Notes: generated by a model from the letters alone, not told the origin. A stretch of 64,000 nucleotides of DNA from Lingula anatina (GCA_051362555.1 CM120641.1:37206401-37270400), one strand, 5' to 3'. Positions 1-64,000 are shown, numbered from the stretch's first letter. Translations and numbers: made by a program.

Positions 1-2401
1 TTTGTTTAATATGTCATCCATGAAAGGATTATTTTTGCATGTAGATAAATTAAAGTTTGCAGTTCCTTTTTTGAAATGCTTAGTAAACTGCATGTTCAGA
101 TCAAGTGCAGGGAATCTTTTCTTGGTTTTTGTACAGGATTGGAATTATTTTGTAAAGCAGTGTACAGAATAGATATGTTAATCATTACGGTTTCATCAGT
201 CGGAATAACCAGCTTCTAAACAAACTCTGATGATCGATGAATGGGATTTGGTTGTGTTGTAGTTGATAAGGGGAGTTTGTAGGAACTGGCATACTAAAAA
301 TCCTTTTTCATCCTCTCAAACCATTACTTATTGATCCATATGTAACATAGTAAGGGGGTTAAAGTCAGGCTTTTGTGAACTATGTGTAATACATTAGATC
401 ATATAATAGCTTATAACATAATGTATAAATTGTCTAATAAAAGAACTCATATTGTATTACAAGAGTTTCCTTGGCCTTGTCAATATCATCTTACACAACA
501 GTGATGTTTTGGGATATCTTTGACAATTAATGGAAAACCATATAAAACATAATGGGTCATCTTAACTGAGAGACTCCAGGATTATGGATGAATTATAATT
601 GAATGATTAGGAATCTTCCAGATGTCTTTGCAATATTTTACATGCAAAGTTTTATTTGTACTGAACCTTACAGTAACTGATTTTAAAATTTATATTATTT
701 TGCTTCTCAAAATTGCACTAACTGCTAGCAAAGTAACAATGAAAGCTTGTGAGCAATAAATTATTGCACTTCATAAATGTCAATAGTTATACAATTAGTG
801 TCATTTGCTGAAATAATGCTCTGAAGCTTAAAACCCACCAGGAACATTTTTCTTGGAGACCATTATCCTAATACAGACATATCATAAAATCTAAAATCAA
901 AGGTTAAATTGAAATCTACTAGCCCAACTGAAAAGTGTATCATTCTCACATACAGGTGATATGATCTAGACTTAATTGTTATTTAGGCATTGAAGTATTG
1001 TCTGTGTTCCTTGATAAGTGATATGGTAATCTACCTTACAGGTCTTCTCTTTATACTGTCTAAAAATAAGTTGACACCTTTACAGTACAATTGGTTGCAG
1101 GTATTAGGAATAGATGCAATTACAGCACATATTTATGTCACTGTACAAAGGAACGTATTGTTCTCATAATGCATAATTGCAATCAAGTTAATATCATGTT
1201 TAAGCTTAAAATTCAGACATGTAAATAGCTGATACATGAAAAAAATGCATGTTAAGCAAAACTTGAATCTGCCAGTGACTGCTTGGTGGATACATAATGC
1301 CCTGATACAAGGGCAGATTTTCCATAAAAATAGACTTACTATCAAAACTGCACACTGAGAAAATGAAAATATATACCATTATATCTTTTCTTTACATGTC
1401 ATATACTGTTTGACTGGACTAATATCAGCTGTGTTTTGGAGATAATATAGAAAAAAATCCTACTAGAATCTTGCCTTTTCTTAAAGTAAATGCCAATTTT
1501 AATCTGACTAACTGGCATGTGTTACGAGAACTAAATGTAATTTAAGTTGGCCTTTGTGCTTTAAATTTTGATTATTTGTAAACTTAATTTCCCTAAGGAA
1601 ATAAATTAAGTAGACAGGGCTTAACAAAAAGACCTGCAAGGTTTGAGATTAACGAGAACAGATTGGTTACCTAAAAATGTTGCACAGAAATATGTTAATT
1701 ACATATTATATGTTTTTAAAATATTCCCATACAATTTAGATGGATGCCAACTAAGGAACAAAATTATTGCAAGTTATTTGATAAAAAGTTTCATATCTAA
1801 AACATGTTAAGTTGATTACAATAATATAAAAAAAAATTCAAATTGAAATCAATTACATTTAAAAATAAATAACTGCCTAAACAAAAAGATTAAATAGCCC
1901 ATTTTAAAGCATTTGCTTTGATTTAAAAATTGAAAATTAATGTGAATTATGTATATGAGGTAAACCTTTCACCTGGGTCATAAAGCAAGCCCTGGTATAT
2001 GAACCTGATTCCTATACAATGAGACAAAAAGTCAATATATTAACAACAAGCAAAACATGTTCATCTCTTATACTAAAAAAGAAAGAAAGAAAGAAAAGGG
2101 AAGACATAATATCAATAAACTTAAGGAATGTGCCATAAATAATTGTGAGCACATCTGATTGCACAAAGTTCTTTTTTTTTTATATAAATAATTCAAAGCA
2201 ACCGGACTGATTAAAATGTAAACGTTGTAAGCACTTAAACAGTCATGTAAGTTGAAACATACACAATTAAACAATTATATCTGAGATCATGGCTACACTG
2301 CATTACAGTTTTATGTGGAAATATCTGTGTTACTTTTATATCTAAATGGTTTTTGTATAAAGGAATTCAAAATCCCAACTGAAGATTTCCCCAGCAGACA
2401 G

Positions 2402-5400
2402 TCATCTAGAAAATGACGATGGGAAAATGCCCATTGAAATGAAGTCATCCAGAACCTACAATGAAAAATATTATTATGTAAATAAATAAATTGCTGCATA
2501 AGCTATTGAAACATATATACTTGTACAGTAAAATATCTATTTACCAAGGGATTTTAAAAGCCATCTGGTTCTTAGGTAAGACAAACAATTTTTACAAGAA
2601 AAAATTCATATCATAAGCTGAAATTGGGGAACTGATTTTTGGGCCGACTTTGTAGGAAGTTCATCTCAGGTAAATATTCTGGAGAAAGACATTTTAATAT
2701 AATAACAAAGGAGTACACAATTATAGATTACCTCTTTAAGCAATGCAAAATTAACTTTCGGCTTCTCAAAAACAAATCCTGTAGCTTCAATCTTTAGGCC
2801 ATCTAAATAGGTGTTTTTATTTAGCAGGAGCTCCTGAAACATAAACCATTTTCATTTATTTGCATTGCATTCTGAAAGGGAAATCATAATTATAAGATAG
2901 ACATATACTTACAATTACTTTTGCAATGATGGTTTTGTTGTTAATCCAAAATAACTGATCTTTAACAACGGAAACCATAATGCTGTGGGGATCTGTTTAA
3001 TTATGTTCGAAGGTATATTTTATCAGTTACAGTTAAATAAATAGTTTTTCATTCTATTTTACCTGATCCATGTAAGGATTTAGAGGTGTGTTGACAATGC
3101 CTTCTTTTTGACAAGCCTGTCCCCATGGTGACATATGCTTGTCATTTATCTCCTCAATAACTTCACTGAAGTCCTCAGGCTGCAATCAAAAGAAATTTTG
3201 CACTGAAACATACTTACCTATTTGTTCATAAATTTCTATTTGCCTATATATATATATACATAGGCTATTATTCACTCACTTTTAAAATTTCTTGAATTTT
3301 CTCTTCCATGTTATGATCTCTACTTTATTCCCCATCTTATGCAATACTTTTACAAATTTAACACATTACCTTGACTAAGTTCATGAGGGTGTTGCCAACA
3401 AAATCATACTTGATCCCAAATACCTGTGATACCAATTCACTAATCAACCCTTGGGCTAAAATAAATGTTGTTACTCAATTTACCTTAGAAAGTTTTAAAT
3501 AAGAAAAAACAATTCTTTTTTCCTAAAAGCAATAACTTATTTCTTTTTTTTTTTCAGAATGACAAATGAATCAAGATACAATTGTATAAAAAATTTTCAA
3601 ATCAATACGATGTAAAAGATATACCAAAAAGCCAGCCTTATGCTGCATAAAAGTGTCATTTAAACATTTAATTCCACCTTAAATTTTTATTCCACATATT
3701 TTTAGATATCAAAATCATGAGAAATATGTTACTCACTTGTATCTCCTTTATCAACAATATTGTACACCTCACCAGTTTTACCGTGGGAAAGAAGGTGCCA
3801 AATTGCCCTACACAAATCATCCACATGAACTGTATTCATCTTCAGATCTTTACCCCAAAGAAGCTTTTAAAAAAAGATATAATGTTCTTCACTTCAATGA
3901 AATATTCAAAAACAGGGCAATGTAAAACTTTTTAAAATGGTTCCAAAGTAAACCTGACAAATGCTGGTGTAATAAAATAAATAAGCCTATTTGCTTTACA
4001 ATTCAGTTTAGATACAATTTAATATAATGAAATTATTCAATTCTATTTTTATAAACCAACTTTTACACAAAAAATTTTTAACAAATTTAACTAACCCACT
4101 CAAACAACTACTCACTTTCATTTTCTCTCCAAGAAATTTGTAAACAGCACCAATCACTAACCTTGGGGCTGGAAAATAATTGTGTCATTCTTAGTATTTT
4201 AAACAAAATGTTTGTATTCGAGCACTTGAATTCATCAATTAATCTACTTTTCTTTATTACTGCTATTTCACATCTCAATGCTACAGTTTTATAACAACTG
4301 CATAACTCATTAGTCATACTGAATATTTCTAATTTGATAACATTACTGTCCAAATTGGAATGCATTCACAGTGGCTACTCAGGGGCGGATCCAGAGATAT
4401 TTTCTGACAGTCTTCCAAATTATCTTTGTTAATCCATCCTCCATTTCTGACCGTCTTCCAACAGAAAAAATAAGATGCCTGTTAATGTAAACTTGAAAAT
4501 CTGACCGTCTTCCGGAAAACCCAGAAGACGGCCTCAATCCGCCCCTGCTACTCACTTAACCCTGTTCTGTCTCCTTTTCCATAAACTATGGCAGGCCGCA
4601 CACATATATAGTCTAAATTTGGAATGGTTGTCAATTTTTCTTCTACCCTTAGTTTGTGTTTTGCAATTTTGGTCCATGGATCACAGTCGTCACTTTCTTT
4701 CATTGGTTTCTAAAATTGTATAAAACATACTTTGCTGACTAGTAAAAACTGTAAAAAACTAGTAACACACTTAAGTATCATGTTTGATGCTTTCATCTTA
4801 TGATGACCCAATACACCTTAGCCATCTAACAGGATCCAATCTCAATTTGAAAAAATTGTCTATTTGAAACTGTAAAGATAAAATAACCCTAGATTTTAAC
4901 TTGATCCATATTTTCTCTAACTTAAAAACTACAGTTAATTATTGGGATAATCTCGTGGGAAGAATCAAATGCCCAACAGTAAAAGCACAAGTCTTGTCAA
5001 AATCAAAGAAAACCAAGTATCATTAAGAAAGTCAACAGTTTTGATACTAATACCTTATTTGTAGAAGCCATTTGCCCACTGGAAAGTTCTATATATCTCT
5101 TGACCCCATGTTTAGCTGCTACCTGGGCACAGGTTGTACTCAGTAATGTTACACCTTCTTCGTATACCTTAAGTACAAAATATCTGCATCAATTATTAGC
5201 ACAAAATGTATGTTGTATATTACAATTCATTTATAAATAATATACAATGCACGTAACAACCCCCATGCAGCACCAGCATATAGATCTAATGCATTTTGAA
5301 TCCCCTTCATTGTTCATTGTCTTTTTCTAATATCACATGCTGTTAACATAGCTCAATCTTAAAATTAAATTTATAACACTGCTTACTATGTCTTCCAAAC

Positions 5401-7482
5401 CATGTTTTGTCTCTGCAGCACAGTTTATAACAAAATCAAATGATCCATCCTCTGTCTGGAATGCTGAGTCAACTGAATCTGTAGTAAACAGTAATGCATC
5501 GAGTCCATTCTACAACTTTGTTACTCTTTAGTCTACTTCCTAGACATCTAAATAATATAATTCTCTACATGATCATTTACATTATCAACTTGCAACCTTT
5601 TTTTTTTTTTTTGAGAAAGTGTATCAAAGTAGCCATTTAAATATTAATAACACTATATTACACTACAAAAACACTAATAACAATGAAGCAATCATTGTTA
5701 CCTGGCTTGTAAAATATCATGCTTATAATTTAATATATTTAATTTAAACTTTAATTAGTTAAATTTAAATTAATTTAATTTAATTTTAACTTTGATAGCA
5801 TCAGTAAATAACAAAAACTTACCTGAATTCATTAGGTTGCCATGTCTGAATTCCACCTTACTAAATGACTCCTGAAACAAAATGTAAAGCACAGATCATA
5901 AGTTTCACATTGAGAAATAAACTAACTGATAAGAGCAAGATTACAATTTGATACAGTTCTCCCAACCTCTGATTTTTCACTCATCATAGAGCAATTTTGG
6001 TCATCTGATAATCAATGCATTTTCCTCTATTTTGGGCTAACTTAGTTCATTCTGATATGAATAGACATTATTATAACATTGTTTGCCTGCATGTGCCAAA
6101 GCTAATTCAGGACACCTGTTACAGGCGATGGCTACCGTATACCAAACACTCAAATGCTTTATATCACAGTCAGGGGTGGATTTAGGCCGTCTTCTGGGTC
6201 TTCCGGAAGATGGTCAGATTTTCAAGTTTACATGACTGGTATTTAATTTTTTCTGTTGGAAGACGGTCACAATTGGAGGATGAATCAACAAAGATAATTT
6301 GGAAGACTGTCAGTAAATAGCTCTGCATCCGCCCCTGCGTGACAGGATATATTAAAATAATTTGCAAAACACATTTTATATTGACATTAGCTGACACTTT
6401 TTCAATGAAGAAAAAGGATGTATATTTCAATACATGGAGTACTTACTTGATGCTCCTTATTAAGGTATCCCATTACTGGCAAAATCTTATCTACAACTCG
6501 TACCTGTAAGATATGATGGTAAAAAAAAAACACATTTTGGACCAGTGTCATGACTCATATCATATCAGTGATCTCTAAGAACCTGTTATCAGTCCACTAA
6601 AGTACATAGAGATTTTTGAATTTTAGATATGCAATTTGTTTCTCGGGTGTGCATAGAGTATAAAGTGACTATGGTAGAATATATTATTTTGATCAATACA
6701 ACCTGATGCACTAGCTATAAACAGACTACCTGCCATGTTCACTGCAATCAATAAGAACTTTGGGCTTGCATGCAAAAATAAGTTTATAAGTTGGTATATT
6801 ATTTTGAAAATGTAACAATGGTTTTAAGAGTAATTTGGAGTATGTCTATTCAATTAATGTTTATAATACTTTAAAAGGAAGAGATAGTACCCTTAATACC
6901 ATGCAGGGAGATAAAATGGTTTACCTTCTTAGCAAGTCCATTGCTAACTATGTAATGTACAAGATTTCTGCCAATAAATCCTACGCCTAAAATAAATATA
7001 CTTCTTTTCATTAAAAATATAAAAATTGAGATTTAATTAATTAATCATTCAATCCTTTTTCTAATTTAATATCATATATATGCATTTTATTATACATATA
7101 AAATATTCATGTATATAAACTTTCCATTTAGGGCAGTTTTCTTTACTGACACTTCATAAAAAAATTGGAAATATATAATTATATTCAGATAATGCTGTGC
7201 TGATATACAAGTTATTTGGCTATTTTGACTTTTTAAATTAAAATATAAACAACAGTGTTACATAATTTAATTAACTGATATCTGTGATAAAACTTAAAAA
7301 TTGTGGTGCTTGGACAAATAATACTTCAATCAGATTTTTTTTTGTGGATCAATTACAGAAACCGTCAATTTTTACATTACTAAAAATCAGAACTATCACA
7401 CAATGTGTCACAGCCCACAGGCGATCTGAGGTCACGAATACATACCACCGAGTACTAAGACCTGAGCACCACTGTCAGCCAT
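2402..7482 (-). CDS. NAD-dependent epimerase/dehydratase (extended SDR) family protein, ~367 aa, 13 coding exons
   Basis: Exons (minus): 7482-7446, 6986-6925, 6503-6447, 5871-5823, 5478-5387, 5167-5054, 4709-4556, 4168-4116, 3863-3737, 3455-3370, 3179-3063, 2833-2732, 2455-2402. All are GT-AG with consistent phases, 1104 nt total. Translation begins MADSGAQVLVLGGVGFIGRNLV (Rossmann GGxGxxG) and includes VRVVDK, FDFVINCAAET, VRPAIVYG, NTVHVDDLCRA and GEVYNI, typical extended-SDR motifs. It ends IFPSSFSR-TGA. Confidence 0.9.
4380..4547. mobile_element. MITE / non-autonomous DNA transposon, copy A (168 bp)
   Basis: Terminal inverted repeats CAGGGGCGGAT...ATCCGCCCCTG; three internal CTGAC(A/C)GTCTTCC repeats; flanking 5-bp direct repeat CTACT; a related inverted copy lies at 6171-6337. 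Confidence 0.85.
6171..6337. mobile_element. MITE copy B (167 bp), inverted relative to copy A
   Basis: Ends CAGGGGTGGAT...ATCCGCCCCTG. The reverse complement aligns end to end with 4380-4547 (e.g. GGAAGACTGTCAG, GGAAGACGGTCA, TTTTCAAGTTTACAT). No clear target-site duplication. Confidence 0.85.
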
Positions 7483-7599
7483 CCTTTTGTTCACTCTATA
7501 TGTATTTACTAACTTCCGGGTGGGGCCGAATTTCCGGTGAATCTTGCTTCAGTTATTCATCATTATGTCTGACTTATCAATTTAGTAAAAAAAAAAAAA

Positions 7600-7631
<32 letters not shown>

Positions 7632-8151
7632 ATCATGTTATGTGATAAATTTGTTAATTGGCGTTTTTGTTTGATGGATACAAGCAAACAGTTGAAGCCA
7701 CTGTGATAGTTTATCCCTAGCTAATTTAATGAGTTTAGGAAAGGTGTTCTAAAAAACTGGGTTCATAATAAAGAGTTGTCTTTTGCCCTTATCAAAATAA
7801 CCGAGAAAGCTATTGGTGTCATATTTAAAGGTATAACCGGTTGACGTGCACAGTCAAGTTTATGTAAACACAAAAAATAATAGAAAGAACTAGTCTAGTT
7901 CTCTTTCAAGGCGCCCCCCTGAATCAGCTGAGCTAAAAATAAAAACAAGGGATCAACCTTTATGACGTCAGTCGTGCCTCAGTTTCATGAAAGTATTAAA
8001 CCAATCCCCTTGCGTAGTTTGAGTCATATGACAACACATAGAAGAGGATCAGTTTCGTCAACTAAAACAATTAGGGACAAAGCCTTTTGCAGTCTTTTAA
8101 CGTTTAGATATTATTTAATGGTGCTTTGAAACATCCGTATTGCCGTTACTG
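7483..8151. promoter_or_regulatory. Divergent promoter region between the epimerase-like gene and ZFAND, including a probable non-coding ZFAND exon 1 (~8050-8151)
   Basis: CpG-retaining island. ETS-type ACTTCCGG 7512, GTAAACA 7864, MEF2-like CTAAAAATAA 7933, CRE TGACGTCA 7963, CCAAT 8001, AP-1 TGAGTCA 8020, Inr-like TCAGTT 8049, strong donor G|GTAAGT at 8151/8152. These are motif matches only. Confidence 0.6.
7587..7631. repeat. Compound microsatellite (A)n(TA)n(TG)n
   Basis: Read directly from the sequence. Confidence 0.9.
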
Positions 8152-9015
8152 GTAAGTGTTTTAGATGTTAATTTTTCTTCAGCTCTTTGAGGAGCATATT
8201 AAGAAAGGAAAACTCAAATTTCCTGAATCATTCTTGCTTTCGCCATCTTGACAACGAATCTCCTTTTTGATATTTCAACGCTTCAAATCTACCAGATGTG
8301 TTGTTAATGTACTATTCTTTATCGAATATAGGTGGTTTTATGAAATATTTTGGGAAAATTTACTAAGAATCTGCTTTATAAAATGTAGATTAAATACACA
8401 AAGTGTGTAATGCCATCCACTACGTAAAGGGAGTGGATTCACAAATTTAAAGGTCCACATCAGCTGATCGTGTTAAAAGTTACCGTGCCAGTTTTTGCAG
8501 ATAGCTTTTAAGAATAATAGTTCACTTTTCCCAAAAAGAAACTGTCCTGTATTCTTTTGATTTGATTTTACCTGTCCAGATATTTTTATGTTATAAGTAA
8601 TATAACAGGTATTAGTGTATAGGATGTCCTGATTGTGATATAATTGTTTTATATTATCTAAAAAAAAACTTGTAAAAATTATAAAACCTGTACAAGGTAA
8701 TCCACTGTATTGTTATATTATACTTGTTACTGTATATATCATTACTTAGTTAACGTTTTATGGACAAAGGAAATATAGCTGATGACTCACTCATTGACCT
8801 TGCCAAATTTGTGTTTACCTTGAAAGACAGTCCCTCTGTAGTTTGTATTGATTTGAGTTGCAAATTGCAATGAAAGATTTTCTCCCAGTACAAATAGACT
8901 ACTGAATCCCAGTGAAAACCAGTTCCTCCTTTGTAAAGAAATATTGATAAAAAGCACAAAGGTAAATACAGATTAACTTAAAATAATATTTCATGTTTTC
9001 AGGACATAGTATAGA

Positions 9016-11562
9016 ATGGAACAAAACGACAATCAGAATTTACCTCCATCTGCATTATGTCGCAATGGATGTGGATTTTATGGAAATGCCTCCTTTGATG
9101 GCATGTGTTCAAAATGTTTTAAAGATGCCCTTAAAAGAAAGCAAAATACATCTGGAGCAGGGGGCAGAATGAGTCCAACTACATGTAAGTTTTATTTATT
9201 GATATTAATTTATTTATTTTTAGAAAACATCAATTGAGGTATTTTTCTGAATGGTTTTGTTTATGACATGATTCTACCTAGTATTTCACCAGAATTCAAC
9301 TATAACTCCTTACATATCCATCTATGCAAGAATTGTATTTGACCTTATGATATTCAGTTGCAAAACACTGGATATGGACTGTAGATAGACTAATCTGAAA
9401 CTAGATCAGGGAATGCAGATAATTTTCAGTTTGGATGCATATGAAATAAACATTTTGTGCATATGATAAGCATAGCTTAAATAATAAGATAAATAACCTC
9501 AGATGTTTGATCTGTCTAGCTACCACCACTGATGTCCCCTCAATGGCAGGAACAGTTGTGTCTACTTCCACTAGTGTTGAAACAGCCAGCCCCACTGTGC
9601 CTTCTCCAATTCAACAGGAGAAAGGAGAAGAAAAAGAAGAGGGTGCTACAGGTAAATATCATTGCAAGTTTGATTTTTATGTTATGTATTAACTGTAGTA
9701 ATTAAAAGTAATATTTGCCATTCATGTCAGAAGTGAGCATTTCTAACAAATAATTTATAATATAGGTTTAAAAAAACCCCGTCTGTAGGCTGATATTTAT
9801 TCAGTAAGTAAAAAGGGTAATAAAGGTACTAGACTGGGGATAACAAAACATAATTTTTAAGCCAGGCATGCCACATGTAGGAGTACTTTCATGTTGAGTT
9901 TGTGCTTAGTTTTAAGACAGAAGTATCATTACACAATGCAAGATCATAGTCTATGCAGTAAGAAGGGCCTGAGCATGCATCTGTGGGATATGAAAATGCA
10001 TGAATTGCAAAGATAATTTGACAATGTTTGTGGGAATCCATATGATTACTTGAATATAGAATGGTGCTCTATATGTACTTCAGAAGTGATAAGGAAATGT
10101 GGCCATGTATATTGTCTCCATCCTGTAGAAGTCAGGTTTATTACATGATTGTCAGTTGGGGGTGTTAAGATAAGATAGATTGATCTTCAAACCCCTTCAT
10201 GATCACCCCCAGATAGAAATCTTTGACCCAGACCTGGATAAATAGTAGTAAATTGGACTATTCAGAATGAATATAGGCTTAAAATACATTCATGCCTCAA
10301 GTAGGAAAATGTACAATATGGCTCTCAATGTGTCTTGGATAGTTTCACTCCAAATGATGGGGTCGCCTTATGGTCATTTTTAACTAGGTGTCACTGCATC
10401 TCATCTAGTCCTTGGAAAAGCCTTACTGTGATGGTCAGCTGCCAACTGTAGACACACCTTGACATATTACTTACCTGGCAGATATTCATGAACTTCAATT
10501 CACTGTGTTATTTAAGAAAATTGTCCTCCTTTTATCTTAGATGTATGATACAGAATGACAAAATAAAACTGTCGACTTTGATGTATATTTATCTCTTTCC
10601 GTATGCCTGGATGCGACAGCAACAAAGGCAACAGTAATTGATAATTGCATGAGCATAATTATTATTATACTGGTCCCTTGTTGTGGACGCATAATTTCAG
10701 GAACATGATAGAGGTGTAGGTAAATCAATAGATGTATATAAACTGTATTGAACACATCCAGACTGGGCTCAGGCTTGCACTTGGAATGTGTACCAAATTA
10801 AAAAGAAGAAATACTCTGATTCAAGAAAATGAAAAATGGGTGCCTGTTTTGCCCATTTATCATTGTTGTGGTTGACAAAAACTTATGTTATAATGACCTC
10901 AGCCATGCAGTTTATACTAGTTTGCATTGTCCTGTAAATTTTTTCTTAAATTTGTTTGTCTCTGTAGGAGGAATTGATACCGCCAAGGTTCAGGTGGATG
11001 ATGATGCTAGTAGTATGTCAGGAGAAAGTTCCTCAGATAAAGACAAGACTCCCAAGAAGAAAAACCGATGCTTTACTTGCAAGAAGAAAGTAGGATTAAC
11101 AGGTTTGTAATGCTGAGAGAGAAGGGGGGATTTGATCATCTTTTAAATTTATATTTCTGTATAGTATTTGTGGTGCTTTTGTTACAAAAAATTCATAGAA
11201 TTTAGGGTAGCCTACTTTTCAATTTTGTTGCTACCACTCAATAATTATGTTCTAATCTCAAGCAGTTATTCCTTAAAAATTCACAGTTCCCCTCATTGAA
11301 AAGATGGAGTCATTACCGTACTAATATGGCTTTGACATTTGGAATATATAGAATGTTATTGATTTACTGTTGTTGTTTTAATAGTAATGAATCAACTCTT
11401 GATTACTTGGCAGGTTTTGAATGCAGATGTGGTGGACTTTTCTGTGGCTTACATCGTTACTCAGACAAGCACGACTGTACTTTTAATTACAAGGAGCACG
11501 CTCAAGTGCAACTTCGAAAACTTAATCCAGTAATTGTTGGTGAAAAAATCCAGAAGATTTGA
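9016..11562 (+). CDS. ZFAND5: A20- and AN1-type zinc finger protein (ZFAND5/ZFAND6-like), ~194 aa, 4 coding exons
   Basis: Exons 9016-9184, 9520-9651, 10968-11102, 11414-11562 (585 nt, all phase 1). N-terminal A20 finger [21 protein letters not shown]; C-terminal AN1 finger [34 protein letters not shown] ending [17 protein letters not shown]5 versus ZFAND6 cannot be resolved by eye and it is probably a co-ortholog. Confidence 0.95.
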
Positions 11563-13264
11563 AGACATAGTTATCTAATGGAAGGGGGGAGGGTATCACA
11601 AATTTTGCCCAATACAAATAATTGTTGTTGGGTTGAAAGGGGTAGGATAATTGGGGATATATCATATTTGGGATGGGGGTCATTATCATTTCATAATTCA
11701 TCCAGATGGAAATTTACTATTTAAAAAATACCAGATGTGTTAAATGGAATCCTCTTCCATAGACAATTCACAAACACACCATTATCTGTCCATCTGTTTC
11801 ACCCATTCCTCATTGAGTGTATGATGATATATTTTAAAGTGGTCTGTTCCAGTTTGGCCAGCTGGATGCCCAGTTTTGTGTATTATGAAACCAGTAGCTT
11901 TTTAGCAAGTGGATTTATATTATCTAGAGGGAATAGATCACTTTGTTGACTGAGAGGTAGCATAATTTTCATTTCATGATGGCTTATTCAAGTTCATATT
12001 CATTATACCCTTTAAGAAATATTTACAAGTAGAAACTATTTTAATCCATGTATCTGTTATATTGCAAATCAGCATTTGTTTTTGTGCTGCTTTTGGAAAT
12101 TTTAAATGTGCTTTTGAGTAATCATGGCTGTTTGTCGATAACACAGTAAAATCTTTTGCTTAGTTGTAAGTTACCCCCAGTTAATTCATTGATACATTTA
12201 ATTTATACATTTTCATAAATACAGCCATTGTTCATTATGTACCTTTAGACTAGTTTTAAAATCTCTCTAACCTTCCTTTGTGGTGTGGGCTGTTTACAGG
12301 TTTTCATTTTGATCACATGCTTCTTGGTAGATATGATGGACTTGATGCAATTATTTGAGGAAATTTGAATGAATGTATTGTACTCCTTTGTCAAAATCTC
12401 ACGGATGTTGTGTAGCCGTGAAAAGGTTTTTCTTTGCACGTAGAGAGTTATTGGGATGGTTTTAAGTAAGAAATAGAAATAGGCCACAGTACTGCATTGC
12501 TTTAGTTAAATTATGCAGTGCCAGTTAATGAAAACATTTAATTTATCAGACAGTAGTAGATTTAATATATGTGACTCCATTTACTAGTATGGCTGTTTAT
12601 TTTTGTGTCCTGTAAAGACTCCAAGTTGATTATGATAATTATGCACATTGTCTAATGGCCATGTTTAAGTATTCACAACTCATGTATGCCTGTTTTACTT
12701 TCCCATTTTGCCAATTAAATTAGCCTAATATATGAACCAAAATTATTGTGTTGTTGTGATTTACTGGAAGACATACTATTCAAAATCGTTTTGAAAAAAC
12801 TAAAATCTAAATGTTCGATTTTATTATAGCAAATTAGAAAAGATTATTTGAATTCAATACACAATTTATACATTTTATTGATCAAGCGGATTTTCTAATT
12901 GTTGGCCAGATCTGGAATACGACCTTTTTAAATAGATGCAATACTGTAAATGAAATATATTTCTTTTCAGCAGATACAAGTTTTATTTATTAATTTCTTT
13001 TTTACAAAGCCTTTATACAAAATATACAAGGTACACATTTCATGGTGAAATTGTTTAAAAAAACATTTTTAAGGTAAACCAGTGTTTTTTACAACTATTC
13101 TGCAATTGTTTTCACCACAGATTTCACCTGAAAATTATAAAATCACCTGGATTTGTTTCTCGATGAAAACAAAATCTTTGCCTTTTTGATCATTTTTTCC
13201 AGGAATGTGATGACTGCAATTTCAACCAATTTTTTCTTTTCTCCTAACTTAATGATTTTCAATA

Positions 13265-16200
13265 TCAGTCCTCTTCTTCACTATCTTCTACAACTTTCGC
13301 CTTTTTCTTTTTCACTTCTGTGTCTGAATCAGACTGCAATGTTAAAATGCAAAATATGATATTATTACCCAGTATTACTGATTTGACAGTGGCACCTTAA
13401 AACGGCGCAAACTAAATGTATAAAAATGGCACAATAACTGCTGTTTCAAATTATTAACTGTTGCAAATAAAATTCTATAGCTGTCATAGCCACTTAAGAA
13501 GAAAAGAAATGTCACCAACAATAATGGACACTTGGAAAACTATAAAGAACATTTCAAAACTATAGTCTTCAAAAAGTATCATTTTATGTCACTCAAATTA
13601 AGAAACACCTCATGCAGTTTGCATACAAATGTAAAAGCATTGGATATTTTCATAAATATTTAGTCATTTACCTCTTCACTATCACTAGCCAGTTTCTTGG
13701 CCTTCATAAGTCTGTTAGCCTTTGTAGTGTCTTTCTCTGATCCTGCAGAATCTTCACTATCTGAATAAATATTAGGACGAGTCTCTGGAAAAATAAAAAA
13801 AAACACAGATGACAGAAATCTAAAATTATTGGACAAAAAATCCTTTTTACATTACAATGAACTAAAGAAATTTCAACATTATTTAAATAGCTATTGAAAT
13901 TAATGTTTACTTTCACTATGCTCAAGGCACTCGGATAGATCTTTTAAATACAAATCTCAACTGCAACACGACATTTGGTAAATATATTATAAACGAAAAT
14001 TATCAAACACAAACTGAAATGCTTTCATACTGTCAGCTTACAGCCAACCTGCACGTGGGCCTTCATCAGACTGATGTGAGTTGATGTTGACACTCACTGA
14101 CTGCTAGGTGGTAAGTTAACGGTATGTAAGTATTTCGGATTGTGTTTGATAATTTTCATTTATGATTCAACTACCATGATGGTAATCAACATTTTTGCTG
14201 ATTTGGTAAATAGATAGTTATTTCCTTAGTCCAGGGTATATTTTCAAATTGTTTAACTATGCCTGGCTGAACTGCAATATTTGACCTATGTGAGAAGTTG
14301 CTAAAACCCAGGTTTATTTTTCAACCTCACAGGGTGCATCAGCAAAAAAAAAAATAAATAAATAATAATAATAATGAATTAGCACAAAAATGCTGTTGCT
14401 AGGCTAGGATACACTGAAACTAACCAAACCATTGTATTCAAATAGGCAATTGCATAAGGTATCAAAAGAAGATTTGAAGGTTAAATAATGCAAGTGTATC
14501 TTTAGATGTGTGTGTGTGTATACAAGAATGATCCTGTGTACAACGGGAAACTGTTCGATGCTCACCTTTTCTTTTTTCTTTGAAAGACTTTTTGATTGCA
14601 GCCAATGAAATAGCACCTTCTTCATCTTCATCTTCCTCATCTTCTAAATAAGACTGACTTATACCTCTAGAATGGGCTTTCTCACGCATTCGTCGCTGCT
14701 GGCTTTCTCTGCGTATGGATGCCCTTAATTTCTCTTCTTCTTTCTATCAAAAACATTCAAATACATCTTGTAAAATTTTTTTATTTAAATCAAAACATGT
14801 CTAATGATAATTACTGTTTCAATTAGCATTTGCAAGTCTGAATCATTATAGTAATCACACTACAGTCAAATCTATTTTGTTTCATCAAATTTTCAATGCG
14901 CCAAGAAATGATGTCACCTGGGCACACACAAGTTCAGACAACTGCACAATAACAGTTAATTTTACAACTGAAATTATATTATCAAACCAAATATTTCCTT
15001 TAATGCAGAAAAATCAAACAGGCATTATGGTTCCAATACAAGTCTAAATCAATACTCGAAGGAAATACAAATTGGCAGTAATATTACTTACCTTAATCAT
15101 TTCTGCTTTTTGAGATTCTGGATCTTTGCCAGCCATAGGCAATACTCGTATTTTCTGTGCTTTATTAGACCTTTCTGCCAATGATATAGTCATCTTTCTG
15201 TGTGTGAAAGACTCTGTGGAATGTGGCCTACAAAAATACATGCAACACATCGATCAAAATCGTGATCAGTGGGTATGTTTTAAATATTTATAAATCTTTG
15301 ATAAATAAGACATCTTATTTAAACACACATTAAAATTCTGAGTCACTTTCAACCAAATGGTAAAAAAACGGCATAAATTTATCAGTAAAACATGTTCAAT
15401 TTAAACGAATTGTTTCTGGCAATATTATTTTTTAATACAGAATGCTGGTTGTGGAGCTGTATCACATCTCACCTAAATGTAAGTTTTGTTTTAAAGACAG
15501 CCTGTCCTTGTAGACCTGTACCCTGCCTTACAAACAGGTGGTTGTAATCTCCCTGGAGACCCATAGTGTGGACATCAAAAACCTCATTACCCAGATGAAG
15601 AGACATGCTGAAATTGAAAACGGACAATACTGCTGAAACATCTTTCTCTTGATCACTATGAGGGGTGAGACAGAATGAGAAAGTGCTCAAATGCAATGTG
15701 TAGTGAAGAAGCTGTGCCACTGGGTGCTTTTTCTCCAGGGAGAAAGGCACATGGCATGTTCATGCCCACCTCTGAAGTTATTATAAGAGCAAAACTGATC
15801 ACACAAATTTAATAAACTTGTTTCCAAATCTCCAAAAAGCCACAAAAAAAGAAAACATAAATACATTATCAAAATTTTAAAACAGCTTCCTTTACTTCAA
15901 TTATACACCTGGCAAAGTTGAGATTTAAATCCATTACCTGCCATCTGACCATCGAATTATCCTTGCATTGCTTTCCCTCAATTGTTTCCCATTTTCGTCC
16001 ATCATGATATTGCCAAACTCGTCTTTCTTTGGTCTCCACCTTATAGTGTTCTCAACCTATATTCAAAGGATTTAAAATCATTCACCAATTGAACAACAAC
16101 CTCACATTATAAATTGTATTTCATATTTATAACAAATGCACATGGGACAAATCCTTTCCCAACTCATCTGGATTTTGGTAAAGTTGTACAGTAAACAATT

Positions 16201-18768
16201 CTATCAATTGTGAAAAAAAATTTTCCAGTAGACAAATCTTATAAAGAAAATTATGCAAAGATCAGTTTTGTGTATTTTGCCACCCAGATTTGACCATTGA
16301 AATTTATCCAAAAGAAAAGTGCTTGTTATCCAAATGATCCTCTCTGATTTCAACGTGTCTTTGGTCGGATGATGATTTGATTCTATAATAAGCAAATTAA
16401 TGCAAACCAACGCAATTTAAATTCACATGATCTTTTCAGTTGATCAAACTTTGCAACCAACAAAGATATTTTATGACAATAATATCAACAAATCACTTCT
16501 CAGTCATTATCAAAGAAGTCAACATTACATTGAACATCATTGCATTATAATATACTCACCTTCAATTTCAACCTTGACCTTCCTTCTTCATCTAAAACCT
16601 CATCTTCATCAATTTCATCTTCATATGTGTTGGAGTCAAAAGGTCTAAGGGTAAAAACAATTTTCAAGTATATATATTTAATGATATGAAATTGTGAAAC
16701 TTTACAAATTATCATTTACAAATTTGATCCCACACTGTCCAGTTTGAAATTCCAATGTATCCATTCCTAATGACAACATTGTGAAGTTAGGTAATTCAGA
16801 CAAATAAAAAACCTGTATAAGCTGGAATATTTCACATTGCAGATAAACAGCTATCTGATTATATGCCATTGACAAGAAAAATACAGTATTATGTTCTAGT
16901 AACCTACCTTGTTTCTACACTTAGGAAATTGGGAAGTTTCACAAAATGCAAATGTTTTCCTAAATTTGTGCTGATTTTTGGTATTTCAACATCTATCCTT
17001 GTCTCTGGTATCTCCTCTGGTTCTTGTTCATCTTCTCCACCATCCTCCATTCTTTCCTCCTGTCTTCCTTCCTGAACACAATTTATTCAAGTAAAAATAC
17101 AGGAAGGCTGCTCAATTACAAGTCAAATTCTGCATAGACACTGTAACTTAAGACACTGTATATGATTAGTTGGGTATTATGTGACCGGGCTTCCATATTC
17201 TAGCACCTTTATTTTCAATTGAAAACAATGTGAACTCTTAATTCATTTAAAAACCAAACATTACTTAAGAAAACAAACTGCATCCTACTTCATTTTTCTT
17301 TTCTGCGTCCTCTTCATCAGAGCTTATATCTAATCCTTCACCAAATATGTCTTCTGCAGTAGCTGTAACTGATTGATAAATGAGTCTAAATTATATCATA
17401 TTAACGCTTTCTTTTGTTATCAAGCACTCAAATTAGATATTCACAAAACATACCTTTATCAATAGTTAAATATATAAAAGAATAAAACTGAATAAGCAAA
17501 ATAAATTCATAAAGAATGAAGGCTATCTCTGTTATCTTCATACCTTTATTTTCACCACCTGACATTGAGCCTTCATCATCACTAGATATTATGTTTGTTT
17601 TCTTTTTCTTTGAAATTTCTTCATCAGAGTCAGAACCAGCTGAAAAAAAATGTTTCTCAAAAACATTATTCAAAGATATTTATGTTGAAACATAGATTTC
17701 AAAATAAACATGAGTTAGTAGTAGGCAATTTTTTGTCAACAAGTATGTTAGGTTATTGAAAAATATATCTTACCTTTTTCAGTATCTGATTTCCTTTGGG
17801 ATGGGCTAGGAGATTTTCTACTTGGACTTGCAGATTTACTTCTAGACCTACTCCTAGATCGGTTTCTAGTTGGGCTAACAGATCCACTTTTGGAAGACCT
17901 GGCTGGGCTTGCAGATCCACTCCTAACTGGACTAGCAGATCCACTTCTAGCTGGGCTAGCTTGTCCACTTTTTGCAGGGCTTCCCGATCCACTTTGTGCC
18001 GGGCTGGCTGAACCACTTCGTGCTGGACTAGCTGATCCACTTCTTGTTGGGCTTGGAGATCCACTACGAGCTGGGCTTGCAGAACCACTTTTAGCTGGGC
18101 TTGCTGATCCACTTCGTGCTGGACTGGCTGATCCACTTCTGGCTGGACTGGCTGATCCACTTCTGGCTGGACTAGCTGATCCGCTTCTGGCTGGACTGGC
18201 TGATCCACTTCTAGCTGGACTAGCTGACCCACTTCTGGCAGGGCTGGCTGATCCACTTCTGGCAGGGCTGGCTGATCCACTCCTGGCAGGGCTGGCTGAT
18301 CCACTTCTAGCAGGGCTGGCTGATCCACTTCGAGCAGGACTGGCTGATCCACTCTTTGGACTACCAGGTCCACTGCCTAAAATATATAGCAAAAAATCTT
18401 TAAATTAAATAACTTGCTTTTAAACTTACACTGAAGTGACATTACTGTGCTAAAAAGTATTTTCTTACAGTGTCACAAAGAATACTTACATACTGCACTT
18501 GAGTCAATTAAGTTTGATTTACTTAATTTTAGTCTACTTTTCCATTTTTCAGCCTTTCACAAAAACACGTGAAAACGCAAAACAATAATTTGTGACACGA
18601 TCTTCCATGTTCGCAATCATCCCCCTTCGCGCACTGTTATAAAATTGCAATGAAACACACGGAAAGAGCTGTGCTGTTTAAAAGGCAATACTAAATGCGC
18701 CCACGTTTATAAAACTCACCGTTATCACTATCGGCATCTGAACCAAACAAATCTTCCATGTCAGCCAT
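13265..18768 (-). CDS. LEO1: RNA polymerase-associated protein LEO1 (PAF1 complex), ~608 aa, 12 coding exons
   Basis: Exons (minus): 18768-18720, 18376-17774, 17639-17544, 17368-17289, 17071-16908, 16644-16560, 16056-15938, 15607-15473, 15227-15092, 14743-14566, 13784-13672, 13333-13265 (1827 nt). Start [15 protein letters not shown]. Leo1 domain: [17 protein letters not shown]...[13 protein letters not shown]...[23 protein letters not shown]...[33 protein letters not shown]. Confidence 0.96.
13973..14212. mobile_element. Foldback insertion (53-bp inverted arms) flanked by direct repeats; possible Penelope-like or MITE remnant
   Basis: Arms 13989-14041 and 14111-14163 are imperfect reverse complements. 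ATTTGGTAAATA is repeated at 13973 and 14201. The family assignment is inference. Confidence 0.6.
17898..18353 (-). repeat. Coding tandem repeat, 19 x 24 bp, encoding SGSASPAR in LEO1 exon 2
   Basis: Unit GCTGATCCACTTCTGGCTGGACTG-like on the plus strand; 152 aa = 19 octapeptides, with one more unit after SSK. Confidence 0.95.
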
Positions 18769-19068
18769 TTTTGCCTCTTGTGTTTTCCGGTAGATTTTTA
18801 CTATAGAGGGCGACACACGAGGCGTCATTCAAAATATAAGAAAGGTACGAAAGGGAAATTGAAATGAACATAAGATAATATTTAAATTGATGAATGCTTT
18901 ACATTCAATGAGAAAAACTTATGTTTTCAAGCATAATAAAGTTTTTTAAAAAATTATGATGTAATCTTTTATTTTTGAACTCTCAAAAGTTACCAGTTCT
19001 TTTTCGTCTTGGCCTTGCAAATGTTTACCATAAACATTTCCCTTGCGGTTCTTTAAAGGGACAACAAG
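18769..19068. promoter_or_regulatory. Bidirectional promoter between LEO1 and the CARD-ZO-1 gene (300 bp ATG to ATG)
   Basis: Head-to-head ATGs at 18768 (minus) and 19069 (plus); CpG-retaining; TTCCGG ETS-like site near 18785; YY1-like CAAGATGGCGG overlapping the 19069 ATG. Confidence 0.65.
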
Positions 19069-20385
19069 ATGGCGGGGAAGGGTGGTGTAGCACGTTTGCT
19101 AGCAAAACACAGGGCAACAATTATACGAGACCTTGATGTTAACCGTATTTTGCCCAGTTTATCCCAAAAGGGGGTGTTTACTCGTGTTGAAGAGCATGAC
19201 ATTTTGGCCTCAGCCGACCCTAGGAGCCGAACGGAGGTGTTTATCGACATCCTTGCACACAAGGGGCTGACAGCATTTCATGAATTTTGTTCCACGTTAG
19301 AAAACACCTATCCGCGATTGTTGACATGTTTTCTGTTGGACAACCCTGGTAAGTTCCAATTTATAACAAACTGCATGCAGGTTGAACGTACTTGTTTGAT
19401 ATACAAGATAGTTAGCTACTTTTGTATATTTATTATTAAATTAAAATTCAGTGACCCATTTGCAATGTTTACAATTTACATGACACCTGTTTGTTTGGGA
19501 TAAAAGTAACTAATCATTTTTCCTTATTTAGTTATGATAATAACATATGTATTTATTTATTTATTTATTTATTTTGCAAGAAAATGGAATGTTTGGTATG
19601 ATTTATCATATACCTATTATAGATAGTTTTGCCATTAATTCCCCAAGTCAGCCAGTCAAGCTATTGTTTGTTCCAATGTCAGGCCTCGTTGTGATGTCAA
19701 CAGACAAGAGCTGACATAGGACATGAGATGAAATACTTAAATACAATATGATGCATAGATTGGCGGATGGGAACGTGTATTTGGAAAAATTTGCATTTAA
19801 TTTGAAAAGAACCTACTAGTAGATTGATATCTCAGACGAGGGCTAAGAGGAGAGACTAACCCACAGATGTAGTATACCTCAGCAACTAAAGCATGCATCT
19901 TGAAAAGAAAGTTCATTGTTGAGAAAATGAAAAGGTGACACTGTCATCTTTATTTTCATCCACCAACTTGTATTCTGTATTAACCTTTTTCTGGTCATAA
20001 AAGTTGTTTAAGTCACCTCCTTGGAAAACCTATTAATTCCACAGAATGACACTGAAACTGATGATGATCTTTGCTAAAAATGTCATAACATCCATATTTT
20101 TCATCAGAATGGCTTGAAATTGTAGCTGTTGATAGAAAACATAAAGGCAAGTGCACTCCAAAAATGATTTTAATCAATATTTAGTTGTCATACCACTAGT
20201 GTATTTCTCAATTTGGCATTATTTTTCTTTTTCTAAATTATTTTTACTATATTGATTTGAATTTTCATGTAGTGTCAATGATATTCAATGCAGACATAAT
20301 GGTCAAAAATGTAGAAAAACTATGATCTTACAAATAAAAATGATTATCAATATAACTTGAAAAGCAAATAAATAAATATAATGGG

Positions 20386-20448
<63 letters not shown>

Positions 20449-23400
20449 GCCTGTGCCCTAGGGACCATTCCCAAAGCCTACTGTACTGACTGTAGATCGA
20501 TCTATCTCCATATTTTTCATCAGAATGGCTTGAAATTATAGTTGTTGATAGAAAACATAAATGCAAGTGTACTCCAAATATGTTTTTAAAAACCAATATT
20601 CAATATTTAGTTGTCATACCACTAGCATATCTCTCAATTTTGCATTATTTTTCTTTTTCTAAATTAATATTACTATATTGACTTGAATTTTCATGTAGTT
20701 TCAATAATATTCAATGCAGACATTAATGGACAAAAATGTAGAAAAATAATAATGAGCTTTCAAATAAAAAAAATATCATCAATAAAACTTGAAAAGCAAA
20801 AAATAAATAAATAAATAAAATGGGGGGGGGGGAATACTGCCTGTGCCAAAGGGACCATTCCCAAAGCCTACCGTCCTAACTGTGGATCGATCTATCTCCA
20901 AAGGGGCCCGTTAAATTGCAATCAACTGAAGCGGTTTAGATGTCATGCCTACTAAAGCAGCTAGGGGGTAATTAATTATCTTTTAGCGACTCTAGTAGGC
21001 GTGCCAGATATCTAAGCTGCTTAAACTGAAAGCAATTTAGCAAGAAACCCTTTGAAGATGGACCGATCCTGTAAGATCGATCTAGGTATGGAACCCAGTC
21101 AAAGCGTTATAATGTGACAGTTCAGAGTTCTATGTATTTTTGAAGGGCATAATATTTTGATGAACCAAAAATGATCACAAGCATATAATAATTGATAGCT
21201 ATATCTACCTGTATTGTGACGTAATATGCATTTGAAAAAAATAAATTGGTGATGGTGAATAAGGCTCAGTGTTATACCTGAGCTGGCATTTAACTACAAG
21301 TAATGGGCATATTAAAAGCACATAAGTTTCTGTTGTAGCAGGCAGTTTGTGTTTTTTATATTTATAGGTATGTTACTTTGATGTACATGTGCTTTAATGT
21401 TATTGATCAGCTTAAGTCTCATGTTACCCACATGTACCTATGGTTTTAAATCCATATGGTGCCCAATGAGGTTATACACTTGGTGGTTTATTTATGTAAC
21501 TAATCAAAGACATGAACCCCACATTAACACCTCAGTTGAAATGCATTTGGATTCTGGTTGGTTCTGAAAGTAACACCTTGAAAACAAATTGCTGGTCACG
21601 TCCATATAAGGAAGGGAGTTGGTTAGGTTGGTTAAACTTTTTTTTTTCAGTCACATGTACATGTGCTGTTTTCTTATAATAAAATGTGGCATGCTAGGCG
21701 TGTGAGGCTTTCTTGGTGATGTCCATTTAACCTTTACTACCAGCTGGCAATGGTCAGTCTTAATGACCGTTAGCTGACAGGTGTAGAAGTCTTCCAGGTG
21801 TGCTGATTTTCCCCAAAGCTGTTAGATATGACTAGAACTGCTGTTAGCAACTTCTAGTCTTACAGATTTTCTACTTAATAGCATTTATTATCAACTGGGT
21901 TTATGCCAGGGAAAGGGTAATTTATTGAGAAATGGAATAAAGTTGTAATCTATTTTTCAAGAATATTTGAAAAGATAGTTATACTAAATATTCTGATGTG
22001 GACTCAAAGAATTGCATCTTTTTAACAATAAGGACTATAGAACAGAAACTCCCCCCAGGCATGTTTTGTTATAGAAAAACATAGATGTATGATATATGAA
22101 TTAACTTGTCTATACAAAATATTTGCTGCCACTAATCTTTTCTCTGGCCAAACATAAATGTCTGTCAACAAAGTCTCTACTACAAACTGTTCTTTTGTAT
22201 TGAGGTAGACAATTCAGCCGCTCTACTATACCCTTTCTGTTGGTATTGAATGCCCTATCACCTGACAAGCCCTTGACATTCTATCCTGATCTTTGATGCC
22301 TTGGTGTGCAGGTGGCTTATTTGTTCTAGCAGTCGGCATCATTTGTACACAAAACATATTGTTCACACCCCTCCCAGGGCCCCCAATTACACCCCTTACC
22401 TTCCCAATTTTTATCTGCGCTTTGTTTATTCGCACAGATACAGAGGTGGTCCACTGACAGATAGGTGACATTTTAATAGAGAGTGAGGAGGCATATCATA
22501 GTTCAACTTTAATATTTTGACAATTTTAATTTTGTTCTTCTGCTGATAATATTGCGAGAGAAGGGTACTTTTTTCTATTTTTTGTTCAAGCATTGACATC
22601 AGATTTGTCCGATATAACATAATTATTGCATTTGAGTTGGTTTTATCATTTTAAGGGAAAATCATCACAAGTTGTGAAAAATAGCTTTGAGTTGACTTTT
22701 GTTGGACAAAACACATCTGCATTCTTCTTTAGAAACACAAAAAATATCATAGTATTAATTTTCTCAGTGAGTGTCTTTTGGTGAGAAAGATATGGGTTGT
22801 CAAAATTAACAAACATAATTCACCTTTCCCCCCATCCTTGTTGTGTCCCAAACAAAAATCAACCCGAACATTGACAATCAAGGACCTTGTGTACAATTTT
22901 GTAAAATTAATTTTATTAATCAAAAAGAAAATGTTAGGATTTTATTTAAAATGACTCCCAAATGTGTAGTTTGCTTGCTTCAATGAATGGTTTCGATATC
23001 TTGCCTTTAGTGACACATTTAGGCAATAGGTGTCACCATTGCATGCTCAAGCCTGTCGCTGTGTTTATAAATATGTATCCACCACAATAGTTTGCCCAGG
23101 GCATGTAAATACATTGATCATGACTTGTTTGCTTGAAATTCTAGTTATGTGGGCTTAAAGCAAGGTTTTATTCATATATATTAATGATAAGGGAGTTATA
23201 GGAAATTTCAGTGGCTAATGCTACAAAATATTAACCTCAATGGCATAAAGGTATATGAAAAAAATTGAGCAGCTCAATTAACTGTATAGAAGTAACCAGT
23301 TGATTTTATATGAAAATTTAACTGGTACACAAGATTATTATATCCAAACTGCAGGTGTGTATGAAATAGAGTATATGGAAACAGTCTATTGGTATATTTA

Positions 23401-26400
23401 TCTCAAAATATTAGCCTTTTATTGAGCACCTTCTAATTATTGAATCATTTTTGGACCTCCCGAGCAATCGCTTTCATTGAATATCTTTCCTAAATAGAGT
23501 TTGCATTGCCTGATCAACCTGAAGACATTAGGACATGGGTTCCTAAGTAACAAAATCGCAGAACTCTATGAATTTCATTCATAAAAAAGATATATTGCTT
23601 TTATGATCTCTTCTTTGATAGTGCTATTTGGTATGCTTAAGTGATGGTTTTAGTAGATCAAAGGAATGTGCATGGCTGAGGGGTGCATTGATGCTTCATA
23701 GCAGAGGGGGTAGTATTATCATTGCTACCTGAGTCTATTTGCTTCCTAAATATCAGTTAAATGGGAATGTAAGAATCAAGCTATTGAATGGCTGGGAACA
23801 ATGGCCTTCTATTGATTTACTTTACCTGCAAAAACAAACAACAGTGTTAAATGTATTGTGCAACCCATTGATCAGGTTTGGTGGGACTGTATTGTGTAGT
23901 ACAGCCTGCTGTAGATCAATGGGTTTATGGCAGGTACAGGGAGCCTTTTTCTTGCTGCTGACCTGCAGGGAATAGAGCTCATTGGAGCAAAGGGTGGCAC
24001 ATTCTAAGACCTATATACATGTACTTCTTGAACTTGTACTGGTCACCTCTGTTTCTGGATTTACTATGACTTCCTTAAAAAGATGGTATTCTGTTGGTGG
24101 ACTGCGAGGAGGGGGAGGAGGTGAGTTGATGAAGAAATTGCAGCCAGCTCTTTGTTGGTTAAGAGTTATTGCAAAATGTATATGCTGTCTTGCCAAGGCA
24201 GTTTCTTCTTATATAAGTTGTCAGATAGTGAGGTCTTGATGCTATGCTTGGTCATGGAAGGGGGGCAGTTCTGGGTAATTTTGGATGGAAATATCTAAGC
24301 TAGTATAGATGGAAAAACTACTTTTGTTTAACCAGTTTGTATAGATCTTCTAGCATACATTGTCATGTAGCCAGGTCTCAGGGTTATCGGGATATTGGGA
24401 TAAATATATTTGAATAAAATAGTTTTAGTAAATGACATTGTAATTGTAGATTAAGTTTTTGTTACCTGATCATCTTTAAATGTGTGATGGAGACTCAGAA
24501 AGATGCTAAAGCCAGATGAAATGGGTACGTGTAAGTTGAAAAATATCATTTTGGTAAATGTGAGGAAGTATATATTACTGGCAGTCTTTAAGTTGTCATC
24601 ATTATCACAAGTGTTGGGTAAACTACCAGTTTTGGTATTATATTTCAAATGTTACATGGTGTAATTTGTTTAATGGTATGATTACAAGAGAGAGGGATAG
24701 TCATCATGGAAGCCACTGATGTTAACTGAGGGCTGTGCTTGATTGACACAATGATTGATTTGCCTCACCTTCAATGACTGGCCAATAGTGGCCATGTTTT
24801 TAAACTATCTAAAATGTTGCAGTCTGGCAAGTTCTGGTGTTTCTATGAGGGTTACTATGTCTGTAAAGGTGTATTATAAAATGTACAAAGGAAGGATAGT
24901 TAAACAGATAAACTGTGTTAGCATGAAGATGGTATCATTTAACAACTGTGTGCAACTATGTTCTTTTTTCTAAACCCCCTCCCCTTTTATAGTTTTAGAT
25001 TACAAAATAAATTTACACTAAAAACTAGGTTAGATTGATTCCTCACAACACAGGAGGTATGTGCTACAAAAAAGCTATGAAAATTTTGAATGAATTTTTC
25101 CAGATGAATGTTTCTATTGCATTTTGCTTTTGTTATTGTTGTGTATGCAGCTCAGCATCTGGGCGGTGCATATAGGACTGAAGTGTGGCCAAATTTTAAA
25201 ATAACACAATTTCAGGTGGCTGGTGTGAGGAGCTAGCACCTCACATGCCTGATAGGTGTGGATTTATTTTCATGTAGTTAACATACTCTGAATTGGCTTC
25301 TTTACTACACCTGTGTGCACCATGAATGGCCCTTGAAATTTCTATCCAGTAGCTGTCCACACAGCACCTAATAGTGGTCAATCTTTTGACCAAACTTGTC
25401 CAGACTTCAGCCCTTTTGGGCCACATCTGGTACAAGCGGTAATAAATCTGATGACAAAGTTTTGTAATATCGAGTTTTACAATATACAGCTGATTAACAT
25501 TCCACATTTATCTATATAACTCAATTGTTTTCCAGACGTGTTATCAGAAGATAAAACCCCTACCCAGGCCCTGCAACTTGGTTTTGAACTTGCTCTAAAA
25601 GAGCGTGATGCGGTGCTGCGAGAGAATGCCCGTGCCATGGAGGAAAGGGACCAAGCCATTCGCCACTACCAGGAGATGAAAGATGAGAGAGACAGAGCTT
25701 TGGCAGGTTTAGAGAGTGTAGCAGGGAAGGCTCAAAAAATTAGCAACAGGTGAGCTTACTGTGAAACTTCTTTAGAAATTTATTACTATGGACGGGAGAT
25801 CAGTTTTGCTTGACATGAAGCAAGTTGGAGGCTGCAGAGCTAATTTGGCATAATTTAAGGAAACAATACACAATCACTTTATAAAAAATGAACAGCTTTC
25901 CAGATGTGTTTTTAAAAACATAATGTTTGTTTGTACATCTACTCATTGTTTTTGTAATATGAAAGTGTTTTTTGCATAGCTGTGTATTTTGACAGATGTT
26001 AAATTGGTGCCATATAGTTCTATATAACATAACCTGCCTGATGGTTTTGGTTTGAACTGTCATTAATTCATCTAAATTTCCAATATTAAGTTACATTGTG
26101 TAACACAGATAGACCCTCTCCATATATAACAGACACCAGCTTGCCCCCCCCCCCCCTTTAAAACACCACACTTTTATATCCTAGATAAACTACTGCTCAG
26201 TGCAAAACAGTAGTCTTTCTATAAATAATCAATTATGCTCTTTTAGGATCTATTTTATTAAAATATTTATTAGAATACACTATATATTACCCTGAGTTAT
26301 ATAATACAGTGATCATGTGCTGGCTGAAAGTTTTTTTTTCTGATCTGTGACTTGTGCAGTAAGAAGAGTGAACTACTGTAATTATATGAGTGTTGAAGAA

Positions 26401-29400
26401 GTACTGTTAACTGACGGTGGGTCGAGATGTGACTTATAAATGGTACTTAAAGTGTATGCAAAGTGTGCCTCATAGATAATGGTACACAGGAGGAGCATTG
26501 TCATTGTTATCTAGGCACAGTTAATGCAAACCATTCCACATCAGTTAACATCCTGAAGAGACGTCTAAAAGACTAAGTAAGGTACCTTGACAATGAATTG
26601 TTGTCTTCTATTTCTACTTTAGAAAAATAAATATGAAAAGAAAAACAGACTTGGATTAAAGAGACGGAACTCGGTGGCACTATATTAGGCTTTTTACTGG
26701 TATATGGAGGTAGTGGTTTCCGCATGTAGTTCATATATGAAGAGGTTCTATTATTCAGCTCAGCATTTACCGTCTGACCTAAAATCAACAGGATTCAGGT
26801 AAATGGAAACACACTACCATTTTAGCTGGGGTAATAACAATGTGTGTATAAGGGTACCTGCAGAGCTAGAGATACACTTTAGATGCAGAACTCTTTTTTG
26901 CCTTTTTTTGTCTGGCTGTGCTGCCTGTCATGTTGGAGGTGTGACCATTTGGTAAACAGACCCTGACAAACAGAAGTAACTTTCAGACAAGGGCCGACTT
27001 GAATTGGAAATACTGAGGTAAATTTTTAAGAAGGTATAAAACACATTGAAGAAAGTGAGGATTTGTTCTCTGAGGCAGACTAGCAGAGTGTCATGTAGTT
27101 TGGTGTAGTGAAGTCTTTTGGAGGTTGATAAAACTTGACTTGAATTTTGATTTGATATTTCAGCAACTTATTGGTAAAGGTTTAACTTAAGATTATGGGA
27201 GGTTAATGATGTAATGTTTCGCATACTAGTAATTAAATGTGAAGTTGTGGCAGTGTGTGTATGAGAATGAATTTTTAAATGTAAGGATAAATTTTGAAAG
27301 CATCCCGACTACTGACATAGAGTGTTTATACTAATGGCAGTCTGCTTAAGTGAGTTACAGTCACCATAAATTGAAAATGAGTATCAATAATCTTGTTTCC
27401 AGAGTAAAAATTCAATAGTTACAAGTCATCAAAGAAGATCAAAAAAGAAGAAAAAAAACGTGCAGACAGTTTGAAGAAAACTGATAGAACATCATTTTAG
27501 GACTTATCTATTTTATAGTCATACAGATCTAGTATTCAAGTCATGATTTTCATGTTTGCCACAGAGTTTAAAAAAGAAACTATGGTGAGATAAAGTGAAT
27601 TAATGACCATTTGCAAGAATGAATTGCAGGACAATAAAGTTTCAATATTATGACAGGAACAGGACAGAGAACTGATGGGATTTACTGTCTGGAAGAAAAA
27701 TGATGGTGACAGTAGAATATATTATGATTTGAAGCCAGAAGAATAACTAAAAAAAACATTTTTCTACTTATTTGAATGGTCTTAAATATAAATAAATAAT
27801 GTATAGTATTAAATTAGGAATGAGAAAGCAGTAATTGTCAGAGAATGGGTCTAGACGTCTAACCTGTTTGTGGTGAGGTGGTAGATTTTATAACTTTTAA
27901 GTTTATGAAACTGTTTAAAAACACACAATTTTCAGTAAGCGTTATGTGGATTTGATCCATTATTTGCTTTCTTAGTTTGAGCATGTTCCTTGTGTATGTT
28001 TTTTTTTTTTTTTTTTTGTTGTTGTCCTTGGCTTACAAAGATGTGCCAAAACAGAAGGATTTTGTTCTACGCATGTGTGACGGTAGTGTTATATTGCATG
28101 GTAGAAGCATATTAAGAAAATCAGACATTTGCAGAGAAGGAGATGCATTAAATAACAGTTGTTTTTGTCACTGTGTGTAAAAGAGAGGAGAAAGATTGTG
28201 CAACTTTGAGAAGTAAGTACAGATTTTATTTAGATTTTGCATTGTATTTCTTTTAACATCTGGGGATAAACCCTAAAGGAGTAGTAAATAAAAAAGCACT
28301 CTGTGACAAAATAACAGATGTTGAATTAAGCACAAAATAAGCCTTTTTCACATCAAGCATTATTCCTTAGCTCTATTATCTAATAGCCAGGTTATTAAGT
28401 TAGTCTCTCAAAAGAATGATGCAGCTATATTGCTTAATTATAATGCTCAGTGTGAACATGCCTTTATTTTCTGTAATTTTTTTATTTTTAAAACTGATAT
28501 CAAACATGGGACAATTATTTCAAGATTAAACACTTTTATTTTTAGTGGGTTGCATTACTGTTATGTAATTGAAGCATGTGTTGATATCAATTTAACAGAT
28601 CTCAGACAATGCTTTAGGAGTGGACTTCACATACCTGCCGGTTTATCATGATGACTCTGTGGATGGAGTCTGACCACAATCTGAGATAACAATGTTATAT
28701 AGGGACTCATTCACATGTATACGATGTGATTGTCTGACTTTGATCTAGTTTCAGAGTCTAAAGGCACATAAAAGCCCCTTTTTACATCGAACACTAGTTT
28801 TTGTACCACATCAGTTTGACTGGTCTTCACATGTAATTACAATAAGTTTTTAATTCCTTTCACAACCCCTCATGGACCAATCAAAATGATTCTGGTTAAA
28901 ACTGACCATGTCCACTGTAAAGGCTCCATTTAGGTGACTTTCTTATGTAAAAGCCAGTTGTCAATCTCTCAAACTGAAGCAGTACAGAAAACTTAACTTC
29001 TCATAGTAAAAAAAGGATATCTGTAGTGCTCAATTCAGTACCAAACCATCACAGTAGAGAATGATTATGATTTCTAGACTTCCCTAAGGTAAGGCAATAC
29101 AAACACCTTTAACCAATTCATAAAGGAAGTTGGCAAGACAAAATGGAATCAGATTATGTCTCTTTTGGTGGAAATCTTAATCGGTCTAAATTTCAGTCTA
29201 CTGAAAGTATAAAGTTCTAAGTAACTTTGTCACAAGTGGACTGTAAATGCACCTTAACATGAATGACTTTATATGATACTGAGAATATAACTTATTATGT
29301 TGTCACATAATCATTGGTAGTCACTGTCATTATTATATGGTTTTAAAAAGAGAGTGGAGAAGATGGAGAAATGAAGAGGACCCAAAGCTGAGGTTATATC

Positions 29401-32400
29401 ATCATGTTAAATTTCTTTCAGAATAGTCAAAAATGATAACATGTAGAAGTTCTGGTACTTTTCTTGGATAATTTTAAAAAAAGTTTTAAAAAGTTTATCT
29501 CAATGCTAACAGTTGTCCAGGCAATCATCATTAAGACTTGACAAATGTGTCATACAGCATAGGCATGGAAAGAATTAGTACTGAACCGATAGAGGGAAAA
29601 ATGATGGCCATGTAAATGTCTGTCAGTAATAACTGTCCAGTCCCTGACCACATCTCATGACTATCAGAAACAGAGGAACTGACCCAACCCACTGGTCAGC
29701 AACCTGCTATTAATCATTAACTCTAGCATACAATTTAAATAATGAATAGTCAGTGACCGGGACATAATTTCAAGGCATCTTAATGATTTAAGAAAGCTCT
29801 TAATTTCCAGTTCCTCTGTTGCCTCCTTTAGGTAGTTCTTTCTATAACCTGTAGATCTTATCTGTTGTATTGGTTATGTAATGGAGTCCTTCAACATGAC
29901 CATTTTGTGAAATATGAGGAATGCTTCAACTATGTGGAATGCCCAGTAGTTTTGTCAGGGAGACAGTGTTATGCATTGTGGTCAGTGTAAGGCCAATTCT
30001 TGACCATTCACAAGTAGTAGTGGAAGGTGCCCCGTGGATCATCTCAAGTGTACCATTTAGCTACACACACACATATCCAACTGAAGTGACTGTGATACAG
30101 TGGACAGTGCCCAGTGAGCTTGACCACTGAATAAACTGTACATTGAACACTGAGTGATAGTGGAGTGTAGGCAGTGGAAGGGACTGGTCACTCCATTAAT
30201 AGAGGCAACATGTACTATCAACAGTACGAGAACTATAACTACATGTATTATTTCAGGGATGACCTCAACATAACCCCCTCCAGCCCATCCGGGGAAAGAA
30301 AAAGAAGTAAGTCCCCAACAAGAAGAGTTATAGATAAACTAAAGGCCATGGATAGTGAATCTGAAGTAGAGGAGGTGAGTCAAAATGAATTTTTTTTTTT
30401 TACTTTTTACTATTGAATGTGTTTGATAGCGTGTTTTTGTCATTCATACATACACAAGTTCAAGTATTTCTTTTAAACCTAATTGGAAAAAATAATGCAA
30501 GATTTCTCTTGGCAATTTTCTAGGATATCATTTTGGGTAATCCTTATTGTGAAGTAAATTAATTAAGAAGATAAAAGGTCTTTGAAACATTGAAGAGCAC
30601 TTATGTTTGTATGGGAAATGTAGAAATGGTCTTGGCAGTATGTTTTTAAAATCGTGATTTGTGCTTTTAGCAAACGTATATTTATCATGACCTTGACTCT
30701 CTTTCGCAGTAAATCCCACGTTTTATTATTAACGCTTTTCATAAAAGTGGGACTGTGTGCAAAGTTTAAAGCAGGGAGGCAATGGGGAAAATGTTTGGTT
30801 AAGCTATCGAGAAATCTGCCACCTTTTTTAGAACTAAACAGGTGTATAAGCACAGGTATAGCTGTCATCAGCTACAAACAGTAGCTTGCAAAGTTGATTC
30901 CTGACAGTCTGAAAGCCATAAGCACCCTACAGAGAAGGTGGACAGCTTAGTCATTTAAGTATAGGTCAGAGCATGTCCCTTTGCCTATGTAAAGGTGTGT
31001 GCAGGTTAATTCATCCAGGCAGGTGAAGCAAGGTGCTAAGAGAGCAACTACTTCTATAACTAACACACACTGGCTGCACATAAAGTGGGAGGTATTGAAG
31101 TGGAGTGAGTTGAGGGTTAGACAAACAAAGCATGACATAACTATAAATTACACCTACTTTATATTTCTGATGTGAGAGAAAGAGCATATTAAGGATCCTG
31201 GGAAAAGTGTATAGCTCTGTGGTTCATTATTTTTACAGTTATTATTATTTTTGAAATTTATTTTTGGCTGGCATGTGCCCTATGGTAATGTCATAATCAT
31301 GGTAGAATTATTTTATATCTTAAGAAAAATTATATTAAACATAACAGGCAAATAAATATGTAATGGTCTTGTATTGGATTGCAGTGAGAAGTGTTAAGTT
31401 GAGAGTGTTACATTGGTATGAGAAATAAAACGGGCACAAGAAAATGGTATGTGTAAAAAACAGCACAATCTACTGAAAAAAACATAATTGAACTTGTCAT
31501 GTGAAATCCTGTGGCCTCTTTTTTCAAAAGCACACTTTCAAGTGTTTATCAGATTTAACTTTGATGAAAAAGTGAATTTTTTGCTCCTTTGAACATAAAA
31601 TAGTTTAGGTCTATATAAAACTTGTATAAAGGAGTAGCTGCACCTGCTTGCATTTATGTTTGGCAAGATAGTATTTATTTTAATTAACACTGAACATTAT
31701 TAATTAGATATTGGTGCTAGATATTGAGTCTAGCTCTGGCAAATTTTTATCAGATTTGTAATAAATTCTTAGGGTATGCTTCAGGGAAACAACCTGTCGT
31801 GACTTTATCACAGCCTGTCTGTCACACCGGTAGTTTCAGAATTCAAAAAGCGTGGCAAGAAGTGGAAAAAGTTGGATGTTGGTCCATCAGATACACTACT
31901 TCAGATAACACAGCCCTCCTGTTGAACTTTGAAACTTCCTCCCATTTTTTTTCTGATATGGCCAATGAGCTTGTGGTTTAAACTTAGTGCCTGTGCATTG
32001 TTTTTCATTTTGAGCAAAAGTAGCTACCATAATTCAAAGGGGAGTGGTTACAAGCAAAACCAGATCGCACAAGACAAAAACAGTAAATGGGGCAAAGGGT
32101 GGAGGTGTAGACTTTAGATTCTTCAGTTGATATTGGAAATATAAAACTATGGAAACACACTGTGATGATTCTGATAATTGTCTGGTTTCACCACAGAATG
32201 TGTTGCTTTAATGACTAAACCTCCTGTTGTAAGAGAATTTGGTTGAGGCAAATATGGCAACCTAACCCCCCTACTGATCTCAAAGTAATTGTAGCTCATG
32301 TGATAGCAGTATCCAGCAAGAATGTATAAACAGTTGACTGCTGTCAAATTGGAACCAGATTCTGTAGCTAGAACATAGTACAGACTCCAGTGGTGGTTCA

Positions 32401-35400
32401 TACTTGGTTAGTAGAAGCTCAGTTGGGAAAAACTAACTTTAACTGGAATTACTGGGAATGTCCTTGCCAAGATCTAGAAGACGACCAAAGGTATGCTTTG
32501 TTCAGAAGTAGTATAGCTTCATCTGTGTGAAATTTTCTCAGCTTGAACTGTGTAAGGGGAGAAGAGACTCGAGTTTTTATATTTTTAGATCAATATTGTC
32601 CTTGTTGTGTTTGTTTCAAGGAGTGAGTAATGGGACATTTTTTTGATTGTGTGTGTATTTCTTATTAAAATGTCTGTGTATTGATAATTACGCAAGAAGA
32701 CGTACATCAGCCATCTATAAGACTAACCTTTCTTTGAAGATTTGCAACTTCATTGTGAGAGTCTGATTTGCATTGGAAACTTATAATTACTTAAACACCT
32801 AAAATGGAATGTGGGGAATGAAGTTAATTCATTGTGTGTTGATATATATTACCAGCGGTGCTCTCACATTCTTGTGAATATATATGTTCAACTGGTGCCA
32901 AACCCTGGTACATATTGTACATGCTTGTGTTTCCACTACCTCAGCCACTTGTGCTTTTCTTCATGGTTACACTGTGTGTTGCTTTGAGATCAAGTTTTGA
33001 CCCTGATGTCAGTGTAAAATAAACAGGATTGAAGTTTGTATCAAACTTTGGAAGGGTTTTGTTGATGTAAACACTTGCTCAAACTGGTTTGGTAGTGTTA
33101 CACACTAAAGACTTTTTTTCTCAAATGAATCCATCAAACCTTAAAAAAAGGTTATATAAGGTCCTATATTTGATAAGTTTGTTTATTTAGCACTGCAGCA
33201 AGTTATACCTCTCCTACTGATGAGGATTAGGGTATTGTTTCTGGTGTGCTATCAGATCTGCTGAGTGGTTAACTTTACCCTGATAGCTGGTGCCATCTGC
33301 TGGAGATAATTAGAGTTGAATGACTAGTTGAGGAGTGCACTAATAATTTGCATTGCTGCTGATTGAAATTCAGATATTTTCTTTAATTTTGCTGTCTACA
33401 ATGGACTTACAGTTTTCCTTTTTTTGCTTAATAAATTTACCAGTGACATTGTTTGAAGTTTAAATATAAAACGTACAAACTCCTGATAAACAGGGCAAGT
33501 GCATATTTGCTATTAAAAAATGAAACCAAATATTTTTTTTGGAAGATTTTTTTAATGCAAAACTTTACTCTTATATTGCAATGTGTTATTATCCCTTCAT
33601 GTTCAACAATCTGCAATATATATATTCCACTTGCCTGTTGAGTAATGGTAACCTTTTTTATTGCACACCACTTGCCAGTGTGCCAGTGGTGCCTTGAGTG
33701 ACACTGTACACCCATCCTTTCAGTTATGACACTCATGCATATAGTAGTGTCTTGTGGTGGAGATATATGTTTTCCTTCTAACCACAGCTGCCAAACTAGG
33801 TCATTTTCTGCATGTTCACAAATGGGTGCCTTCAGTGCTCTGCGACACTACTAATGGGGGCTGGGAACTGACTTTGAAGTAGCCCATTACACCAGGACGT
33901 TGTGATTCAGTTTGTGGGTAAATTAGCTAGGGAAATTATATTGAAGCACTGGACTCGTCAGGGGTGTGAATGTCTTCCTTATACCTTAAGAACACCAACC
34001 TGCTGTATGAAAGCCAAGAGATTTTAGTAAGTAACTTTGCTATGGTATTTGTTTTGGGAGTGGAAGATAGTAGTATTAATGGGAATTAATGTGGAGATGG
34101 AGACATGTTTATCATTCTTACTAGTTAGATGCCTTTCAAGATATTCCTTCTAGCAAGGTGCTGCGATGATAACGGTTAGTTCAAATTAAAAAATTTGCTC
34201 TCTGATTTGAAATTTACGTTGCTTCTTGATTGGATATATTTTATTACTTGCTACCAGGTATATAGGAATACTTTTATATTTCCCGTAGGTGTGTTTGTTA
34301 TATCACCGTAAGGTATTTGTGAAGGTGTTTAAACATGTTTGTTCTACTATGTATAATGTTAATATACAGGGTGTTGGTTTATATTTATGAGGCCCAATGA
34401 ATGACCATGATATAAATTTGTTCAACACAAAAGCTTTGATTATGCATTTAATGTTCATTGCCCCCCAAAAAAAACTATTTTTATTTTGTTTTTGGAATTT
34501 TCGAGACATTTAACATGGTTTGACAGATTTGCCATGTTAATTATTTCAAGCTGCCTGTTCTACATTTAAGTGATGAATATTTAACTGTGACATTAAAAAC
34601 CCCACCTGCTGCTGCTAAAAAAACTGCACTTGGATTAGGAATTTAGAAGCATCTGCCTTTGTAATATATGACATATTCTGAACATGTTTGGAAACTATTT
34701 TACCAGTCATCATGAAGCAGGATGGTTGCCTTTGAAACACCTCTGGTATGTAAAATTGGACTGCTGTGTTACTATAGAAAATAGAATTTGAAACTTATAT
34801 TGAACTTACTTTTAATAGGAATGAAAAAATGGCTTGACAACTGACAGCCATTGCACCTTATTTTGAGCCAAAGATTACTCACCCCTTTATTTAAACAAAA
34901 TTGAACTCATTAGTCATTAAATTGAGGCATTCCGTTGTTGATTAAGGTGAAAAGCTTTGTTGTGCACTTTCAAGTGAGGTGTTTTTCTACCTTAAGATAC
35001 AGGAATACATTTACTCAGGTGAAATCTTTATTCATGATCTTTTCGTTGAATGATTGTTAGGTACCTTTTTTCACAATAATAATGCTGAATAGAATCTCGT
35101 GTTTGTTATTTTGTTGGGGGATGTTATTTAAGGTGCATACCTGAGTGGCGTGTTTGAAAAAGAATATCAGCAGAGATAAGTTTGATTGTGTCCACAGTGG
35201 TGTAAGAGGCACAATGAGACAAATAAATCAGGAAACTGGATGGAAGTATGTCATGACAGTGAAAAGACAAATATTTAAACTATGTAAGAATGTGTTTTGA
35301 GAGGGGCCGGTTAGAGGTTAGGAAGAAAAAAACGTGTACAGGCATTAAACATACACTGCACACCTGTAGTGTAGACAGGCATACAGATGTTCAACTTGGA

Positions 35401-38400
35401 GCTTTTACTGGCTTTTTTGAAATCATGAACTATTACATGAGGTTGAAACTTTGAGGGGATTTGAGAAAAGGGTGTTTGGGGAGAAATGTTGCACTCAAAA
35501 ACTACTTTTCTCTATGACAATTTTTGTACCATATTGACCAAACGTATTAGGGAGAGAGAGGCATGGGTAGAGGTGAGTAAACTCTTCTCTCTATATATAA
35601 GTTTTTACTTTTGTTTGTAGAAAGGAGATTGGCACTATTCTCATGTCCCATGAATTTCAAGCAGTTTTTGTGCCATTTGTCTGTTTGGTGTAGGGCTTTA
35701 GATTTAGGTGACCTTTCATGCTACCCTGACCATGTCACTGTGTTTAGTAAGGAGGGCCTCTTCCAGTATTGTGTTCATAGTACTTAGCAAAAATGTCCAG
35801 TTTCATACACAGGTAGAGTGGCAGAAGAACTTTGGCACACAGGTTTTGAATTACACTCTTTTGGTGTAAACTTGAATTGCCACCATGACAGTTTGAGAGG
35901 TGATTTTAACGGAAACACCCTTATGGTCTTTGTGCTTTAAAAAATTGACATGATTTGTGGCTGTTGAAAATTAGGGTAAGTGATCATAGATGAAAATACT
36001 CTAGAAGCTCACTGACATAACTGCTTGAGGCATGTGAATGACAACTGATAAAGTAAAGAGATAGTTAAACTTTTGCTGTTTCATTATTTAAGAGATATGT
36101 CTTACATGAAACTTCCTCAAATCTCTCTGGTGCAGTTGGGATATGAGAAAAACCTTTCTCTAGCATCAAAGAAACTCAGTGGCAGTTTTAATTGAGGGTT
36201 GGAACAATGGGACACTTATTCGTTCTTTTGACCAAAAGTTAGTACAAATAACAGACATGATCATCTTTAAATATTGGACTTAAAAACAAGGTTAAAAAAA
36301 AACAAAAGGTCTGTTTCTTCTGACTAGGGAATACGAGAGATGCAAAAATAAATAAAGGTGTCTAACAGTAACAAAATGTTGGTATTATAGTCACCAATAG
36401 AATAAAGAACTTCAAAGCTGGGTTAACAGTTCAGATAAGCCATGTGGCAGGTTAAGCCACTTCACATGTTATTGGAATTTGATTACCACTCCACCCCTTG
36501 GGTCATGAATGAAGTGAGATATATAGATGAGTATATTTAGCAATGACATCATGGGAATCTTCATGAATTCTTACAAATGGAATTGGGTCAAATAGTAGTA
36601 ACATTATGCCATGCCTCATCTACCAATCACAATCCTTATATCAACAATTCGGCCCACTGACATTTCTGTTTTGCTGCTGGCCCAGACATGTTTGGGAATG
36701 TTTTGTGACCCTAATTTAGATCAGCGTGGTGGGTTACCTCCCTCAGTTTCCCACTCGTTTCTCTGCCGTCAACTGTTGGGATTTTTGTTGCTGTGGTTTG
36801 GTGATTTATAGTAGGTGGACTGTTTAATGAAAGGGACTGTCACAGTATTGTACCTTTCATTATGACGTTGGATATTTTTATCACTTTTGATTACTTGACG
36901 GATAGCTGATTTGGATTATGACTTATTAATAACAAAGCTGGTGTGGTTGGCAAAGTCAGGCTTAAACTTGTTCAGGTGCATGGCTTGCATGTGAAGTTTT
37001 CGTGCCTAATGAATTGTTTTCCTGATTATTACTGTTGATTAATGTTATCTGACAGCAAAGTCTCACCTCAGAGGTTACAGGTTAATTAATTAGGGAATTA
37101 ACAATCTAGAAGAGGATGGATCAAGGGGACATCAGGAGGTGTAATTTGCAACGAAACCCTTGGTTTTTTGTTAACACTTTGTTTGCTTAGTCAAAGTGCG
37201 GAGGAGTTATACTGCATGTACTGACAGAAATATTGCCAGTCTTGTTTTTGATTGCTGACTTGATTGTTACTGTTGTCTCCTTGGTCAGTAATGGAAGAGA
37301 TTGCATGATGTCTTGTTAAAACCTGGATTAGCAGCGGCACAGACATGATAACTATTAGTGCTTCTGTTGCTGCTTCAGTCCCTCTTTTTTTAATCTCCGG
37401 TATTCAGTGCATTCAAGCTTTTATGTGGAGAGGTTGTAACTTTGACTGATTGAGATGTTACTGTTTTAGCTGCTTTGAATCTTGTTGATTTCTATTGCTT
37501 CCTTGAATGAGGATGATGCTTCCATCTTTTTGCAATATTCAAAACTCGGAGAAATTTGAAGATATGGATTGAAAACAGAGACCTTATAGCTGATGTTATT
37601 GTTATTGTTGATTTGTCATCTTAATCCCTCTAGTCGTCCAACATGAATCTGGAATTGACTTGCTGGTCACATGACTGCACAAGTCCCAATCTGATTGGTC
37701 ATGTGACTAAACCAGAGTCACCGCTGTGCTGATCATAGGCTAAGTGACAGTTGAAGCAAGTGATCTTGGATAATGCCCAGCAGTTGAACAGTTGTCTTTC
37801 GTTGGAATTGTGCAATCAGTAATTTCGAATATCAGACACAGTATCTTCCTATGGCCAGGAGATTGCTTTACTGTTGACTTGAGAAGTCGATATGAAGTTT
37901 AAGCTGTGTAATCTTATCACAGACTATCTGAATCGTGGCAATCAGGTATGGTGAATGTGAGAATTTTTCAGTGTTTTTTGTTGTTTCTGTCAATGTGGAT
38001 TCTGCTGACTAAGCAGTAATAAATACAGAAAAAATATTGATGGATGCTTTTTGAAGTACATAAAAATTGTTCTTGACCAAATATGAAGGTTTCATTCTTT
38101 TTAAGTTGGGGCACAGCATTCATTGGGTTTGTTTGCAAATTTATATTTTGAACAAATTGGGGATAATCAGATTGAGCTGGTGAAAGGTATCAGATATCGT
38201 TAACCACATTTTCACCATGACGGATAACATTGAATAATAAATTTCTTTACTTAGTGTTTTTCTTCTGATGAGATTATGACAGGAGAGTTGTGTTTTCCCT
38301 AACATATGTAATACCAACTTCTCTTATCTTGTCTAGCAGAAATGTAACATTATAAGTGTTACTTTAATTTAAAGAAACTTAAGTGCTCTTCAAATAGTTT

Positions 38401-40758
38401 GAATACAGTGCAGAAATGTTTTAATGCATATGTCAACTTTGTAAATCACTAATAATATACAGTAGTAGGATTATGAAAAGGGGGGGGGGTCAAGCATAGC
38501 TTAAGCTTATTTGATAGAAGGGGATTTTTTATTCTGATAAAAGGGAGTTTTAACAGCTAAGTGGGAAATTTTAGTGCCATGTTGTACTAATGTTGTTTTT
38601 GTCACAGTAAAAGTATTGAATCAGTATTTTATTTATATCCATACAAATACGACATATTTAAGTTTTATCAAAGTCATTCTATCCAGTCCTATTAAAAGTT
38701 AGCACACTTTTTCAGATTGATGGCATTAAAGAGAATAAATGCACTTGTTTCTTTTTCAGGGTGGAGAGAGAGTAGTCTGGCAATCTCATAATGTGCACTT
38801 GACTAGGGTAAGTCTTCTTTGAAATTTCATTTTCAATCTTTTGCATTTCTATCAAATTATGCTGTAAATTTGTATATAAAAAAAAAACACTTCTTACGTT
38901 GTTAAGTACCTCATTTGTGATTTAGTACAAGAGATAGAATTACAATATGTTTTTTGCTCCTGTTGTTTGCATAATTTTTCATCAACTTGCTGCAGCATTC
39001 CGCCTACACTGTTGTATGGGCACTTAGAGTCAGTGCCCAAAATTGTGATAACAGCTGAAAACCAGACATGCAAGGGTGGTACCAAGAGACCAAAAAATCA
39101 ATGTTTGTCTGCGAAATTCAGCTAATTTCCCTCAGAGACAGTAACATGACTCACACCAGTAAAGACTGTGCCTTGGAAATACGATTATTCTAGAATCGAT
39201 ATTCCATGCAAGTGAAGGAACTCCAGAGCAGGAAGCAATAATTGCTCCAGAAAGAGCTTTTTGATACATAATTTGTGTCTTAAGTTCTTTTCAATCAATA
39301 TCTGCATAATCAAAGATGTCCTTTTTGTTTGAAGTTTATGAAATGAGTATCAGAACCAAAATTTCACTTGACATGATAAGTTCTTCACTGATATCTGATA
39401 GCCTTGGATCAATTTGAAACCTTTTCCCATCTGAGACATATGCTCGAAGCAAGTGCATCTTGTGAGTTGGAGACAAACAGTTTACATCTTTTACCTCCTT
39501 AGAAAATATAAAAACTGCTCTAGATTTTTTCTCTTCCATTTAACATTCCAGATGAATGTAAAAAAATATTGATGATTCATACACATATAGCAAGATATCA
39601 GAATTCTGTCATGAAGAGTTGTCTTTTTTTCCATGATTTAATCGGAATTATCTTTACGATTTATGCAGGGATTTATCAGAGAGATTTGGCTAGGGCATGC
39701 CACAAAATATTTAAATTTTTGTTTGAAGAAATAAATTCTTCCAATAAGATGAAAACGAACGTCCTTGCTATCGAGGTTGTTTTAGTGATTCAAATCTTTG
39801 GCATGCTGTTGTTATTCATAGTATTGGACATTAGGTAACTTAAACTGTAGAAATCAGATTTCATGGATCTGGGGGTTAATTTCTGAAGCATTAAAATCCT
39901 GTCATTGCTCATACAGAATACTAAGTTGATGCTGGCCAAATTGGATATGGCAGGCACTGAAAGTGAGAATGCATTAAACTTGAAGATTTGTGTGTCAACT
40001 TTCAGATTACAATCCATGGCATTTATGTCTCAAGTTTTTATGTTTGTCCATAAAGAATGTGTAAACAGAAATGTTCCCACAAGACGCCAAGTTTTATTTT
40101 CACATTGGTGAATTAAGTCTTGTAAATTCTCAAATATAGTAGGTTGGAAGTAGGTATTTACACCCTCACAGAAACTGCTGACAAATTGATTTGCAAAAAG
40201 TATGATGCTTCTCACTCTGCTTATATGTAATCGGCTCAGTGGAGATGCAGCAATTACTCATAGCCTATTTGATAATGCAGTGTAAATAATGGCATGTTTT
40301 TAACAAGAAATATGGATGTGAATCGAGATTATTTATTATGCATCTGCAAATTACAGGAAAGAGCCCTTGGTAATAGGTTTCAAACATTATATGAATTTAT
40401 ATTACATTGTTCTTCTTTATCTTGGGTATCATGTTGTCTCACTCAAGTGCATTGAATATTGTCATCTTTGTTATATATTGGAAAGTAATAGAATAACAAT
40501 CAATGCATAAATAGTTAGATAATTATTAATATATTAATTGTTATTCTATTTCTTTCCAATACATAACATTCTTGTGGTTTGCTTATGCTATTTTTGGTCA
40601 CTTGATAATACTTTTTGGCTTTTTCCAAGTAAGTTCGCAAATGGAGAAAAGCAGCAAAACTTTTTTTTAAGAAAAAAGGTGATTTAACTTTTCCATGTAA
40701 TTAATGTTGAAAAATTCAAGAGATATTGAGGCACTTTGGCACATGATTGTTGTACATT

Positions 40759-40801
<43 letters not shown>

Positions 40802-41124
40802 TTTTTGATTCCCAGGTCCCTGGCTTTGGTTTTGGTATAGCAGTCAGTGGTGGCCGTGACAATCCACACTTTGCCAATGGCGACCCTGCCATAGCCATCT
40901 CAGATGTACTCAAAGCGGGACCAGCAGAGGGGAAACTACAGTAAGTCAACCGTTCAGATACACAGAGAGATAATATGGTCTTTGTTGTAGATGATGATAC
41001 CTGAGATAGAGGAATGGGTATTTTGTGGAAAAGAAAATGATAGCTTTGCCATTTGAAGGTAGAATTAAGTAACACTAGATTGTCGACCAAAGCAGCAGGC
41101 TCACAGTAAGTACCAGCAATCAAT

Positions 41125-41156
<32 letters not shown>

Positions 41157-44100
41157 GACACACACACATAAACATAAATGAGCGTACATGTACCATTTAG
41201 AAATTTGCTTGATGCTTTTAGTTCTATTTTAAGTATTTACTTCTTTAACTTTTGGTCAGTATTGTCTTTTGGTTAATTGAGCTAATTGAAGAAGAAAGGA
41301 AAAGAAAGATGCCTTAAGTTGGACAGATAAGTCAATTTGGAATCTATTTCACTCTTATATTCTTTATTACTTTATCGTCAATGTAATATTCAGGATCTGG
41401 ATATTGTTGACTGATGATTTGACATTTCCTTGGGGAAATTGTGATAATTTTTTTCTCATATCTTATCCCCTCCTCAGAGATCACCTAAATAATATATCTG
41501 GTTGGGACTGGTGAAAAAGTTCAGCATATGGCGATACCAAATTAGATCTGTGTAAAAACACCAGGGTTAATTCAATTACCTTAATGATCAGTCTATCTTT
41601 TGATTAAGTTGCAGTAGAAAAAACAGTTAATATTGAGATGGGTGGTGGAATGTTTCTTTCTTAAATATCTTACGCCACCTGGGTATTTACTGAGAATACA
41701 GACTGTGTCTGAGGAATTTTTTGTTGTTTTTGTATTACCACCACAGTATGATATTCTGCTATTGGTGGTGGTCCAAGTAATTTTGTATTCCACTATAATA
41801 CCTTGCCTGTATTAGAACAAAAAGAAAATTTCTGTTATGGATTGGTTAAAAAATATATCATGTATTTGGGAAAAAAAAGATGTAAAAATGCAAAATGGCC
41901 TTAAAAACTTAAAATTAACCAACATATTGGGTCGTTTTATTAGTATATGTGCAATTTTGTCAGTATAGAGTACATTCCATTTTCTCTTCACCAGGATCAA
42001 TGATAGAGTGCTAAGTGTGAATGGATATAACCTTGACAATGTGGACCACTCTACAGCCATCCAAATTCTCAAAGACAGTGGGAACACTGTTAACATGGTA
42101 AGTATAATTGTTTTTGCAATAAAGCCAAATTAAATTGGCTAAAATTAAGAAAATTGAGATTTTGTTTTCATAACATAAACATTCAGTTACACAGGTTTCC
42201 ATGAACGCCTTCAATTCTTATCGTTCTTGGGTTATCATTCTCTTGATTTCGGGAAGGATTTGCCTTAGAAGTAGGATTGTGATTGTTCAGATAGTCTTAT
42301 GTGCATTTTAACTATCATGACTATATTACTGGTTCATAAAGGTCATAATTTACACCATTAGTTAGCTATTTCCTTTGGGCTCTCTGCCCCAGAAGATTGA
42401 GATTCTGGTTGATCTTGAGGTGATAATGCATTTGCTCATAGATGTATTGATTTATTTTCAGGAAATACGAAGGAAAGTTGTTATTCCTGGTCACGAAGAA
42501 CCAGCTCATACAAAGGTGACACTTACAAAGAAAAATAAAAAGGATGGTAAGTTTCTGAAATTTCAGTGTACAGAAATAATGTTAGTATTCTCTTGTTCAG
42601 TTGATTTTTTTTTTACAAAAAAAATGCATAAAGAATGCTTACATACTTCCTAGGAATATGCATATGGGTTAAAGTAATTGATGAAACTATTCTCATTCCA
42701 GAATTTGGTCTGGTATTGGGCTGCAGACTGTATATAAAAGAAATAATTGGGAACAGTCTAGCAGCTCAGGATGGGGGCCTGAAAGAAGGAGACACAATTT
42801 TAAAGGTATTTTATCGCCACTGAAAATAATTATCGCAGGTATCAACAATTATATGTTTAAAGGTGTTTTGGCTGTTTAATATATATGGAGGATAAATTGA
42901 AAAAGAAAAAAATTAAGGTACTAAAAACCTGTTCATCAAAAATGTCTGCAAAGTGTGTTCCGTCAATATGGCATATTATTTTTACTGTCACACAAAATGA
43001 TAACTTGGTTCATAAATGCTTGTTTGTTTTAGATTAACAACACTGCTTCGGACTTCTTATTGAATGAAGCCAAGAAACTATTAGAAAAATCCAAAGACAA
43101 ACTGCATCTAGTGGTGGTAAAGAAGCCAACTGGTAACATAAACCACAAGCGTCAGAACAGCCAGCCCAGAGAAGGGGGTAGGTACAGGAAAATGATAAAA
43201 CTGGGAATTATCGCAATAAAATTTGGAATAGGTGTCTTACGGTAGAGATGTTTTATAGTCTCAAAATACTTAATTTTGTAATGAGCCTAAATACTGATGC
43301 CCAAAGTAAATAGATGATGTTCTACACATCAAAGGTGTTCAAGGATGATAGATAGTAGTAAAAAAATTATAGATTCCACTCCAGTGTTTACATGATCTTT
43401 GGATGCCTGTTGTGACTGTCATGTTGACCAAACAATTTTTTTTATACTTATTTCTTTAAGCTTCTTTACTCTGCTTGTATTGGCATTTCCCCAACAGAAT
43501 TAACAGTAAGGCAAATAATTCAACATCTGTATTCTCAGAGTGGAATGTATTTTCATTCTATATATGTAACTTGGAGGTTATTTTCACTATAGAAAAAGCT
43601 TGTTTAAGTCTGTGGGCTCTTATTATTCATGCCCCAGGCCATCTTCCATACAGTGTGTATTAAGCAAACATATTTCCCCCCAAGAGAATTGAGTCCATCT
43701 GCATTTGTATTTTGATGGGATTTTTATGGAGCATTAGCATGCACATAATTTGGTTTAGCCCATCAAGGCACTTGTAGTCTAAATGGCCCCTTTAATTGCA
43801 TTTCTAAACTTTATATCATCATTATCCCCATTCCTTCAAACAAATTTATTAATTTTAAAAAAGGTTATGACTGTTTGTTTATTTATTTATTTATTTGTAT
43901 ATTTTTATTGATTGATTTAAATTCTTTATTTTTATTAATTGATTTAAATTCTATCATCACTGTAACTAAATCAGTATCTGTTATTTGAAAATGGAGAGTT
44001 TGTTCTATTGGTGATTAGATGGGTACCTGCTGGAATATTGGAATATTCCACCTAAAGGTGATCACCAGTTCAGACACTAGCGGCTAAGAGGTCACAGCAT

Positions 44101-47100
44101 TTTATTTTATTTTATTTTCCTCCCTTATCTTATGTTTGTAGATTTCACACCTTCACGTTCACACACACCAGACTTCCAGAGAAAGCAGGATAATGTGAAC
44201 ATCAACAGAATGGACCCTGCAGACATGAAGCCCCCCAGGCCAGCCTTCACTCCAATCACATTTGCTGAGCTAGACAAACCTGCCACACCACTGCTAGGCA
44301 AGGGGGGACCACCAGGGTATGATGAACCCCCTCCTAGACCTCCACTGCCTAGTATGGATGCAGGTAGGTAGATTCTTAATTAGTATGACAAGTAAAAGAA
44401 AAAGCAAGTTCTTTTGCCCTTCATGTCTGTCGACAGTTTTTTGTTAATTGCTCATTACAAATTGGCAAAGAGAAAGGAAGTGGCAGAAAACAAATGACTG
44501 AAAACTAGGGAGCACTTTATGCAGCACATAGGGCATACACCACTATAACCTTTGTGGGCTATTTTGAGAAGAACAGTTGTGAAAATAACTTCACTGGGTG
44601 TTAGAGCTCAATCTGTGTCTACCTGCTGCGTTTCGTTCAAGAGCTTTGTAGTAACTGAATTACATGGTAAAAAGATAGCAATAATAACAACCCTGTAGGT
44701 GAGGCTAAACCATGTTGCCTTAAGACAATATTTTTCTGTTGACCCTGTAGAAGCTGCTACTTTCAAGTCTAAATTTGATAAAATGGGAGAATACCAACGA
44801 GTTTTTGGGGTTTTCAAGGTGCATTGTACATTAAGATGATAGTTTGACAATGTCCCCACCATGTAATCAGTTAACAATTAAAAAAAATAATGAATTTGCT
44901 GTTTGTGAATGATGTAATTTTAGATGTTTTGCATATGATATAATTCTGTCTCTAGATCCTCCTGCACGTCCACCAACGCCTGGTCAAGAACTTCATCCCA
45001 ACGACCCATACAGTAAACCTCACAGGCCACAAGAGTAAGTTACATCTATATAACATTGAATAGGCTAGTGAAAAGAAACTATGCTTTACGATTTATTTTT
45101 GATGAGTTTTAACTTACTTGTGGCAATTGTTTTTATGGTGCTAATTAATTGGGAGAAATCGTGCACTGGTTATTGTTTCATTTTTTGGTTAGTAAGTAAC
45201 AGTAATAGTGTTTGCTGAAATGTGCACAAGTAGTAACCTAATTAATAAAAGAAACTGCTTAGATATTAAGAAGCTACTAATCAAGTCATTGAAATAGTCA
45301 TTAGATGATTGGTTAACAGGAATGAGCTGTTTGAATACAGGATGGAACATAGTAATTAAATTGCAAGTGCAAGTGAATGAAAAAAAGAAGCACTTGTGGA
45401 CCTCGTGCTTTGGTTTGGGAAGCTTAATGCCTTGTTTCATAACAGTGTAACATGTGTTGTGTGTATGTGGTGATGATATTAGGTGACAGCGTGGCTGACA
45501 AGTTAGGGGGTCTTTGACTAGCAGTATTGTGCATAGATTTTAATGGGAGTTGCTTTAGGTGCTTTTGAACAAACTAGGGTGTAATTAACTGTAGCTGTTT
45601 ATGTACATGAGCTTCAATATGATAATGGGAGTTGGAAAATGTGTACCACACTAACATCAACACTGTGTGTTGTTTGTCATATAAATGTTGGAATATGATG
45701 TAAAACCAGTTAACTTTAGTGGATCCACGTAATGCAGGGATTATACAGAAATTCATGAATGTTAAATGTTAAAAATACAACTAGCCCCCTTCAGTTTTTT
45801 GTATATGTTGAACTCTGGTAAATGCCACACACCCCTCTCCCCATCCTAGCTCAGTGTGTCTGTTGGTGCTTATGAGGTCTCTTTCTCCCAACAGGCTGTG
45901 GAGTCCACACATTCCTTACTCACTGTACCCATTCAGGTAAGTTTGTTGTCTAGTTGTATAACACAAGGTAGCAGGGAGGCAGACATCCAGGCAGGCAGAC
46001 AGTTAGCTGACAGTGTGAACATTGTCAGATACTGATTTTACCCTCCCTGTTATTTGTTGTTTTTTCGTACATTTTTTCAGTTGGTGAATTTGGTGGTCCT
46101 GGTGTACACTTGCTTTTTGTTAGTTTATTTTATTTTTATTTATTGTTATCATACAAGGAAAATGATGCACATGCAGGTTAGATGGTTGCTGGAAGATGAG
46201 TTTTATTGAATGAATACAGTAGTTGGCTGTTTTTGATTTCATTAGAGATTAGCTCAGCTGTTTGGTTGTGGGTGTCAAATCAGCAGGAAGAGGACTTACT
46301 GTGCATGCATGGTTGATATGACTTCTGCTGGAGATGTTATACTGAGTCACTGTTTGCAGATCCACCATCCCAGCTGTCACTGTATGTTTTTTGTTCAAAT
46401 AAGCAGTTGTTGTCTGTGTATTGTCAAGTCATGTTACAGTAGGCGACAGCTGTTACGACATGAGAACACTTGCAACCTAAACTCAGTATCCACTCACTTG
46501 CATTCCATGCCCTTTACCCAGTCTCTAAACAATGCTGAGTGTTCCATGCACCCACCCTCCACATTTCTGTTATTCCAGGGGAGTTCCCAGGCTGATTTCG
46601 TTCAGGAAAGAAGGCGGCGTAGGTATTCGTCTAGCTGGTGGAAATGTGACGGGGATCTTTGTGGCAGCTGTACAGCCCCGCAGCCCGGCAGAGATGCAGG
46701 GACTGCAGGAGGGAGACCAGATTCTCAAGGTCAGTTCAGGTCAAATGAAGGTCAAATAAGTGATATGCCAGGTATTTTGTTTTTCTGTTGTCGTTTGCAT
46801 CTTCAGATTATCCTTTCATTTGTTGTGATTTAAAAGAAGAATAGAAAATATACACTCAGTATATGCATGAACAGTCCATATCTTATTACTGCTTAACTTT
46901 TGGTAAAAATTCTATTAAAGCATGACAGCAAAAAAAAAATAGTTTTTTTAGAAAAATTTTTTGCTTTATTATTTCTTAAAATTAGGCTGCACCTGAGAGC
47001 AGACAGAAGAGATTATATCTGCAGACAGAACTGTTTATTAAGATAAAAGCAGCAGCTGTAAATTTGATAATTCACTAGAAAAACAGTGCTGATTTATAGG

Positions 47101-50100
47101 ATGCCATGTCTAATTTCAGGTGAATGACATAGATATGAGAAACATGACACGAGAAGAAGCTGTCCTTTTACTGCTTAGCCTCCATGACCAAGTCAACATA
47201 GTGGCACAGTATAGGAGAGAAGGTGAGAGAAAAACTTGGGCTAGAAAATTGGATGTTACGGTATATGTTTTATACTTAAGATTTATAATCTTATTAAGAT
47301 GCAAGTTATTGGTATAGATACAGCCAGATAATGATCATCGTTTTTATGTTGACAGTATTTTTTGTTTGTTATCACTTACTTTTAGGGAAAAATATTTATG
47401 TGACTTTATGGCTTCTTTTTAAATATTTGTGTTGTTTTTTATTATTTTTTTTATTTAGATTATGACAGAATCCTCTCTGGCAAGGAAAATGGGGATTCTT
47501 TTTACATCAGGTAAAAAAAGACAGACTTTATAATAAAGTTTTCATAAAGAATAAATATGTATTGCTAAATCTTTTGCGTAATTACTTTCTTAGAACTCTT
47601 CATACTCTTAGACAATATTATGATATGTAAATCTTGCTTTGTGTTGTGAATTTCTATAGTAATATGAGAGAGAAATGTTTATTTTCCTAATTTTTCTGTT
47701 CAGGGTGCATTTCAACAACGACAGTGCTGATTCTGGTCAGATGAGTTTCCGCAATGGCGACGTCTTCCATGTTGTTGACACTCTACAAGGAGGTGTGGTG
47801 GGGGCCTGGGTGGCTGTCAGGATGGGAAGAAACAACCAGGAAACGCAGAAAGGAATTATTCCCAACAAAAACAGGTATGTAGATGTACATCAGTGGCTCA
47901 AGGACATTGGTTGTGACTCTTTAAAAGACATGTTTGTCAGGCATTTTATTGTATCATTCCTATTAGGAGGTGGAATTATGTCATCAAAATCATGACATCA
48001 GCTTCTAGGTCCTCAGAATAAATGTTCAAAAGATAATAGAATAGATTTCAAGAGGTTCTTCTTTCATTATAGTGAAGATGTGTTTTCTGAAAAGAAAAAT
48101 GAAAACAATTTATATATGTATTTTTCATCCTTAATTTTACAGGGCAGACCAATTGGCCCTAGCATCTTCCCAAAATGACCCCAGCAACAAGGAGAACACT
48201 CCAGGCAAACGTAGAAGTAGCTTTTTCAGGCGTAAGGTTGAGAGGAGGTCTAAATCCTTAGGGAAAGATCACTGGGACGACGTTATCTTCTGTAAGTACT
48301 CAAACCCTTTAACTCTGCTATGCGAAGTAGGGCTAAATTAGGCAATAGAATGGCTGGCTGGCCAAGCATGTCAGGAATGTAGACACATTTTCTGGAAAAA
48401 AAATTGATATAACTAGTACTTAAAAATATAGTTAGATTGGCATGAGGTTAATTTCGGGATGATTGTGTATTTATATAGAAAATTAGATAGTACACATTTT
48501 CAGTTGATTTGTATTGGGAAAAGGGATTCTGTAAGTCGATCATGTTAGGTGATTGAAAAGAGCATGTCGAATACAGAATATAAAGAACTGGATTACTGAA
48601 AACTGACTTCTTTCTTTTCTAACTTTTATAGCAAGAGCTCATGGTAAGTGAATGTAGGTGACCCTAATGCTATGTAAGCTATGTAAGGGGTTTACTGATA
48701 TTATTATCAAACTAATGACAGGTTCTGTTGGAATGCTGTGCACAGGGGCCCTTGAAATGATTTCATAGCTGAGATGGTTTCAGAAGCATGCATGTGTGCA
48801 GCTCAATTCTCAATTTTTTTTCTAGTTTTTTTAAATCAAATATTTATATCTTATTTGCCTGTTTTCTTCACATTTACATCTTGTTTATTGCAATAATTAT
48901 ATACCGAACATACCTGTTTGCTCTTTGTTCATTTGCATTTACACTTATGTTTTTAGCAGATTTTTGTTTTGAAGATGGAGAATTGAGAATGTTGGACAAA
49001 TGCATGCAGTGCTGCTGTGCTCGATTCCACTCCTAAATTTATCCACTAATTCATGATTATCTCCTCCCATCATAATGAGGGCATCTACTGCGTTGCACAG
49101 TCTCTTTTAACATTTGATGCCAGAGAGTTCTGTGATAATTTCATGAAATATCAACATTTTTTTCCTTTATAATTCTGTCAGTGGATGGTGGCATAAAACG
49201 CATGGGGTGGATATTTGCCATTGTCCTATGCAAATAAACAACTTCTTATTCATTCATTCAATCAACAGTATCACTTCTGTAATCTCAGTAATTGTAACTC
49301 AAGTCTGTTTATATAATATTGACTCATAAACCTGTGCAAACAAAATATAACTGGACTGTTTAACTTTAAATATTTACTTAACTTGTGGAAGACACCTGCA
49401 GTGGAAAAATCAGTACTTCTTGGTTCTTGGGGGAAATTCAGCTACCTGGCTGTCTGGCATGAGAGCTTGGCTATAAGCATGCGTTTGAAAAGGGAAATTT
49501 TCATATGGTTATATATCATAGCTATCAAAGATGGCAAGCTTTCTAATAAAATCATAAGATTGCAATATCATTGGCATTTTTTTTTTTTTTTGTTATCCAG
49601 TTGATTCTTTTGTTTTTGATTCTTGATCGGTATGTTTATTTTTAAACAATTCATTGATTGCCCTTGTATCTTGTTCTTACTTTTCACGCAATAAGTGAAA
49701 TAACTTGAATAGTTGAAAGATAACAATATTTTTTTGTCATTTTAGCTAATCCAGCTTCCAAGTTTTCTGCATATGAGAGGGTGGTTCTTAAAGATCGTAA
49801 GTTCAGAATATTTGTCAAATGAATCCATAACATTCTGAGATTAAATGTTTATTCTGAAATACAATATTAGCTCATTAAGTTGCAAAGCTATAGTTTCTTT
49901 TCATTTAACCACATTGAAAAGACTCATCCATCCTATCTTGTACTCTTTTAACTGCATATCTTTCTAAATCTGGGCAGCTGTTGTATTCGTCTGTCGTCAC
50001 TCCATTACTAAGCCTGCTGTTTCCGTTTCCTTTCTTGGCTTCTTAATGTAATGTTGAAATAAAAACCTTTTTGAAATGAGTATATGTCATGCAATATTCC

Positions 50101-53100
50101 ATATTCTTATCTTTGTGCAGCTGGTTTTGTGCGTCCAGTGGTCATATTTGGGCCATTAGCTGATGTTGCCAGAGACAGACTTTTAAGGGATAAGCCTGAT
50201 AAATTTGAGTCACCACGTAAGTGAACATAACTCATAGCGAATGCTTTAAGTTTATAGACAAAACTTCTATCTCAAATAAAAATGCCATGATACCTTTAGT
50301 GAAATGAGATCAATTTGATTTGCTTCTGAAGTAAGAAACTGTGTAAACGAGACAGTTAATTTGAAAGTTTTTCCAGAAATATGTAAGATAGCAGGCAAAG
50401 AGTTCAAGTTTTGTTTTCATTTTGCAGAGAGTGATGGTCGCAAGGAAGACGACAAAGGCAGCAAGTCTGGTATCATTAAACTAGGTGCTATTAAAGAAAT
50501 CATTGACAAGGTGAGTGTGTGTTTGTGTGTGTGGTAGCTGATTTGAGATATCAATTTTAGACACCAAAAGTTTTGTCACACATTATTTCCAATACTTGAA
50601 CACATGATGAAATGAGTAAAATTGTTATATACAGCTATAACTTTGATTGATAATTGTTGTTTTCATCCCAAGTGCTGATCATCCCATGTCCATGCTGATC
50701 TGAAAAGTTCTCCTGTTTGAAAAAATAATATAATATATAAATTTAAGGCATTTGTGCATTTAGAAATGCTCACACATTCTTCAAATAAAATTTCTATTTT
50801 TAGGAAAAGCACTGTATCCTGGATGTGACACCCAATGCAGTGGACCGTCTCAACTATGCTCAGTACTATCCCATCGCCATCTTTCAACACGCAGACAGCA
50901 AACACTCTGTGAAGGACCTGAGGTCAAGATGGGCAAGGGGGTCCAGTAAAAGCCCCAGGAAACTGTATGAACAGGCTGTCAAATTGGAACAGAACTACAG
51001 TTATTTGTTCTCAGGTGAGTTTTAATGGTGGTTAATGTGTTTGCCTTGTATTTTTGTTGTTTTGCAACGAAAAAAAGTTTTTTAGATAAGTCTGTGTGCA
51101 ATTCTGATATCAGTATGAATATTATTTCTTAAAAAAGGAGATAACTCAGTACATTTGGTAACATTCAAACTACCTATTGCCATTCAACTAATGAAACAAA
51201 GCTTTTCTATTTGAACTACTGTCATGCTTAACTCAAGTATATTGTTTATATTCACAGACACCATCTCTATCACTGGAGAGGGTGATACTTGGCTGAGAAA
51301 AGTTAAAGAAGCTATAGAAAAACAACAGGAACAGAAAATTTGGATGTCAGAAATGAGGGTTAGTGTTGAGAATTACATGTTTTTTATGAATATATTATGG
51401 CATAATTTAACAAACATACTGGAAACTGTTAAAATGTTATTCACGCGATTGTAGAACGTAATGTATAATTACTAGAAATTCTGCAAATAGATTTATTTTA
51501 TGTACTGTTCACTTTCCAAATTGTATCCACATACATGGAACTAAGAGCCTTTTAAATTAGTCTGAAGTCATTCGCTTTGTATTTAGTAATTACAAATTAC
51601 AACCATTGTTGCCCAAATTGAAAACGTGGTTTGTGGACTGTTCATTCTTCATATTCTGCAGCCTGAAGATGCAACTAGTGAAGACTTCCTCTTCCCAATG
51701 ACCAATCGCCTGAGCTATGCCTCCTCCCCAGAGAGTGACCTTGACCTTAGCCGGCCAGTGAGCATGAGCGATGAGGAGGATGGCACTCCCCCCGCCAGGA
51801 AGAAATTGGTCCGTGCTTCCTCTGACCCAAGTATAGCAACGGGAGAGAATGTACCAGGCATTCCACCATATCATGCACCTCCCAGCTACACTAGGGACTA
51901 CAGACAGGTTGTTACATTTTTAGATGATTTATCTACAAATAATACAGGGCTCACTGAGGTTTTTGAATGAAACGTATGACATGTCTGATATCATTGTTTT
52001 GTTTTGTTGAAGTTGAAATTTGTGGTGTTTGTTCAGAACTCCAAAATGTAGTATTTGAAAATGACATTTCTGTGACATGATTTCTAGGACCCAAGGGGAG
52101 GCTATGAGCCTAAATCCAGGTACTATGAAAATGCCAGAAGGGAACATGATCAGAATCATGCTCCTCAAGGTAAGCTTATGGATAGAGCTCATGATTTTAA
52201 TTTGAATACTTTTGTTAAGTTGCATATGGTCTTGTCAGAAAAATATATTATCATGAAACTAAGGATGAGGGAGTAACTGCTCTAATTCAAAATATACTCA
52301 ATGAAGCACAAGTTTGATGAAATTAATGGCCTATGTATTACTACTGATGGAATTTTCATTAAATGTTTCATGCATATTCTGTATTGATTTTTTGAGGAAC
52401 CATTTATTAATTGGTCTTTATGAAATGCAAACCAATTGTATTTCAGAAAATGGTCCCTATGGCCAGAGGTCGGAGGATCAGTACTATCCATCCTATTATG
52501 CTGACAGTCTTCCCAGGGAGCGTCCGCCACACGCCAGGTCCAATATTGACCCCTATGCCACACTGACACCTAGTGAGAGGCTGAGGAGTTTAAGTCATGA
52601 GGATGAGAGAGGTACCATTGGAAGAAAGTCTTCATTTTATTGATGTTTAGAAAGTGGCTAGGGTCCATATTTCAAGTTTTGAAGTGTTATTTTCTAAATT
52701 CTGCCTGTCTATTGGGGTTAAGAAAGTGACTCGAGTCCATATCTCATCAGTTTTGAAGTGTTATCTTCTTAATTGCTTCTTCATACATTTTGTTCTTATC
52801 ATGAGGTGACCAAGTTAAAGTCACATAGTTGAAGATATCTTCTTTTTGTATGTGTAGATGGCTCATATGATCGCAGTCCAGATGGTCCAAGAGGAGCAGC
52901 ACTGGATAGGTTAAGACCAGCACCTTTACCCAAACCTGACCAAGATCAAAAGGTATGGTCATATGGTCGCTACTTTATTGCCAGTTACAGATACAGATTG
53001 AAGGGTTGATATGTTTTTCATTATCATTTCAAAGTTTTAATAACACGTCCTTGACTTTACAAAAAATTTTGAATAATGAAGCACATGCTCAAAATGAGTT

Positions 53101-56100
53101 CCTCTGCACATGCTTTTTAGACAATTTTTCATGTTAATGCTCTATATACACACACCATTGATTACTTTTGGCAGCATCTTTTGTTTTTAGGTAACGCAGG
53201 TAATATTGTTGTAAGTAACAAATGATTATTACTACTTGGAAAAATTTGCATATTCCTTTCACGACATACAAACTTCTCTTTCAGGATTCCAACAGCTCCA
53301 CCTACAGCAGTGACTCCATATCTCGTTACACGTCTAATCCTGCCAACAAGCATGACGATTCGAAACTGAGAGAAAAGTTTGGCATCACACAGCCTGCAAG
53401 TCCCACTAGGAAGCCGGCCAGTAATGACCCCTACAGGTTCACAAGGAGCACTGCCAACCCATACAAAACTGCCACCATTGATAAGAGCAAGCTGTCTGGA
53501 TTACAGTCCAAATACAAGTAATTATGAATATGCTTTTATTTCCATGACAAGTTTCATGAAATATTTTGTTGTCGATCAGTTTCTTTGATGCTTTTGGATA
53601 TGTACTATTGATATAGAAAATACAAATAAAATTGAGATTATTATTATGAAGGTTTTGCACTATGTTTGATTTTCAAATTTAAGCTTCCATTTGCCTTCAT
53701 TGATTTTCTCATAATGGTTTAAAAATTTTGAATTATTAATAATAATAGTAATAGTGAATTGTTTTTGTGAGGGTTTTTACTACTAACAAGACCAAGTCTC
53801 TCTAGATATCTTCAACCATTTGCAAACAATGTTTCTGTCCTTCTCCAGAGATGACCCATTCTCCAAGCTGAAAGGCAGCCCGGCAAAGCCAGTGTCCTCC
53901 CCCACTGTTCCTGACCGCCATCTCACTGACCAGTTAAAAGCCAAGTCCGAGTCCACAGTGTACCACAACCCTCCACCTAGCCAGCCCTACACCCCTCAGT
54001 ACCCTGCCAAGCCCATGTATGACTACAATGGTAGGAGGGAGGGGCAGGAGCCTGATGAACAGAAGATGAGGAATTATGAGAATTCTAACAGACAAAAGTG
54101 AGTTGTTTGGCATGTGTTTATGTATGAAGAAAATTTTGATTGAAGCATAACAAATATAGTGCTAATATTTTACAAAAATTAATTTCCATCATCTGAAGTA
54201 GATTATTATTATATTAAGGGTAAATTTATTTACTTTTTTTCTTACCTTATATTTTAAGTAACTAGTGGTCACTCTGTCACTATATCACTAATGTTGTGAA
54301 TAGTTTACATCCATGCAGTAAAGAATACTTTGTAACACAATGCATGTTTATACTTCTTTAAGTTTTATGAGCCCAGACAGACACAGGTACCCAGGTTACA
54401 GTCCCGACAGGAGCAAGAGATCAAGCTATGACCAACCCACACCACCTAGAGATTCCAATTATGAGCGAGCCTACGATCACAGACCAAACGGACAACGGTC
54501 ATCCAGAGACTTTGGTGATGGCAGCCATCAAGGTCACCCAGGTGGGATGTCCCCCCACAAAGATTCCTATGACAGGAGTAGGACTGAGCCACCGTATGGC
54601 AGTGTGAGGCAGTCTTCCTATTCTTCCCAGCCCAGGAGCCCATATGGTCCATCATACCAGCAGCACCAGCCCCCTCCCCCTGTGCACAGTGCTGGGTACG
54701 ATGGAAGGCAGCGGGGCAGCTATAGCAGAGACTCCTATGACTCTTACCAGAATGGAGGAAATCCAAGCTATGGTGCTCCTAGGTCTTATTCTAATCAAAC
54801 CTACATGGAGCAGAGGGAGGTAGAAAGGATCAGGTCTCATCCAGATCAGATGTCTCATAATTCTCAAGACTCCTACTTGGCCAGGGACTCTGGATATCCT
54901 AGTGATAGATCCAGGTAAGTTCAAAGGTCACAGTTAGTCAGTAATTTAGTTGTTAGTTTAACAGCCTCATTACTGAAGTGATTGTGCATCTGCTTGCCTT
55001 ATTAGTGTTGACTAGAAAATTGGTTTTGTGCACTGAGCTCACTCTAACCTACTCTGTTGAGAATCCATAAAATACAAGTTGACTGAATTAGGTTTTAAAG
55101 AAAAAGTTACATTAGGGTTGAAGTAGTCTTCTTGTTTTTATGATAGATGAAAAAATAAAAAATAAAGTTAGAGTGAACTCAAATTTGTTTAGATTTTTTC
55201 ATCTGGGACTGTATCAATGTAAAAGTACAATGCATTACTTGCAGCAAACTTTTAAGTTAATTGCAACAGAGAAAAGAACATTTGCATTTTATTTTGGCTG
55301 CTGAATGCAATCTGTCATTGTTCCAGTCCTTAGATTATCACTTAAATGTATTTTCTTTATCTGGGCTCATACTAGCATAACTTTGATTTTGACCTAAATA
55401 CTAAAATATCTTTTAGAAATTACTAGTATATTGGCAGAAAAAAAAAAAGAAGCTTTCCATAAGCCAAAACTTTGTAAGTTAATAGTTAAAAACTTAAAAG
55501 CTGGAATGAGCCCATTCTCTCTCTCTTGGTACATGGCACCTCTTTCTGCATGTTAGTTGTAGCACTAGTCCTGCATGCTTTTGATGTTTCAGATCTGACA
55601 GCGTTTTTGCCCCCGACAACTCACAATCCCCTTCCTCCTCGTCAGCTCCGCGTGGCGATACTTTTGAATCTTACAAGAAATTTGTGACCCCAGGTTTTTA
55701 TGGGAGCAAGAAAGAAACTTCTCCGGGGGACAGGTAAACAATGATTGTGGGAATGACTGACTTAAGCATGTGTGGCAGCAGCAGTTGTTTTTTTTTAAAA
55801 TTGCACAAGTTATTAACAATAGATGGTAGTGAATATAAAAGTACATGTAATGTAATGCATGTTTCATGAAATGCTTTTGATGTAAATGCATAAGTAAATT
55901 ATCGTGCAAATGGTGAAATGCATGTTATATAAAATGAAATATGTCACTAACTTGATGGCATTCTTGCTTTTGTGCTTGATATTTGTAGAAGCTCAGATCT
56001 GAAGTCATAACAATTAGTATCAGTGGCTTTGGCTTGTTGTTGTGCCAGCTTCTAGTATAGATGTTTGTATCAAGTCTGAACCAATAATTCACTATATTAC

Positions 56101-57820
56101 ATGGATACAATATATATATATCATCCAGGGATGACCCACGTAAAGTGGACTCTCATGGAAGCCGGGGCAGTGCGTTTGAATCCTACAGAAAACCTGTCCA
56201 GTTTGGCATGCCCCACATGGACCAGAACCATGAACGCCAGGGGTCGGGGGAATCGGAACCTGGGAATCACACTGTGGTAGCCACAGCCAGAGGCAGCTTT
56301 GACCACAATGGTGGGGTGCTGGAATCTAAAGAAACTGGTCAGTTGAGAATATTGAATATGACTGTTGTTGTGAATATGTTTGCCTAATTTTCTGTCAGCT
56401 GATAAGCTGTATTTTACTTTACCTATTTCAGGAACAGTATAAAGTTACTTTCATGTTGTAAAATTTGATGTTTTATTTGATTATGTATCCTCATGAACAT
56501 CTTCAGTAAAATATCTTCTTAACAAAAAGTTCTTTCCTTACCTTAATTTTTAGGCACCCCTAAGAGAAAAAAAAAACTTAAAATATAAATGGCACCATTG
56601 GAGAAAGTGATTGTTTGACTCATTCATAGTTACATGCCAAATTAATATGCTAAAGCAAGTCAAGAAAAGATATCAAGTCACAGGCAGTACAAGATTATGA
56701 AATGGTTGCTCTGTAATTTCAGGTGTCAGTATCATCATTCCCAAAGGAGCCATAGAAGAAGGCGTAAAACAAGAAATCTACTTCAAGGTCTGTCAAGACA
56801 ACAGCATCTTGCCACCTCTGGACAAAGAAAAGGGTAAAAAGAAATTTAGATATGCTATGGTTGCACATATATGTCAATGGCAAGAAGTTTACGATGAATT
56901 TTCTCAAGTAAACTTACAGCAAGTATAAAATTTCACCCTGACAAAATTGAAAGATGTATTTAAAGTACTTGAGAATAGGGTTTTAAAAATACATTTTAAC
57001 TTTTAGAGACTTTGTTTCAGAAAAGGACATCTAACTAGCTGTGGTTTTCCAGTTGATTATCAAAATACTCCATAGTGCTTTTAGACTTAGACATGTAGTG
57101 AAGATGGAAAGATGTACTTTGTAGTTAAGGAGTGTCTTGGTTTGTGTTCTAGGCGAGACCCTGCTAAGCCCCCTGGTCATGTGCGGTCCCCATGGCCTGA
57201 AGTTCCAGCAGCCAGTAGAACTGAGACTACCTCATTGTGCCTCTGTCAACCCAGACAGCTGGTCTTTTTCACTCAAATCTACTGACTCTCCTCAAGGGAA
57301 AAGTGAGTAGAATTTAATTTTTGATTGGTTTTTAATGTAGTGAGAATGATATGCGCATCAAAATGAAATGTAAGAAAGATGTTATGATGATTTTTTTTAA
57401 AGAGTACAACCAAACCTTTTACATTTTATTGTGTAATAATTGCATATCAAAACTGGAGAATTGGTGTAAAGTGATTAGTGAATTGATTACCACAATTAAT
57501 GAAAACTGAATTAAATAATTTCACCATATCAGCGCAATCATCAAGATTATAGATTTTTCACATTACCCTACCTTACCTAGCTCTGTTGTTCGTAGTCATT
57601 CTACAATTTTATGCTAAAATGCTGCTGATCACACAGTCATCCTTTAACATTAGATGCGTGTTTGTGATTATAAGATTTCCAAAGGTTAGAAATAATGAAT
57701 CATCCCTCTCTTCCAGCTCATCCCAGTAATTGGCAGAACTTGAGTCTTGCAGGATTAGATGGAATTTCTCAAGGACGTGTTGGCAAGAACAGTGTTTCAG
57801 TGCTAGTTGATCACTTCTAA
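19069..57820 (+). CDS. TJP1: Long isoform of tight junction protein ZO-1 with N-terminal CARD and coiled coil (CARD-CC-PDZx3-SH3-GUK-ZU5), up to ~1693 aa, 35 exons
   Basis: CARD exon 19069-19348 (phase 1), coiled-coil exon 25536-25749 (phase 2) and exon 30257-30374 (phase 0) join in frame to the ZO-1 core exon at 38760 (phase 0). I found no separate terminal exon for the CARD part. The join to the core is inferred from phase only. Confidence 0.72.
20091..20900. repeat. Tandem duplication of a ~400 bp unit with variable poly-G tract
   Basis: Units start TCCATATTTTTCATCAGAATGGCTTGAAAT at 20091 and 20507, and both end CCATTCCCAAAGCCTA...GATCGATCTATCTCCA. G59 at 20387-20445 versus G11 at 20822-20832. 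Confidence 0.9.
20884..21069. repeat. Long imperfect palindrome / rod-like hairpin (~95-bp arms)
   Basis: Arm pairs GGATCGATCTATCTCCAAAGGG/CCCTTTGAAGATGGACCGATCC, GTTAAATTGC/GCAATTTAGC, CATGCCTACTA/TAGTAGGCGTG; centre TAATTAATTA near 20973. Confidence 0.85.
37660..37945 (+). promoter_or_regulatory. Candidate internal ZO-1 promoter and first exon (CARD-less isoform)
   Basis: Inverted GTCACATGAC/GTCATGTGAC boxes around the palindromic CCAATCTGATTGG (about 37666-37708). ATG at 37892 is open to CAG|GTATG at 37945 (phase 0, fits exon 38760). Confidence 0.5.
38760..57820 (+). CDS. TJP1: ZO-1/TJP1 core (PDZ1-3, SH3, GUK, low-complexity region, ZU5)
   Basis: Exons 38760-38807, 40816-40940, 41995-42097, 42462-42546, 42702-42805, 43033-43177, 44142-44363, 44956-45034, 45895-45936, 46579-46729, 47120-47222, 47459-47510, 47704-47874, 48143-48291, 48632-48643, 49746-49796, 50121-50216, 50428-50510, 50804-51014, 51258-51358, 51662-51907, 52088-52169, 52447-52611, 52858-52952, 53285-53517, 53849-54097, 54363-54914, 55593-55733, 56129-56337, 56723-56833, 57153-57302, 57717-57820. 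Motifs: [18 protein letters not shown] (PDZ1), VGIRLAGGN (PDZ3), GDSFYIRVHF...GIIPNKNRA (SH3), [11 protein letters not shown] and [19 protein letters not shown] (GUK), [17 protein letters not shown] (ZU5), C-terminus VSVLVDHF. Confidence 0.96.
40757..40805. repeat. (TTTA)n microsatellite at a ZO-1 acceptor
   Basis: Read directly from the sequence. Confidence 0.9.
41128..41156. repeat. Poly-C tract (29 nt)
   Basis: Read directly from the sequence. Confidence 0.9.
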
Positions 57821-59017
57821 GAAATAACTTTAACTTTCACAAAAAATAAAAATGTGTACAAAAAAAAAAGAAAATGATTCTGTAGATTCTTCGGACAGTT
57901 GATGACATATATATAGGTATATATATAAAGTATATCAAAATATTTATGAAAAAGAACAATGTAGCATTTGTAAAAACAACTCTTATTTTCATATCATGAT
58001 GACAAGTATGTACTTGTGAAATATTCTTTATAAAATGATCAAGTTTGCCCGAATGACATAGGACATCAGCCTTTTTCTTTAAAAGTTATTTTGTAATGAC
58101 TTGGTTAGTGAACTCATTGAACACATTTCATATCTCAGATGCAATATTTCTTGACCAGTCGAATAGATTCCAAAAGATAGTTGTAGTTGCCACAAGAGAT
58201 TATGACTTAACTAAAAAGTTGTATATTTTTAAGTAAAAACAACCTGGAATATTACTGTAGCACTTCTTTTACACCTAATTTTGTATCAAACACTATCATT
58301 ATGATATTTTACATGACATGCATTTACTTTGTTTTTGTCAAAACAAAACTTGTAAATAGAAGTTTTCTTTTTTAAAAAAATAAAAACATTGACAAGTGTT
58401 GTACCCAGCTTTCATGCTCAATGGGGATAGGGCTGTACTTGTCACTTAACTTTGCCAATATGTATGTGCACATATAAAACTGTCTCCCCGGGTGCTTATT
58501 ATGCTGTATAGGGTTAATGTAGGCAGCTGTCTTGAAAACTATTTGTATAGATTGGAGATATTTGAACAAATCAGTAGAAGATTGTACATACGTAGACCCA
58601 CTTTTTTTTACTGCTGTAAAAAACATATCACTCACTTTGCTGAGTATTAACGGAATTTAATCAGACATGTTGGGCTGCTGTAAACGTCTTTTTCTCCACA
58701 AAGCATGCCTTGTGAATTTCACAACTACGACAATTTTGTTGGGCTGCTGATGATTAACCGATTTCTCCTGTGAATAAGCAAAGAGGGTTTGATATAGTGA
58801 TATTTAAGTAGCATATGTTTTGGTGATCACATATCAAGTATGATAATTATATTATCAGGTGACCTTTACAAACGGAGATGCATTCCTCTGCATTGTGTCA
58901 AGCATTCACTATTATGTCTTACTTCTGTGCTGGCTTTAATGTTTGTGACCTATAACCACTGTGACTGCAGTATAACTGCTGTTAAATCTAGACCCATCAG
59001 AAAAAAACATGTTTTGT

Positions 59018-59060
59018 AATAAAAAGAATTATTATTATTATATTATTATTATTGTATTAT
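59018..59060 (+). terminator. Candidate ZO-1 polyadenylation signal followed by (ATT)n
   Basis: AATAAA at 59018-59023 at the end of a ~1.2 kb AT-rich 3' UTR-like stretch, just before the compositional switch to the next promoter. Confidence 0.4.
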
Positions 59061-59681
59061 ACTGTACTTATTAAATAAATATTTTTACATCACCGGAAAT
59101 TATGAGTGTTTTTGGTTTAATTATTAAATTTTAAAATGGATACTCTGTTTGAAGAATATCTGATCTGAGGCCCATATCTAGGAAAATATTTTTTTAAAAA
59201 TTCAAATGACACGAAATAAATTAGGCGTGGTTTATTTATTGTTGATGTTAACGTACAAATGCCAATGTTGCATTGACGAAAAAATCAAATACCAGTGTCA
59301 GCTATTAAAACGTTCTTACAAATTAGATTACTTTGCACAACAGAAATCGATAAGTAAATGAGATAAAGGTGTTCTTTGACCTTTGTAACATGCAGATCGT
59401 GACGATAAGATAAATTGTGTCAAATATATGTACAAGTGGGTACTCAGATACGGTAATAGCCAGAACTGGACACGTTCAGCGGGCAATGTCTACAAAAATA
59501 GAGGGACTATGGTGCTGCCCCTAGTGGTTGCGATTTTTCTGATTGGTGTATTTAAGCCTGGTGAATAGCTTATGTTGTTCAGTGTTTATTTAAGCGACAC
59601 TGGATCAAAATATCTCTGCACCATTCGCCTAGAAACTCATGTAGGAACCTGTGAGGAACTTCAGTTATTGAATACTAAAGG

Positions 59682-62600
59682 ATGGCCGAGAGATCTTTAA
59701 GCACTGCATCTGACACTCAGCTAACGTTTGATGGTGAACCTGAAGAACGGCTGAAAAAAGAGCCCCAGCAGGGGGTGATCGGAGGGGTGCTAGACACTAT
59801 TTGGCGTTTGGGCGCTTGTGCCATAGCAGGGATACTATTTGGTATATTCATGGAAAAAGGAAGAGGTGAGGATGTCTTGAAAATGAGAAAAACGCAGTAG
59901 ATCAAATTGATATGGTGTTTTAATTTGTTTGGCAATCTGCCATGGGCCGAAGTCAGGTGAAAGATTTTTTTTACTCAGTCAATCTTCATATTTTTATTAG
60001 AAAACCCCAAGAAGGAGTGCATTATTATATGCCTTGAATAGTGCGATCAGTTAAAAATTATTTGAATCTTGTCACCGTTATTTAATACAGAAATAGAGAC
60101 GATAAATTGGAAAGTAGATCATTTACGTTGAGTTTACTTGCGGAGCATGCGTACAGGTAACTTGCTATCACGATTTTGTCCGACTTCTACGCCGAAGTTC
60201 CTTTTATACAGAACAAGAAAATCCTTTTAATTCACCTGACACAACACCTTGACTTGAAATATCACCTTCAGTATCAATAGTCAATCGCCATATAATATTT
60301 TAAAGCAAATATGTACATATAACGATATTGTTATTTAAATGAATAAGTTCACCTGCTCGGAACATGTGATTTGTAAAGAGTTCATGTCAGTGTTTATCAA
60401 GCAAGCAGTGCAAACGTGATGGCATGTTCGCACGGTCTACGTTAGCTTCTGACCATTACGGTTGCCTTCCTTACACTGCTGTTGAAATGACGGAGTTCTT
60501 GAATATAATATCAAGGCCTAGTGAACGTCCCATTTAAAAAACTTAACTTTTTATTATGTCCCGTTTTTTTTTAAATCATCACTAAAATATAACAATTTTT
60601 AAAAATATTTTTTTGTTCGAAAAATACCCACCATGTAAAGAATGGTTGTCCCCGTTTTATTTTCGTTGAGTTCCTTTTGTAAGCAAACCCTGCGTATTTT
60701 TACGATTTTAAAAGAAGCACTTTGTAAAGCTTCATTATGTTGATCTTTTTTCGAAGATAGTTTCGTTGATTGTCAAGCTCCACCGTATTGAGTGTGCAAA
60801 TCTTTTTGAAATGTGAGAAACAGTATACGGGTACCATTCACTTTACAAAATCTACCCAAACGCGTAGGTTACTGGCCCACATCTGATAGGAGAGCATACC
60901 TGTGTGAACCCGTTCACATTTACAGAAGTAAAAAATGCCTAATGTGTATTTGATGTATATAGGTTATTATTCTTTTCCCTCGACGCGAAGAGACACGTTT
61001 GAATACTGAATTAATGTTACATTACGCATAATGGTAAAGCCCTTCCCTGTCTGCTCGTTGTGATGGAAGTCAGGTTTTATGCGATTATTTGCATTATGTT
61101 GAGTAATGTGCAAGACTAAGTTTGATCATTCCATTGTTACGCTAATATCAGGTGCGCAGGAAACAAATTTCAAGTGCACATATGACTGATATGCTTGAAA
61201 AAAGTGACTATGGATAGAGATTTGTTTCCTGACGATTTATTTCAGATTAAGTTTCAACTACATTCAGTCAAACAGTAATGCCTTTTTGACGCCACAACGA
61301 TTTTTTTCTGCACTTTTAAAGTTAAAACTGCAACAGCTCTAATAGCCCCAAGGGTTGTTCCAGATATCTCCAAATATACAGTCCAGGTCAATTCTTTCAG
61401 TCGACTTCTGATTTGTTTTCAGTGTTTGAACCGAAACACATTCGATACCAAATGGTGTTCACGAATTTCATAATGCTGAAGATGTTTCTCTCAGCAGTTG
61501 CGACAGGTAAGAACGTTAACAATATAGTCGTTGGGCATCAGTGTGTGTGTGTGTGTGTGTGGGGGGGGGGGGGGGTATTTAAAATCTTTACCGAACCAAT
61601 ATTTGCGATATTGATTAACAAACGTGAGAATCTTGATAACTTACTTTTAAACGAATGTCATCGGGTTTGGCAAATCTCTCTATACAACCGTATTGTTGTT
61701 CAGTCTATTTCAAGACAAATAAAAAGTAAAGAATAAAAGATATTGCATTTTACGTTTTTAGGGCAAATTTGCTTGGGAATATTTTACCTCATTCCGCAGT
61801 TAAAAGAAAGATTCCACAAAACCATGACAGCTTATACTGACGTGTTTGCTACTAAGGGAGTTTTGACCAGCATTCTGGGAGCTTTCACCCTCGGTGTGGG
61901 TATGACTCTGTCTGGGGCGGTAAGCACAGCCTTTAAGTTTAAAATACATTTTAAAGTTGTTTGAACCTAGTACTTTTACTCACTTCAGGAAGGGCAGGTG
62001 AATCTGCTTGAGTGAAATCAGCATTTTGAGAAAACGACATGAAGTTTTAGACCTTATCTGTAAACAATAGAAAATATCTGTATGCTTTGATAAACGAATG
62101 CTTGAAGTCCACTGAAGGGGGATCGGTATATATATGTTATAAGGCGTACTTTTGTCTCTCCAGTGCCCAGGAATGGTCTTGGTCCAAGTCGGCTCATGGA
62201 CTCCAAATTCTAGTAAGTCCGTTTATCTTCCAAAAACCATACTATTTAAATATCCTAAACTCCCACTTTCAACTTCTGCTGTCCGAATTTTTTTCAAATT
62301 TTATTAAGAAAATATTCTCTGCACTTATTATTTTTCTTTTATGCATATGTTGAGTTTTTCTTTATTTTGTATCTAAAACGTGTTATTTCAGTTTTTTCAC
62401 TTATTGGCGCTCTTACCGGAACTCTACTGTACGGCTTGTTCGCTCCGTGGATTATTCGTTTCTCTCGGCCGAAAAAACCTTTTCAAAAACCAACGTAAGG
62501 CTATCATGTTGCATTTAAACTTAAAACTTAATAACACTGTAAAAATGGATCAAGATGATTCACAATCCCCACTTGAAGTATGTTTTCTGTCCTCGGAATG

Positions 62601-63913
62601 TTTCAGTATTCAATCAAGTACGCAGTGTTCAATAGTAATTTATTGATTTATAATATTTTAATTTAAAGTCATTAATTTTGATATTCCTTATATTTTTTTA
62701 TTTTGATTGGATTCTAACGAAGTTAGGCTATGTTTGCAGTGTTCATGAAAGATTCAACATTCCATTTGCCGCACTTGCCATCCCAATGGCGGTAGCTTTG
62801 GGAGTAGTGGTGTTCGTCATCGAATGGTTCAGACCGTGGAACTCCCTTCTTGAATTAAGTGTGAGTCTTTAACTATGAAATATCACCACTTTCTCATGTT
62901 GATTTGTCAGATAGATCCCTCCTCTATTGAGATACAGCTATATTATTGTGGAATAAGTTGACTAAAGCAGCAAATATTTTGTAATGCGTTAAATTCCTTA
63001 GGAAATAAATTATTGACATTTGGGCGTGCATATACCTACTTTTGCGTCATCAGTTCTTGGCATGATATAAAATGAAATTGCCTTCTTCTTGAATTCATTT
63101 GTTTCTTTCATATTTACAGATTCCGAATAATCCTGATGCTGATATAGTTACAGTAAGAGCATGGCCGCCATATATTTCAGGTAAATGAGCAGTGTCTTTA
63201 ACATGAGTATATTGCGTTAGATGCTACTCTTGAAATATTGCGGTAGAGGTCATTAAGATTTAATTGCGGTAGATTGGGAATATTTTTGGATGCATCACCG
63301 AGGAAGATTAAGTGTTGTAATAAAAATAACGAATATCTGCCACTCCGTTACAATTTTTGTCCGATGACAAAGAAGAAGATTTTACTATTTTAATCTTAAA
63401 AGCAAAGGTACTTCACGTTAACTCTATTGACATAAATTGGTAGCAATGAAAGTGGCAAAAAGTTCTACAAATTCTGAGAAAACATTGCCTTATGGCATGA
63501 TATTCGTTGCAAAATTCAATGTTGTAATATTAATGTTAGATGGAACACATTTATGTAAGATGTTACATAATTATATACGATTATTAGCATACCCAATGGC
63601 ATTCTTAAATTGTTAAACTTTTGCCTCTTTTATACTCTTAATATGTAAAGAAACATTATCAAAATCCGAATGTATTTTTGATGTATTTTAAGAATCATCC
63701 TTTGTCTCTAAGAGAAAACCTGAAAATTTTCCCTTACCTACAGGTGCGCTGATAGGACTTTTACAGATCGTCATCGTGCTGGTCGTCGATGACACATTAG
63801 GTGGTAGTAGTGCTTACGTCACAGTGGTGTCGCAGTGGGTGGTCAGTGAAAAACTGCAGGAGAAATTCCCATATTTAGCCAGAGCAAGGACTGGGATTGG
63901 GAACTGGTGGCAG
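59682..63913 (+). CDS. YeeE/YedE family (thiosulfate transporter TsuA-like / Sulf_transp) multipass membrane protein, 3' truncated by the window end
   Basis: Exons 59682-59865, 61423-61506, 61762-61919, 62164-62212, 62392-62494, 62740-62860, 63120-63180, 63744-63913, all GT-AG with consistent phases. Motifs: AGILFGIFMEKGRVFEPKHIRYQMVF..FIMLKMFLSA, LGAFTLGVGMTLSGACPG (family GxCPG), WPPYISGALIGLLQ, TLGGSSAY, NWWQ, plus many Gly-rich hydrophobic helices. Confidence 0.85.
61542..61575. repeat. (TG)n followed by poly-G
   Basis: Read directly from the sequence. Confidence 0.9.
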
Positions 63914-64000
63914 GTATGCAGGTTGATTGCCTGGTCCTAAAATCTGTGTCACAATATCCGAAACCAAAAATATTCAATAAAGGACTTTTAAATATAAATT

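What the first reader, a model, noticed from the sequence alone, without database searches (positions are those of the whole stretch)
19069..38807. ZO-1 with an N-terminal CARD and coiled coil: a CARMA/DLG5-like architecture built on a full ZO-1
Seen in sequence: exon 19069-19348 encodes a CARD-like domain ([34 protein letters not shown]...[30 protein letters not shown]). Exon 25536-25749 encodes a coiled coil. Splice phases 1, 2, 0 lead without a break into the phase-0 PDZ1 exon of ZO-1. Established: vertebrate ZO-1 and fly Polychaetoid lack a CARD, whereas CARMA1-3 (CARD11/14/10) and DLG5 are CARD-CC-MAGUKs without ZU5. Inference: this is a CARD-CC-PDZ3-SH3-GUK-ZU5 scaffold that could couple epithelial junctions to CARD signalling (BCL10/MALT1-like or caspase), and could resemble the ancestor of the ZO/DLG5/CARMA group.
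Basis: partly seen in the sequence, partly recalled or inferred. Interest (0 to 1): 0.85.

Follow-up and report, generated by a model that had tools for sequence, protein, structure and literature searches.

The report
Ancient CARD-bearing long form of ZO-1
This brachiopod splices a CARD domain and a coiled coil onto its cell-junction scaffold ZO-1; the CARD form is also found in molluscs, arthropods, amphioxus, fish and a bird, is already published for zebrafish, appears to survive in humans only as a pseudogene, and likely helps ZO-1 cluster rather than signal to immunity.

Summary
The four exons are GT-AG bounded and in frame. Exon 1 is a CARD (Pfam E=1.4e-15; AlphaFold pLDDT 90). RNA reads show all three joints, including 30374/38760 (40 reads, 6 of 8 runs), plus CARD-less starts. 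The protein is RefSeq Lingula anatina ZO-1 isoform X4. It is no oddity: 57 of 120 listed ZO-1 relatives carry this CARD (molluscs, arthropods, amphioxus, fish), as do gar, sturgeon and pigeon. Zebrafish ZO1b-Alpha with a CARD is published (PMC10703405), so 'vertebrate ZO-1 lacks a CARD' is wrong. Not found in print (9 searches): the bilaterian-wide spread; the well-conserved coiled coil (median 66% identity, predicted dimer 0.53 vs control 0.00); orphan whale, bird and lizard copies; and a GENCODE 'TJP1 pseudogene' in human whose peptides match this CARD exon. The nearest named CARD is DLG5's. Arthropods keep the CARD but lack BCL10, so clustering is likelier than BCL10 signalling.

The parts
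19069..19348 (+). Coding part of the first exon of the long isoform: whole CARD (aa 1-93), phase-1 donor
   Evidence: joint to 25536 in reads
25536..25749 (+). Exon 2: about 8-heptad coiled coil (aa 102-159) with ERD repeats, predicted parallel homodimer
   Evidence: reads
30257..30374 (+). Exon 3: poorly conserved Ser/Arg/acidic linker (median 17% identity)
   Evidence: reads
38760..38807 (+). First PDZ1 exon (start of PDZ1); common acceptor for the long and the CARD-less starts
40816..43176 (+). Exons for the rest of PDZ1 and for PDZ2
46580..51907 (+). Exons for PDZ3, SH3 and GUK (approximate span)
56127..57820 (+). Exons for ZU5 and the C-terminus (last coding piece 57719-57817)
33970..34026 (+). 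Alternative CARD-less first coding exon (RefSeq X8), spliced to 38760
   Evidence: 11 reads in 3 of 8 runs
32458..32490 (+). Alternative CARD-less first coding exon (RefSeq X10), spliced to 38760
   Evidence: 6 reads in 2 of 8 runs
27003..27018 (+). 3' end of an alternative exon spliced to 30257 (skips CARD and coiled coil); its 5' end was not mapped
   Evidence: reads in X7 and X8; GT donor
24066..24119 (+). RefSeq X5 first exon (coiled coil without CARD); model only, joint not listed in reads
26737..26799 (+). RefSeq X6 first exon; model only
35486..35572 (+). RefSeq X7 first exon; model only
37892..37945 (+). RefSeq X9 first exon; model only

Best explanation
This is the brachiopod ZO-1 gene, whose most upstream start yields a long isoform with a CARD and a short coiled coil ahead of PDZ1-3, SH3, GUK and ZU5, while inner starts yield CARD-less ZO-1; the module is likely ancestral for bilaterian ZO-1 and likely works as an extra clustering unit. 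Shown: exons, splicing, alternative starts, CARD family and the spread of homologues. Predicted: the coiled coil forms a parallel homodimer that ties two ZO-1 N-termini together. Inferred: the CARD, which conserves both basic and acidic residues, binds other CARDs (its own, or DLG5's) and so raises scaffold valency at junctions, with promoter choice setting which cells make this form. Inferred history: CARD shared in origin with DLG5's; coiled coil lost in vertebrates and insects; CARD exon kept in fish, birds and probably whales; pseudogenised in humans.
For: Splicing and alternative starts. Range: 57 of 120 listed ZO-1 relatives carry the CARD (molluscs, amphioxus, horseshoe crab, spiders, scorpions, barnacle, copepod, insects, cypriniform fish); 112 of 112 new hits to the carp CARD region are ZO-1-type proteins of teleosts, sturgeon, gar and pigeon with it. 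The ZO CARDs form one clade (SH-aLRT 96; 91 in the larger tree). In 34 of 61 short fragments the first Gly after the domain sits at Lingula's phase-1 donor position. The coiled coil is more conserved (median 66%) than the CARD (42%) and close to PDZ1 (71%). Two-copy model: score 0.53, best control 0.00, interface 102-159 in heptad register, runs agree in at least 87% of contacts, pLDDT at least 79; this mark was reached by 21 of 30 solved homodimers and 0 of 23 monomers (eukaryotes 17 of 29, animals 7 of 16, monomers 0 of 30); the alignment was not used (collected). DLG5 kinship: the three long PDZ-bearing non-ZO hits that were looked up are all DLG5; the ZO profile scores DLG5-group CARDs at median 67 bits vs 57 and 51 for other groups, and the DLG5 profile scores ZO at 61 vs 48 and 45; the ZO coiled-coil profile hits DLG5's coiled coil at 19-22 bits, reached by 0 of 200 plain shuffles and 0-4 of 200 block shuffles. 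DLG5 self-association through its N-terminus is reviewed in PMC4046881. Zebrafish ZO1b-Alpha is promoter-selected and mainly non-neuronal (skin, otolith, jaw). Human: PhyloCSF peptides of the GENCODE 'TJP1 pseudogene' (chr15:30,072,627-30,072,923, minus strand) share, by eye, a 23-residue identical stretch with the narwhal orphan P0225, which is 51% identical to the pigeon TJP1 N-terminus.
Against: No partner of this CARD is known or was tested. The dimer may pass by likeness to solved CARD-coiled-coil dimers (CARD9, 6n2m), and the CARD is not in the confident interface. Vertebrates and insects keep the CARD without the coiled coil, so dimerisation cannot be the whole story. ZO plus DLG5 as one CARD clade has support of only 59 and is unresolved; no CARD9/CARMA/BCL10 sequences were in the trees. 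A tandem-CARD family's profile scores ZO and DLG5 alike (57 vs 58). Zebrafish alpha mutants had no electrical-synapse phenotype, tagged Alpha protein was not detected, and its cDNA was assembled from genomic exons. No read spans CARD to PDZ1. That the whale orphans splice to TJP1 is not shown.
Confidence: 0.58

Rival explanations
1. The long isoform is a CARMA-like signalling scaffold that recruits BCL10/MALT1, or an initiator caspase, to junctions.
For: CARD followed by a coiled coil as in CARD9/CARMA; ZO and CARMA are sisters on SH3-GUK (PMC2859873); CARD9 is the top single-sequence PDB hit (E=0.003); Atlas features list CARD9 clusters at 0.76-0.77, lead only. Basic residues at Lingula 20, 26 and 54 are conserved in 16, 17 and 22 of 25 ZO CARDs; by recalled numbering these match CARD11 R35, K41 and R72, which bind BCL10 (PMC3411838). 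APAF1 is the best PDB match of the profile (42 bits), so a caspase partner is open.
Against: Ecdysozoa lack Bcl10 and CARD-CC (PMC5978004), yet insects, chelicerates, crustaceans and myriapods keep the ZO CARD. With the same profile DLG5 CARDs score 58-75 bits against CARD9 36, CARD11 30 and BCL10 21. The coiled coil is about 58 residues, far shorter than in CARD-CC proteins (recalled).
Confidence: 0.2
2. The CARD(-coiled coil) acts inside the molecule as an autoinhibitory cap on SH3-GUK or on the coiled coil, keeping the long isoform closed until a signal opens it.
For: CARD9 has a solved autoinhibited CARD-coiled-coil dimer (6n2m); DLG5's PDZ3-4 and SH3-GUK bind its N-terminus (review PMC4046881); zebrafish Alpha is upregulated in beta mutants yet does not rescue them.
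Against: Alpha still binds Cx34.1 in cells. The CARD persists where the coiled coil is lost.
Confidence: 0.13
3. The CARD exon is a largely dispensable relic of the ancestral CARD-MAGUK.
For: Human copy annotated as a pseudogene; no synapse phenotype in zebrafish alpha mutants; many CARD-less isoforms.
Against: Kept from brachiopods to birds (44% identity to a whale copy); 18 of 18 shown exon variants synonymous; the CARD path is the commonest listed entry to exons 2-4 in these runs.
Confidence: 0.06
4. The CARD exons belong to a separate upstream gene and the join to ZO-1 is read-through or a model artefact.
For: No single read spans the whole N-terminus; many genomes predict the CARD part as an orphan ORF.
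Against: All three joints are in reads with no other acceptor listed; the same fusion is modelled in dozens of species of several phyla.
Confidence: 0.03

Closest known systems
Zebrafish ZO1b-Alpha (tjp1b; Michel et al. 2023, PMC10703405)
   Same: CARD on the most 5' alternative first exon of ZO-1, then PDZ, SH3, GUK and ZU5; CARD-less isoforms from inner promoters; carp and other fish ZO-1 CARDs fall in the same clade.
   Different: Lingula has a conserved coiled coil after the CARD; the fish and pigeon proteins tested have none. The passages and sections read treat the CARD as a label, with no range, origin or partner.
DLG5 (CARD-DUF622/Takusan-coiled coil-4 PDZ-SH3-GUK)
   Same: N-terminal CARD, the nearest named CARD; ERD-repeat coiled coil with weak similarity; junction scaffold.
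   Different: 3 PDZ plus ZU5; coiled coil about 58 aa against about 500; no Takusan match; separate CARD clades (96 and 98).
CARMA1-3 (CARD11/14/10) and CARD9 (CARD-CC family)
   Same: CARD-coiled coil order; CARMA is sister to ZO on SH3-GUK; same fold (TM 0.74-0.80).
   Different: CARD only distantly similar (30-36 bits, below APAF1); ZO keeps 3 PDZ and ZU5; ZO CARD occurs in arthropods that lack BCL10.
Amphimedon CARD-PDZ-SH3-GUK MAGUK (de Mendoza et al. 2010, PMC2859873)
   Same: CARD-bearing MAGUK proposed as the ancestral form of the DLG5+ZO+CARMA 'CARD group'.
   Different: One PDZ as described; sequence not compared here; the text does not give ZO a CARD (supplementary figure seen only as text labels).

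Membership tests
ZO (TJP1/ZO-1) MAGUK | 3 PDZ + SH3 + GUK | tested here: met
   Pfam on P0001
ZO (TJP1/ZO-1) MAGUK | C-terminal ZU5 | tested here: met
   PF00791 E=3.7e-36
ZO (TJP1/ZO-1) MAGUK | Best relatives are ZO proteins | tested here: met
   The 120 listed hits are ZO-named or ZO-architecture proteins; no SH3-GUK tree was built
ZO (TJP1/ZO-1) MAGUK | Localises to cell junctions | not testable with these tools
   Inferred from family
CARD-bearing ZO-1 isoform (ZO1b-Alpha type) | CARD on an upstream alternative first exon, spliced into shared ZO-1 exons | tested here: met
CARD-bearing ZO-1 isoform (ZO1b-Alpha type) | CARD orthologous to the fish ZO-1 CARD | tested here: met
   One clade with carp, sturgeon and pigeon CARDs, SH-aLRT 96; the zebrafish sequence itself was not in the set
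CARD (death-fold) | Pfam CARD above cut-off and six-helix-type bundle | tested here: met
CARD-CC/CARMA | CARD of the CARD9/CARD11 clade | tested here: inconclusive
   Profile scores CARD9 36 and CARD11 30 bits, below APAF1 42 and DLG5 58-75; no CARD-CC sequences could be put in a tree
CARD-CC/CARMA | Single PDZ, no ZU5 | tested here: not met
   3 PDZ plus ZU5
CARD-CC/CARMA | Occurs only with BCL10 | tested here: not met
   ZO CARD in arthropods; Ecdysozoa lack Bcl10 per PMC5978004
CARD-CC/CARMA | Binds BCL10 and activates MALT1/NF-kB | not testable with these tools
DLG5 | DUF622/Takusan, long coiled coil, 4 PDZ, no ZU5 | tested here: not met
   (P0001 vs P0267)
DLG5 | CARD sister to the DLG5 CARD | tested here: inconclusive
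   Mutual best group by profile; tree support 59

The most novel reading that the evidence does not exclude
CARD-coiled coil-ZO-1 is the ancestral bilaterian ZO-1 and textbook human ZO-1 is the truncated exception: the CARD exon survives in arthropods, molluscs, amphioxus, fish, birds, lizards and whales (often mis-called 'caspase-2-like' or left as an orphan) and is dead in humans. Its CARD polymerises or pairs with DLG5's CARD, giving junctions a BCL10-independent death-fold assembly switch chosen by promoter, and a host gene into which a CARD9-like module was swapped to make CARMA.
Probability: 0.3. Interest if true: 0.75.

Novelty: new member of a known kind. Interest (0 to 1): 0.45.

Why it matters
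ZO-1 is the central junction scaffold and is described from CARD-less human and mouse forms. [quoted passage not shown] A human pseudo-exon beside intact whale and bird copies makes a lineage-specific loss testable, and existing zebrafish alpha mutants allow a direct test in epithelia. The Lingula gene itself is an already annotated member.

Tried and rejected
No whole genome is held, so Lingula BCL10, CARD-CC and DLG5 could not be sought; the Staal 2018 supplement held as text has no Lingula entry. The run search listed no indexed RNA holder, only runs of the same species label. Pfam gives no family above cut-off for exons 2 and 3. The first homologue search with exon 1 alone found 2 of 110 candidates, a sensitivity limit. 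ESM Atlas: no usable hit for the pigeon N-terminus, only leads under 0.9 for Lingula. The careful CARD tree did not finish; quick trees on 85 columns leave deep forks open; one of 172 selected rows had no usable domain, one ZO-like orphan set and two unrelated long branches fall inside the ZO side, and one search used 43 hand-picked rows. My guess that the new retinal TJP2 exons of Mudge 2019 are the CARD exons was not testable from the text and was dropped; the first region is only 117 nt. I first read the missing CARD9-R35 arginine as decisive against BCL10, then weakened it because the CARD11 patch maps, by recalled numbering, to partly conserved positions. Searches for Polychaetoid with CARD found 0 papers; Drosophila, mouse and cnidarian ZO proteins were not among named hits and remain untested. 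In the two-copy model the CARD made no confident contacts, which is no evidence either way. Three look-ups of earlier scan findings returned nothing.

Full report
Observation. The four exons lie exactly as stated, with AG/GT ends and phases 1, 2, 0, and give one open frame into the start of PDZ1. Exon 1 scores Pfam CARD at 57.5 bits, E=1.4e-15. An AlphaFold model from a 48-sequence alignment has pLDDT 90 and superposes on APAF1, CARD9, CARD11 and caspase-9 CARDs at TM 0.74-0.84, though no Foldseek E-value reaches 0.001. The product is in RefSeq as Lingula anatina ZO-1-like isoform X4, XP_013406126.2, with CARD, 3 PDZ, SH3, GUK and ZU5; 4 of 12 listed isoforms carry the CARD.

Expression. Eight of nine offered RNA runs of the same species label were laid. 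Joint 19348/25536: 30 reads in 7 runs; 25749/30257: 36 in 8; 30374/38760: 40 in 6. CARD-less starts also enter 38760 from 34026 (11 reads, 3 runs) and 32490 (6 reads, 2 runs), and 30257 from about 27018 (2 runs). Four further first exons are RefSeq models only. Stranded runs place the exon reads on the + strand. The reads come from other individuals; all 18 shown differences inside exons 1-4 are synonymous. Short reads cannot link CARD and PDZ1 in one molecule, but no rival acceptor was listed for exon 1 or 3.

Range. Of 120 listed relatives (464 found among 7988 scored), 57 carry the same CARD at 40 bits or more: bivalves, gastropods, cephalopods, amphioxus, horseshoe crab, spiders, scorpions, barnacle, copepod, mayfly, bugs, wasps and cypriniform fish. 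The other 63 lack it in the model listed; several start within or just before the coiled coil, so absence from a model is not absence from a genome. A search with the carp CARD region gave 120 hits, 112 new, all with the CARD: teleosts, sturgeon, gar and pigeon. A search of 1.84 billion representatives gave 195 hits at E<=0.001, 150 listed, mostly single-exon fragments; in 34 of 61 high-scoring short fragments the first Gly after the domain falls at Lingula's donor position, which points to a conserved intron. Named orphans include millipede, centipede, an annelid, fish, five whales, and bird and monitor-lizard proteins called 'caspase-2-like'; the bird one is 85% identical to the pigeon TJP1 N-terminus, the narwhal one 51% and 44% to Lingula. 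In the supplement of PMC6886504 three PhyloCSF regions at human chr15:30,072,627-30,072,923 (minus strand, in one frame by their coordinates) are annotated as a TJP1 pseudogene; by eye their peptides match this exon, with 23 residues identical to the narwhal orphan. That this lies about 100 kb 5' of TJP1 is recalled, and I could not inspect the lesion.

Coiled coil. Residues 103-156 have median identity 66% across 34 relatives, against 42% for the CARD, 17% for the linker and 71% for PDZ1. It is present in brachiopod, mollusc, nemertean, bryozoan, hemichordate, amphioxus, chelicerate and myriapod sequences, degenerate in barnacle and scorpion, and undetected in the copepod, insect and vertebrate proteins tested. 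Two copies of residues 1-165 fold as a parallel coiled coil over 102-159: score 0.53, best control 0.00, contacts agreeing in at least 87%, pLDDT at least 79; the mark was reached by 21 of 30 solved homodimers and 0 of 23 monomers (animals 7 of 16); the alignment was not used, and a pass may come from likeness to solved dimers such as CARD9's.

Kinship of the CARD. The three long PDZ-bearing non-ZO hits looked up are DLG5 of spider, acorn worm and amphioxus. ZO and DLG5-group profiles score each other above the other CARD groups at the median (67 vs 57 and 51; 61 vs 48 and 45), with single outliers above; DLG5-group membership of unnamed rows rests on the tree. With one profile DLG5 scores 58-75 bits, APAF1 42, CARD9 36, CARD11 30 and BCL10 21; the human CARDs may be more diverged, so this is indicative only. 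Trees give ZO (96) and DLG5 (98) clades but only 59 for their union and leave it open with 89 rows. The ZO coiled-coil profile matches DLG5's last coiled-coil segment weakly.

Mechanism. Most likely the upstream promoter adds a clustering unit: a predicted coiled-coil dimer plus a CARD with conserved basic and acidic residues that pairs with CARDs of its own kind or DLG5's. The partner is inferred, not tested. The BCL10 rival has the CARD-CC order and partly conserved basic residues for it, but arthropods keep the ZO CARD without Bcl10. A caspase partner and an autoinhibitory role stay open.

Literature. PMC10703405 (abstract, passages, section 6 part 1, sections 8 and 10) describes zebrafish ZO1b-Alpha with a CARD, alternatively initiated, mainly non-neuronal, without a synapse phenotype. 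PMC2859873 (text parts 1-3 of 4; supplement 1 as text labels only, figure unseen) groups ZO+CARMA with DLG5, proposes a CARD-bearing ancestor and labels a 'CARD group'; its figure could show a CARD on some ZO proteins. PMC5978004 (passages, section 5) and bioRxiv 2023.03.06.531260 (passages) derive CARMA by fusion of a CARD9-like protein to a ZO-1/Dlg5-like MAGUK. PMC1978500, PMC11128289, PMC4046881, PMC5238729, PMC5898269 and PMC6156466 (passages) give ZO no CARD in the passages seen. PMC3411838 (passages, section 6) defines the CARD11 patch. PMC6886504: passages and supplement rows, file 1 not searched. Nine searches of the open library found no account of the invertebrate form, the coiled coil or the human pseudo-exon as a CARD; subscription papers were not searched.

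Verdict. Real and expressed; a member of the ZO-1 family and of the published CARD-bearing isoform type, not of CARMA or DLG5. The added value is the wide range, the conserved coiled coil and the apparent human loss. Interest 0.45.

Noticed in passing
window 18768 (minus strand) down to about 13400: A LEO1-like gene starts 300 bases from the ZO-1 CARD start codon, head to head (weak Pfam Leo1 hit on one exon, E=0.027; likeness of the N-terminus recalled). The long ZO-1 isoform may share a bidirectional promoter with a housekeeping gene.
   Followed up: partly
window 17751-18404 (minus): Exon of the LEO1-like gene with about 20 tandem 8-residue Ser/Pro/Arg repeats.
   Followed up: no
window 9010-11559 (+): A20/AN1 zinc-finger gene of ZFAND5/6 type (Pfam zf-A20 and zf-AN1).
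   Followed up: partly
window about 3700-7050 (minus): NAD-dependent epimerase/dehydratase-like gene (Pfam Epimerase on 3732-3866).
   Followed up: partly
window 20070-21091: Intron stretch hit by many partly matching reads on both strands with loose ends: a multi-copy repeat transcribed elsewhere.
   Followed up: no
proteins P0433, P0276: Bird and monitor-lizard proteins named 'caspase-2-like' are most likely the unjoined 5' exons of TJP1.
   Followed up: partly
proteins P0160, P0189, P0193, P0198, P0237, P0249, P0254, P0262, P0268, P0272: An unnamed family of short proteins, several with two tandem CARDs, whose CARDs resemble the ZO and DLG5 CARDs about equally.
   Followed up: partly
proteins P0082, P0095, P0102, P0109, P0112, P0121: Decapod and mantis-shrimp ZO-1 models listed here have long low-complexity N-termini with neither CARD nor coiled coil; loss or missed exon not resolved.
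   Followed up: no
PMC6886504 supplement (human chr9:69,145,704-69,151,696): Human TJP2 has an eye-specific alternative first coding exon with a myopia-linked variant; relation to the CARD exon not tested.
   Followed up: no
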